Shown one piece after another: positions 1 through 31,573 of a stretch of 31,573 bases of DNA. Under the pieces are notes generated by a model that saw only the letters and a program-made list of their open reading frames with translations, did no database searches and was not told where the DNA came from. Both the position numbers and the translations under genes were made by a program. The stretch is taken from positions 1 through 31,573 of the forward strand of contig JACREP010000046.1 of the NCBI GenBank assembly GCA_016218185.1. Direction: 5' to 3'. The first letter of the stretch is position 1; every line of letters begins with the position of its first letter. The DNA comes from Candidatus Gottesmanbacteria bacterium. Lineage in GTDB: Bacteria; Patescibacteriota; Microgenomatia; UBA10105; UBA927.

Positions 1-375
1 GGCAGTTTAAAGCTTGATTTAGCGCAGTATCGGGAGCTTGCTGCGTTTGCTCAATTTTCAACCGATGTCGATGAGGCAACGAAAAAACAAATTGACCGCG
101 GTGCCCGGATGCTTGAACTTCTCAAGCAGGGCAGATACGAGCCAATGCAGGTAGCAGCGCAGGTTGCCATCATCTGGGCAGGGACAAAAGGGTACCTCGA
201 CGATCTTCCTGTGTCGTCCGTAGGCCAATTTGAACGGGCATTTCTTTCGTATCTTGAGCGGGCATACAAAAAAACGCTTACGGCAATTACCAGGGAACAC
301 GTGATAACCGATGATATTGAAAAATCACTGGAAAAAGCAGTATCGGAGTGTAAGAAATCATTTACCGTTAAATAA
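1..375 (+). CDS. atpA: F1Fo ATP synthase alpha subunit, C-terminal part (5' truncated by window edge)
   Basis: Frame 1 is open from base 1: GSLKLDLAQYRELAAFAQFSTD...RGARMLELLKQ, the conserved alpha C-terminal motif; stop TAA at 373-375; followed by atpG. Confidence 0.97.
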   Translation, partial: GSLKLDLAQYRELAAFAQFSTDVDEATKKQIDRGARMLELLKQGRYEPMQVAAQVAIIWAGTKGYLDDLPVSSVGQFERAFLSYLERAYKKTLTAITREHVITDDIEKSLEKAVSECKKSFTVK

Positions 376-380
376 TACGT

Positions 381-2643
<2,263 letters not shown>

Positions 2644-2650
2644 CCTATAC

Positions 2651-3082
2651 ATGACGACTTTTCTTCTTGAAATCATCAGCCCCGATCGGAAGGTATTTTC
2701 CGAAGAAGTCAATGCAGTAAGCGTTCCCACGTCACAGGGAATGATAGAAGTGCTTGCGCATCATACGCCCCTATTTTGCTCGCTTTCTCCCGGTGAGATT
2801 AAAGTGATCAGCGGAAATAAGGAGTATTTTTTAGCAGTCGGCGGGGGGTTTATGGAAGTGACCGCTCGCGGTGCCGCGGTTCTGGTATCCCGGGCATTCC
2901 ATGCTGATGAACTCAATGAATCGGAAATTAAGCGGGCAGAGGCCGCTGCCCGCGAAGCCATAGCCAAAGGCGTAAAAGGCGATGAACTGGCAGCTGCACA
3001 GGCAGTACTCCGCCGGTCACTCGTCGAGCTGAAGGTCCTCAGGCGCAAAAAATATCGATCCCCCACATTTTTGCCGTCCTAG
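2651..3082 (+). CDS. atpC: ATP synthase epsilon subunit
   Basis: LEIISPDRKVF, beta-sandwich pattern PTSQGMIEVLAHHTPL...AVGGGFMEV, helical C-terminus; follows atpD. Confidence 0.95.
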   Translation: MTTFLLEIISPDRKVFSEEVNAVSVPTSQGMIEVLAHHTPLFCSLSPGEIKVISGNKEYFLAVGGGFMEVTARGAAVLVSRAFHADELNESEIKRAEAAAREAIAKGVKGDELAAAQAVLRRSLVELKVLRRKKYRSPTFLPS

Positions 3083-3106
3083 GTTGGGTGCCCGTATTGC
3101 GTATTG

Positions 3107-3135
3107 TTGACAGAGCGAAAGCTCTGGAGTAAACT
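3107..3135 (+). promoter_or_regulatory. sigma70-type promoter of the CBS gene
   Basis: TTGACA (3107-3112), 17 bp, TAAACT (3130-3135). Spacer holds the inverted repeat CAGAGC-GAAA-GCTCTG (3111-3126). Confidence 0.7.
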
Positions 3136-3154
3136 CGCTGTGGCTGAAAATCCT

Positions 3155-3637
3155 ATGAATGTTTCGTCTGTCATGAGCCGTCGTGTGACAAAAGCACGGG
3201 AACGTACAACGTTTCGCGAGTTGTGGCGTCTTATTGTGCGCAAACGGATCAATGCAGTGCCGGTAGTTGACCGGGCGAACAAATTGGTGGGGTTGGTTAC
3301 CAAAGATGATCTTCTCAAATCCTTATACCCGGACTACCGTGAGTATCTGGATGAATTTGGGGCTTCAAATGATTATGAAGCGCTGGAGCGTAAAATCACA
3401 GACCGCATGGGGCTGAGAGCGAAAGACATCATGTGTACGCGCGTTATTTTTACGTTTGAAGACACGCCGATTATGCGCGCGCTTTCCCGCATGATCGTGC
3501 GACGGGTCAACCAATTGCCGGTATTAGTTGACGGTGGGATTCTTCTGGGGATTGTAACAAAAGGGGACATATTTAACGCACTTTTTAAAAAACATTTGCA
3601 AAAAGAGGGCCGGCCGAAAAAGAAACGCCGGGGTTGA
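3155..3637 (+). CDS. Stand-alone CBS-domain-pair protein with basic C-terminal tail
   Basis: Two CBS repeats (V..VMSRRV...INAVPVVDRANKLVGLVTKDDL; AKDIMCTRV...NQLPVLVDGGILLGIVTKGDI). ATG 3155 is preferred over the TTG 3104 start, which overlaps the promoter. Confidence 0.9.
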   Translation: MNVSSVMSRRVTKARERTTFRELWRLIVRKRINAVPVVDRANKLVGLVTKDDLLKSLYPDYREYLDEFGASNDYEALERKITDRMGLRAKDIMCTRVIFTFEDTPIMRALSRMIVRRVNQLPVLVDGGILLGIVTKGDIFNALFKKHLQKEGRPKKKRRG

Positions 3638-3662
3638 CAGGATGCTGTCAGGTAGGTATAGT
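3634..3662 (+). promoter_or_regulatory. sigma70-type promoter of the pyr operon (P-carA)
   Basis: TTGACA (3634-3639), 17 bp, TATAGT (3657-3662). Inverted repeat TGACAG-gatg-CTGTCA (3635-3650) overlaps the -35. Confidence 0.8.
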
Positions 3663-3664
3663 TT

Positions 3665-3702
3665 AATCCCAGGAGTCAAGGACGAAGCCCTGGGATTTTT
3701 TT
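3665..3702 (+). terminator. Leader hairpin plus U7 (candidate attenuator) directly before carA ATG
   Basis: AATCCCAGG (3665-3673) pairs with CCTGGGATT (3689-3697); T run 3696-3702 abuts ATG 3703. Confidence 0.6.
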
Positions 3703-4764
3703 ATGCGGAATACCTATTTGATGCTTGAAGATGGAGAAGTGATTGAGGGTGTTGGGTTTGGTGGGCAGCGTACGGCATGCGGAGAAGTTGTATTCACCAC
3801 GGGTATGACCGGTTACCCGGAAAGTCTGACCGACCCGTCATTTGCAGGTCAGATCCTTGTGTTCACCTATCCGCTCATCGGTAATTACGGGGTTCCCAAG
3901 CCACAACTTCTTGATCATCACCTGATGGCGAATTTGGAGTCCGAACGGATTCAGGTGGCGGGAGTTGTTGTTTCTTCCGACGTGGAATCCCCCTCCCATT
4001 ACCAGATGGGCAAGCCGTTTTCCGATTGGCTGGAAAGCCAGAACATATCGGGGATTAGCCATGTCGACACCAGATCGCTCACACAAAAAATCCGCGGGAA
4101 AGGGACACTGCGCGGTGTTATAACACCCGCGAAACAATTTAGTTGGGATGAGCGTGCCTTACAAAACTTAGTTGCGAAGGTAAGTCTTCCGCAAATTGTT
4201 GATTACAAACCGAAACGCTCCAACGGGAAGCGACTGCTCCTTATTGATTGCGGGGTAAAGCACGCAATATTGCGGGAACTTCTGCATCGCGGGTATGCGG
4301 TGAAGCGGATTCCCTGGGACACTGATCCTTTGCCTTTTACTCACGGGATTGATGGTGTGGTCTGCTCCAACGGTCCGGGAGATCCCAAGGACTGCGGGGC
4401 AACGGTAGTCAATATCAAAAAACTTCTCAACAAAAAAATCCCCTTTTTAGGCATTTGTTTAGGCCATCAGCTGTTGGCGTTGGCGGTGGGAGCGGACACC
4501 TATAAACTTCCCTACGGTCACCGAGGGCTTAACCAGCCGTGTCAGGACGTTACCACAGGCCGTGCGTATGTTACGTCACAAAATCATGGATATGCAGTCA
4601 ATCGGAAGACCATCCCTAAGGGTTTTACGGAATGGTTTGTAAATCTCAATGATGGCACAAATGAAGGGCTGGTAAGCGCAAAGCAGAAAATTTGGAGTAC
4701 CCAGTTTCACCCGGAAGGAAATCCCGGACCGTCCGACACAAACTGGATATTTTCATTACTATAG
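3703..4764 (+). CDS. carA: Carbamoyl-phosphate synthase small (glutaminase) subunit
   Basis: GEVVFTTGMTGYPESLTDPSFAGQIL, SNGPGDP, nucleophile GICLGHQ, HRGLNQP, TSQNHGYAV, QFHPE. Confidence 0.98.
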   Translation: MRNTYLMLEDGEVIEGVGFGGQRTACGEVVFTTGMTGYPESLTDPSFAGQILVFTYPLIGNYGVPKPQLLDHHLMANLESERIQVAGVVVSSDVESPSHYQMGKPFSDWLESQNISGISHVDTRSLTQKIRGKGTLRGVITPAKQFSWDERALQNLVAKVSLPQIVDYKPKRSNGKRLLLIDCGVKHAILRELLHRGYAVKRIPWDTDPLPFTHGIDGVVCSNGPGDPKDCGATVVNIKKLLNKKIPFLGICLGHQLLALAVGADTYKLPYGHRGLNQPCQDVTTGRAYVTSQNHGYAVNRKTIPKGFTEWFVNLNDGTNEGLVSAKQKIWSTQFHPEGNPGPSDTNWIFSLL

Positions 4765-4766
4765 AC

Positions 4767-4829
4767 ACCTTTAAAGGTGAGACCTTGTTAATTACTGTAT
4801 TGAGGCTGACCTTTAAAGGTCTCACCTTG
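4767..4829. repeat. Two 21-bp nested-palindrome units (ACCTTTAAAGGT-NNN-ACCTTG), 42-bp period
   Basis: ACCTTTAAAGGTgagACCTTG at 4767-4787 and ACCTTTAAAGGTctcACCTTG at 4809-4829; 4774-4786 is the exact reverse complement of 4816-4828. Confidence 0.85.
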
Positions 4830-4837
4830 ACGAGTAT

Positions 4838-7800
4838 ATGAAAAAAATACTTTTACTTGGATCTGGAGCCCTGAAAATCGGCGAAGCCGGTGAGTTTGAT
4901 TATTCCGGAACACAGGCCATTAAAGCACTCAAGGAAGAAGGCCGCGACGTCATCCTGGTCAATCCGAACATTGCCACCATTCAAACGTCCGAAGGGTTAG
5001 CCGACCGTGTGTATTTTTTGCCGGTGACACCTGATTTTGTAGAAAGAGTAATTACCAAAGAGAGGCCGGACGCAATTCTCCTTTCATTCGGAGGGCAAAC
5101 GGCGCTCAATTGCGGCATAGGGCTCTATACGAAAGGAGTTTTGAAACGCAATAATGTGGAAATTTTAGGTACGCCGATGGCGACGATCATCGATACCGAA
5201 GACCGTGAACTGTTTGCCAAGCGGCTGCAGCGCATCGGCCTTGCGACCGCCAAAGGGGTGACGGTAAAAAGTGTCAAAGAGGGTGTAGCATATGCCGAAA
5301 CGTTCGGCTATCCGATTATGCTTCGCACGGGATTTGCCCTTGGTGGTACGGGAAGCGGGATCGCGCGAAGCAGGCGTGAACTTGAGGCAATTCTTAGCAA
5401 TGCATTTGCGGCGACGTCGCAAGTTATTTTGGAAGAATGTTTATACGGGTGGAAAGAAGTGGAATATGAGGTTATGCGGGATTGCAGGGATAACTGTATT
5501 ACGGTATGTAACATGGAAAATTTTGACCCTGTCGGCATCCATACCGGCGAATCGGTTGTCGTGGCGCCTTCGCAAACATTAAACGATGATGAATACTACC
5601 AATTGCGGCAGATATCCATCGATACAATTCGGGAACTGGGGATCGTCGGAGAATGCAATATCCAGTTTGCACTGCATCCCAAAACCGGGCAGTACCGTAT
5701 TATCGAAGTCAACGCGCGGCTTTCGCGGTCAAGTGCCCTTGCTTCCAAAGCAACAGGGTACCCGCTGGCGTATATTGCAGCAAAACTCGCACTCGGCAAG
5801 ACCCTTCCGGAACTTCGAAATAGCGTCACTGGGAGTACGAGTGCTTTTTTTGAACCGGCGCTTGACTATGTGGTAGTAAAAATTCCCCGTTGGGATCTGG
5901 AAAAATATGAAGGCGTAGATCCAACCATCGGTAGCGAGATGAAAAGCGTCGGCGAGGTGATGGCGATTGCCCGGACGTTTAAGGAAGCGGTACAGAAGGC
6001 GGTTCGTATGCTGGGACAGGGCTACGAGGGTGTTATTGACGAGGATGCGCTGCGGCAGAGCAGGATTATGTTGCGAAAGCGACTCGCCACGCCTGATGCC
6101 AAGCGGATGTTTGTCATTGGCGCGGCATTGGCCCGCGGAATTACGGTTGACGAAATAGCCAAGCTCACCGGTATTGACCCCTGGTATCTCTCTTCTTTGG
6201 AACGCATCGTGTTTACTTACCAAAAACTCAAGAAGTCAAAAATACTCCCGCGTGAGCTCCTTGCTGAAGCCAAACGACAGGGATTTTCGGATATTCAGAT
6301 CGCACATCTTCGATCAACGACGGAAGATTCTATTCGTTCACTTCGAAAAAAACTCGGCGTGAAGCCGTGCGTCAAGCGCATCGATACCATGGCGGGTGAG
6401 TTTCCGGCCAAAACGAACTATCTGTACATGACGTACGCGGCCGGTCAATCAGACCATCTGCCTACGTCCAAGGAAAAAAAGGTCATTGTGTTGGGGAGCG
6501 GCCCGTATGCTATCGGCACCTCAGTGGAGTTTGATTGGTGTGCCGTCAATACCGTGACAACCGTGAGGGATCAGGGCAAAAAGACCGTCATGGTCAATTG
6601 CAACCCGGAAACCGTATCAACGGACTATGATTACAGCGACTATCTTTATTTTGAGGAATTAAGCCTTGAGCGTGTTCTGGATATTTATGATTTGGAAAAG
6701 TCGCCGTTTATTCTCTCCGTCGGCGGTCAGATTCCCAATAACCTCGCGCCGAAGCTTGCGGCGTGTGGCATACCCATTCTTGGTTCCGATGCAAAAATTA
6801 TTGAACAGGCAGAAAACCGTCATATATTTAGTAAGCTTTTGGATACACTCGGAGTGGCGCAGCCGGCATGGGGGGAATCTCACTCTATACGTCAGTCGGT
6901 CCGTATGGCGCGTTCCATAGGATTTCCCATACTTTTACGGCCGTCATTCGTGCTTTCGGGTAAAGCCATGCTGGTTATAGAAAAAGAAGAGCTGTTAGTT
7001 TCGTATTTAAAGTCGCTTGATCTGGATATTGGCAAACATCCTCTCGTGATGACGAGATTTTTGCAGGGCGCCATGGAATGTGATATGGACGGGGTTGCAA
7101 AAGAAGGACGCATACTGATTTGGGCCATATCGGAGCATGTAGAACACGGGGGGGTCCACTCCGGTGACGCGACTATGGTATTGCCGCCGCATTCCTTGCC
7201 CGACAGCGTGCGGGAAAATATCGTGAAGAATGCAGGTGCAATTGTGGCGACATTGGGGGTTAACGGGCCGTTCAACATCCAATTTTTAGTTTCTGACGGC
7301 AAGCCGTACGTGATAGAATGCAATCTGCGCGCTTCCCGAAGTTTCCCGTTTGTCAGTAAAACGCTTCGACAAAATTTTATCCGGATCGCCACACAGGTCG
7401 CGTTGGGGAACGGCGTGACGGTACCGGTAAAAAAAACGAAGCCTTCGTACGTGTGTGTGAAAGTGCCTCAATTTTCCTTCAAGCGGCTGCGCGGCGCTGA
7501 TCCGGTGCTTCGTGTGGAAATGAGCTCAACCGGGGAAGTGGCTGCATTTGGGGTTGATGTGCATGAAGCATATCTGAAGGCGTTGCTTGCCACGGGTTTG
7601 CGTTTTCCGGATAAAAAGACTGTATTTTTGAGCCTTGGGGGAGGAGGCGGTAAACTATCGTTTCTCGCGGGCGCAGCGTGCCTTCGGCGTTTGGGTTTTA
7701 CGTTATTTGCCACACGGGGTACTTATGAATTTTTGAATGAACACAACATACCGTCCCGGTTAGTGGGAAAACTTCATGAGGGGATACATCCGAATTTCGT

Positions 7801-8044
7801 GGACCTCCTGAAGGATAAAACCGTTGGGTTTTCCGTGGTTTTGCCTGAACGCTTTACGGATAACACCAGGACAGAAGTGACCAAGGGGATAAGCGACGGC
7901 TATATTATGCGCCGGATGTCCATAGATATGGGAATTCCTATATTTACCAACGCACAATCCGCATACCTGTTCGTAGAATCCATGGAGCGTTACCAGATTT
8001 CGGATCTGGAAATAAAACACTGGTCGGAGTATAAAGGAGAATAG
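4838..8044 (+). CDS. carB: Carbamoyl-phosphate synthase large subunit
   Basis: GSGALKIGEAGEFDYSG, two ATP-grasp halves (GIHTGES, EVNARLSRSS; GVHSGDA, ECNLRASRS), C-terminal MGS-like domain; 1068 aa. Confidence 0.99.
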   Translation: MKKILLLGSGALKIGEAGEFDYSGTQAIKALKEEGRDVILVNPNIATIQTSEGLADRVYFLPVTPDFVERVITKERPDAILLSFGGQTALNCGIGLYTKGVLKRNNVEILGTPMATIIDTEDRELFAKRLQRIGLATAKGVTVKSVKEGVAYAETFGYPIMLRTGFALGGTGSGIARSRRELEAILSNAFAATSQVILEECLYGWKEVEYEVMRDCRDNCITVCNMENFDPVGIHTGESVVVAPSQTLNDDEYYQLRQISIDTIRELGIVGECNIQFALHPKTGQYRIIEVNARLSRSSALASKATGYPLAYIAAKLALGKTLPELRNSVTGSTSAFFEPALDYVVVKIPRWDLEKYEGVDPTIGSEMKSVGEVMAIARTFKEAVQKAVRMLGQGYEGVIDEDALRQSRIMLRKRLATPDAKRMFVIGAALARGITVDEIAKLTGIDPWYLSSLERIVFTYQKLKKSKILPRELLAEAKRQGFSDIQIAHLRSTTEDSIRSLRKKLGVKPCVKRIDTMAGEFPAKTNYLYMTYAAGQSDHLPTSKEKKVIVLGSGPYAIGTSVEFDWCAVNTVTTVRDQGKKTVMVNCNPETVSTDYDYSDYLYFEELSLERVLDIYDLEKSPFILSVGGQIPNNLAPKLAACGIPILGSDAKIIEQAENRHIFSKLLDTLGVAQPAWGESHSIRQSVRMARSIGFPILLRPSFVLSGKAMLVIEKEELLVSYLKSLDLDIGKHPLVMTRFLQGAMECDMDGVAKEGRILIWAISEHVEHGGVHSGDATMVLPPHSLPDSVRENIVKNAGAIVATLGVNGPFNIQFLVSDGKPYVIECNLRASRSFPFVSKTLRQNFIRIATQVALGNGVTVPVKKTKPSYVCVKVPQFSFKRLRGADPVLRVEMSSTGEVAAFGVDVHEAYLKALLATGLRFPDKKTVFLSLGGGGGKLSFLAGAACLRRLGFTLFATRGTYEFLNEHNIPSRLVGKLHEGIHPNFVDLLKDKTVGFSVVLPERFTDNTRTEVTKGISDGYIMRRMSIDMGIPIFTNAQSAYLFVESMERYQISDLEIKHWSEYKGE

Positions 8045-8066
8045 TACGACACAGTACTTAAACATA

Positions 8067-8099
8067 GACAAATACAGTTGCGACCGGAGTTGTATTTGT
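8067..8099. repeat. Palindrome ACAAAT-N20-ATTTGT, third copy of the PaaX-flanking element
   Basis: GACAAATACAGTTGCGACCGGAGTTGTATTTGT matches the reverse complement of the element at 15518-15563 at 26/33 positions without gaps; could also fold as a 12-bp RNA stem with G-U pairs. Confidence 0.75.
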
Positions 8100-8106
8100 A
8101 TAAGTT
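8078..8106 (+). promoter_or_regulatory. Putative internal promoter for pyrB and downstream genes
   Basis: TTGCGA (8078-8083), 17 bp, TAAGTT (8101-8106); overlaps the palindrome at 8067-8099. Confidence 0.4.
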
Positions 8107-8119
8107 TATGAACGATACC

Positions 8120-9046
8120 ATGTTTTTTCAACGAGACATTCTGACCAGTGATCAGTTTACCAAGGCCGAGGTTGGGCTTATTATTGAAAAGGCAAGAGTA
8201 ATGCGGAATTTGGTGGCAAGACAGGGAACCACAGATATTCTCAAGGGGAAGATTATGACAGCGCTTTTTTATGAGCCTTCAAGCCGCACGTTCGGGTCAT
8301 TCATCGCTGCAATGCAGCGGTTGGGAGGAGGGATTATTCCGCTCCAGGGAGTGGTGTATTCATCCGTTGCCAAAGGGGAAAGCTTGCCCGATACCGTGCG
8401 GACGTTTGCCAGCTTTTCGGATATCATTGTGCTTCGCCACCCGACCGTGGGAGCCAGCCATACGGCGGCAGATGCCACAGACGTGCCGGTGATCAATGCC
8501 GGTGACGGCCCGGGCGAGCACCCGACCCAGGCGCTTCTTGATTTTTTTACGATCATGGATCGATTCGGCAAGGTTGATGGCCTGACAATAACCTTAGTCG
8601 GTGACCTGAAAAACGGCAGAACCGTGCATTCGCTCCTCACTCTTTTGTCGTTATACCGACCCAAAAGGGTAAATTTGGTGTCCCCATCTGTTCTTCCCAT
8701 GCCAGCCGAGCGGCTGCAAAAAGCAAAACAAGCGAGGATTGCGATTTCCGAAACGGACAGACTGGAGGAAGTTCTGGCAACAACGGATGTTCTCTACGTC
8801 ACTCGCGTACAAAAGGAACGCTTTGCCGACCTTGATGTCTATGAGAGGGTAAAGCACGCGTATGTGATTACCCCCGAGACAATGAAACATCTTAATAAAA
8901 ACGCAATCCTCATGCACCCGTTCCCGCGTGTGGGAGAAATTGCCACAGAAGTGGACAGCGATCCGCGGGCAGTGTACCTGACCCGGCAGATCCCCAACGG
9001 CATGTACGTGCGCATGGCGTTGCTTTCACTTATTTTATGTCGCTGA
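8120..9046 (+). CDS. pyrB: Aspartate carbamoyltransferase catalytic subunit
   Basis: FYEPSSRT, SSVAKGES, RHP, NAGDGPGEHPTQALLD, GDLKNGRTVHSL, HPFPR, NGMYVRMALL. Start is ATG 8120 or ATG 8108 rather than TTG 8078. Confidence 0.97.
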   Translation: MFFQRDILTSDQFTKAEVGLIIEKARVMRNLVARQGTTDILKGKIMTALFYEPSSRTFGSFIAAMQRLGGGIIPLQGVVYSSVAKGESLPDTVRTFASFSDIIVLRHPTVGASHTAADATDVPVINAGDGPGEHPTQALLDFFTIMDRFGKVDGLTITLVGDLKNGRTVHSLLTLLSLYRPKRVNLVSPSVLPMPAERLQKAKQARIAISETDRLEEVLATTDVLYVTRVQKERFADLDVYERVKHAYVITPETMKHLNKNAILMHPFPRVGEIATEVDSDPRAVYLTRQIPNGMYVRMALLSLILCR

Positions 9047-10077
9047 CACGGTTTCCCGGATTTATTGACGTGCACGTACACCTTCGTGAACCCGGTGCAA
9101 CAAACAAAGAGGATTTTACCAGCGGATCGCGGGCGGCAGTGAAAGGTGGGTTTACCTACGTCCTTGACATGCCAAATAATCCGGGTGCTCCCACCATTAC
9201 ACCCGAACGATTGGAGGAAAAAATTCGATTGGCCGGTCAAAAAGCAATTTGCGACGTGGGATTTCATTACGGCACGGACGGACACAATGTCAACACATTC
9301 CCTACAGTTTGGCAAAACCCGTATGTGTATGGTCTGAAAGCATATTGTGATCACACCACAGGCGAACTGCTTATAGAAGATGAGATGCAACTTGAACACG
9401 TATTTAAGGCATGGAACAGCGAGAAGCCGATACTCGTTCATGGACAGGGCGAGACCCTGTCAACGTGCATAGAACTTGCTCAGACGTTTGCGCGTCGGCT
9501 CCATGTCTGTCATGTCGCCACAAAAGAAGATGTAGAAGTTATTCGGGAAGCAAAAAAGAAGAAGCAACTGGTAACTGCAGGGATTACTCTCCACCACCTG
9601 TTTCTTTCTCCTGCTGATGTGAAGCGATTGGGAAATTTTGCGTTGGTAAAGCCTGAAATCGGAGGAAAAGAAGATCAGAATATTCTGTGGGAAGCGCTTC
9701 AAGACGGTACGATTGACCTTGTTGAGTCTGATCACGCTCCGCATACCAAGAAAGAGAAAAAACGTACCAGTCCGCCGTTTGGTGTGCCGGGACTGGAGAC
9801 TACGTTGGGATTGTTATGGAAGGCAGTGCACGAGGGAAAGCTGGAGCAGGCGGATATTATTCGTCTTCTGTATGATAATCCGAAGAAAATTTTTAATATT
9901 CCGGATCAGCCCGCTACGTATATTGCGCTTGATCCGAAAAAGCCTTACGTTGTTGGACATGACGGCTATGAAACCAAATGTGGCTGGAGTCCGTTTGATG
10001 GGTGGGAATTGTATGGCAAAGCCGAAACCGTTGTCTTGCGCGGCAAAACCCTTGTCCAAGCCGGTCGTCTCGTATAG
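9037..10077 (+). CDS. pyrC: Dihydroorotase, CAD-like type
   Basis: DVHVHLREPG, KEDFTSG, DMPN, GLKAY (carboxylated-Lys position), VHG, CHV, SDHAPH, PGLET; overlaps pyrB by 10 nt. Confidence 0.96.
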   Translation: MSLTRFPGFIDVHVHLREPGATNKEDFTSGSRAAVKGGFTYVLDMPNNPGAPTITPERLEEKIRLAGQKAICDVGFHYGTDGHNVNTFPTVWQNPYVYGLKAYCDHTTGELLIEDEMQLEHVFKAWNSEKPILVHGQGETLSTCIELAQTFARRLHVCHVATKEDVEVIREAKKKKQLVTAGITLHHLFLSPADVKRLGNFALVKPEIGGKEDQNILWEALQDGTIDLVESDHAPHTKKEKKRTSPPFGVPGLETTLGLLWKAVHEGKLEQADIIRLLYDNPKKIFNIPDQPATYIALDPKKPYVVGHDGYETKCGWSPFDGWELYGKAETVVLRGKTLVQAGRLV

Positions 10078-10098
10078 CATGAGAGAAAGGGATCAACT

Positions 10099-11019
10099 AT
10101 GGCAGATTTAACGGTGACGTATTGCGGCGTGAAGTTTCCGAATCCCTTGGTGCTTCCGTCCGGTATCGCGCAGGAAATTCCGGCGGATCATGAGCGGGCA
10201 ATTAAAGCCGGAGCCGGGGGTATTACTACAAAATCATTAACCATTGAGTCGCGTGAGGGCAATCCACTCCCGCGGGTCGCGAAATATGAACAGGGGTTCC
10301 TCAATTCCGTGGGGCTCCGCGGGCCGGGAATAGAGAAAGGAAAGGTTTTGATTGAAGAATTTTTGAAAACCTCGCCGGTTCCCGTCATCGTGAGCGTTTT
10401 TGCAACAAGAGTAAAAGATTTTGAACGGTTTGCCGGGGAGCTTTGTCCGCTCAACCCGCCGCTTTTTGAGCTAAATCTTAGTTGCCCAAACGTTGATGAT
10501 ATGGGGAAGCCGTTGGGGTTGGGATGTGAGTCTTCCGCTGCCGCTGTCTCCGCGGTTAAAAAGATAGCCGGCAAGATACCAGTACTTGCGAAGCTTACTC
10601 CAAATGTCCCCAATATCGCGGAGGTTGCCCGCGCGTGCGAAGATGCGGGAGCCGACGGAATTGCCGCCATCAACACTGTCGGGCCCGGGATGCTCATAGA
10701 TATCACGCGAAGAAAGCCAATTTTGGGCGCAAAGCGCGGCGGAGTATCCGGACCAGCCATCAAACCCGTTGCTGTGCGCTGCGTGTATGATATTTATGAG
10801 GCAGTCAAGATACCGATTATCGGTATGGGCGGGGTGACCACATGGCAAGACGCCGTGGAAATGATGATGGCAGGAGCGACCCTCGTGGGGGTTGGCTCTG
10901 CTACGTACCTAAAAGGCTATGCGGTCTATGAGGAGATAAAGAAGGGTTTAGAGAAATACATGGACAAAGAAGGGCTAAAAAGCCTTAAACAACTTGTCGG
11001 CGTTGCACACGAACTATGA
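10099..11019 (+). CDS. pyrD: Dihydroorotate dehydrogenase, family 1 catalytic subunit
   Basis: GGITTKS, NSVGLRGPG, ELNLSCPN (catalytic Cys), KLTPN, INT, GGVSGPAIKP, IIGMGGV. Confidence 0.96.
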   Translation: MADLTVTYCGVKFPNPLVLPSGIAQEIPADHERAIKAGAGGITTKSLTIESREGNPLPRVAKYEQGFLNSVGLRGPGIEKGKVLIEEFLKTSPVPVIVSVFATRVKDFERFAGELCPLNPPLFELNLSCPNVDDMGKPLGLGCESSAAAVSAVKKIAGKIPVLAKLTPNVPNIAEVARACEDAGADGIAAINTVGPGMLIDITRRKPILGAKRGGVSGPAIKPVAVRCVYDIYEAVKIPIIGMGGVTTWQDAVEMMMAGATLVGVGSATYLKGYAVYEEIKKGLEKYMDKEGLKSLKQLVGVAHEL

Positions 11020-11609
11020 AATACAACATTGGTATTTTTGGATCGGCTGTGGAGGAGTCAAAAAAGATCATGGCAACAGCTCGACTGTTGGGAAAAATAT
11101 TGGGAAACCATGATCATTCAATCCGGCTTCTTTTTGGTGCGTGTCCAGGCGTGCCGTATGAAGTAGCCGCTGCGGCACAGGCAGCCAGTTCCGTCGAAAT
11201 CATAGGATTTTCTTCCGAAACATCGAGAGAAGCGCAGCTCAGCTATAGTCCGAAGGACAACCTGTCCATGTATACCAGTATTCGGTTCGTCCCGAAGGGT
11301 TTTGAATTTAGCGCCAATTCCGACGTCCGCAAAAAATACCGTAACGTGCTTTTAACCGCATCGGTTGATGCAGGCATCGTCGTTTCGGGACGATGGGGAA
11401 GCCTGAATGAGTTTACGGATCTGTATGATATGGGGAAAGTCATCGGCGTGTTGACCGGCACCGGCGGAGTTGCAGATGAACTTCCCTCCTTATCTAAAAA
11501 GATCCATAAACCCAGCAAGGCAGTAGTACTTTTTGACTCTTCACCGGAACAACTCGTAAAGCGCATTATTGAGGAACTAAAGCGTCGCACGTTGCCTAAG
11601 AGTTCGTAA
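11016..11609 (+). CDS. LOG/SLOG-family (TIGR00725-like) nucleotide-binding Rossmann-fold protein
   Basis: IGIFGSA start, GACPGVPYEVA, KYRNVLL..S.DAGIVVSGRWGSLNE (variant of PGGxGTxxE), GKVIGVLTGTGGVAD; ATGA overlap with pyrD stop. Confidence 0.75.
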   Translation: MKYNIGIFGSAVEESKKIMATARLLGKILGNHDHSIRLLFGACPGVPYEVAAAAQAASSVEIIGFSSETSREAQLSYSPKDNLSMYTSIRFVPKGFEFSANSDVRKKYRNVLLTASVDAGIVVSGRWGSLNEFTDLYDMGKVIGVLTGTGGVADELPSLSKKIHKPSKAVVLFDSSPEQLVKRIIEELKRRTLPKSS

Positions 11610-11620
11610 AGAGGTAAAAT
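11592..11620 (+). promoter_or_regulatory. Promoter upstream of hicB
   Basis: TTGCCT (11592-11597), 17 bp, TAAAAT (11615-11620); ATG follows 9 nt later. Confidence 0.6.
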
Positions 11621-11629
11621 GGGTTAGAT

Positions 11630-11905
11630 ATGCAAACGAACGTTCTTAACTATCGAATCATCCTCGAGCCAGATAAACGAACCGGCACAAATGAGGCCGG
11701 CTACGCTGCATATTGCCCGACGCTTGGATTGGCTGACGGAGGAGATACGATCGAAGAGGCAATTGCCAATATGAAAAAACTTATTGAATTTCACTTGGAG
11801 TGCTTAATAAAAGAAAAACAACCGTTGCCAGTAGATAGCGAAGAGGAAATTGTCGTAACGACAAAGGTGCACATACCAAAAGATCAAAACTTCTCGTTTG
11901 CATGA
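11630..11905 (+). CDS. hicB: HicB-family antitoxin, short form without DNA-binding domain
   Basis: YRIILEPD...GYAAYCPTLG...GDTIEEAIANMKKLIEFHLE, partial RNase H fold pattern; ATGA overlap with hicA. Confidence 0.85.
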   Translation: MQTNVLNYRIILEPDKRTGTNEAGYAAYCPTLGLADGGDTIEEAIANMKKLIEFHLECLIKEKQPLPVDSEEEIVVTTKVHIPKDQNFSFA

Positions 11906-12129
11906 GCAAAACACCACGCGGAGTAAAGCCTGCGGATGTACTTCGAGCCTTGAAAAAAGAAGGGTTTGGTGTTGACCGCCAGACCGGAAGCCATGCGCGG
12001 CTCAAGCACCCCGATGGCCGCGCGACAAGCATCGCACTCCATCATAAGCCCATGTTCCACGGGACGCTTCGGAAAATTCTCAAGGAAGTAGACATATCTG
12101 TTGAAAAGTTTCAGAAGCTGCTCAAATAG
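11902..12129 (+). CDS. hicA: HicA-family mRNA interferase toxin
   Basis: 75 aa, dsRBD-like: LRALKKEGF..DRQTGSHARLKHPDGR...HGTLRKILKE, with the catalytic GSH His. Confidence 0.92.
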   Translation: MSKTPRGVKPADVLRALKKEGFGVDRQTGSHARLKHPDGRATSIALHHKPMFHGTLRKILKEVDISVEKFQKLLK

Positions 12130-12138
12130 GAGAGTTTT

Positions 12139-12990
12139 ATGACGTTCTACCAAAAACTTAATGCGATTGTCCAAAAACAAAACTCGCTCGTGTGTGTGGG
12201 GTTGGATAGTGATATACAGAAAATCCCCAAGCATATACGCGTTGGAGAACACCCCCAAACAACCTTTAATAAGACGATTATCGACGCGACCCACGATCTG
12301 GTGTGTGCCTACAAGCCGAATGCGGCATTTTATGAAGCGCGCGGCAAAGCAGGGATTGAGGCGCTCAAAATGACCTGTGACTACCTGCGGGAGAAATATC
12401 CGGAAATAGTGCTTATTCTTGACGCGAAGAGGGCAGACATCGGAAGCACCAATGAAGGGTATGTGCAATTTGCTTTTGATTACCTGGGCGCTGACGCCAT
12501 CACCCTGCATCCTTACTTAGGGAAGGATGCGATACTTCCATTCCTTGAGCGGAAAGAGAAGGGGAGTTTTATTCTTTGCCGGACAAGTAACCCCGGCGCC
12601 GGCGAACTTCAAGACCTCACAGTAGTGAGGTCGCAGTCCTCCGAAGCGGGAGCGTTGGAGGGCAAGTCACTTTATCAAATAGTTGCCCAGAATGTTGTTA
12701 AAGACTGGAATTACAATGCGAACTGCGGTCTGGTGGTCGGCGCTACCTACCCTAGCGAACTTGAAATTGTACGACGTATTGTGGGTGATATGCCAATTCT
12801 TATTCCCGGCATCGGTGCGCAAGGCGGCGATGTGGAAAAGACGGTGAAAGCCGGTGTTGACAGTCAAGGCAAAAACGCTATTATCAACGCATCCCGTAGT
12901 ATCATTTTTGCCTCAAACGGCGAAGATTTTGCACAAATTGCGCGCAAAGAAGCGATGAAATTGCGAGATGAGATAAACAAATACCGTTAA
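12139..12990 (+). CDS. pyrF: Orotidine-5'-phosphate decarboxylase (subfamily 2) with an 11-aa insertion
   Basis: CVGLD, AYKPNAAFYE, LDAKRADIGST, RTSNPG, GLVVGAT, LIPGIGAQGG, NASRSI; AGGAG SD 6 nt upstream. Confidence 0.97.
   Translation: MTFYQKLNAIVQKQNSLVCVGLDSDIQKIPKHIRVGEHPQTTFNKTIIDATHDLVCAYKPNAAFYEARGKAGIEALKMTCDYLREKYPEIVLILDAKRADIGSTNEGYVQFAFDYLGADAITLHPYLGKDAILPFLERKEKGSFILCRTSNPGAGELQDLTVVRSQSSEAGALEGKSLYQIVAQNVVKDWNYNANCGLVVGATYPSELEIVRRIVGDMPILIPGIGAQGGDVEKTVKAGVDSQGKNAIINASRSIIFASNGEDFAQIARKEAMKLRDEINKYR
12625..12658 (-). repeat. Short element inserted in frame in pyrF, related to the purC insert
   Basis: Reverse complement of 12627-12658 = CCAACGCTCC-cgcttcg-GAGGAC-tgc-GACCTC, versus purC 28122-28154 CCAACGCTCC-tccgacgc-GAGGAC-gca-GACCTC. 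Confidence 0.65.
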
Positions 12991-12996
12991 CGTGTT

Positions 12997-13623
12997 ATGG
13001 AAGACGTTGTAACAATTCTTAAAAAAATTGGTGCGGTGATGACAGATAGTCATTTTGTGTACACGTCGGGTAAGCACGGGAGCGTGTATATCAATAAGGA
13101 TGCGCTGTACCCGCATACGATCGAGGCTTCAAAAGTGGGAAAGCTATTTGCGGAAAAATTTAAGAACGAACCTATCGATGCTATTGCGGCACCGGCATTG
13201 GGAGGCATTGTTCTTTCCCAGTGGACTGCGCATCATCTGTCGGAAATGAACGGCAAGGATGTATTGGGGCTGTATACCGAAAAAATGGAAGACGGGAGTC
13301 AGGTATTCCGCAGGGGGTATGACAAGCTGATTGCTGGCAAGAACGTATTGGTCATAGAAGATTTGACGACTACCGGCGGATCGGTCAAAAAGGTGGTTGA
13401 TGCGGTACGTGCCATCGGAGGCACAGTGATAGCAGTGTGCGTTATGGTTAACCGTGATCCCAAAAACGTGAACAGCGACACCGTCGGCGCGCCATTTTCT
13501 GCACTCGGGGTACTGCAGGCATCCGCGGTAGATGCAGCAGATTGCCAGCTTTGCAAAAAAGGCGTACCCATCAACACGAGTGTCGGCCACGGAAAGAAAT
13601 TTTTGGAAGAAAAGGGCAGTTGA
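12997..13623 (+). CDS. pyrE: Orotate phosphoribosyltransferase
   Basis: HFVYTSGKHGSVYINKD, PALGGIVL, PRPP motif VLVIEDLTTTGGSV, C-terminal CxxC; follows pyrF. Confidence 0.95.
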   Translation: MEDVVTILKKIGAVMTDSHFVYTSGKHGSVYINKDALYPHTIEASKVGKLFAEKFKNEPIDAIAAPALGGIVLSQWTAHHLSEMNGKDVLGLYTEKMEDGSQVFRRGYDKLIAGKNVLVIEDLTTTGGSVKKVVDAVRAIGGTVIAVCVMVNRDPKNVNSDTVGAPFSALGVLQASAVDAADCQLCKKGVPINTSVGHGKKFLEEKGS

Positions 13624-13648
13624 CAGCGTTCATTTCACGGTGTACGTT
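13620..13648 (+). promoter_or_regulatory. Putative internal promoter for the 93-aa ORF and upp
   Basis: TTGACA (13620-13625, overlapping the pyrE stop), 17 bp, TACGTT (13643-13648). Confidence 0.5.
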
Positions 13649-13657
13649 TAGTAAACT

Positions 13658-13939
13658 ATGATAACGGATGCGGATATCAAAAAACTCAGGAAAGTCTTTG
13701 TCACGAAAGGTGACCTTCAGGCAATGGAGGAGCGACAGGATCGAAAATACGCCACGAAGGATGGAGTAAGGGAAGATATTCGAAATCTTAAGGAAGACCT
13801 TCTTGATGCAATGAAAAAGCAAAAGGAAGAAATTATTGAATCGGTTGCCGAGGTGATACGTGATGGCATTAATCCGATCCTCGATGATCACGAAGGGCGC
13901 ATAGCAAAATTAGAGAAACGCATGCCTGCAATTGCGTAA
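13658..13939 (+). CDS. Hypothetical small coiled-coil protein (TKxD repeats, HExRIxxLE C-terminus)
   Basis: Fills the pyrE-upp gap on the operon strand; heptad pattern; FVTKGDL and YATKDG motifs. No catalytic motif. Confidence 0.75.
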   Translation: MITDADIKKLRKVFVTKGDLQAMEERQDRKYATKDGVREDIRNLKEDLLDAMKKQKEEIIESVAEVIRDGINPILDDHEGRIAKLEKRMPAIA

Positions 13940-13953
13940 TATAATCACCGTGT

Positions 13954-14583
13954 ATGACCTCAACGGCCATTACTGTTGTTACCCATCCACTCATTAATCA
14001 TTCCTTAACCATTCTTCGCGATAAAAGTACGCAAACGGAGGAATTCCGGCGGCATGCGGATGTGGTGTCAAAGGTGCTTTTGATTGAGGCAACGAAGCAC
14101 ATGCTTCTCAGGGAGAAAAAGATCGAGACCCCGCTGGCCCCTTTTGCCGGTAAAAAACTTAAAGACGATGTTATCGTCGTTCCGGTTCTGCGTGCAGGTT
14201 TGGCCATGCTTATCGCCCTTCGAGACTTGTTGCCCGCTGTATTGGTGGGTTTTATAGGACTTGAACGCGATGAGAAAACGGCAATCGCACGGGCCTATTA
14301 TGAAAAAATACCAAAAATATTTTCCACACATATAGTCCTCGTCATTGATCCTATGTTGGCAACGGGAGGTTCGATGGACGATACGCTTAAAGCGGTCAAA
14401 GGCAAGGGCGCCAAACGGATCGTTGCCGTTTCTATTGTTTCCGCGCCGGAAGGGATTAAACGGGTTACCGAGAAACATCCAGATGTCCCTATTGTCACTG
14501 CTGCCATTGACAGTCACCTCAATGACCGCGCCTACATCGTCCCGGGCCTGGGCGACTTCGGCGACCGATATTTTGGTACATAA
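13954..14583 (+). CDS. upp: Uracil phosphoribosyltransferase
   Basis: THPLINHSLTILRD, VPVLRAGL, VIDPMLATGGS, YIVPGLGDFGDRYFGT. Confidence 0.98.
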   Translation: MTSTAITVVTHPLINHSLTILRDKSTQTEEFRRHADVVSKVLLIEATKHMLLREKKIETPLAPFAGKKLKDDVIVVPVLRAGLAMLIALRDLLPAVLVGFIGLERDEKTAIARAYYEKIPKIFSTHIVLVIDPMLATGGSMDDTLKAVKGKGAKRIVAVSIVSAPEGIKRVTEKHPDVPIVTAAIDSHLNDRAYIVPGLGDFGDRYFGT

Positions 14584-14655
14584 ATATCGTCATATAAAAC
14601 TTCCTCAAAGTTATTTGTTAAGTAAAACCAAGTTTAGCGAATAAGAGTGGAAAAA

Positions 14656-14701
14656 ATCTACGACAAATTCATCAGCGGCCGCTGTCAAATTTGTAGTAGC
14701 T
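14656..14701. repeat. 46-bp palindromic element, copy at the 3' end of the PaaX-like gene (contains its stop codon)
   Basis: ATCTACGACAAAT-TCATCAGCGGCCGCTGTCAA-ATTTGTAGTAGCT; 39/46 identical to the reverse complement of 15518-15563. Confidence 0.9.
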
Positions 14702-15491
14702 GAAGCTTCGGAAGTATGAGTTGATATGCTTTGTCACCGTTCCACCACCGGGGAAGAAGCTCAAAAGGCAGTTGAGGGTCATCTTTGAGAATGGTGAGAA
14801 ATGCAATGAGCATCCAATGGTCGAGGTGTTCGGATCGTTTGGTTTCTTTGATCCATTCGGTATAACGATCGTTGAGTATGTCCAGCCGCCACACGCGAGC
14901 AACGAGGCTGCGGAGATCTTCTTCGCCGATGGACGCATCGCTTCCCATGTCAGATACAATGATGGTGCCGACTAAACGGTGTTCGTGAATAAATGTACGC
15001 AGGGTGTCAATAGGATTGTACGGCGTAATCCATACAGAGTATTGAAGCTTTGCGGCGCCGATAGTGCGAATGAAATCCCGAAGTGCATCGCGTTCCTTAT
15101 GCTGTTTCTCCGGTATATCGTACGTAATTATGTGCATACGGGCATCCCATACGCGCTTTTCGTCATAAACTGGGATAATTTTCGAAAGTCGGCGTCTGCC
15201 TTCCAGGGTAATTTCCGGAAGTGCATGGCGCCTGCGCACTGCTGGTGCAAGAAGTTTGCGGCGGCGCGCATGAGTGATGGCGCGCATGATCGTTTCGTAG
15301 TTCCATTGTGATAGAAATCGGTCAGCGGCAAGCTTTGCTCGGAACGCTACTGCATGGGGAGATTGAGGAAGTCCGAGTGTTGCCACATAAACTGCGATCC
15401 AAAGTGATAGATCGACAACCGTTGAAAATATTTGCGTACCCAGTGGATCTGTGGGAACGACCCACTGGGTTCCGGACGTTTTGGTTCCCAT
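14685..15491 (-). CDS. PaaX-family transcriptional regulator (wHTH part + Cas2-like ferredoxin-fold middle domain + PaaX_C)
   Basis: TIMRAITHARRRKLL...EITLEGRRRL (wHTH-like), WDARMHIITYDIPEKQ..ERDALR..I...GAAKLQYSVWITP, VWRLDILNDRY, DDPQLPFELLPRWWNG. Confidence 0.88.
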   Translation of the reverse strand: MGTKTSGTQWVVPTDPLGTQIFSTVVDLSLWIAVYVATLGLPQSPHAVAFRAKLAADRFLSQWNYETIMRAITHARRRKLLAPAVRRRHALPEITLEGRRRLSKIIPVYDEKRVWDARMHIITYDIPEKQHKERDALRDFIRTIGAAKLQYSVWITPYNPIDTLRTFIHEHRLVGTIIVSDMGSDASIGEEDLRSLVARVWRLDILNDRYTEWIKETKRSEHLDHWMLIAFLTILKDDPQLPFELLPRWWNGDKAYQLILPKLQLLQI

Positions 15492-15499
15492 ATGCGTTT

Positions 15500-15528
15500 A
15501 CTATAACAAAAATGTGAATCTACGACAA
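15500..15528 (-). promoter_or_regulatory. Promoter of the PaaX-like gene
   Basis: Minus strand TTGTCG, 17 bp, TG-n-TATAGT (extended -10); ATG 8 nt after the -10. The -35 lies inside the palindrome arm. Confidence 0.7.
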
Positions 15529-15563
15529 ATAGAACAACGGCCGCAGATGAATTTGTCGTAGAT
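15518..15563. repeat. 46-bp palindromic element, upstream copy (perfect 13-bp arms), candidate operator
   Basis: ATCTACGACAAAT-N20-ATTTGTCGTAGAT; overlaps the paaX-like -35 and ends 14 bp before the divergent purF -35. Confidence 0.9.
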
Positions 15564-15577
15564 ATAAAAGTGATGTA

Positions 15578-15607
15578 TTGACAGCGGTTTGCATTGTAGG
15601 GTATGCT
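15578..15607 (+). promoter_or_regulatory. Promoter of the pur operon
   Basis: TTGACA (15578-15583), 18 bp, TATGCT (15602-15607). Confidence 0.65.
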
Positions 15608-15618
15608 CCAGAAGGAAT

Positions 15619-15660
15619 ACGGTAATGCCCTTTGTTGCGATGAGGGAGTGCCGTTTTTTT
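15619..15660 (+). terminator. Terminator-like hairpin plus T7 in the purF leader
   Basis: ACGGTA (15619-15624) pairs with TGCCGT (15649-15654), inner CCCT/AGGG stem; T run 15654-15660. Confidence 0.55.
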
Positions 15661-15765
15661 ATTGCCTCTTTTTAAAACCAAGGTGTATTGGTTTGCGGTT
15701 AAAGCCAGAATCGTTACCTTTTAGTATTGATTGTAATATCTGGTTTACGCAGTTTATTTGGCAAT

Positions 15766-17325
15766 ATGATTGCTCCGACCGCCCTTGAAAAAAAACCTCT
15801 CTGGGACCACTGCGGAATCGTTGCCGCGTTTGCTCCAAGCAACATTGCGTTTTTTGAAAAAGGACTTGGCGGGCTTACTGTCTTGCAGACGCGCGGGTAT
15901 GACGGCGCGGGATTTTGTGCATTGGGGACGAACGGATTTCTCGTACAACACAAAGGGATTGGCATGGTGCGGGAAGTATTTACACCGGAAGTGGTTGCCG
16001 AATTTCAGGCGTTTCGTGCCCATACATGGATCTATCAGGTGCGTTATGGGACCAACGGCGGATTTACCCAAGACAATGTGCAGCCGCTGGTGACAAAACA
16101 TGAGGCAAGCGGGGATATCTTTATGGTCGTGCACAACGGGCAGTTTGCTCAAAACAGAGAGGCAAAACCGGTTAACGAGAGTGATACGTTGTTGTTTGCC
16201 CGGCGACTGGCCCAAAGTGCAGGAGGCAGTTGGGACGAACGGATTGTGGAACAGCTTTCCTCCATAAACGGCGCGTGGAGTTTAGTGATTGGAACCCGCG
16301 ATGCGCTGTATGTCGCCCGTGATCCGTGGGGGTTCCGCCCGCTCGTATACGGGCACCTGTGGGATCCGTCGCTACGGGAGTTTATTTGGGCTGCGGCGTC
16401 CGAAACAAGCGCATTGGATGCCATGGGGGTGACGGATCATTTTGAACTCCTGCCGGGGACTGTAGCGAAAGTCACATCTTCCGGATTGGAAATTTTGGAT
16501 AAAGTGAAGCACCGGCAACGGGCGCTTTGTATTTTTGAAAATATTTATCTTCATCATGGGGCAGGACGAGCCCATCTGCCGCGAACCAGTCCGCGTGCCA
16601 TCAAACGGTCCCCCACGGTAGATGACGTGCGGAGACGAAGCGGCAAAATTTTGGCGCGCGAGGCGCCGCTAACCAGAAGCGATGTGGATATGGTCATTGG
16701 CGTACCGGGTACGGGGATTGAGGGCGGTATGGCGTTTGCCAGGACACTGGATCTGCCGTACTTTCAGGCAATCACAGATAAAGAGACAAGCCTCACCGAG
16801 CAGAGAACTTTCATGACCGCCCGCATCGACAGCATTTATCAAAAAGTCCTGGATCACTTTAGGTTTGACGGGCAGGCTCTCAAAGGCCGGCGCGTCGTAC
16901 TGGTGGACGATTCCGTCGTCCGGGGGAATATCACCCGCGGCCTGGTGGGTCTCTTGAAGGAGCAGTATCACGTGTTGGCTGTTCATCTTCGTATTGTGAG
17001 CCCGCCGATTGACAAGGCATGCCATTTAGGCGTGAACACGAGGACTGCGGATGAGCTTATCGCTGCTCGTTTAAACGGCGATGTGGAAAAAATCCGTCAG
17101 TCGTTGGGAGCTGATTCTCTGGCCTATTTAAGCGGTCAGGGATTGAAAGAAGCCCTTACCGGCGACCCCCGTGCTTCTGGGTTTTGCATGGGGTGCATGG
17201 CCGGACACTTGCCGCCGTTTGATCCCTACGGAATGCCATATCGAAAGACCGGGCGCCCCGTTGTTTTCAAAAAACAAAACCTGCCGAAACTTTCCTATGA
17301 CCAACCGCAGAATTTTGTTTACTGA
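15766..17325 (+). CDS. purF: Amidophosphoribosyltransferase, propeptide and Fe-S type
   Basis: 15-aa propeptide then Cys (DH|CGIV), QTRG, VRYGT, HNG, ARDPWGFRPL, VDDSVVRG, Fe-S Cys pattern (CIFE, CHLG, CMGC). ATG 15766 preferred over TTG 15727. Confidence 0.96.
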   Translation: MIAPTALEKKPLWDHCGIVAAFAPSNIAFFEKGLGGLTVLQTRGYDGAGFCALGTNGFLVQHKGIGMVREVFTPEVVAEFQAFRAHTWIYQVRYGTNGGFTQDNVQPLVTKHEASGDIFMVVHNGQFAQNREAKPVNESDTLLFARRLAQSAGGSWDERIVEQLSSINGAWSLVIGTRDALYVARDPWGFRPLVYGHLWDPSLREFIWAAASETSALDAMGVTDHFELLPGTVAKVTSSGLEILDKVKHRQRALCIFENIYLHHGAGRAHLPRTSPRAIKRSPTVDDVRRRSGKILAREAPLTRSDVDMVIGVPGTGIEGGMAFARTLDLPYFQAITDKETSLTEQRTFMTARIDSIYQKVLDHFRFDGQALKGRRVVLVDDSVVRGNITRGLVGLLKEQYHVLAVHLRIVSPPIDKACHLGVNTRTADELIAARLNGDVEKIRQSLGADSLAYLSGQGLKEALTGDPRASGFCMGCMAGHLPPFDPYGMPYRKTGRPVVFKKQNLPKLSYDQPQNFVY

Positions 17326-17388
17326 CGGTACACACGTGTATACGTGTAACGGGACGTTCCGAGGCTGCCGCCCCAGGATAGGAGGAAT

Positions 17389-18276
17389 ATGAACATATGT
17401 ATCAGTTCCACATTCGTTGGCCGTGATGGATACGGCCTGGTAACGCGCATTCTTGACGCCGTTGCAGAAGGTAAACTTCCGGGAATTACCGTTTCTGCGG
17501 TTATTTCCACACGGGAGTCGGGAGATGATAAAACATCCGATCAACTTCTCGCCAGATTACATGAAGCATATCCGGATGTACCTATCATCGCATATTCCGC
17601 CAAGCAACACGGAAGAATTAAACGAAAGCCCAGTGAAAAAGAAAAAGACCTGTATGATCTGGCAATTCTTGAACGTCTTGGAGCAGCAGATCTCAATATC
17701 ATGGTCGGAGACATGATTATTAAAGGACCGGAGTGGTGTCGGAAGCTTCCCAGTCTCAACCTCCACCCGGATTTGCCGCTTTCTTTGGGAGGGACAGAGG
17801 GGATGTATTGGGAAGTGATTGGCAAGTGGGTGCGGGACGGCCGAGGGGAAATAGGCGGTATGATGCATTTGGCTATACCAACGCTTGATGCCGGCACGCC
17901 GATTGCATATTTCCGCCTGCCGGCGCGGGGCACCGTCAATGGGGTTGATTTAGCACCGCTCTGGGATACGTTGCCGAAAGAACCCGATAAGCGGGAGGCT
18001 CTGATACAGCAACAAGTTGCGCTCAAAGATAAACCGACCCACCGGTTGTTTGTTGAGCTTCGGCGGGCAGAGGCAGCGTTTGAACAAAGACTGGTGTTGA
18101 GTACGATTACGATGTTTGCCCAAGATGAACTCGGTATACAGGAAGGAAGAGTGGTTGATAAAAATGGACAACCGCTTGAGAACGGTTTAGATATAACAGA
18201 GTGGGTTGTAGATGGAGCTGCGGTTTGGCCGGGAGGAGAAAGTAGCGGGAAATCTCGCAGTCCAGAAACTCAATGA
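17389..18276 (+). CDS. Divergent long formyltransferase, probable GAR transformylase (PurN-like)
   Basis: NLHP motif and GGMMHLAIPTLDAGTPI (catalytic Asn/His/Asp pattern of the formyltransferase family); sits between purF and purD; about 100 aa longer than standard PurN. Confidence 0.75.
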   Translation: MNICISSTFVGRDGYGLVTRILDAVAEGKLPGITVSAVISTRESGDDKTSDQLLARLHEAYPDVPIIAYSAKQHGRIKRKPSEKEKDLYDLAILERLGAADLNIMVGDMIIKGPEWCRKLPSLNLHPDLPLSLGGTEGMYWEVIGKWVRDGRGEIGGMMHLAIPTLDAGTPIAYFRLPARGTVNGVDLAPLWDTLPKEPDKREALIQQQVALKDKPTHRLFVELRRAEAAFEQRLVLSTITMFAQDELGIQEGRVVDKNGQPLENGLDITEWVVDGAAVWPGGESSGKSRSPETQ

Positions 18277-19619
18277 AACCGTACGATGTCATCGGGTCCG
18301 GAACGCGCACGAAGAGTCTTGATGCCGTTCTTATGCTAGAGAAAAAGAAGCGTGGTAAAAAACAAACCGTTTTAGTCATCGGATCAGGCGGTCGGGAACA
18401 TGCCATCGGCTGGAAACTTGCCCGGTCTTTGCAGGTTGGTAAGCTCTATTTCGCACCGGGTAACCCCGGTACCGGAGAAATCGGGGAAAACGTGCCCATA
18501 AAAGCAGACGATATTGAGGGATTAGTTGCTTTTGCAAAAACAAAAAACATAGACATTACCGTTGTTGGCACTGAGGCATCTCTGGTTGCCGGCATCGTGG
18601 ACCGGTTTGCTAAAGACGGTTTTCGTATTTTTGGCCCGAACAAACAAGCGGCCCGTCTGGAAACAAGCAAAGCATGGGCAGTGGAATTCATGGCGCGGCA
18701 TGGAGTCCCGCACCCAATTTCGGAAATCTTTGACCATCCGGGCGAGGCGCTTGCGTACGCGGAAAAGCTCGGCGGGCGGTGTGTGGTGAAAGCAGACGGA
18801 CTTTGTCAGGGCAAAGGGGTATTTGTCTGCAATTGGCAGGAAGAAGCTCGCAGGGCAGTGACCATGCTTATGGTGGACAAACTTTTCGGATCGGCCGGAG
18901 ATCGCGTGGTGATTCAGGAAAAATTAGAAGGCAAAGAAGTTTCCGTGATGGCGTTTTGCGACGGGTCACGTGCAGTGCCGTTGGTTGCGGTACAAGACTA
19001 CAAGCGCGCATATGACGGCGATCATGGCCCAAACACCGGCAGCATGGGTTCTGCGGCCCCGGCGAAACACGTGGGCCCGACTCTTTTGAAGAAAATCCAC
19101 CGACTGCTCACCCTTGCGGTAAAGGGCATGGGAGATGAAGGAGCAGCCTACCGCGGTATCCTGTATGCGGGTTTGATGATTGTGGACGGCAAGCCGTACA
19201 TTTTGGAATTTAACTGCCGTTTCGGTGACCCGGAGACGCAGGTACAACTTCCTCTTCTTGAAACCGATCTGTTGCCGATTCTGGAGGCGTGTATCGATGG
19301 CCGGCTGACGGCAGAGATGGTGCGCTGGAAGAAGGCTTCGGCAGTCTGCGTGGTATTGGCTTCCGAAGGGTATCCGGGTATCTACAAAACCGGAGAGATT
19401 GTCCGCGGACTTAGGCAACCAGCCGGTAATCACGGATTTATGGTATTTCACGCAGGAACATCACGCTTTGGCACCGTTGTTCAATCAGCCGGAGGCAGAG
19501 TCCTGGGCGTGACCGCTACGGCACCGACCGCTCGCGCCGCGAGAAAAAAAGCGTACGCTGCAATCGGAAATCCCCTGTCCTTTGAAGGCATGCAGTACAG
19601 GAAGGATATCGGTAAATAA
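18273..19619 (+). CDS. purD: Phosphoribosylamine-glycine ligase
   Basis: LVIGSGGREHA, APGNPG, KADGLCQGKGV, QDYKRAYDGDHGPNTGSMG, EFNCRFGDPETQ, HAGT, GGRVLGV, YRKDIG. Alternative start ATG 18333. Confidence 0.97.
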   Translation: MKPYDVIGSGTRTKSLDAVLMLEKKKRGKKQTVLVIGSGGREHAIGWKLARSLQVGKLYFAPGNPGTGEIGENVPIKADDIEGLVAFAKTKNIDITVVGTEASLVAGIVDRFAKDGFRIFGPNKQAARLETSKAWAVEFMARHGVPHPISEIFDHPGEALAYAEKLGGRCVVKADGLCQGKGVFVCNWQEEARRAVTMLMVDKLFGSAGDRVVIQEKLEGKEVSVMAFCDGSRAVPLVAVQDYKRAYDGDHGPNTGSMGSAAPAKHVGPTLLKKIHRLLTLAVKGMGDEGAAYRGILYAGLMIVDGKPYILEFNCRFGDPETQVQLPLLETDLLPILEACIDGRLTAEMVRWKKASAVCVVLASEGYPGIYKTGEIVRGLRQPAGNHGFMVFHAGTSRFGTVVQSAGGRVLGVTATAPTARAARKKAYAAIGNPLSFEGMQYRKDIGK

Positions 19620-19621
19620 CT

Positions 19622-22501
19622 ATGGAGACGGTGACACGGATTGAAGTAGTCACGACCGTTTGTGATTCGCGTGCATTTGTTTTGTACAAGCGGCTTGTTT
19701 CCGACGGATTTCGTCTCGCGCGTGTCCGGATCACGGATGTATATACGATCGATAAAAAATTTGCAGCCGGTGAACTTGCAAAAATCACTTCTCTTCTTGC
19801 TCACCCGCTGACGCAACGGGCAAGCCATACTATGCCGCTATCACCGGCAACGTTTTCCTGGGCTATCGAAATCGGGTATCTTCCGGGAGTCACTGACAAC
19901 GTTGCCGCAACGGTCCGCGAAATGATAGAAGATTTTACCGGAAAGCCGTTTGGGCATCATGAAGGAGTCTATACGTCGCGCGTCATGTTTTTTTCCGGAT
20001 CATTGACAGAATCCGAAGTGACGCGGATCGCTGAGCGTCTTTACAATCCGTTAATTGAACGCGCGAGCGTTAAAAGTTTTGCCGCGTTTCAAAAAGATAA
20101 CGGTATGGGGAAAAACATTCCGCGTGTCGTATTGTCCGCACCGCCTGCTGCTGATGAAGTGAGTCTGTCCGTAAGCGATAAGGAGTTGGCCTCTATCGGA
20201 ACACTGGGTGTTGCAAACCGGAATGGCACGCGTCGCGGGCCGCTGGCACTTGATATCTCTTCCATGAAAACGATCCGGGCGTACTTTCGCAAGCGGAAAA
20301 GAAACCCGACCGATGTAGAGCTTGAGTCTCTGGCACAGACGTGGAGCGAGCACTGCAAGCATACTATTTTTAATAGCCCTATTGATGATATCAAAGAAGG
20401 ACTGTTCCGGCGATACATAAAAGGGGCAACAGAACGCATCAGAAAGAAAAAAGGAAAGAGGGATTTTTGTGTCAGCGTGTTTTCTGATAATTCAGGAGCC
20501 ATCGTGTTTGATAAGCAGTTTCTCGTAACGCACAAAGTGGAAACGCACAACAGCCCGTCGGCGCTTGACCCGTTTGGCGGGGCCTTAACCGGCATCGTGG
20601 GAGTCAACCGCGATGCCATAGGCTTTGGGTTGGGGGCTAAGCCGGTGATCAACACGTACGGATTTTGCCTTGCCGATCCCCGCGACAAGACGATACTTTT
20701 TCGGGATCTGAACAAAACACAACCGATGCTTTCTGAAGCGAGGATTATGGAAGGGGTTGTTGCGGGGGTAAACAGCGGCGGCAACTGTTCCGGCATACCC
20801 ACGCCGCAGGGATTTTTGTATTTTGACCGGCGTTTTCGCGGAAAACCCCTGGTGTTTGTGGGAACTGTTGGGCTAATCCCCAAAATCGTCAGCGGCAGGA
20901 GGTCATACGAAAAAAAAGCCCGCCCGGGTGATTACATCGTTATGGTAGGCGGCAGGGTCGGGCTTGACGGCATCCACGGCGCCACGTTTTCTTCACAAGC
21001 CTTAACCAGCGGCAGTCCGGCAACAGCAGTACAGATCGGGGACCCCATAACACAGAAAAAGTTCAGTGACGCGATCGTGGGTGAAGCCCGAGACATGGGG
21101 CTTTTCCACAGTATTACCGACAATGGCGCGGGGGGGTTATCCTGTTCGGTTGCGGAAATGGCCAAAGAGTCCGGCGGATGTTTGGTGGAGCTTGAGAAGG
21201 TGCCGCTTAAGTATCCCGGACTTGCAGCGTGGCAAATCTGGATTTCCGAATCGCAGGAACGCATGACCCTGGCGGTCCCGAAGCATAAATGGCAGGCGTT
21301 GTCGCGTCTATTGAAGAGGCACGGAGTTGTGGCCACGGTGATCGGCACATTTACCCGTTCCGGACGATGCGTGGTAACTTACCGGGGAACAACAGTCATG
21401 GATGTGGATATAAAATTTTTGCATGACGGATTGCCAGCGCGCCAGATGCGCACGAAACCCATGCCGGCGGTCCGGAGGTCACCAAAACTCCCTCACGCGT
21501 CCGATCTCACACATTTATTTCTCTCCATGCTTTCCCGGCCGAATATCTCTAGTTTTTCATTTATTTCCCGTCAGTATGACCACGAGGTGCAGGGCAGTTC
21601 GGTTCTCAAGCCCCTGCAGGGAAGAGGAAAAGTCAATGCCGATGCGACGGTGACGCGACCGGTTTTATCATCCTTGCGCGGCATTGTGTTGTCCCAGGGG
21701 CTGTACCCGTCGTACAGCGATATTGACCCATATCGCATGGCGGCGTGTAGTTTAGATACCGCAGTACGAAACATTGTGGCCGCAGGAGCTGACCCTGACC
21801 GTATTGCGCTTTTGGACAATTTCTGCTGGTGCTCATCGCAGGACCCGGGACGACTTTGGCAGCTCAAACAGGCCGCCAAGGCTTGCTATGACTACGCGGT
21901 TGCCTACGGCACGCCGTTTATTTCCGGAAAAGACAGTATGTTCAATGATTTTACTGGGTTTGATGCACAGGGTAAGCCGGTTGCTATTTCCATTCCGCCG
22001 ACTCTTCTTATTTCCGCCATCGGTGTTGTTGCTGATAGTACAAAGGTCGTGTCCCTCGATGCGAAATTTCCCGGGGATCTGGTGTATCTTTTGGGTGAAA
22101 CGTACGATGAGGTAGGTGGGATTAATGCAAAAACAAACAGGAAACTTTATTTTGCCCTCAGCAGTGCAATACAACGCGGACTTGTGGCTTCCAGCCAAAG
22201 CGTGCACCGCGGCGGCGTAGCTGTTGCCATCGCCAAAACAGCACTGGCTGGGCTGTACGGAGTTGACGTGACGATTGACCGAGCGCCGTTTTCCGAAAGC
22301 CAGGGGCGTATTGTGGTGACCGTGGCGCCGCAAAACGCGAGGGCATTTGAAAACGTTATGACTGGTAATGCGTATGCCTGCATCGGCTCCGTGACAGAGA
22401 GGAAACGAATTCTTATGAAGGATCATGGAGGCAGAGTAATTGTTGATAGTTCACTTCATTATGCCCAGAGGTCATATCTGTCAACATTTAAGGAATATTG
22501 A
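19622..22501 (+). CDS. purL: FGAM synthase PurL with N-terminal fused PurS-like domains
   Basis: N-terminal ~150 aa with PGVTDN and NPLIE; WSEHCKH, KVETHNSPS, GGRVGLDGIHGAT, QIGDP, DNGAGG, SESQERM, QYDHEV, ISGKDSM; 959 aa. Confidence 0.95.
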   Translation: METVTRIEVVTTVCDSRAFVLYKRLVSDGFRLARVRITDVYTIDKKFAAGELAKITSLLAHPLTQRASHTMPLSPATFSWAIEIGYLPGVTDNVAATVREMIEDFTGKPFGHHEGVYTSRVMFFSGSLTESEVTRIAERLYNPLIERASVKSFAAFQKDNGMGKNIPRVVLSAPPAADEVSLSVSDKELASIGTLGVANRNGTRRGPLALDISSMKTIRAYFRKRKRNPTDVELESLAQTWSEHCKHTIFNSPIDDIKEGLFRRYIKGATERIRKKKGKRDFCVSVFSDNSGAIVFDKQFLVTHKVETHNSPSALDPFGGALTGIVGVNRDAIGFGLGAKPVINTYGFCLADPRDKTILFRDLNKTQPMLSEARIMEGVVAGVNSGGNCSGIPTPQGFLYFDRRFRGKPLVFVGTVGLIPKIVSGRRSYEKKARPGDYIVMVGGRVGLDGIHGATFSSQALTSGSPATAVQIGDPITQKKFSDAIVGEARDMGLFHSITDNGAGGLSCSVAEMAKESGGCLVELEKVPLKYPGLAAWQIWISESQERMTLAVPKHKWQALSRLLKRHGVVATVIGTFTRSGRCVVTYRGTTVMDVDIKFLHDGLPARQMRTKPMPAVRRSPKLPHASDLTHLFLSMLSRPNISSFSFISRQYDHEVQGSSVLKPLQGRGKVNADATVTRPVLSSLRGIVLSQGLYPSYSDIDPYRMAACSLDTAVRNIVAAGADPDRIALLDNFCWCSSQDPGRLWQLKQAAKACYDYAVAYGTPFISGKDSMFNDFTGFDAQGKPVAISIPPTLLISAIGVVADSTKVVSLDAKFPGDLVYLLGETYDEVGGINAKTNRKLYFALSSAIQRGLVASSQSVHRGGVAVAIAKTALAGLYGVDVTIDRAPFSESQGRIVVTVAPQNARAFENVMTGNAYACIGSVTERKRILMKDHGGRVIVDSSLHYAQRSYLSTFKEY

Positions 22502-22534
22502 CATATTAACATGTTAACATATTAATATATTCAT
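22495..22534. repeat. Five imperfect 8-bp tandem repeats (consensus ATATTAAC) between purL and purQ
   Basis: ATATTGAC ATATTAAC ATGTTAAC ATATTAAT ATATTCAT; includes TTGACA and palindromes TTAACATGTTAA and ATGTTAACAT. Confidence 0.7.
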
Positions 22535-22537
22535 TTT

Positions 22538-23338
22538 ATGAAAAAACCCAAAGCGATGATATTTTCCGGCTACGGGCTTAACTGTGAAGGGGAAACCAAA
22601 TATGCTTTTGAGCTTGCCGGCGCAGGCGCCGACATTGTTCACATCAATGACCTTGTGGATGGACGCAAAAAACTTTCGAGCTATCAAATTCTGGCATTTC
22701 CCGGAGGGTTTGCCTACGGTGACGACACGGGTGCGGGGAATGCGTATGCAGGGAAACTGAAGAATCATCTTTGGGAGGAAATAGTGAGTTTCGTCCCGGG
22801 TAATCATTTAATAATCGGCATTTGCAACGGGTGTCAGATTCTTGTAAATCTCGGGCTTTTCCCCGTCAGCAGCAAGCAGTACGAGGAGAGGGAAGCGGCA
22901 CTGCTTCAAAACGACTCGGGCCGTTATACGGTACGCTGGACGGACGTGAAAAGCGAAAGTTCCTCGCCCTGGCTTGCGGGCATCGATACCATGATGCTTC
23001 CGATTGCTCACGGTGAGGGAAAGTTTTATGCAACAGACAGAGTGCTTGCGACAATGAGAGAGAAAAAAATGATTGCTCTTCGGTATATTCACGGTGAGAT
23101 ATGCGCGTATCAGGGGCTTCCTGCCAATCCCACGGGGACGCTTGATGATATTGCAGCAATTACTGACCAAACCGGAAAGATTTTAGGTATCATGCCGCAC
23201 CCGGAGCGGGCCATATTCTTTACGCAGTTACCCCATTGGCCGTACCTTAAGGAGCAATATGTACGACGTAACATGCCGTTGCCTAAAGAGGGACCGGGGC
23301 TCAAAATATTTCAAAATGCCGTCGCCTATTTTGCGTAA
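22538..23338 (+). CDS. purQ: FGAM synthase glutaminase subunit
   Basis: GLNCEGET, PGGFAYGD, GICNGCQIL, NDSGRY, PIAHGEG, MPHPER triad. Confidence 0.97.
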   Translation: MKKPKAMIFSGYGLNCEGETKYAFELAGAGADIVHINDLVDGRKKLSSYQILAFPGGFAYGDDTGAGNAYAGKLKNHLWEEIVSFVPGNHLIIGICNGCQILVNLGLFPVSSKQYEEREAALLQNDSGRYTVRWTDVKSESSSPWLAGIDTMMLPIAHGEGKFYATDRVLATMREKKMIALRYIHGEICAYQGLPANPTGTLDDIAAITDQTGKILGIMPHPERAIFFTQLPHWPYLKEQYVRRNMPLPKEGPGLKIFQNAVAYFA

Positions 23339-23341
23339 ATC

Positions 23342-24352
23342 ATGAAACATCAACACTTTACGATCGCCACTCTGGGCAGCCACAGCGCTTTGCAAATACT
23401 CAAAGGAGCTAAGGATGAAGGGTTTAAAACGCTTCTGGTGGTGACGAAACATACGGAACCTTTTTATCGGCGGTTCACTTTTATTGATGACTTCATTGTC
23501 CTTCGTGCATTGGGTGATGTTATTTCTATAGAAAAAAGTTTACGAAAACGAAACGTCATCCTCATTCCGCATGGATCCTTTGTGGCGTATTTGGGCAAAG
23601 TTGGCAATAAACGGTTAACCGTACCCTATTACGGCAATAAAAAAGTCTTGGATTGGGAGGCAGACCGTACGCTCCAACGGCGTTGGCTAACCCGAGCAGG
23701 AATACATCAACCGAAACAATATAGACCCGATGAATCGATCCGCTTTCCCGTCATTGTGAAATCTTTTGGCGCTGCAGGCGGGTCGGGATATTTTATTGCA
23801 GCAAACAAGGCAGGATTAGACAAAAAAATTAAAGCAATGAAGCAGCATAAATACGTTATCCAACAATATGTCGTAGGGGTCACGTGCTACCTGCATTATT
23901 TTTATTCTCCTCTCACAAAATCGGTGGAGCTGATGAGCATTGACCGGCGGTATGAAACCAACGCGGACGCGCTCGGAAGAATTCCCCTTACCTATCAAAC
24001 CCCCTCTCTGGACCCAAGTTTCGTCGTTGTGGGCAACTCCCCACTCGTACTGCGCGAATCGCTTTTGCCGGAAGTACTCGCTATGGCTGAGCGCATTGTC
24101 TCTGCATCCCAAAAACTTATTGACCCGCGCGGTCTATTTGGCCCTTTTTGTCTGGAAACGATCATTACGCCGGATCAAAAATTTTATGCGATGGAGATAT
24201 CATGCAGGATTGTCGCCGGTACAAACTTATTTATTGAGGGTTCGCCCTACACGTGGTTAACGTATAATGAGCCGATGAGTACCGGCAGAAGAATTGCGCG
24301 GGAAATTAAAACCGCAATCAACAAAAACAAATTGGCTCTGCTTACCGGTTAA
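23342..24352 (+). CDS. purP: FAICAR synthetase PurP (archaeal-type ATP-grasp AICAR formyltransferase), paralog 1
   Basis: IATLGSHSALQILKGAKDEGF, PHGSFVAY, YFYSPL, DRRYETNAD, GNSPLVLRESLLP, GPFCLE, EISCRIVAGTN, MSTGRRIAREI. Confidence 0.9.
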   Translation: MKHQHFTIATLGSHSALQILKGAKDEGFKTLLVVTKHTEPFYRRFTFIDDFIVLRALGDVISIEKSLRKRNVILIPHGSFVAYLGKVGNKRLTVPYYGNKKVLDWEADRTLQRRWLTRAGIHQPKQYRPDESIRFPVIVKSFGAAGGSGYFIAANKAGLDKKIKAMKQHKYVIQQYVVGVTCYLHYFYSPLTKSVELMSIDRRYETNADALGRIPLTYQTPSLDPSFVVVGNSPLVLRESLLPEVLAMAERIVSASQKLIDPRGLFGPFCLETIITPDQKFYAMEISCRIVAGTNLFIEGSPYTWLTYNEPMSTGRRIAREIKTAINKNKLALLTG

Positions 24353-24355
24353 TAT

Positions 24356-25444
24356 ATGAAAATACCGACGATTGCCGTTTTGGGAAGCCACAGCGCCCTG
24401 GATGTTTGCCGCGGCGCCAAAGACGAGCGACTTGAGACGCTTGTAATTGCAGAAATCGGACGTGAGCAAACGTATGCTTCCTATTACAAATCCCGGCCAG
24501 GCATCGGATGTGTGGATGAATGTATGGTACTTGATCATTTTTCCGATATTCTTTCGCCGGATTTCCAAAAGAAGCTGCGGGCAAAAAACGTCATTTTCAT
24601 TCCCCACCGCTCGTTTGAAGCGTATCTTAATTTTGACTATCGCGCGATTGAAAACGATTTTCACGTTCCCATGTTTGGAAATAAGTATCTTCTGAAAATA
24701 GAAGAACGCCAAAGCCGGCCGAATCAGTATGATCTTTTAGAGGAAGCCAATATCCGATATCCCAAACAGTATAGTTCTCCTAAGGCGATCGACCGGTTGT
24801 GCATGGTAAAAGTATCTGAACGGACGCGTGTTTTTGAACGAGCATTTTTTCTCGTTTCCGGTTATCAGGACTATGTGAAAAAAACCAAAGAAATGATGGG
24901 TAACCAAAAAATTACCGGACAAGCCCTTGCCGCATCAGTCATTGAGGAATTTGTGGTTGGGACGCCGGTCAATTTCAATTTCTTTTACTCTCCTATTAAT
25001 AAACGTCTTGAACTTATGGGAACAGACACCAGAAGGCAGACAAATCTTGACGGAGTGCTTCGGGTTCCTGCGACATATCAGGAGGCCGTACTGAAATCTC
25101 TGCCGCTTACGTTTGAGGAATCAGGGCATATAGCAGTTACTGTTCTTGAGTCAATGCTGGAGAAAGCATTCAGTCTGGGTGAAGCATTTGTCGCAGCGAC
25201 GAAACGGTTATATCCACCGGGCATCATCGGACCGTTTGCCCTTCAGTCAATTATTACGTCAGGGCCTCCGAAAAAGGATATTGTCGTCATCGACGTATCT
25301 CCCCGCATGCCGGGGTCTCCCGGAATTTCTGCGACTCCTTACGGTGCATATCTGTATGGGAAATCAATGTCGGTAGGCAGACGGGTTGCAAAAGAAATCC
25401 GTGAAGCGTATACAAAGCATGCTATGGAAAGGATCATTACCTAG
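24356..25444 (+). CDS. PurP-like ATP-grasp protein, paralog 2 (divergent)
   Basis: IAVLGSHSALDVCRGAKDE, PHRSFEAY, FYSPI, DTRRQTNLDG, GHIAVTVLESMLE, GPFALQ, DVSPRMPGSPG, MSVGRRVAKEI. Confidence 0.85.
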   Translation: MKIPTIAVLGSHSALDVCRGAKDERLETLVIAEIGREQTYASYYKSRPGIGCVDECMVLDHFSDILSPDFQKKLRAKNVIFIPHRSFEAYLNFDYRAIENDFHVPMFGNKYLLKIEERQSRPNQYDLLEEANIRYPKQYSSPKAIDRLCMVKVSERTRVFERAFFLVSGYQDYVKKTKEMMGNQKITGQALAASVIEEFVVGTPVNFNFFYSPINKRLELMGTDTRRQTNLDGVLRVPATYQEAVLKSLPLTFEESGHIAVTVLESMLEKAFSLGEAFVAATKRLYPPGIIGPFALQSIITSGPPKKDIVVIDVSPRMPGSPGISATPYGAYLYGKSMSVGRRVAKEIREAYTKHAMERIIT

Positions 25445-25447
25445 TGT

Positions 25448-26857
25448 ATGCAAATACCTGATTTTTCCAATTACGTTTCTGCGCTTTCTTGGCGGTATGG
25501 GAGTGCCCCGATGCGGGGTATTTTCAGTGAACAAAATAAGTACAAAATCTGGCGCAGCATTTGGGTGGCACTGGCTGAAGCACAGTATAAAGCGGGATTA
25601 GTAAGTCTTGCGGAACTGAATGATCTTAGAAAACATAAAGATGACATGGATATAGAAAAAATCCTTGAGATAGAGAAAGAAACGAACCATGACCTGGTGG
25701 CAGCTATCCGCGAGTTTGCCCAAAAGGCCAAAATTGGCGGCGGCAAAATACACTTTGGAGCAACCAGTATGGATATCGTGGATAATGCCGACGCAATTCG
25801 CATACGCCAAGCACTGGCCTTGACTCAAAAAAATCTCGTTACACTCCTTGCATTGTTTGCAAGGCAAATTCACGCGTATGCAAATATTCCTTGTATGGGA
25901 TACACGCATCTGCAACCTGCGGAACCGATAACCGTGGGATACCGGCTCGCGTTCTATGCCCAGGATTTGCTCACCGATTTCACATTTCTGCAGTTTGTCC
26001 AATCGGTCTTCCAGGGTAAGGGACTGAAGGGAGCTGTCGGTACAAGGGCAAGTTATCAGGTAATCCTTAAAGGGACCTGCATGTCTGCCTCTGAATTTGA
26101 TGACCGCATCACCAAGGAACTCGGAATATCGGGAGCTCTTATTACCTCTCAAGTGTACCCGCGCAAGTACGACTATCTTGTGGTATCCCTTCTGGCAAGC
26201 ATTGCCTCCTCCGTAGCCAAATTTGCAGGGGACCTTAGAATTCTTCAGTCAGCAGGCATCGGCGAATGGAGTGAACCGTTCGGGAAAAAACAGGTAGGAT
26301 CTTCTGCTATGCCGTTTAAAAGAAATCCCATTAACTGCGAAAAAATCTGTTCGCTTGCGCGCTATGTGGCGGCCATCCCCTCAGTAGCACTGGAAAATGC
26401 GACATTGAGCTACCTGGAACGAACACTGGATGATTCTGCAAATAAACGGATCGTCGTTGCTGAGGGTTTTTTAGCGTTGGATGAAATACTCACTACTGCC
26501 CAAAAGATCGTTGATGGTTTGGTCATCAATACCCATCGCATCGCCCACAACGTCAACCAATATGCTCCATTTGCAGCAACGGAAACGCTTCTTATCATGC
26601 TTGTCAAACACGGTGCAGACCGCCAAAAAATGCATGAACTTCTCCGCACCATTTCCATGAAATCATCGGAGGCAATTCAGGCGGAAAAACCAAATCCCAT
26701 GAATCAACTGATCAAAGAGAATCCGACCATCCGTAAGTATTTAAAAGCAGCCGAAATTCATGAGTCGCTTGACGTTGCAAACCATGTCGGCGATGCACCG
26801 GAGCGCGCATTGAAACTGGTAAAAGAAATTAAAAAAACAATGAAGAATTATGGATAA
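25448..26857 (+). CDS. purB: Adenylosuccinate lyase
   Basis: HFGATSMD, GYTHLQPAEP, KGAVGT, signature GSSAMPFKRNP, LERTLDDSANKR. Confidence 0.97.
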   Translation: MQIPDFSNYVSALSWRYGSAPMRGIFSEQNKYKIWRSIWVALAEAQYKAGLVSLAELNDLRKHKDDMDIEKILEIEKETNHDLVAAIREFAQKAKIGGGKIHFGATSMDIVDNADAIRIRQALALTQKNLVTLLALFARQIHAYANIPCMGYTHLQPAEPITVGYRLAFYAQDLLTDFTFLQFVQSVFQGKGLKGAVGTRASYQVILKGTCMSASEFDDRITKELGISGALITSQVYPRKYDYLVVSLLASIASSVAKFAGDLRILQSAGIGEWSEPFGKKQVGSSAMPFKRNPINCEKICSLARYVAAIPSVALENATLSYLERTLDDSANKRIVVAEGFLALDEILTTAQKIVDGLVINTHRIAHNVNQYAPFAATETLLIMLVKHGADRQKMHELLRTISMKSSEAIQAEKPNPMNQLIKENPTIRKYLKAAEIHESLDVANHVGDAPERALKLVKEIKKTMKNYG

Positions 26858-27362
26858 ACCCAAAATCGCGGTTCTTTTGGGGAGCGATTCCGATCTTCCG
26901 GTCGCACGGGATGCGCTTGCGACGCTCGATGAGTTTCACGTACCCTTTGATGTGCGGATCTTTTCTGCCCATCGAAGTCCTGACGATACCGTAACCTATG
27001 TGAAGAAGGCCACGAGCAGCGGAGTGTTACTTTTTATTGCGGCAGCAGGAGGCGCTGCGCACCTGGCAGGGGTTATTGCTGCGCACACCACTCTTCCGGT
27101 TATCGGTATTCCCATACAGACCAAATCGCTGAGAGGCGTTGATTCGCTGTATTCTACCGTGCAGATGCCGCCCGGAGTGCCGGTGGCCACCGTCGGCATC
27201 AATGCCGCCAAAAACGCAGGGCTTTTGGCCATACAAATACTTGCAGTCGGCGATGCGCGGCTTACGAAGCAGTTAAAAACGTATAAGACACAGCTTGCAA
27301 AAGGCGTACGAAAGAAAAACACAGCGCTTGAGCGCTTGGGCTGGAAAAAATATGATATCTAA
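26850..27362 (+). CDS. purE: N5-CAIR mutase (class I PurE)
   Basis: [46 protein letters not shown]. Confidence 0.97.
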
Positions 27363-28389
27363 GGCAACGATTATTCGATCCCTGCCGTATGTGCTCAAAA
27401 CGATTGATATTCCCGGTTTGGGAAAAAAATATCAGGGCAAAGTGCGCGATTTTTATATCAAAAACGGTAAACGGATTCTTATCACGACGGACCGTCAGTC
27501 AGCCTTTGACGTTATCCTTGGACATATTCCGTTTAAGGGCGCAGTACTTAACCTGCTTTCTGCATTTTGGTTTGAGGAAACAAAAGATATCGTCCCAAAC
27601 CATATGATTTCTGTACCCGATCCCAACGTCATGATTACCCGGGATTGTACGCCCATACCCGTGGAGATGATTGTCCGCGGATATATTTCGGGGGTTACCA
27701 AAACATCGATTTGGTACTCGTACGAGCGTGGTGAACAGCTTATTTACGGTATACCGTTTCCGGATGGGCTCAAAAAAAACCAAAAGTTACCAAATCCTGT
27801 TATAACGCCAACAACACACCCTTTGGCCGGAAGTACTGTGCATGACGAGCGCTTGACCCGGGAGCAAATTATCAAGCAAAAGATTGTTCCCAAAAAGCTC
27901 TATGAGCAAATGGAGCGCGCTGCCTTGGCGCTATTTGCCCGGGGGACGCGCATCTGTGAGCGTCGGGGACTTATTCTGGTGGATACAAAGTACGAGTTTG
28001 GCATGTATAAGGGAAAACTTACCCTTATTGACGAGATTCACACGCCGGATTCATCACGTTTTTGGACGAAGGAGAGCTATGATCGCATATTTCATACCGA
28101 TGAAAAAGGCGAAGCCCCGAACCAACGCTCCTCCGACGCGAGGACGCAGACCTCGGGAGGAGGGAAGTTTGGTTCTGGGGAGCCGGATAATTTCGATAAG
28201 GAATTCTTGCGTCTCTGGTATGCCCAGCGCGGGTACCGCGGCGAAGGATCGCCACCAAAAATGCCCACAGAGCTCGTCATTGCACTCGCAAGGCGCTATA
28301 TTGCCGTCTACGAAAAAATCACAGGCAGGAAGTTTCGAGCATTCTCGTATCCGATTAATCAACGAATTATTCAGGCACTCACCACATGA
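27352..28389 (+). CDS. purC: SAICAR synthetase (long type) with a ~24-aa insertion
   Basis: [65 protein letters not shown] 27352 preferred over 27295. Confidence 0.96.
28122..28154 (+). repeat. Short element within the in-frame insertion of purC, related to the pyrF insert
   Basis: CCAACGCTCCTCCGACGCGAGGACGCAGACCTC, flanked by CCCGA...TCGGG inverted ends (28116-28120 / 28153-28157). Confidence 0.65.
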
Positions 28390-29486
28390 CGAGCAGCCCC
28401 CTCACGTATCGATCAGCTGGTGTTTCCTACGAAACCCTTGATACACTGAAGCGTTTGGCTCAGCTGGAAGGCAAAAAAAGCGCGGTTCATACAGAGTTAA
28501 AAGAAGTTTCCCAGAGTCGTGGTGAGTCGGCGTACGTGTGGGAAGAAAAAGATTGCTATCGTGCATTGGTGATAGAAGGATTAGGGACGAAAAATCTGAT
28601 TGCGGATGCGATGCGGAAGATTACCGCCAGGACGTATTACGACGCCATAGCACAGGATACCGTGGCAATGATTGTAAATGACCTGATTGTGGTGGGAGCC
28701 AAGCCGCAAGTCGTGAATGCCTATTTCGGCGTGGGAAATTCTGATTGGTTTTCCGATAAAAAACGGGCCGGCGATTTAGTCACCGGATGGGCAAAAGCGT
28801 GTAAGCTGGCCGGAGCGGTATGGGGAGGAGGAGAGACCCCGACTCTTAAAGACATCATTAAACCGGATACGATAGATTTGGCCGGATCTGCTATTGGCAT
28901 CATCAAGCCGAAGCGCCGACTGATCTTAGGAGATAAACTTACTGCCGGAGATGCAATTCTTCTTATTGAAAGCAACGGCATTCATGCAAATGGTTTAACA
29001 CTCGCAAGAGCAATTGCCCAGAAGTTTCCCCGCGGTTATGCGACAAAGCTACCGAGCGGTTCACGCTATGGCGAGGCGCTCCTTCGTCCCACGCATATCT
29101 ATACCCAGATAGTAGAAGACCTATTTCTCAATGGTATCGAGGTCCACTATATGGTGCACATTACCGGTCACGGTTGGCGCAAACTCATGAGGGCAAATCG
29201 GAGCTTTCGGTACATAATAGATGATATAGGAAAGGTACCGCCGATTTTTGGATTTATCCAAACGCATTCTGGAATGAATGACCGCGATATGTACGCCACG
29301 TTTAACATGGGTGCAGGGTTTGCACTTTTCGTGCCGTCAGATGAACGAGAGAAGGCGCAACGCATTATTGCCCGGAATAAACTCGCATGTTGGCGCGCAG
29401 GAACAGTAAAAAACGGCCCAAAACAGGTTCTCATCCGTCCCAAAGCCATTACCTTTTCTGCTGGTAGTCTTCGTGTGCGGCCGTAG
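28386..29486 (+). CDS. purM: AIR synthetase (phosphoribosylformylglycinamidine cyclo-ligase)
   Basis: YRSAGV, EGLGTK (DGVGTK variant), AMIVNDL..VGAKP, GGETP, SNGIHANG, HITGHG, TFNMGAGF. Confidence 0.95.
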   Translation: MTSSPLTYRSAGVSYETLDTLKRLAQLEGKKSAVHTELKEVSQSRGESAYVWEEKDCYRALVIEGLGTKNLIADAMRKITARTYYDAIAQDTVAMIVNDLIVVGAKPQVVNAYFGVGNSDWFSDKKRAGDLVTGWAKACKLAGAVWGGGETPTLKDIIKPDTIDLAGSAIGIIKPKRRLILGDKLTAGDAILLIESNGIHANGLTLARAIAQKFPRGYATKLPSGSRYGEALLRPTHIYTQIVEDLFLNGIEVHYMVHITGHGWRKLMRANRSFRYIIDDIGKVPPIFGFIQTHSGMNDRDMYATFNMGAGFALFVPSDEREKAQRIIARNKLACWRAGTVKNGPKQVLIRPKAITFSAGSLRVRP

Positions 29487-29512
29487 GCTTCAAAACGAGC
29501 TGCTTTACTTTT

Positions 29513-29541
29513 TTGACATGATCCCGTATCTTTGGTAACAT
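29513..29541 (+). promoter_or_regulatory. pyrG promoter, probably leaderless
   Basis: TTGACA (29513-29518), 17 bp, TAACAT (29536-29541); ATG begins at the 6th nt after the -10. Confidence 0.75.
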
Positions 29542-29546
29542 AGATT

Positions 29547-31202
29547 ATGCCCACGAAATTTATCTTCGTTTCCGGTGGAGTGATATCAGGCCTTGGGAAA
29601 GGCGTCACCACTGCCTCCATCGCCCTTCTTCTTCAAAACAGAGGATACTGCATAACTCCCGTCAAGTGTGAAAACTACCTCAATACGGATGCGGGGCTTA
29701 TCAACCCTATCGAACACGGCGACCCGTTCCTTTGCGAAGACGGCACCGAGGCGGATATGGACATGGGAACGTATGAAAAGTTTTTGGATAAAAACATGGA
29801 ACGCCACAACTTCATCACCATGGGACAAATCTATAAAACAGTCATTGAGCGCGAACGGAACTTCGGATACGACGGAGAGGATGTCGAGGCGATCCCGCAT
29901 GTGACCAATGAAATTCTCAAACGGATTCAGGAGGCCGGAGAAAAAGGAAATGCGGACATTGTGGTGGTGGAACTTGGGGGAACTGCCGGTGAGTATCAAA
30001 ATGCGCTCTATTATGAGGCGTCACGCATCCTTTCCCGCAACAAAAAGAACTCGGTGATTCACGTGCATGTCAGCTACCTGCCCACGCCGCAGCACCTGGG
30101 CGAGCCTAAAACCAAACCCACGCAGCTTTCCGTGCGCACGCTCAACTCTATGGGGATCCAGCCGGATTTTATCGTGACGCGTTCAGAAAAACCCATGGAT
30201 GCGCGCCGGCGGGCCCGGTTTGCACTATTTTGCAACGTGGATCCGGAAAACGTGATCGACAGCGTCGACATGAAAACGCCCTACGAGGCACCTCTCCACC
30301 TGGCCAAGCAAAAGATAGATGAAAAAATTTTGGATATGTTGGGACTGCCGCACAAAGAACTCGACACGAAACGTTGGGAAGAAATGGTAGCGAAGGTGTA
30401 TAACAAAAAAGCGAAGTCGGTTACCATCGCGATTGTGGGCAAATACTTTGCCACCGGCGAATATCAGCTGCGTGACAGCTACGCGGCGCTCATGGATGCG
30501 ATTGACCACGCCAGTTGGGAGAAAGGAGTGGATACTACGGTCCAATGGATTCAGGCGGAGAGGTTGGAAAAGGGTAACTTGACGGAACTTGAAGGCGTTG
30601 ACGGCATCATTGTACCGATCGGCTGGGGACCGCGTGGGGTTGAAGGAAAAATCATGGCCATCGAGTACGCGCGCGTCCGTAAAATTCCTTATTTGGGTCT
30701 CTGCTATGGTATGCAGCTGGCAATTGTTGAATATGCACGGAACGTATTGGGTCTGAAAGGCGCCCATACGCTTGAGTGCGATGCGGATACTGTCCATCCG
30801 GTGATTCACATGATTTTAGGGCAGCAGGATATTCTCAAACGCCGTGCCTACGGCGGCACGATGCGACTGGGGCGTTGGGAATGCCGTGTCGCCCCGGCAA
30901 CCATAGCGGACGCCAGTTATACGGCGTACAAGGCTTATGATGATCCGAAAAATCGTATCGTCGGTGAGCGCCACCGGCACCGCTATGAATTTAATGACGC
31001 ATATGTCAAGCAGTTTGAAAAGTCAGGGATGATATTGGCCGGGAGGAGCGTGATTGAACAACTGGTCGAGATTATTGAGCTTCCTAAAACGAAACATCCG
31101 TTTTTCCTCGGCACACAGTATCATCCGGAATATCGAAGCCGGCCGCTCCGGCCCCACCCTATATTTCTTTCCTACATAGAGGCTTGTTCTTCCCGAGGCT
31201 AA
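29547..31202 (+). CDS. pyrG: CTP synthase
   Basis: [59 protein letters not shown]. Confidence 0.98.
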
Positions 31203-31212
31203 CTGGTACAAT
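31184..31212 (+). promoter_or_regulatory. rplS promoter, probably leaderless
   Basis: TTGTTC (31184-31189), 17 bp, TACAAT (31207-31212); ATG begins at the 7th nt after the -10. Confidence 0.65.
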
Positions 31213-31218
31213 ATCGCC

Positions 31219-31573
31219 ATGGCAAATGTTACTGTGTGGACCGACGGAGAGGGTGAGACAAAGAAAACTGCCGCGTTTCATGTCGGCGATACCGTGCGCG
31301 TACACTATAAACTCATAGAGAAGGAAAAAGTCTCAGGCAAGACCAAACGCGAGGTGCATGAGGAAACTCACGAGCGCACACAAGTTTTTGAAGGCATCGT
31401 GCTTGCGATCCGCGGGTCAGGCGAAAACACCATGTTCACGGTACGCAGAATCGGCGCCGGAGCAATCGGAATTGAGCGCATATTTCCGCTTGCTTCCCCG
31501 TGGATTAAAAAACTTGAGGTAAAAAAACACGGGGAGGTGCGTCGCGCCAAACTTTATTATCTCCGTGGCCGCA
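31219..31573 (+). CDS. rplS: 50S ribosomal protein L19 (3' truncated by window edge; not in the ORF track)
   Basis: Read by hand: MANVTVW...[15 protein letters not shown][[17 protein letters not shown]][15 protein letters not shown]...[19 protein letters not shown]...[12 protein letters not shown]. Confidence 0.96.

Follow-up and report, generated by a model that had tools for sequence, protein, structure and literature searches.

A palindrome in the carB/pyrB junction of a Candidatus Gottesmanbacteria genome as a probable dispersed copy of the element bracketing a PaaX/Cas2-like gene

The spacer between carB and pyrB in a genome of Candidatus Gottesmanbacteria (CPR) carries a palindrome that is probably a solitary copy of the element cognate to a PaaX-like protein, dispersed by copy and paste and probably bound by a dimer of that protein, with any effect on pyrB being incidental. 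The window, i.e., the whole 31.6-kb stretch of DNA analyzed, belongs to an assembly of 699 kb in 127 contigs (82.6% complete), designated G000. We compared it with a genome of the same genus (G001) and with related genomes (among them G004 and G019); C numbers denote contigs of a genome, and L numbers denote the loci or contigs examined in G000 or its relatives. The window is arranged as atpG-atpD-atpC, a CBS-domain gene, carA, carB, pyrB, pyrC, pyrD, a SLOG-family gene, pyrF, pyrE, and upp, followed by the PaaX-like gene on the minus strand and then by purF and the purine cluster. A search of public reads located this DNA in groundwater metagenomes, only in DNA assemblies from one groundwater study and in no RNA runs. 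Among those assemblies, no variant without the pyrB element was found, and one contig spans it intact.

The palindrome before pyrB and its repeat family

The palindrome (positions 8054 to 8113) lies between carB (4838 to 8044, plus strand, with Pfam CPSase domains) and the aspartate carbamoyltransferase gene pyrB (8108 to 9046, plus strand, with Pfam OTCace_N and OTCace), occupying almost the entire spacer and taking in the ATG at 8108. Its extended arms (8054-8076 and 8091-8113) are 83% complementary and contain ACAAAT (8068-8073) and ATTTGT (8094-8099) on either side of the core CGACCG (8081-8086), making it longer than an earlier note on this DNA had described. That note had also reported three copies with the geometry ACAAAT-N20-ATTTGT and a common core, which we could reproduce: the pattern ACAAAT-N(18-22)-ATTTGT matches the window exactly three times (8068-8099, 14663-14694, and 15525-15556), always around a central CG(A/G)CCG, for a chance expectation of 0.01, and three matches were reached in none of 100 dinucleotide-preserving shuffles. 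The ungapped identity given in that note was recovered as well: 8067-8099 agrees with the copy upstream of the PaaX-like gene (15525) at 26/33 positions when that copy is reverse-complemented, and at 24/33 in direct orientation.

As the earlier note had suggested, we scanned the genome with a weight matrix. This matrix, built from the genome's own seven copies and with three shuffled genomes as background, retrieved seven strong copies (40 to 53 bits) and a weak one in the 699 kb; the pyrB copy reached 52.9 bits, while the best scores in the shuffled genomes were 8 to 12.6 bits. The family, designated F1, has the consensus CTACGACAAAT-N7-CGRYCG-N7-ATTTGTCGTAG over ca. 44 to 60 bp. Besides the three copies in the window, its members are located at C4:723, C11:1120, C46:102, and C71:2210, and all seven are singlets. 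Restriction-site avoidance as the cause of the CGRYCG core was discarded, as the hexamer is not depleted in the genome (946 observed versus ca. 670 expected).

As RNA, the pyrB element forms a hairpin (-17.6 kcal/mol, z -3.5) whose end lies 2 nt before the ATG at 8108. No T-run follows it, and therefore it is not an intrinsic terminator; a consensus scan of positions 7900 to 8300 called no terminator and no promoter at TTGCGA-17-TAAGTT, the hexamers for which an internal pyrB promoter had been proposed. These hexamers do exist, but only 7 of their 12 positions agree with the consensus, and they recur with identical spacing in the F1 copy inside gatB, which argues that they are intrinsic to the repeat rather than evolved for pyrB. 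When the whole window was scanned at Rfam gathering thresholds, no family matched.

A PaaX/Cas2-like protein and its bracketing palindromes

The other two F1 copies in the window bracket the PaaX-like gene (14685 to 15491, minus strand), 6.5 kb downstream of the pyrB copy. The upstream one (15518 to 15563, core CGGCCG at 15538-15543) has perfect 13-nt arms, ATCTACGACAAAT and ATTTGTCGTAGAT, and ends 27 nt before the ATG of the gene and 15 nt before the TTGACA on the purF side. The downstream one (14656 to 14700, core CGGCCG at 14676-14681) is 44 nt long, is 86% complementary to the upstream copy, and extends over the TGA stop (14685-14687) and the final codons (LLQI) of the gene.

This arrangement is not particular to one gene. 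G000 encodes four PaaX-like paralogs, and each has its own palindrome of ca. 40 to 46 bp both upstream and at the 3' end, over the stop codon; accordingly, the three window sites can be regarded as one element cognate to the PaaX-like gene, as the earlier note had supposed. The palindromes of the other three paralogs, designated F2, F3, and F4, keep the geometry and the 6-bp core while their outer arms differ: AATATTGTC...CGACCG...ACAATATT at the paralog in C74, GTAGTCAAT...CGACCG...ATTGACTAC at the one in C69 (F3), and TTATTTATAA...CTACAG...TTATAAATAA at the one in C118. We then tested 25 cassettes from G000 and related genomes for an element shared by their upstream and downstream sides, using 23 genes of the window as controls. 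Such an element scored 12 to 45 in 23 of the cassettes, against 7 to 11 in the controls, and in the two low-scoring cassettes both palindrome copies were present according to the weight matrix. Aligned by their cores, all cassettes follow the scheme arm(10)-N10-core(6)-N10-arm(10), with a conserved AAT/ATT adjoining the variable outer arms.

Within the F1 subclade the layout is rigid. The upstream palindrome ends 26 to 29 nt before the ATG (also at L065, L096, L097, and L098), and the stop codon falls ca. 15 nt inside the downstream palindrome, whose arm therefore encodes the C-terminal "QI*". The number of PaaX-like cassettes per relative ranges from 0 to 11. In the complete 1-Mb genome G019, the palindrome has only two copies, both flanking the cassette. 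Some copies in the relatives are perfect palindromes over 32 to 42 bp, which would suit an RNA or single-stranded DNA hairpin equally well as recognition of the duplex.

The protein itself (268 aa) consists of a putative N-terminal winged-helix region, a Cas2-like PaaX_M domain, and PaaX_C. PaaX is the phenylacetyl-CoA-responsive repressor of E. coli and Pseudomonas (PDB 8a39 and 3l09; Pfam families PaaX, PaaX_M, and PaaX_C). The central domain matched PaaX_M (PF20803) with an E value of 8e-14 (51.9 bits, cutoff 24), and PaaX_C (PF08223) was found with 4e-5 (24.4 bits, cutoff 22), only over residues 228 to 259, while a profile alignment to 8a39 extended to residue 265 of PaaX. Pfam gave no match to the N-terminal PaaX winged helix-turn-helix (PF07848), yet the profile aligned the recognition helix and wing to residues 57 to 90 of 8a39, and the AlphaFold2 (AF2) model has three helices in this region, with a pLDDT of 32 to 63 that makes the N-terminal third its low-confidence part. 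The model was computed from a 43-sequence alignment (mean pLDDT 73) and replaced an earlier one from 27 close sequences (pLDDT 61), which was discarded. Profile searches matched 8a39 (E. coli PaaX) and Rv0674, and a Foldseek search with the model returned the same two at the top, 8a39 first (E value 2.4e-6, probability 1.00, TM 0.50), with Cas2 structures as the next-best fold matches after PaaX. The PaaX equivalog model TIGR02277 scored far below its cutoff (61.3 versus 264.55 bits). The protein is thus a distant relative with the PaaX fold and not a PaaX equivalog. No PaaA or PaaC was matched in the 82.6%-complete genome, and the neighbors of the gene are upp and purF, in agreement with the previous remark that no paa genes are nearby.

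The central domain also passes the NCBI cas2 model TIGR01573 (25.8 bits, cutoff 24.5, residues 119 to 161). Its motif VTYDIPE aligns to the beta-1 strand of Cas2 (hhhYD[IV]), and the aspartate, a metal-binding residue of Cas2, is invariant in the 43 sequences, while the E. coli PaaX position aligned to it reads LSEGLD. Unlike CRISPR Cas2, this domain has a putative winged helix on one side and PaaX_C on the other, and an association with CRISPR was rejected, as no Cas1 was found in the 82.6%-complete genome and no CRISPR array in the window. Some homologs are annotated as Cas2 in public records, where the organism names given are Candidatus Gottesmanbacteria or Patescibacteria.

Because all four paralogs and 23 of 25 cassettes are bracketed by their own version of the palindrome, the PaaX-like protein most likely binds it, a conclusion that we draw from the pairing and the geometry. 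The E. coli PaaX site, TGATTC-N27-GAATCA (PMC9493321), likewise consists of short inverted arms with a long spacer; the earlier note had drawn this parallel, which is one of geometry only, and such binding is the mode expected for the PaaX fold. By analogy, a dimer could sit on the element with its winged helices on the outer arms, and binding at its own gene, where the upstream site overlaps the promoter region, would be expected to result in autorepression. There are also differences. The F1 spacer is 20 nt long with the conserved CGRYCG core, against N27 in E. coli; the second site of the cassette covers the gene's own stop codon; and the family has multiplied into paralogs, each with a palindrome of its own.

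Insertion at carB/pyrB and copies elsewhere in the genome

The genome G001 has the same order from atpD to upp (atpD-atpC-CBS-carA-carB-pyrB-pyrC-pyrD-pyrF-pyrE-upp), with 73 to 94% protein identity (84% for pyrB), and provides a version of the junction lacking the palindrome. There, it reads carB-TAA-TGT-ATG-pyrB, with the carB stop and the pyrB ATG 4 nt apart, and the pyrB start aligns with the window ATG at 8120, while the ATG at 8108 is within the element. In most family members this junction measures 0 to 16 nt, and the few longer ones hold unrelated hairpins; the palindrome was absent from G001, and ten further relatives examined lacked it at pyrB as well. Since G001 and most relatives have tight junctions, the ca. 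60-bp element is the derived state, and, judged from these alignments, the pyrB copy is a recent, lineage-specific insertion.

The adjacent carA/carB junction tells a similar story with another kind of repeat. Positions 4769 to 4829 hold a REP doublet, AAGGTGAGACCTT-N29-AAGGTCTCACCTT, in place of which G001 has an ATGA stop/start overlap. The doublet family, with spacers of N(7-29), occupies 11 loci (in the window and in contigs C32, C37, C38, C51, C58, C72, and C122), and two of the doublets flank a Y1_Tnp (IS200/RAYT-type) gene on C38. By comparison with G001, the operon junctions of G000 are apparently under colonization by palindromic repeats of two kinds. In one alternative explanation, the pyrB element acts at the RNA level (mRNA stability, processing, or translation start) or is passive and was spread by Y1 transposases instead of the PaaX-like protein. 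The stable hairpin just before the start codon speaks for it, as do the four Y1_Tnp genes of the genome together with an active-looking doublet family that has entered the neighboring junction, and the perfect palindromes of some relatives. Nevertheless, the Y1 genes are flanked by another repeat or by none detected, and none is associated with F1 to F4; the strict pairing of gene and palindrome, with arms specific to each paralog, points to the PaaX-like protein as the partner; and the absence of a T-run speaks against termination. We judge this explanation to be decidedly improbable.

Other parts of the region also differ between the two genomes. The SLOG-family gene between pyrD and pyrF is missing in G001, as are the PaaX-like cassette and the entire purine cluster; there, the interval from upp to pyrG measures 568 bp (G001:C2:37517-38085), compared with ca. 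15 kb in the window (14584-29546). On the purF side of the window, a promoter (TTGACA at 15578) and the first ca. 90 nt of the leader (together 15578 to 15660, plus strand) are conserved. Both the promoter and this part of the leader, GGAATACGGTAATGCCC...GATGAGGGAGTGCCG, are kept in G001 (L064:3860-4085), directly after upp; that copy precedes a small DeoR-like HTH gene and not purF, and no Rfam family matches it.

The four F1 copies outside the window are solos (copies away from a cassette), like that of pyrB. The one in C71 is inserted in frame inside gatB, in a loop that is hypervariable across the lineage, which weakens its polarity as an insertion. In C4 (717-760, L078), the solo takes up the whole spacer that separates an alpha/beta-hydrolase gene from the gene of a secreted staphylococcal-type nuclease, and the ATTTGT of the solo lies 9 nt before the nuclease ATG, a distance about equal to that at the pyrB ATG at 8108 (8 to 9 nt); when an orthologous empty site was sought for this copy, the best match in a relative was only 26% identical. 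The solo in C46 is located ca. 500 nt upstream of a Wzy_C/TPR membrane-protein gene, and its spacer matches that of the pyrB copy at 11 of 14 positions. An inner motif, GTTGCG, is present in four of the five solos and missing from the gene-flanking copies. Due to this shared spacer and motif, descent of the solos from each other by copying appears more plausible than convergence on a binding consensus.

The solo in C11 (1114-1157) falls within the 3' part of a Zn-ribbon membrane-protein ORF, beside a YdjM gene (YdjM/YkuD), and is syntenic with a complete F1-type cassette in a relative (L096:377-1283) whose protein is 71% identical. This suggests either loss of a cassette that left a solo behind or movement of a cassette between palindrome-marked sites. 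By extension, the pyrB copy could be a scar of the solo-LTR type, that is, a palindrome-gene-palindrome cassette at carB/pyrB could have been deleted by recombination with one palindrome remaining. Apart from the case in C11, where solo and cassette occupy the same syntenic position at the 3' side of YdjM, the wide variation in presence and number of cassettes among relatives fits such a history. However, a 0.9-kb cassette would disrupt a translationally coupled operon junction, and no relative examined has one at carB/pyrB. Moreover, insertion of a whole cassette cannot have produced the copies that lie in frame in recX and in the essential gatB, and the GTTGCG motif marks the solos as a subtype that differs from the flanking copies of today. 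This origin is the least probable of those considered.

The palindromes of the other paralogs have also given rise to solos, 0 to 3 in each of F2 to F4, so that the range for all families is 0 to 5. The only F3 solo (C73:2500-2537, L071) is a 16-aa in-frame insertion, relative to G001, in the recX linker that joins three-helix domains two and three. Those of F4 occupy junctions next to genes for glycosyltransferases, SDR, and membrane proteins; one of them (C59:1609-1648, L072) sits exactly between an ORF of 180 aa whose sole domain is the N-terminal one of GT4 and a full-length gene for a GT4 glycosyltransferase. In G001, a near-perfect 32-bp F1-like palindrome, GCAAATCCTACTGCGGCCGCAGTAGGATTTGT, was detected in a PTPS-related/YfhO membrane-protein ORF (L030, G001:C1:21376-21407). 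It looks like an orphan copy, since the closest PaaX-like gene of that genome is 57% identical and has different arms.

Returning to copy-and-paste dispersal of the cognate palindrome, sister copies have entered other junctions between genes as well as, with the reading frame kept, tolerant loops of gatB and recX. At pyrB, either the bound protein, acting as a roadblock, or the mRNA hairpin before the start codon may modulate expression from pyrB to upp, and we read such an effect as a by-product of repeat dispersal and not as part of a conserved nucleotide regulon.

Nucleotide regulation and comparison with known systems

The earlier note had explained the sites differently, as operators of a repurposed, ligand-sensing PaaX repressor that, from its positions before pyrB and between paaX and purF, would coregulate pyrimidine and purine synthesis. 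There are several points in favor. Three of the seven F1 sites lie within the pyr-pur supercluster, a fourth precedes the nuclease gene by 9 nt, and this nuclease could feed salvage; the geometry resembles that of PaaX operators, and the low copy number (0 to 5 solos per family) would also fit an ordinary small regulon. In addition, four genomes have the orthologous cassette placed so that it converges with upp on one side and diverges from a nucleotide gene on the other; the PaaX-like proteins of these four cassettes form one supported subclade. The divergent partner is purF in the window; at both L065 and L066 it is an adenine-PRTase-like gene, and at L097 an IMPDH-domain gene with pyrG-rplS after it. 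Taken together, two of the five solos (at pyrB and the nuclease gene) and the conserved placement of the cassette, with upp on one side and a purine gene on the other, could be signs of genuine regulation related to nucleotides.

A conserved pyr and pur regulon is, nonetheless, not supported by the distribution of the sites. The pyrB site is missing in G001 and the other pyrB loci checked, and on the contigs with an orthologous cassette, including one that spans pyrF-pyrE-upp, the two flanking sites are the only ones. The distance from the upstream palindrome to the divergent gene varies from 117 to ca. 400 nt, while that to the cassette's own ATG is fixed. Further copies lie in gatB, in the Zn-ribbon membrane-protein ORF, and near the Wzy/TPR gene, and the ACAAAT-type sites of G004 are located by aminotransferase, glycosyltransferase, and membrane-protein genes. 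The candidate pyrB promoter is poor and shared with the gatB copy. G001 keeps the purF-type promoter and leader with neither the cassette nor the purine cluster, and in a sister subclade the cassette is found by YdjM, where G000 has only a solo. Near 19 other PaaX-like homolog loci in the relatives (tblastn), no nucleotide genes were present. A weak link to nucleotide metabolism remains in the position of the cassette beside upp and a purine gene in the four genomes, but it does not extend to a conserved site at pyrB. We therefore regard coregulation as unlikely, and the dispersed repeat, which the earlier note had listed as its alternative, fits the copies in gatB and at unrelated junctions better.

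REP/REPIN elements and their RAYT genes (PMC3337134, PMC3116915, PMC5581495) offer a close parallel: there, too, copies of a dedicated palindromic repeat border a single-copy gene, every paralog has a repeat family to itself, further copies are dispersed, mostly between genes, and inheritance looks vertical and long-term. Unlike RAYT, which is defined by its HUH/Y1 transposase, the partner here has PaaX_M and PaaX_C domains, and the F1 copies are few singlets in contrast to the many inverted doublets of REP. G000 has, separately, a classical Y1 transposase with its own REP doublet family. The in-frame copies in tolerant loops of gatB (F1) and recX (F3) resemble MITEs that have entered genes in frame, among them the Rickettsia palindromic elements (RPEs; PMC10969869), although RPEs are ca. 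100 to 150 bp long and present in tens of copies, compared with seven copies of ca. 44 to 60 bp for F1, and the F1-type palindromes are tied to a specific DNA-binding gene. A literature search on PaaX combined with Cas2-like, CPR, or palindromes found no description of this gene-palindrome arrangement. New features are a full-length (PaaX_C-bearing) member of the family within a nucleotide supercluster and the co-occurrence of a classical REP/Y1 system in the neighboring junction, as well as, from the comparison with G001, what can be called a dated insertion in a coupled operon junction, for which G001 supplies the "empty site" within the genus.

The parallel with RAYT raises the possibility, to which we would give only a low likelihood, that the PaaX/Cas2-like protein goes beyond repression and is a dedicated trans-acting partner that copies, moves, or protects its palindromes, the copies at pyrB, in gatB, and at the nuclease gene being products of its activity. 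If so, a winged helix joined to a Cas2 fold with the retained metal-binding aspartate would be doing a RAYT-like job, and copy and paste, not point mutation, would be the source of new binding sites and hence of new regulatory links.

CPR bacteria (Patescibacteria) encode few recognizable regulators, and their gene control is largely unknown. Here, a PaaX/Cas2-like family has multiplied in CPR genomes with its own palindromes at both ends of each gene and strays in operon junctions and essential genes. As a lesson for annotation, palindromes beside metabolic genes should not be taken as evidence of a pathway-specific regulon unless their conservation is checked. If the protein binds the copies, regulatory sites in these genomes would spread by insertion, and the car-pyr operons of G000 and G001 would constitute a natural before-and-after pair for the effect of such an insertion. 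If it also moves them, the repeat and its protein would form a partnership comparable to REP/RAYT, but with a protein of unrelated fold.

Follow-up and report, generated by a model that had tools for sequence, protein, structure and literature searches.

The window analysed here, a stretch of 31,573 nucleotides, is contig C8 of a 699-kb Gottesmanbacteria genome (G000; 127 contigs, 50% G+C). Positions 12139–12990 of its forward strand hold pyrF, an intact open reading frame (ORF) for an orotidine-5'-phosphate (OMP) decarboxylase of 283 amino acids. The protein was assigned to the OMP decarboxylases based on its match to the Pfam OMPdecase domain (PF00215; E-value 5e-29, 102 bits) and its TIM-barrel fold, and it contains the motifs DAKRAD and GIGAQGGD. 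Two small ORFs of 197 and 91 amino acids lie between pyrD and pyrF (11016–11905). A preliminary description of this DNA had proposed that pyrF carries a 33-nt in-frame insertion. Alignment with close homologs bore this out: a segment at 12625–12657 (forward strand) encoding the 11 residues VRSQSSEAGAL is absent from the 272-amino acid PyrF of G001, a genome of the same genus, which reads QDLVT-DGKPLYQ, and is missing from most of 19 relatives. If 12625–12657 is excised, the normal-looking sequence QDLTV-EGKSLYQ that had been predicted is restored, and the insert-free homologs P0005 and P0018 read alike.

The insertion site is an indel hot spot, at which some relatives carry other short insertions or deletions. 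Searching 5.8 billion proteins identified a homologous insert at the same point in 10 other PyrF proteins (70–80% identity), all of them from metagenomic contigs, in which the inserted peptide follows the pattern xxSQSxEAxxx (e.g. SKSQSAEALAK). The nearest PyrF homologs (P0003, P0005 and P0006) are insert-free, and further homologs hold other inserts at this point, of a DSGNQxI type or a TSG...DGG type. The SQS-type insert is scattered over a PyrF tree from which the loop had been left out. Given the well-supported branches, its state must have changed at least five times, and the insert label is no more clustered than after shuffling, on a tree whose support is modest in places and which recombination could blur. 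Among 87 species genomes of the order, the pyrF-type arrangement occurs in this genome alone. Had the segment been an ancestral loop, as the preliminary description allowed, all close homologs should carry it, and G001 and most relatives do not. The pyrF segment is a lineage-variable in-frame insertion.

The position of the insert in the protein was examined in an AlphaFold model of PyrF built from 36 sequences (pLDDT 87, pTM 0.87), which has TM-scores of 0.81–0.91 to the Leishmania OMP decarboxylase 3qw3. In the model, residues 163–175 are without secondary structure, the pLDDT of residues 165–172 falls below 50, and the insert lies between two short strands, at the tip of a beta-hairpin. The structure 4mjz, which among solved homologs is nearest in sequence, has an insertion of its own at the same point. 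This mapping, which the preliminary description had called for, supports the prediction that the insert peptide adds a loop to PyrF.

At the DNA level, the insertion site folds into two hairpins. Hairpin 1 (12613–12632, forward strand) has the form GACCTCAC-agta-GTGAGGTC, and the perfect pairing described for it previously is present in the sequence. Its 5' arm (12613–12620) consists of the host Asp-Leu-Thr codons, its loop spans 12621–12624, and its 3' arm (12625–12632) is formed by the first 8 nt of the insert, the exact reverse complement of those codons, giving an 8-bp stem. In the DNA of five homologs, the first eight bases of the insert are likewise always the reverse complement of the host Asp-Leu-x codons; the pairs of host and antisense arms in PyrF genes are GACCTCAC/GTGAGGTC, GATCTCAC/GTGAGATC, GATTTGCT/AGCAAATC and GATCTGCT/AACAGATC. 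Because the first eight inserted bases mirror the host codons, the residues VRS, SKS and NRS that begin these inserts are the antisense of DLT and DLL. Across six PyrF genes, five of the eight pairs of hairpin 1 change on both sides, and 94% of the cells remain paired. The 8-nt arm is followed by a core, CGCAGTCC(T/G)CCGAAGC, then by nine variable bases and by GGAGG. In this genome, hairpin 2 has a nearly perfect 11-bp stem with a GGGA cap; the folded stem covers 12636–12663, and its final bases belong to the host Glu-Gly codons. Between PyrF genes the core is 95% identical, compared with 69% for the 90 nt upstream, and third codon positions are identical at 93% in the core and at 42% in the flanks. 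Folded together, the two hairpins reach -32.2 kcal/mol as RNA (z = -5.0), with z = -4.6 as DNA.

These properties bear on whether the segment could be an ancestral protein loop that was kept for the sake of the enzyme, its likeness to other DNA being due to chance. The hot spot for indels at this place is natural to the OMP decarboxylase family and would suit such an origin, which we nevertheless regard as extremely improbable: the nearest relatives do without the insert, the conservation is seen at the DNA level with synonymous sites included, the first residues are merely the antisense of Asp-Leu-x, and the peptide is modelled with low confidence.

A dispersed repeat probably accounts for the second hairpin. 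The repeat, which we call R2, is a 30-nt hairpin of the form CGCAG-TCCTCC-GAA-GC-loop-GC-GAA-GGAGG, in which the outer stem is followed by a GAA/GAA internal loop and a short inner stem that is capped. An exact-pattern scan (core plus GGAGG) of 185,579 species genomes returned 10 matches, compared with about 17 estimated by chance. Four of the 10 come from genomes of the CPR (Patescibacteria) and are nearly perfect hairpins of 30 nt, with the form CGCAG-TCCTCC-GAA-GC(C/T)-TT-(G/A)GC-G(A/T)A-GGAGG. Copies with this pattern are found at two non-coding loci of Doudnabacteria, one of them (L067:1449-1478) about 420 nt upstream of a 23S gene on the strand opposite to the rRNA; in the rpoC gene of a Parcubacteria genome, where the copy is in frame and read as SEAQSSEALAKED; and immediately before a purQ-like start codon in an uncultured bacterium (L072:6-35). 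In the last of these, the GGAGG of the 3' arm lies about 12 nt before the purQ-like ATG and could be a Shine-Dalgarno site masked by the R2 hairpin. The exact 30-mer has at most one or two copies per genome. A scan of metagenomes with the pattern added little, as the matches were mostly chance ones in high-GC contigs coding for AQSAEA.

We then used a covariance model of R2 that was built from 11 copies, with the G000 pyrF copy in the seed alignment, and a match threshold of E <= 0.1 per genome. The model matched 31 of 41 genomes, G000 among them, with more than 100 matches (up to 15 per genome) against about four expected, although the matches near E 0.01–0.1 may include chance ones because R2 is short, mostly invariant and has a single covarying pair. 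Copies thus occur above chance in unrelated loci and unrelated genomes. The stem exists in the variants CCTCC/GGAGG, CCCCC/GGGGG and CCGCC/GGCGG, and one of seven pairs covaries. About 20 of the 32 copies examined are located in open frames of at least 150 codons, in both polarities and several frames, where they are read as AEALAKEG, SFAKASAD or LRQGFGGQ. In-frame hosts include RpoC, DnaK, SecA, AlaRS, YchF, the CCA-adding enzyme (cca) and, in two genomes, PBP2. The coding copies are all stop-free, which fits with read-through translation; one non-coding copy has TAG where the coding ones have AAG. R2-like hairpins are dispersed in Gottesmanbacteria and other CPR lineages, both between genes and inside intact housekeeping genes. 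Rfam returned no RNA family at the pyrF and purC inserts or at other copies of R2 and of R1 (the purC repeat, below), the only families found being rRNA genes nearby. We found no paper on such repeats in CPR bacteria or containing the R2 core or its peptides, which is not proof of absence.

A second coding copy of R2 in G000 (C44:1155-1184, reverse strand) lies in a PBP2-type transpeptidase gene (C44:982-2811) and is read as PAEALAKAG. Among 25 relatives, the loop that holds it (FAP...GEPEISV) is hypervariable: R2 is flipped in G026 (LRQGFGGQ), and variants occur in G022 and G014. In the same-genus genome G001, the PBP2 loop has a palindrome, GATTCCGGGAATC, read as DSGNQ. This palindrome also recurs in the PyrF loop of relatives (L006, L164 and proteins P0017 to P0026) and may represent a third cassette family.

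The pyrF insert itself has the features by which R2 is recognised, namely the CGCAG lead, the CCNCC/GGNGG stem, the GAAGC...GCGAAG core and the fixed spacing. The copy in this genome (12632–12661, forward strand) is a variant form with a GGGA loop that scores 45 bits against the R2 model, the best score in the 41 genomes for a copy that was itself in the seed. It keeps 23–25 of the 30 R2 positions; its inner 9 nt are non-canonical and its stem is better paired. Since this copy was part of the seed, its membership in R2 rests mainly on the orthologous PyrF inserts, which agree with R2 copies outside pyrF at 27–29 of 30 positions (P0004 at 29 of 30 with the copies of Parcubacteria rpoC and Doudnabacteria). 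Based on these comparisons, the pyrF insert is probably an in-frame, read-through copy of the GC-rich hairpin repeat R2, about 30 nt long, that is preceded by an 8-nt antisense of the host Asp-Leu-Thr codons.

The strength of the twin hairpin suggests another reading, which is compatible with the origin from R2: the two stems may be a selected mRNA or single-strand DNA structure that serves pyrF expression through pausing, processing or stability, with its spread being secondary. The compensatory changes in five of eight pairs of hairpin 1, the conserved third codon positions of the core (93%, against 42% in the flanks), the strong fold (z of -5) and the one R2 copy that overlaps a Shine-Dalgarno site before purQ are all points in its favor. 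The closest relatives, however, dispense with the insert, as do 86 of the 87 species genomes of the order; on the PyrF tree it occurs in scattered positions, and unrelated palindromes fill the same loop in other lineages. A single RNA function is also hard to square with R2 as a whole, because its polarities and frames vary among unrelated genes. We therefore consider a selected structure unlikely as the main explanation.

Related organisms carry a wide variety of palindromic inserts in this PyrF loop, and this, too, invites a local explanation in which the palindrome was made on the spot by template switching during replication and no dispersed element was involved. The insert opens with eight bases that repeat, exactly and in inverted form, a sequence lying 4 nt upstream, further inserts found there, such as GATTCCGGGAATC, are palindromic as well, and the flank encoding GAGEFQDL is duplicated in some homologs. 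The remaining 25 nt of the insert, in contrast, are without a local template, and correspond to a 30-mer that is also present in other genes and other CPR classes. The 30-mer at unrelated loci refutes such an origin for the R2 part, leaving it possible for hairpin 1 only; for the insert as a whole, we judge it very improbable.

The preliminary description had joined the pyrF insert to a second insertion, in purC, some 15.5 kb away. The purC gene (27352–28389, forward strand) encodes a SAICAR synthetase of 345 amino acids (P0122; PF01259, E-value 1e-59) that is about 25 residues longer than the proteins of 12 relatives. In a protein search the insert peptide also matched contig C60, and this lead defined a second repeat, R1. 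In purC, R1 is in frame at 28114–28180 (forward strand) as a 67-nt three-stem hairpin that scores 92 bits (E-value 2.5e-18) with an R1 covariance model. Over the 59 nt of 28115–28173, purC shares 90% identity with intergenic DNA on C60, and C52, C55 and C12 match as well. R1 is recognised by having three stems, a loop with the conserved sequence ACGYAGA and the ends CCCCG/GGGG. Of its 23 pairs, 11 stay paired through two-sided changes among the five copies first identified. The covariance model identified 14 copies in G000, the purC copy included; the others are on contigs C60, C52, C51, C12, C55, C35, C117, C108, C58, C41, C19, C26 and C69. Nearly all are intergenic and on the same strand as the flanking genes, such as those in the rpsJ-rplC gap and ahead of rpsF. 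The C60 copy (C60:509-575) lies about 100 nt upstream of a 16S gene on the opposite strand, and in the C58 and C55 copies the terminal loop itself contains a smaller hairpin.

R1 is present in 23 of 30 other genomes of the order (18 of 24 in the same family and five of six in the sister family), with 1–14 copies each, and is almost absent from the remainder of the class. Its sites are mostly non-orthologous, lepA being the only recurrent flanking gene (four loci). A role of R1 as a conserved cis-regulatory leader was rejected because the flanking genes mostly differ between genomes. At the purC site, the three nearest PurC homologs have R1 in the same polarity, and a fourth homolog, P0150 (L129:2231-2297, reverse strand), has it in frame at the same site in the opposite polarity, with 78 bits on the minus strand.

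R1 and the pyrF insert are alike in being GC-rich hairpins with a CCTCC/GGAGG-type stem and G-A-rich internal loops, and R1 also resembles it in lying in frame in a gene of nucleotide synthesis and in occurring in either polarity at one site. It differs from R2 in being twice as long and in its three stems, ACGYAGA loop and CCCCG/GGGG ends. If the pyrF insert were a shortened, reversed copy of the R1 element in purC, the blocks shared by the two would be explained directly. The reverse complement of 12627–12658 and purC near 28121–28154 do share the three exact blocks that had been described (CCAACGCTCC, GAGGAC and GACCTC; 10, 6 and 6 nt), in the same order and with a spacing that differs by 1 nt. 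This match stands above background, as an equal score in a single comparison is reached by only 0.045% of 20,000 33-mers drawn at random from the genome, and against all 39 R1 copies the insert gives P = 0.001. Several R1 copies (C12, purC, C58 and C117) are among the top Smith-Waterman matches of the pyrF 33-mer in the genome, and a GAGG-N7-CCTC hairpin with a CGCAG loop core is common to both elements.

The models built for R1 do not recover the pyrF site, however. The R1 covariance model, run with filters off, gave no match there at E <= 10, and a profile HMM of the 39 copies gave 3.8 bits (E = 34, rank 29 in the genome), on the forward rather than the reverse strand; by both measures the pyrF insert falls outside R1. 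BLAST of the insert against the genome found nothing significant, the best matches being 12-mers with E of about 2. Canonical R2 and the homologous PyrF inserts have no notable likeness to R1 (P from 0.014 to 0.30; 0.07–0.3 for P0014, and 0.05–0.3 for canonical R2 with the P0014 insert), and because the insertion in those orthologs is evidently the same one, we take the evidence, which is mixed, to mean that the pyrF insert is not derived from R1. The matching blocks also fall in lineage-specific or copy-specific bases: two of the three are in lineage-peculiar parts of the pyrF insert, where GAGGTC follows from the lineage's GAC-CTC codon choice and GGAGCGTTGG is the variant loop, and half of the 10-mer is in the variable outer stem of the purC copy. 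A descent from the purC element is thus quite unlikely in our estimation. We infer that the resemblance reflects a similar construction (a CCTCC/GGAGG stem with internal loops rich in G and A) together with coincidence in lineage-specific bases. The first reading of the locus, as a small mobile or recombinogenic repeat family in coding DNA in either orientation, was only partly right, because two different repeat families are involved: a hairpin repeat does occur in coding DNA in both polarities, but pyrF and purC do not hold one and the same element.

Among known systems, the behavior of R2 recalls that of the Rickettsia palindromic elements (RPEs), which are hairpin-forming repeats that lie between genes and also in frame in intact housekeeping genes, where they add a surface peptide. 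RPEs are about 100–150 nt long, are confined to Rickettsia (RPE-1 to RPE-10) and are tolerated by their hosts; we know of no transposase linked to them. The comparison, already drawn in the preliminary description, holds for behavior only, and kinship in sequence is not expected. R2 is likewise found both between genes and in frame in intact genes; the ORFs that carry inserts are intact, and in the PyrF model the added peptide forms a low-confidence loop at the tip of a hairpin. The repeats described here differ in being 30 nt (R2) and 67 nt (R1) long and in belonging to CPR bacteria, and also in that one site can have the element in either polarity, one loop can take several palindromes and one arm comes from host codons.

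In size, the closer parallel is with REP and REPIN sequences and their RAYT (Y1 HUH) transposases. These are imperfect palindromes of 20–70 nt with many dispersed copies that are extragenic by definition (PMC3116915, PMC3337134). R1 and R2 are similar in size, imperfect palindromy and dispersal, the mostly intergenic location within operons holds for R1, and G000 has Y1 genes flanked by small hairpins. They differ in that R2 is often coding (about 20 of the 32 copies examined) and R1 is in frame in purC, so that neither is strictly extragenic, and in that the hairpins flanking the Y1 genes are unlike R1 or R2 and no REPIN doublets were seen. R1 and R2 may therefore be described, by analogy, as RPE-like in behavior and REP-like in size, but smaller, in another phylum, and with arms from host codons and flips at the same site.

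A cognate HUH transposase was searched for, as had been suggested. Five Y1 (HUH, IS200-like) transposase genes (PF01797) were identified in the 0.7-Mb genome, on contigs C35, C25, C38, C45 and C50. Those on C35, C25 and C38 have short flanking hairpins of their own (CGAGGTTGAACCTCAG on C35, for example), the gene on C50 has a shared flanking motif and looks truncated, and that on C45 has no obvious flanking hairpin. A link of the Y1 transposases to R1 or R2, as their cognate RAYTs, was rejected because the flanking hairpins are not shared with either repeat. One R1 copy is located 1.2 kb from the Y1 gene of C35, a proximity that proves nothing.

A mechanism can be sketched in which R2 would be gained, lost and flipped by a DNA-level process acting on hairpins. 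Candidates are two events of replication, template switching and palindrome correction, and an HUH-type enzyme acting on single strands. Template switching would explain the antisense arm, the flank duplications (P0096, P0011 and P0070) and the polarity flips, but not the R2 core, for which no local template exists. R2 itself would be selfish or neutral DNA that is tolerated where the enzyme does not care, as with RPEs. More speculatively, the small hairpin cassettes of CPR bacteria might, rather than being passive debris, come from an active system by which they are installed, corrected and flipped at favored sites that encode loops, with arms complementary to host codons, a proposal that we hold only tentatively and think doubtful. 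If true, it would describe a class of mobile DNA that coding sequence can accommodate and that is a major source of variation in the protein loops of reduced CPR genomes.

If hairpin repeats routinely enter and leave the genes of essential CPR enzymes, much of the unexplained variation in CPR protein length would be accounted for, and the repeats would mark recent genome dynamics in bacteria regarded as streamlined. It would also raise the question of what moves a 30-nt hairpin, in either polarity, repeatedly into the same loop. Population metagenomes would allow a direct test of both the arm that is antisense to host codons and the polarity flips at one site. The R1 and R2 models are of use in annotation, where they keep such inserts from being mistaken for functional protein motifs.

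Some PyrF genes (P0096 at L063:960-1169, P0011 and P0070) have tandem cassettes, in which R2 is accompanied by the TSG...DGG palindrome. Between the two cassettes, some 27 nt of the upstream flank (GAGEFQDL) are directly duplicated, and the second cassette has a weak R1 score of 14.5 bits.

Follow-up and report, generated by a model that had tools for sequence, protein, structure and literature searches.

A PaaX-family gene enclosed by two copies of a 46-bp palindrome forms a discrete unit within the 31,573-nt stretch of DNA analyzed here (the window), which derives from a Gottesmanbacteria-like ultra-small groundwater bacterium of the candidate phyla radiation (CPR; genome 699 kb, 82.6% complete). 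We posit that this unit is a self-regulating module, consisting of a PaaX-type binder and its sites, that acts as a gain-or-loss cassette and resembles REP/RAYT systems in its organization; we put the probability of this reading at roughly 60%. The anatomy and specificity of the module, the covariation of protein and site, the presence/absence polymorphism, and the confinement of homology to the module are established by sequence comparison, and the gene is best read as belonging to a large branch of the PaaX family that is specific to CPR and in which every gene is accompanied by its own recognition site in two copies. Our literature search found no published description of a gene bracketed by its own palindrome pair as a mobile-like cassette.

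The gene, its product and its palindromes

The 268-residue product matches Pfam PaaX_M (8e-14) and PaaX_C (4e-5), as do all 28 aligned family members. Its AlphaFold2 model (pLDDT 78, weak before residue 65) has E. coli PaaX as the top Foldseek match in the PDB (8A39, E 1.8e-8, 276 columns), with Cas2 chains next; a winged helix, a Cas2-like PaaX_M, and a helical PaaX_C are thus combined in one chain, as in the PaaX fold. The neighbors of the gene are upp and purF, and every other long ORF with a family match lies on the plus strand, in agreement with the initial annotation, which had described the unit as the only minus-strand gene.

Table 1. Features of the module and its surroundings (window positions unless residues are indicated).
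Feature	Position	Strand	Description
PaaX-family gene	14685..15491	-	ORF and translation, 268 aa; PaaX_M 8e-14, PaaX_C 4e-5
Winged helix	residues ~47-105		N-terminal, diverged
Cas2-like middle domain	residues ~114-182
PaaX_C-type C-terminus			helical
Upstream cognate palindrome	15518..15563	.	perfect 13-nt arms, CGGCCG center; presumed operator overlapping the -35 of the gene
Downstream cognate palindrome	14656..14701	.	CGGCCG center, 2 mismatches in one arm; encodes LLQI and TGA; followed by T6 on the sense strand of the gene
Predicted promoter	15500..15528	-	TTGTCG-17-TATAGT, TG-extended -10; consensus scan
Solo palindrome copy	8061..8106	.	more diverged; fills the carB/pyrB gap; lineage-specific insertion
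Segment missing in same-genus G001	14584..15577	.	994 bp (72 bp + 908-bp module + 14 bp)

The two 46-bp elements (Table 1) both read ATCTACGACAAAT-N20-ATTTGT(C/A)GTAG(A/C)T, and a recount reproduces the reported identities of 39/46 in inverted and 36/46 in direct orientation. Together they make up the longest inverted repeat of the window (44 nt, 86% complementary), with the inner ends of the arms 20 nt apart and their centers separated by ~31 bp. The core ACAAAT-N20-ATTTGT occurs three times in the window, where 0.17 occurrences are expected (a count of three is reached in 0/100 shuffles), and six times in the 699-kb genome, each time with a CGRCCG center, versus none for a reversed control pattern. 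The 13-nt arm by itself, with up to three mismatches, shows no enrichment in the window (12 matches versus 8.7 expected); significance requires the full geometry.

A consensus scan puts the predicted -35 (TTGTCG, 15523-15528) in the upstream palindrome, within the arm closer to the gene, in line with the initial annotation, and since the ATG (15491) follows the -10 by 8-9 nt, a leaderless mRNA is probable. The sequence, with widely spaced inverted repeats and a -35 inside the site, has the features of a PaaX-type operator to which the protein would bind, and the position of the -35 makes it plausible that the protein regulates itself through the upstream palindrome. At the opposite end, the last codons of the gene, CTA CTA CAA ATT TGA (LLQI and the stop), are part of the downstream palindrome, another detail of the original description that stands. 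Much of this would also suit an ordinary transcription factor whose regulon is small and whose operators arose in place, acting on its own gene along with pyrB and perhaps purF, with nothing mobile about them: the upstream palindrome holds the -35, another palindrome lies just before pyrB, the purF -35 is located 15 bp beyond the upstream copy, and PaaX proteins are repressors that recognize widely spaced inverted repeats. Promoter control, however, leaves the copy at the stop codon, which recurs family-wide, unexplained, and together with the distribution of the sites described below, this leads us to consider the ordinary-factor reading unlikely.

The palindromes could instead act in RNA, as transcript hairpins that serve as a terminator, a stabilizer or a processing site, with the Cas2/VapD-like domain binding or cutting RNA. 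The downstream copy folds at -16.6 kcal/mol (z -2.0) and is followed by U6 on the sense strand of the gene, the solo copy before pyrB also folds (z -4.0), and RNases exist among the relatives of Cas2 and VapD, the former being among the fold matches of the module protein. Against this stand the upstream palindrome, which falls outside the predicted transcript of the gene because the promoter lies inside or after that copy, and the pattern of conservation: the spacers are unpaired, yet the palindromic center hexamer is conserved, although a hairpin loop needs no such hexamer. An excess of G-U pairs is absent from the transcribed downstream copy (arm mismatches are 38 G-U, 33 A-C and 131 other), the T-run after this copy is not general among the paralogs, and Rfam returned no match in the window or in positions 14500-15800. 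We regard an RNA-level element as very improbable.

Cognate pairs and covariation across the family

The genome carries four paralogs (C8, C74, C69 and C118; 45-54% identical), each with a different palindrome pair, one copy upstream and one at the stop codon. The initial annotation had proposed looking for a private pair around each solo PaaX-like gene and had named the lack of downstream copies in homologs as a refutation; pairs including the downstream copy are found for 4/4 paralogs and 71 of 87 non-redundant relatives, in which the upstream-versus-downstream repeat score is at least 15 (median 21.5). Among 207 similarly sized ORFs taken as the null set, the median score is 9 and the 95th percentile lies at 14.7. 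The top scorers of the null set are the four paralogs themselves and four Y1-transposase (RAYT-like) genes; in this genome, the flank-repeat test thus singles out exactly two gene classes, the PaaX-like paralogs and the Y1/RAYT-like genes. Relatives reach up to 11 family matches per ~1-Mb genome, so that several copies of the module are kept even though CPR genomes are tiny.

Alignment of 59 pairs reveals palindromes of ~38-46 bp with a tripartite structure, in which variable arms and a loose 7-nt spacer surround a palindromic center hexamer, mostly CGRYCG (CGGCCG in 23 pairs, CGACCG in 8, CACGTG in 8, and CGGTCG in 5). Two-fold symmetry is 0.90-0.98 in the center, 0.68-0.90 in the arms and 0.41-0.47 in the spacer, and identity between upstream and downstream copies follows the same pattern. 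Across the family, the center of the upstream copy lies at fixed offsets from the start codon, and that of the downstream copy falls within ~23 nt of the stop codon in most of the pairs; TTGAC is present at fixed offsets in 35/59 upstream versus 15/59 downstream copies. The relative orientation of the two copies is direct in 37 pairs and inverted in 19, with three ties, a mixture at odds with both a simple transposon and simple site-specific integration. Simple lox-like integration, considered separately, predicts direct repeats alone and does not cleanly fit 37 direct and 19 inverted pairs.

Protein and site change together across modules, a covariation that the initial annotation had proposed to look for. 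Residue 128, the E of the YDIPE sequence, is E in 50 of 52 modules that lack a CG step in the center and is never E in the 15 modules that have one, in which CACGTG is accompanied by T, A or V, CTCGAG by N, and TACGTA by K or T. The association requires seven changes on the tree; all four contrasts on well-supported branches share one direction, and the corresponding sign tests (p 0.125-0.25 with four contrasts) do not reach formal significance. This pattern suggests that residue 128, adjoining the YD motif, tracks the center hexamer, which would place the Cas2-type loop at the center of the site. Between sister pairs, divergence of the arms correlates best with that of the winged-helix segment (rho 0.81, n=16), in a test that discriminates poorly, all four protein segments being correlated; the assignment of the arms to the winged helix is weak for this reason.

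We posit that the protein would most likely bind double-stranded DNA as a two-fold symmetric oligomer, in which the variable outer arms, spaced by about three helical turns as at the E. coli PaaX operator, would be read by the winged helices, while the Cas2-like domain would cover the palindromic center hexamer. A homodimer prediction for the 268-residue protein scored 0.27, below the mark of the tool, and is counted neither for nor against binding. Occupancy of the upstream palindrome, which holds the -35 of the leaderless promoter, would repress transcription of the gene itself. The downstream palindrome marks the other end of the unit and may be a second operator, a roadblock or, in the present case, a terminator hairpin. 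The DNA looping and the insulation of the pyr and pur blocks envisaged in the initial annotation, like any cutting by the YDIPE aspartate, are hypothetical. If this model holds, the family would amount to a naturally occurring collection of orthogonal protein/operator pairs with a specificity code that can be read, in which the arms are matched by the winged helix and the center hexamer by one loop residue of the Cas2-type domain.

Gain, loss and relocation

In G001, a genome of the same genus, the module is missing. A blastn comparison aligns the 3' end of the G001 upp gene (90% identical) with window positions 14381-14583 and the very next G001 bases with 15578-15664, so that the upp stop codon and the conserved promoter/leader are just 10 bp apart. 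The difference between the two genomes could represent a loss in G001 instead of a gain here. Neighboring upp or purF genes were found in 0 of 30 homolog loci examined. Elsewhere, the related modules at loci L090 and L109, from two other genomes, are 87% identical over 913 bp, the limits of which are the two palindromes, and their flanks are unrelated; the genes that flank L109 are adjacent, with no module between them, in at least 12 relatives. The initial annotation had looked to a fixed position as the observation against mobility and to empty sites in relatives as that in its favor, and it is the latter that are found, at the G001 junction and at the L109 site. By these comparisons, the palindrome-to-palindrome unit behaves in evolution as a discrete accessory cassette that has been gained, lost and relocated. 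Movement appears to be occasional, given that many orthologous pairs reside in conserved contexts, and the copies within one genome are old, as their 45-54% identity indicates. Contigs from two groundwater runs (short, low-depth Logan assemblies) contain the region and no module-skipping joint, and the joints listed belong to other organisms, making them uninformative either way.

Single palindromes are dispersed as well, with one to five solo copies per palindrome type in the genome. The third copy reported for the window does exist (Table 1), but the pair is not unique, further solo copies being present, and belongs to a small dispersed family. The gap between carB and pyrB measures 66 bp with the palindrome and -10 to +34 bp without it in G001 and most other relatives that keep the junction; another copy is located in frame within gatB, as a loop, and the linker of recX exceeds that of G001 by 16 residues, probably through an in-frame palindrome insertion. 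Comparison among relatives thus identifies the carB/pyrB and gatB copies, and probably that in recX, as lineage-specific insertions, and indicates that single palindromes, too, spread to new locations, even in frame into genes. The 46-bp elements account for short inserts, restricted to particular lineages, that are seen between genes and within essential ones such as gatB.

These observations bear directly on the idea of an ordinary transcription factor. Several solo sites occupy short gaps immediately before start codons, and many orthologs keep their genomic context, both of which a conventional regulon would explain. Operators that arose in place would not, however, be missing between carB and pyrB in most relatives that retain this junction, nor would they appear inside gatB and recX, and a resident regulatory gene would be expected neither to be missing from the homologous G001 site nor to show, elsewhere, homology bounded by the palindromes between unrelated flanks, along with empty sites. 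The proposal of a PaaX-controlled nucleotide regulon is weakened accordingly, since the carB/pyrB copy is lineage specific.

Cassette-bounded homology and empty sites are likewise expected of an autonomous mobile element, in which the PaaX/Cas2-like protein would be a site-specific nuclease or recombinase and the palindromes would be the element ends, a reading that we judge improbable. In its favor, the Cas2-type motif Y124-D125 is invariant in the protein alignment of the module family and lost in E. coli PaaX and Rv0674; the middle segment scores above the NCBIfam Cas2 cut-off (TIGR01573, 25.8 versus 24.5 bits); the PADLOC matches are to Cas2 models alone, over 40 residues; residue 128 places the loop at the site center; and as many as 11 matches accumulate in a ~1-Mb genome. 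Also in its favor, Cas1 was not found in the genome; neither was a CRISPR array in the window, which together sets the protein apart from the Cas2 of CRISPR adaptation despite its fold and YD motif. On the other side, we know of no catalytic activity in the PaaX family; Pfam, NCBIfam and PHROGs searches recognized no transposase or recombinase domain in the protein, and PHROGs gave no match at all; and the conserved aspartate could be structural or ligand binding. Re-examination confirmed the lack of a target-site duplication at the window unit, and none was found at the L090/L109 junctions; recent identical copies are absent within genomes. The unit thus shares end repeats and module-bounded homology with insertion sequences but has no target-site duplication, no transposase family and no uniform repeat orientation. 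The mover could be any of the four Y1 transposases of the genome or general recombination at hotspots, the latter being consistent with a hicAB pair at one of the same intergenic sites in a relative. We also doubt the specific mechanism in which a Cas2-type loop (Y124-D125, with specificity residue 128) would cut or exchange strands at the center hexamer, move the cassette and seed the solo palindromes. If the autonomous-element reading were nevertheless correct, the Cas2 fold would underlie a new class of mobile element, which would bear on the origin of the association between Cas2 and palindromic CRISPR repeats.

Relation to known systems

The module shares features with several systems. 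Like lox and FRT sites, its palindromes have inverted arms around a central core, but the arms are 20 nt apart versus 6-8, and no tyrosine or serine recombinase is present. Like type II toxin-antitoxin cassettes, it is a small, self-regulating accessory unit found in variable hotspots; unlike them, it consists of one gene and lacks a toxin partner. The middle domain has a ferredoxin-like fold matched by many Cas2 structures, retains the β1 YD motif with its metal-binding aspartate and is recognized by NCBIfam and PADLOC Cas2 models, yet it is fused to a winged helix and PaaX_C, with no Cas1 or repeat array, and appears to help read a specific hexamer, a role that to our knowledge has not been described for Cas2. 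If so, the Cas2 fold would gain a sequence-reading role on palindromic DNA, and the question of whether Cas2-like domains handle palindromic repeats outside CRISPR becomes testable.

PaaX is a phenylacetyl-CoA-responsive repressor of E. coli and Pseudomonas (PDB 8A39, 3L09; Pfam PaaX, PaaX_M, PaaX_C; TIGR02277) that autoregulates by occluding its own promoter. The module protein has the same three-part fold, and its sites resemble the published E. coli operator, TGATTC-N27-GAATCA (PMC9493321), in that a pair of short inverted repeats is spaced by about three helical turns. The CPR branch differs in keeping the YD motif that PaaX lost, in the conserved palindromic center hexamer, in the bracketing of the gene by two sites, and in its expansion into multiple copies, each of distinct specificity (four here and as many as 11 matches in a genome). 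The protein falls far below the cut-off of the paa operon repressor equivalog (TIGR02277, 61.3 versus 264.55 bits), the Pfam search of the 28 aligned members left the N-terminal PaaX domain unmatched, and no match to the PaaA or PaaC families, and hence no paa genes, was found in the 82.6% complete genome. Genes of this branch should not be named phenylacetate regulators.

The closest parallel in organization is provided by the RAYTs, REP-associated tyrosine transposases of the IS200/IS605-like Y1 type, and their REP/REPIN elements. In both systems, the gene is flanked by its own cognate palindromes, every paralog has a palindrome family to itself, solo copies are scattered over intergenic gaps, and the units are mostly inherited vertically but relocate from time to time; this very genome also contains, elsewhere, genuine Y1_Tnp genes together with REPs of their own. 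The module protein, however, is unrelated and contains no Y1_Tnp (HUH) domain; its palindromes are long and tripartite, whereas REPs are short GC-rich hairpins; its solo copies number one to five per type; its cognate copies overlap the promoter and the stop codon; and catalysis is hypothetical. The gain, loss and relocation of the cassette and the spread of its palindromes point to a REP/RAYT-like organization around an unrelated protein, which would represent a second, independent partnership between a gene and its palindromes.

The bracketed gene and its family

The 46-bp element, ATCTACGACAAAT-N20-ATTTGTCGTAGAT, flanks the PaaX-like gene at both ends, and no inverted repeat in the window is longer than the one made by the two copies (44 nt, 86% complementary); a recount returned the 39/46 inverted and 36/46 direct identities of the initial annotation. 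The window has three instances of its core, ACAAAT-N20-ATTTGT (0.17 expected), and the 699-kb assembly of the host genome (G000) has six, always with the centre CGRCCG, versus 0 for the reversed control. The annotation had also placed the gene's -35 in the upstream copy and the LLQI codons and TGA in the downstream one. Both placements are borne out: the sequence shows the latter, and the promoter scan puts the predicted -35 inside the gene-proximal arm of the upstream copy. The ATG lies 8-9 nt past the predicted -10, so the mRNA from this promoter is probably leaderless.

Features of the PaaX-like unit, related palindromes and RAYT-type genes (C, contigs of G000; other positions, window)
Feature	Position	Strand	Details
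PaaX-like ORF, 268 aa	14685-15491	-	ORF translation
Downstream 46-bp element	14656-14701		two arm mismatches; flanks ORF
Upstream 46-bp element	15518-15563		arms perfect; flanks ORF
Predicted promoter	15528-15500	-	TTGTCG-17-TATAGT, TG-extended; promoter scan
Window-type solo copies (five)	8061-8106; C4:718; C11:1115; C46:97; C71:2205		first in carB/pyrB gap
C74 paralog palindrome			arms AATATTGT; centre CACGGTCGTG
C69 paralog palindrome			arms GTAGTCAAT; centre CGACCG
C118 paralog palindrome			arms TTATTTATAA; centre GCTGTAGC; two downstream copies
RAYT-type genes	C25:3392-4006; C38:558-1235; C45:2010-2690		
RAYT-type gene	C35:2193-2864	-	
C38-type REP, two copies	4764-4829		ACCTTTAAAGGTGAGACCTTG; between carA and carB

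Pfam assigns PaaX_M (8e-14) and PaaX_C (4e-5) to the 268-aa protein, whereas in NCBIfam TIGR02277 falls far under its cut-off and a Cas2 match (residues 119-161) barely exceeds its own. An AlphaFold2 model built from a 28-member alignment (pLDDT 78, confident from residue 65 onward) best matches E. coli PaaX (8A39) and Rv0674 (3KFW) in the PDB, followed by many Cas2 chains, which align with the middle domain. Y124 and D125, invariant among the family members of this alignment, are replaced in E. coli PaaX and Rv0674 in a profile alignment; their YDIPE motif is the equivalent of Cas2 beta-1 with its metal-binding aspartate. G000 (82.6% complete) has no match to PaaA, PaaC or Cas1. The protein is thus a member of the PaaX fold family, yet neither a paa repressor, given the TIGR02277 score and the missing PaaA/PaaC matches, nor a CRISPR Cas2, given the missing Cas1 match.

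G000 encodes four paralogs (45-54% identical), each with its own distinct palindrome upstream that is repeated at its stop codon. The two downstream copies of the C118 locus (L041, 4184-4291) are in opposite orientation, and some modules carry a third copy past the downstream one, as in locus L090, ~300 bp 3' of the gene. The relatives collected with flanking sequence (87, non-redundant) belong to Gottesmanbacteria, other Microgenomates and unclassified Patescibacteria; in 71 of them the upstream-versus-downstream ungapped match score is at or above the threshold of 15 (median 21.5). The null set, 207 G000 ORFs of 200-350 aa, has a median of 9 and a 95th percentile of 14.7, and its leaders are the four PaaX-like paralogs (35, 29, 28 and 23) together with four Y1-transposase genes that have their own REP-like palindromes. 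The proposal that solo PaaX-like genes of CPR genomes each carry their own palindrome pair therefore holds for all four G000 paralogs and 71/87 relatives; the bracket is a family rule. A profile search retrieved 184 clusters (50% identity) at E ≤1e-30 and 2,267 at E ≤1e-10. A distant branch of ~230-250 aa (loci L252-L263) that matches the middle domain only likewise has palindromes on both sides; these are shorter, with TTGACAAAA-type arms and CCATGG, CACGTG, CGGCCG, CTATAG or CTTAAG at the centre.

Gain, loss and relocation

The gene order pyrF-pyrE-upp-pyrG, with upp directly before pyrG, is found in nine relatives, among them the same-genus genome G001, whose upp and pyrG are 90% and 96% identical to those of G000. 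In G001 a promoter and leader 70-73% identical to window 15578-15664 lie 10 bp past the upp stop; in G000 the two are parted by 994 bp (14584-15577) that include the 908-bp unit. As window 15578-15664 has no Rfam match, it would be an orphan structured leader; it heads a ~100-aa winged-helix ORF in G001 (locus L188, ~1400-1490, minus strand) and purF in the window. Compared with L188 and L189-L200, G000 has both the unit and the whole pur operon (~15 kb, 14584-29546) between upp and pyrG; purF was found in just 9 of the 41 genomes searched, G000 counted. Genome G005 carries upp, a gene for a 183-aa phosphoribosyltransferase and purF, and no PaaX-like gene at all, and upp/purF neighbours are common to none of 30 homolog loci.

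Two module-bearing loci of different genomes, L090 and L109, share 87% DNA identity over 913 bp between unrelated flanks, and the homology ends at the outer ends of the upstream and downstream palindromes. The genes flanking L109 are adjacent and module-free in at least 12 relatives. In G072 (L168) a hicA/hicB-like pair occupies the gap between them, together with a BRO-N-like gene, and a BRO-N 3'-end remnant is still visible beside the module in L109. In other orthologous pairs both flanks are retained, and divergence is faster in the module than in the genes beside it (L106 vs L113: module protein 71% identical, right-flank gene 99%). A fixed position in all relatives, which the initial annotation had regarded as speaking against mobility, is not what is found: the window's unit is absent at the G001 upp/leader junction, and the related L109 module is absent from its site in at least 12 relatives. 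On this comparative evidence, the unit is an accessory cassette, for the most part passed on in place but now and then gained, lost or moved, and it diverges quickly along with its sites.

Palindromes also occur without the gene: besides the window-type copies, there are one of C69 type (C73:2500), three of C118 type and none of C74 type. The carB/pyrB copy fills a gap of 66 bp; the corresponding distance is -6 bp for G001 and ranges from -10 to +34 bp among most other relatives keeping the junction, none of which carries the element. The C71 copy is read in frame as part of a surface loop of GatB; the loop exceeds that of solved GatB structures by 10 aa or more, and in other relatives it has different repeats. 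Between EPSISI and LPxYRVE this loop spans ~6 to ~40 residues among CPR relatives (L047-L075), and its contents differ by genome (hexamer tandem repeats, other palindromes), marking the loop as a hotspot for insertions within an essential gene. The C73 copy sits in a RecX linker 16 aa longer than that of G001 and at least 6 aa longer than those of six other relatives; several other solo copies fill short gaps directly before start codons. By sequence comparison, these solo copies are insertions and not conserved regulatory sites, which makes a regulon dedicated to nucleotide genes less likely; the protein may well bind them after insertion, however.

Site anatomy and recognition

Across 59 pairs, two-fold symmetry is 0.90-0.98 at 2-4 nt from the centre and 0.68-0.90 at 11-21 but just 0.41-0.47 at 7-10; between the two copies of a pair, upstream and downstream, the arms and the centre match (0.85-0.93) and the spacers diverge. 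The commonest centres are CGGCCG (23), CGACCG (8), CACGTG (8) and CGGTCG (5), followed by CTATAG, CTGTAG, CGATCG, CTCGAG and CAGCTG. The upstream centre favors two offsets from the predicted start codon, ~-47 and ~-13, and with either promoter design transcription is predicted to start at or beside that codon; 35/59 upstream versus 15/59 downstream copies have a sense-strand TTGAC at a fixed offset of +11 or -11. In most pairs no more than ~23 nt separate the downstream centre from the stop codon, so C-terminal tails are palindrome-encoded; many end with LRPQ or LRSQ, encoded by CGGCCGCA or CGGTCGCA.

Do these sites act as DNA or as RNA? The gene's own predicted transcript excludes the upstream copy. 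Spacers are unpaired, yet a palindromic hexamer is kept at the would-be hairpin loop, and the mismatches between the arms of the downstream copy, which is transcribed, show no wobble signature (38 G-U type, 33 A-C type, 131 other). Rfam has no match in the window or gene region. The best reading is that a symmetric oligomer recognizes the sites as double-stranded DNA. The window's downstream copy has a folding energy of -16.6 kcal/mol, and U6 follows it, making a side role as terminator possible for this copy; the T-run is not general among the G000 paralogs.

The sequence of the arms varies with that of the putative recognition helix at residues 64-77 (NYEVIKNA..TARKRGW with GTAGTCAA arms; NYDTIKRGIAEARRRG with ATATTGTTAT arms). 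Arm divergence was compared with the protein segments in 16 sister pairs: its strongest correlation is with the winged-helix segment (rho 0.81), but it also correlates with the other segments, which makes this test weak. Residue 128, the E of YDIPE, is E in 50/52 modules without a central CG step and in 0/15 with one, where it is T/A/V with CACGTG, N with CTCGAG and K/T with TACGTA; a like tendency is seen in the distant branch of 230-250 aa (E/CGGCCG, A or R/CACGTG, K/CCATGG, V/CTTAAG). Centre type changes seven times on the tree, and there are seven contrasts on all branches; the four on well-supported branches all run in the same direction, a number that cannot reach p 0.05. This covariation is suggestive of a Cas2-type loop placed at the centre of the site.

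Relation to known systems

Four IS200-like Y1-transposase (RAYT-type) genes in G000 each have their own flanking REP-like palindrome. An AT-rich overlapping palindrome (ATATTGACATATTAACATGTTAACATATTAATAT) at window 22494-22537 sits between a purL-like ORF and the gene after it and bears no relation to sites of the PaaX type. Within the limited searchable literature, no paper was found that links PaaX to CPR lineages or that reports the bracketed arrangement. The window's unit is not itself a RAYT, nor is it recognizable as a transposon. In geometry, its palindromes resemble the published PaaX operator, TGATTC-N27-GAATCA (PMC9493321). The unit would work like a PaaX repressor with its operator and is organized like a RAYT gene with its REPs.

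Follow-up and report, generated by a model that had tools for sequence, protein, structure and literature searches.

A PurP II/PurP III-type gene pair in the purine operon of a Gottesmanbacteria-like bacterium and its candidate role between AICAR and IMP

Arrangement of the pur operon

The window, the whole 31,573-nucleotide stretch of DNA that was analysed (contig JACREP010000046.1 of assembly GCA_016218185.1), contains an 11-gene pur operon in which two ATP-grasp genes, designated P1 and P2, are placed between purQ and purB. Both ORFs are intact, lie on the + strand, and have exactly the coordinates assigned to them in a first-pass annotation of this DNA. The host is a tiny, uncultured, groundwater-type bacterium of the Gottesmanbacteria-like CPR, and the assembly that includes the window comprises 0.70 Mb in 127 contigs and is 82.6% complete.

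All genes of the operon are encoded on the + strand. The first, purF (15727..17325), encodes an amidophosphoribosyltransferase with GATase and PRTase domains (TIGR01134, 4.4e-60). The second (17389..18276) encodes a divergent PurN-like formyltransferase of 295 aa, assigned to step 3, with a weak match to TIGR00639 and none in Pfam. Its product resembles Formyl_trans_N clusters (atlas feature score 0.96, structure TM 0.81), and the same operon slot is filled by clear PF00551 genes in two relatives, G005 and G009. These genes are followed by purD (18273..19619; TIGR00877, 3.1e-142), by purL (19622..22501), which has a PurS-like N-terminal extension and AIRS, AIRS_C and FGAR-AT linker domains, and by purQ (22538..23338; GATase_5, 6.4e-74). 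P1 (23342..24352) and P2 (24356..25444) come next, and gaps of 3 nt separate the purQ stop from the P1 start, the P1 stop from the P2 start, and the P2 stop from the purB start. Downstream are purB (25448..26857; Lyase_1 and ADSL_C), purE (26850..27362; AIRC, 2.2e-60), which carries the motif SAHRSP, and a long form of purC (27295..28389; SAICAR_synt, 1.3e-59). The purC match begins at residue 45, and the true start is probably the ATG near 27352. The final gene, purM (28386..29486; TIGR00878, 6.1e-63; AIRS and AIRS_C), is followed by pyrG at 29547.

Steps 1 to 9 are all encoded in the operon; P2 is its one additional gene and the only one without an assignment. The first-pass annotation had described the operon as otherwise complete but without a cyclohydrolase, and the window indeed encodes neither PurH nor PurO. 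The completeness, however, is conditional: purK was not found in the genome by tblastn with the PurK of a relative, so the operon is otherwise complete only if N5-CAIR forms without PurK. The genome encodes the IMP consumers purA-like and guaA, which point to a need for IMP, and the folate metabolism of the host is FolD-based.

A DNA search of G001, a genome of the same genus, indicated that the block at 14585..29503 is missing there. Two stretches that lie close together on G001 contig C2 match window positions 13000-14584 and 29504-31573, the part of the window between these positions has no match there, and the upp-pyrG distance in G001 is about 0.5 kb. The pur operon is dispensable within the genus.

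Identity of the P1 and P2 proteins

The products of P1 (336 aa) and P2 (362 aa) both contain DUF1246 and DUF1297, which make up the two halves of PurP, and are 34% identical, in agreement with the first-pass description of a PurP followed by a PurP-like paralog. The matches to DUF1246 and DUF1297 were 2e-42 (144.5 bits) and 4.9e-65 (219 bits) for P1 and 3.2e-40 (137.4 bits) and 3.4e-59 (200 bits) for P2, with Pfam gathering cut-offs of 25 and 23.8, respectively. The PDB relatives 2r84 and 2r7k match P1/P2 at E values from 1e-41 to 2.7e-98. The closest solved relative of P1 is P. furiosus PF1517 (2r84, 2.7e-98), followed by MJ0136 (2r7k, 8.7e-86), and P2 matches 2r7k at 1.7e-65. The NCBIfam equivalog cut-offs lie far above the P1/P2 scores (371 versus 590 bits; 269 versus 556 bits). 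The motifs that had been quoted for these adjacent paralogs are all present in the translations at aligned positions: PHGSF, RYETN, GN and EISCRIVAGTN in P1, and PHRSF, RRQTN, GH and DVSPRMPGSPG in P2.

Published criteria for cluster I are based on MjPurP, in which Asn258 contacts the carboxamide and His27 and Arg314 contact the formyl group (PMC3261824). The corresponding residues of P1 are N232 (conserved in 47 of 47 P1-type sequences), H14 (46 of 47) and R289 (47 of 47), and P1 has the pocket His, Ser, Glu and Arg of MjPurP. The Gly-rich loop that follows the ATP-grasp Lys is GAAGGSGYF in P1; its four glycines are kept in 46-47 of the 47 sequences, and its flanks are Ala and Ser where a (K/R)GG(K/R)G-type loop has basic residues. 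P1 is a canonical PurP of the PurP II / cluster Ib type. It is a candidate formate- and ATP-dependent FAICAR synthetase that has retained the full residue set of the characterised M. jannaschii enzyme and most likely makes FAICAR.

To our knowledge, FAICAR synthetase activity has been demonstrated for just one PurP, MJ0136 (PurP I / cluster Ia; PDB 2R7K-2R7N), and we know of no PurP II or PurP III protein for which any assay has shown activity. P1 and P2 have the same ATP-grasp fold as MJ0136. P1 shares with it the Gly-rich loop, His27, Ser94, Asn258, Ser266, Arg314 and the Glu of the Glu-x-Ser-x-Arg motif. P2 likewise has His27, Ser94, Ser266 and Arg314, but in P2 the Gly before Ser94 is replaced by Arg, Asn258 by His and the motif Glu by Asp, and the Gly-rich loop is missing. 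In addition, MJ0136 is a single gene product that works with PurO, whereas two paralogs and no PurO are found here.

His258 of P2 aligns with Asn258 of MjPurP and is conserved in 53 of 53 P2-type sequences. The P2 loop, SERTRVFERAFF compared to GAAGG--SGYF in P1, is two residues longer and basic and is missing the glycines; within it, E161 and R162 are invariant. According to Brown et al. (PMC3261824), cluster II is marked by His at 258 and by a longer, glycine-free loop; judged from its sequence, P2 is a divergent paralog with both of these published PurP III / cluster II marks, and a candidate ring-closer or partner subunit. Fourteen pocket-type residues are invariant in the 53 P2-type sequences (H12, R85, R118, K152, E161, R162, E197, R226, H258, S266, Q297, D313, R317 and G320) at a mean column identity of 41%, which argues that P2 is not a decayed pseudoenzyme. 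Residues for ribotide and formyl binding are retained in P2, as are an ATP-grasp Lys, a Glu-Glu hinge and an Asp that serves as metal ligand. P2 has its own invariant pocket, which is a new observation.

The family tree, built without PF0421, resolved a P1-type clade A and a P2-type clade B with 100% SH-aLRT support. Within clade B, P2 groups with relatives from Bathyarchaeota (P0127) and Aenigmatarchaeota (in the P0144 cluster). P1 and P2 are almost certainly orthologues of the archaeal PurP II and PurP III pair, and the parallel with archaeal groups that carry two PurP genes, drawn in the first-pass annotation, is therefore real and closer than was claimed. The annotation had also implied transfer between archaea and bacteria. 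Because clades A and B both mix bacterial and archaeal members, transfer of the pair, in either direction, is plausible.

Known IMP cyclohydrolases and the distribution of the pair

PF01808 and PF07826, the PurH and PurO profiles, had no match in the whole assembly (82.6% complete), and its only MGS domain (PF02142) belongs to carB. PF02142 was dropped as a PurJ detector after it overlooked, in two of three genomes, the divergent PurJ of CPR bacteria. Profile A1 of CPR stand-alone PurJ, used in its place, recovered its positive control at 1.4e-98 and had no match in the window's assembly. P2 itself has the ATP-grasp fold and not an MGS-like IMPCH fold with a Lys, Tyr, Asp, Lys catalytic set; nor is it of the PurO type, the window's genome having no match to the Ntn-hydrolase-fold IMP_cyclohyd domain. 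No known IMP cyclohydrolase is detectable in the window's genome, and the finding named in the first-pass annotation as a refutation, a purH or purO elsewhere in the genome, did not materialise.

PurH, PurJ and PurO were also not found in seven relatives (G005, G008, G009, G025, G026, G027 and G040), which are 81-100% complete, six of them 92-100% and G009 100%. PurH and PurO were not found in G441, a 1.3-Mb Gottesmanbacteria assembly with a largest contig of 1.22 Mb, and PurO was found in 0 of 20 related pair-bearing genomes with PF07826, a profile without a bacterial positive control. A normal purH, purJ or purO could sit in the unassembled 17% of the window's metagenome-assembled genome, given the 127 contigs and the divergent PurJ proteins that PF02142 alone overlooked. 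This explanation is very improbable, as the same operon and the same absence recur in the seven relatives and in the assembly with the 1.22-Mb contig, and the purpose-built PurJ profile found no match either.

Other candidates for the missing enzyme were rejected. The SLOG/LOG-like gene at 11016-11609 has orthologues only in G008, G019, G025 and G441; most PurH-less pair-bearing genomes lack it, and one genome that has it is without the pair. The 295-aa ORF at 17389-18276 has a PurN-type fold and the PurN operon slot and was left at step 3. A match to the MGS domain in G008, considered as a stand-alone PurJ, is an argininosuccinate synthase-MGS fusion. Short PF01808 matches in G205, G252 and G267 had suggested genomes with PurV only; purJ lies directly downstream in each, so these genomes have both PurH activities.

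Both PurP types were present in 25 of 28 sampled PurP-bearing Patescibacteria and in 4 of 4 complete Eremiobacterota chromosomes; the two PurP genes of the window's genome likewise represent one type each. Both PurH activities, fused or as purV and purJ, were kept in 26 of 37 pair-bearing bacterial genomes and both were lost in the other 11, and a half-PurH state was found in 0 of the 37. This whole-or-nothing retention fits a PurH that is wholly redundant with the pair. A pair that accompanies PurH in most of its bacterial carriers is not just a replacement for it, and within the order of the window's bacterium the absence of PurH is a derived loss. The first-pass annotation had overlooked the retention of PurH by most pair-bearing bacteria.

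The surroundings of the two genes vary among the genomes. In G036 a complete PurH is encoded directly after P2 in the operon, and in G005, G026 and G252 purA lies between P1 and P2. Three genomes (G144, G221 and G402), each 99% complete, have a P2-type gene without P1, PurH or PurC and with no pur genes nearby, and one of these solitary copies is without five residues that are otherwise invariant. The pair in Eremiobacterota, the loss of PurH as a whole, P2 alone in three genomes, and the missing operon in a same-genus genome are new observations. Published surveys describe PurP as restricted to archaea (PMC6486802), a view that is corrected by the pair in at least two bacterial phyla, Patescibacteria and Eremiobacterota. 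In the literature searched, no paper connected purP with CPR or Eremiobacterota, and none described a PurP II or PurP III function after 2019.

A candidate route from AICAR to IMP

P1 and P2 together would constitute a formate- and ATP-dependent end route of purine synthesis, passed on as one unit and translated in direct succession from the operon. P1 would form FAICAR from AICAR through formyl phosphate. P2, in which His stands in place of the carboxamide-contacting Asn and an Arg-rich loop replaces the Gly-rich one, is the strongest candidate for the ring closure that turns FAICAR into IMP, and this closure would probably take place inside a P1/P2 hetero-oligomer. Because PurH was lost entirely in the lineage, the pair would have to take on the whole conversion of AICAR to IMP. 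FAICAR kept at 60 C and pH 7.3 for 30 min did not cyclise spontaneously (PMC6797443). The gene identities, the operon context, the lack of known cyclohydrolases and the phyletic pattern are observed, whereas an active P1, binding between P1 and P2, and cyclisation of FAICAR by P2 are inferred. A role for the pair in step 9 is likely; that the pair suffices for both steps, with P2 responsible for closure, is the preferred reading, with somewhat less than an even chance of being correct. On a more tentative footing, PurP III-type proteins may represent a third, ATP-grasp-derived kind of IMP-forming enzyme, either a cyclohydrolase with His258 acting as the base towards the carboxamide or an ATP-dependent cyclo-ligase. 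If true, this third kind would fill the missing step in Crenarchaeota, Pyrococcus, and the PurH-less bacteria.

Complex prediction for P1 and P2 gave a score of 0.33, compared to 0.01 for the best of three controls. Of 80 solved complexes, 58 reached the same mark, as did 2 of 110 mismatched pairs, and scores at or below 0.60 at that mark were seen in only 7 of the 80 solved complexes and in both of the mismatches that passed. The P1-P2 runs agreed in at least 89% of contacts, with a partner pLDDT of at least 85. Homo-hexamers of the PurP family have already been solved, so the pass may reflect those known structures, and the prediction lends weak support to contact between P1 and P2.

Several observations weigh against a pair that suffices for both steps. 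A simple cyclohydrolase would have no use for the ATP-grasp Lys, Glu-Glu hinge and Asp ligand of P2. Retention of PurH in 26 of 37 genomes, and of an active stand-alone PurJ alongside the pair in Archaeoglobus (PMC6797443, PMC6486802), is as expected of a pair limited to step 9. PF1517 and PF0421 were each inactive in vitro, three genomes have P2 but not P1, the genus can dispense with the operon, the window's genome is 82.6% complete, and homology searches could miss a non-homologous cyclohydrolase. The pair may instead be a two-subunit FAICAR synthetase that serves step 9 only, the main alternative and a possible though rather doubtful reading, in which P2 serves as an activator, a regulator or a second catalytic subunit, PurH or PurJ closes the ring where present, and a separate cyclohydrolase unrelated to PurH and PurO is encoded outside the operon. 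Besides the retained PurH, the full PurH directly after P2 in G036 and the experimentally active PurJ of Archaeoglobus (PMC6797443) are in line with this; the strict co-occurrence of P1 and P2 and their weakly supported contact fit a heteromer, and the inactivity of each P. furiosus protein alone fits the need for a partner. Brown et al. further noted that almost any nucleotide-monophosphate-binding protein could be a cyclohydrolase (PMC3261824). A step-9-only pair, however, requires an extra enzyme in each PurH-less lineage, with at least two to three separate losses in Patescibacteria plus those in Crenarchaeota and Pyrococcus, yet the PurH-less operons hold no unassigned gene besides P2. 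It also predicts bacteria with the pair and PurJ only, of which there were 0 among the 37, and the invariant substrate-type pocket of P2 exceeds the needs of a scaffold.

P2 may also have a job outside the purine pathway, because G144, G221 and G402 have P2 without P1, PurH and PurC. Extended to the operon, this would make P2-type proteins a separate activity outside steps 9 and 10, perhaps in salvage or on a different ribotide, with no ring-closer encoded and the pathway stopping at FAICAR or relying on a host. CPR bacteria are typically host-dependent, and the operon has been lost in full from G001, a genome of the same genus, both of which suit such a reading, as do the solitary genes themselves. 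We consider it improbable, since P2 lies within the pur operon, between P1 and purB, in all other genomes examined, 11 intact genes spanning about 13.8 kb are unlikely to persist for a dead-end product, the IMP-consuming purA and guaA are present, and the solitary copy that has lost five otherwise invariant residues looks like decay.

The candidate route through P1 and P2 has its closest counterpart in the archaeal PurP II and PurP III pair (PF1517, PDB 2R84-2R87, and PF0421). These are likewise two anciently diverged paralogs that are always together, often adjacent and beside purB or other pur genes, and often without a known IMP cyclohydrolase. The host here, in contrast, is a mesophilic-type, ultra-small bacterium, and the pair lies within an 11-gene operon of bacterial style that includes a PurN-like gene, alongside FolD-based folate metabolism. 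In the accounts of Zhang 2008 given in PMC3261824 and PMC6486802, PF1517 and PF0421 each had no FAICAR synthetase activity in vitro. A cyclohydrolase function for the second archaeal PurP was proposed by Brown et al. in 2011 (PMC3261824) and a heterohexamer of the archaeal pair by Cruz et al. in 2019 (PMC6486802), so both mechanistic options of the first-pass annotation, an obligate hetero-oligomer and ring closure by the second paralog, had already been published for archaea and are not new. The ring-closing purine enzyme of Crenarchaeota and of many Thermococcales has been a recognised gap at least from 2008-2011 onwards. Earlier study of PurP II and PurP III was all on proteins of hyperthermophiles, and the bacterial copies are from low-temperature organisms with very small genomes. 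An operon with every other gene assigned, and with PurH naturally removed or kept among relatives, makes the question directly testable.

PurH, whole or as purV and purJ, covers the same steps 9 and 10, co-occurs with the pair in most of the bacteria, and adjoins it in G036. It differs in its unrelated folds, in its dependence on folate and not on formate and ATP, and in its absence from the window's genome and order. The coexistence of PurH and the pair in most pair-bearing bacteria resembles the PurN/PurT duality at step 3, which provides a precedent for a folate-dependent transformylase coexisting with a formate- and ATP-dependent ATP-grasp ligase. Unlike the pair, PurT is a single protein and carries out no ring closure.

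Gene neighbourhood and types of the tandem PurP genes

The assembly to which the window belongs, as contig C8, totals 0.70 Mb in 127 contigs and is rated 82.6% complete. Among named organisms, Candidatus Gottesmanbacteria and other Patescibacteria (CPR) of the Microgenomates type are closest to it. The window encodes the gamma and beta subunits of an F-type ATP synthase, and the host is therefore a bacterium. On the + strand, a pyrimidine cluster running from carA to pyrE is followed by upp and, further on, by a tight purine operon in the order purF, PurN-like, purD, purS-L, purQ, P1, P2, purB, purE, purC, purM, and then pyrG. A PaaX-like gene lies on the opposite strand between upp and the operon. 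The two adjacent PurP genes reported by the first-pass annotation, P1 (23342-24352, + strand, 336 aa) and P2 (24356-25444, + strand, 362 aa), were confirmed in position and in every motif quoted, and each contains both PurP-constituting Pfam domains. The two proteins are 34% identical. The purQ/P1, P1/P2 and P2/purB junctions each consist of a stop codon, three bases and ATG, a spacing that would fit coupled translation.

In the literature, archaeal PurP falls into three main types. Type I (cluster Ia) includes the sole PurP with proven activity, M. jannaschii MJ0136 (MjPurP); a genome with type II (Ib) invariably has type III (II) as well, and vice versa (PMC3261824, PMC6486802). P1 matched the type II protein PF1517 of P. 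furiosus best (2.7e-98) and retains the Gly-rich loop and the Asn. In P2, His258 aligns with this conserved Asn, and the loop reads SERTRVFERAFF against GAAGG--SGYF in P1. A family tree of 92 full-length members combined the window's pair with loci from CPR and Eremiobacterota and with representatives, at 50% identity, of the matches to a search across 1.84 billion proteins. It resolved two clades with 100% support, one carrying the P1 signature and the other the P2 signature, and Bathyarchaeota and Aenigmatarchaeota proteins fell within the P2 clade. The signatures, best matches and two-clade tree indicated that the tandem is a PurP II + PurP III pair and no recent duplication. PurP has been stated to be archaea-only (Cruz et al., PMC6486802), and our literature search found no published description of PurP in bacteria. 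A bacterial pair offers a good experimental handle on the old open question of ring closure.

At the P1 hinge motif IQEY (23855-23872, P1 residues 172-177), the Glu is replaced by Gln or Arg in the window's P1 and its closest relative (locus L031), and is kept in 37 of 47 P1-type sequences. The purE of the window (26850-27362) carries the motif SAHRSP, which we take to be that of class I (N5-CAIR mutase) PurE. No purK was found in the window's genome; among relatives, purK was confirmed in G005, and G025, G026 and G027 have a gene of comparable length (375-376 aa) beside purE.

Search for an IMP cyclohydrolase

The first-pass annotation had noted that no gene for ring closure of FAICAR to IMP (step 10) accompanies the pair, and none of a known kind was found in the genome: PF01808 (PurH) and PF07826 (PurO) had no match, and the only MGS domain is part of carB. 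The genome carries purA-like and guaA genes, which indicates that the products of the pathway are needed. Among 40 relatives, eight further genomes encode PurP, each in two copies with operon order unchanged, and PurH and PurO were absent from seven of these (G005, G008, G009, which is 100% complete, G025, G026, G027 and G040). Neither was found in G441, assigned to Gottesmanbacteria, whose assembly includes a contig of 1.22 Mb. In G005, G026 and G252, purA lies between P1 and P2.

PurH may also be split into its transformylase (PurV) and cyclohydrolase (PurJ) halves, as in three CPR genomes, G252 (L022:1847-3581), G205 (L023:1456-2963) and G267 (L024:2304-3882), where purV precedes purJ, opposite to how the domains are arranged in fused PurH. 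Because the Pfam MGS model scarcely detects these PurJ proteins, a custom profile was built from divergent CPR PurJ proteins, which retain the catalytic Lys, Tyr, Asp and Lys. With this profile the positive control was detected at 1.4e-98, and ten genomes lacking PurH, the window's included, gave no match. This null result, together with the same absence in relatives, indicated that incompleteness of the assembly does not explain the missing cyclohydrolase. Spontaneous closure is also an uncomfortable explanation, since FAICAR did not self-cyclise in 30 min at 60 C and pH 7.3 (PMC6797443).

Two genes of the window were considered as the missing enzyme and rejected. The gene at 17389-18276, alone in the operon in having no clear Pfam match, shows a fold of the PurN type, and its slot is occupied by clear PurN genes in relatives. 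A SLOG/LOG-like (LDcluster4) gene within the pyrimidine cluster (11016-11609) shares 4 nt with the end of pyrD; its occurrence does not follow the loss of PurH, and only 4 of 23 other genomes searched carry orthologues. The genome contains FolD, and formate-tetrahydrofolate ligase was sought there and not found; FolD points to folate one-carbon metabolism in the organism, despite the predicted formate-type enzyme for AICAR to FAICAR (step 9).

In eight CPR genomes (G081, G090, G115, G147, G175, G230, G322 and G420), short frames (~200-245 aa) align with the PurH model over no more than its first ~60 positions. These genomes have no transformylase domain and no PurP, and three of the frames contain in-frame stops; the frames may be stand-alone PurJ-like genes without a step-9 partner. 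G008 encodes an argininosuccinate synthase with a C-terminal MGS-like domain (L021:6965-8584), adjoining a carAB-pyrBC cluster.

P2 as a candidate enzyme and its predicted contact with P1

Across 53 P2-type sequences (mean column identity 41%), H12, R85, R118, K152, E161, R162, E197, R226, H258, S266, Q297, D313, R317 and G320 are invariant. This set covers the counterparts of the MjPurP residues that touch the formyl group and the ribotide phosphate, as well as the ATP-grasp lysine, the hinge glutamate and an acidic metal ligand. The differences from P1 are specific and fixed: Arg replaces Gly before Ser94, His replaces Asn at 258, Gln replaces Glu at 297, Asp replaces Glu at 313, and there is a new Glu-Arg loop. 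Judged by its sequence, P2 looks like an enzyme. Its His lies at the site holding the carboxamide, the nucleophile of ring closure, and would be compatible with a cyclising role. The kept nucleotide-binding residues suggest that P2 may still bind ATP or ADP, so that its reaction could be ATP-assisted.

The predicted P1-P2 complex scored 0.33, and the best of three controls 0.01. Passing scores were obtained for 58 of 80 solved complexes and for 2 of 110 mismatched pairs, and those up to 0.60 came from only 7 of the 80 solved complexes and from both of these mismatched pairs. At least 89% of contacts agreed between runs, with partner pLDDT of at least 85. The prediction hints that P1 and P2 may bind each other; because the PDB contains homo-hexamers of the family, the pass may instead reflect likeness.

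Distribution of the PurP pair and of PurH

In an even sample of 401 Patescibacteria, PurP was present in 28 genomes and both types in 25 of these, of which 22 also encode PurH, as a single full-length gene or split into purV + purJ. Directly after P2 in G036 lies a full purH. In Eremiobacterota, four complete chromosomes (3.0-3.6 Mb) each have a single gene of each type and, at another place, a full PurH. Eremiobacterota P1 proteins are 56-58% identical to that of the window, and P1 and P2 of this phylum cluster with the CPR pair in the tree. The pair is common in the phylum (WPS-2 / Vulcanimicrobiota; free-living, 3-Mb genomes), at L069, L070, L075, L083, L101, L107 and other loci. Since most pair-bearing bacteria keep PurH, the PurH-less state of the window is a derived loss. 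The window's order lost PurH, and a separate loss took place in G332 at least, perhaps also in G146.

The first-pass annotation had proposed that P2 either forms an obligate hetero-oligomer with P1 or closes the ring itself; this interpretation is partly supported, and both mechanisms are already in print for archaea. We lean, with a little under even confidence, towards the pair alone converting AICAR to IMP, in which P2 would close the ring. Among 37 pair-bearing bacterial genomes, a mutually related set enriched for the window's order that gives a pattern and not a statistic, both PurH activities were found in 26, neither in 11, and one half only in none. PurH kept or lost whole is expected if all of it is redundant with the pair. 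The pair could also be a heteromer serving step 9 only, as the predicted contact would allow, with an unknown cyclohydrolase completing the pathway. The cyclohydrolase half would then be indispensable, and bacteria with the pair and PurJ only would be expected, as in Archaeoglobus; that state was not seen among the 37, and we consider the step-9 heteromer the less probable account, albeit a serious one.

The operon itself is variably retained. In G001, of the window's own genus, upp and pyrG lie ~0.5 kb apart (G001:C2:35491-39349), and a single stretch of ~14.9 kb, 14585-29503 in the window, is lacking there; it takes in the PaaX-like cassette together with the entire pur operon. Because purM or purC adjoins pyrG in G005 and G026, which belong to other families, this is probably a deletion in G001, and the operon is thus dispensable in the genus. 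It is absent from most genomes of the window's family; genomes that retain it have all eleven genes intact.

A solitary P2-type gene was found in three 99%-complete Patescibacteria of one family (G221, L025:9560-10708; G402, L026:9003-10136; G144:C7:423-989). No P1, PurH, PurJ or PurC was found in these genomes and no pur genes near the solitary P2, which lies among genes for fn3/Big_1 surface proteins and uncharacterised genes. The entire signature is kept in the G402 protein, and five invariant residues are lost in that of G221; the solitary P2 either has its own use or is all that remains of a pathway since lost.

Several pur genes are fused in relatives. PurD carries an N-terminal PfkB-family sugar or nucleoside kinase domain (~300 aa) in the pur operons of G008 (L014:15631-17805) and G025 (L016:13709-15916), PurN is fused to PurD in G036 (L019:91-1992), and PurC to PurM in G005 (L013:3427-5514) and probably also in G026 (L017:12849-14960).
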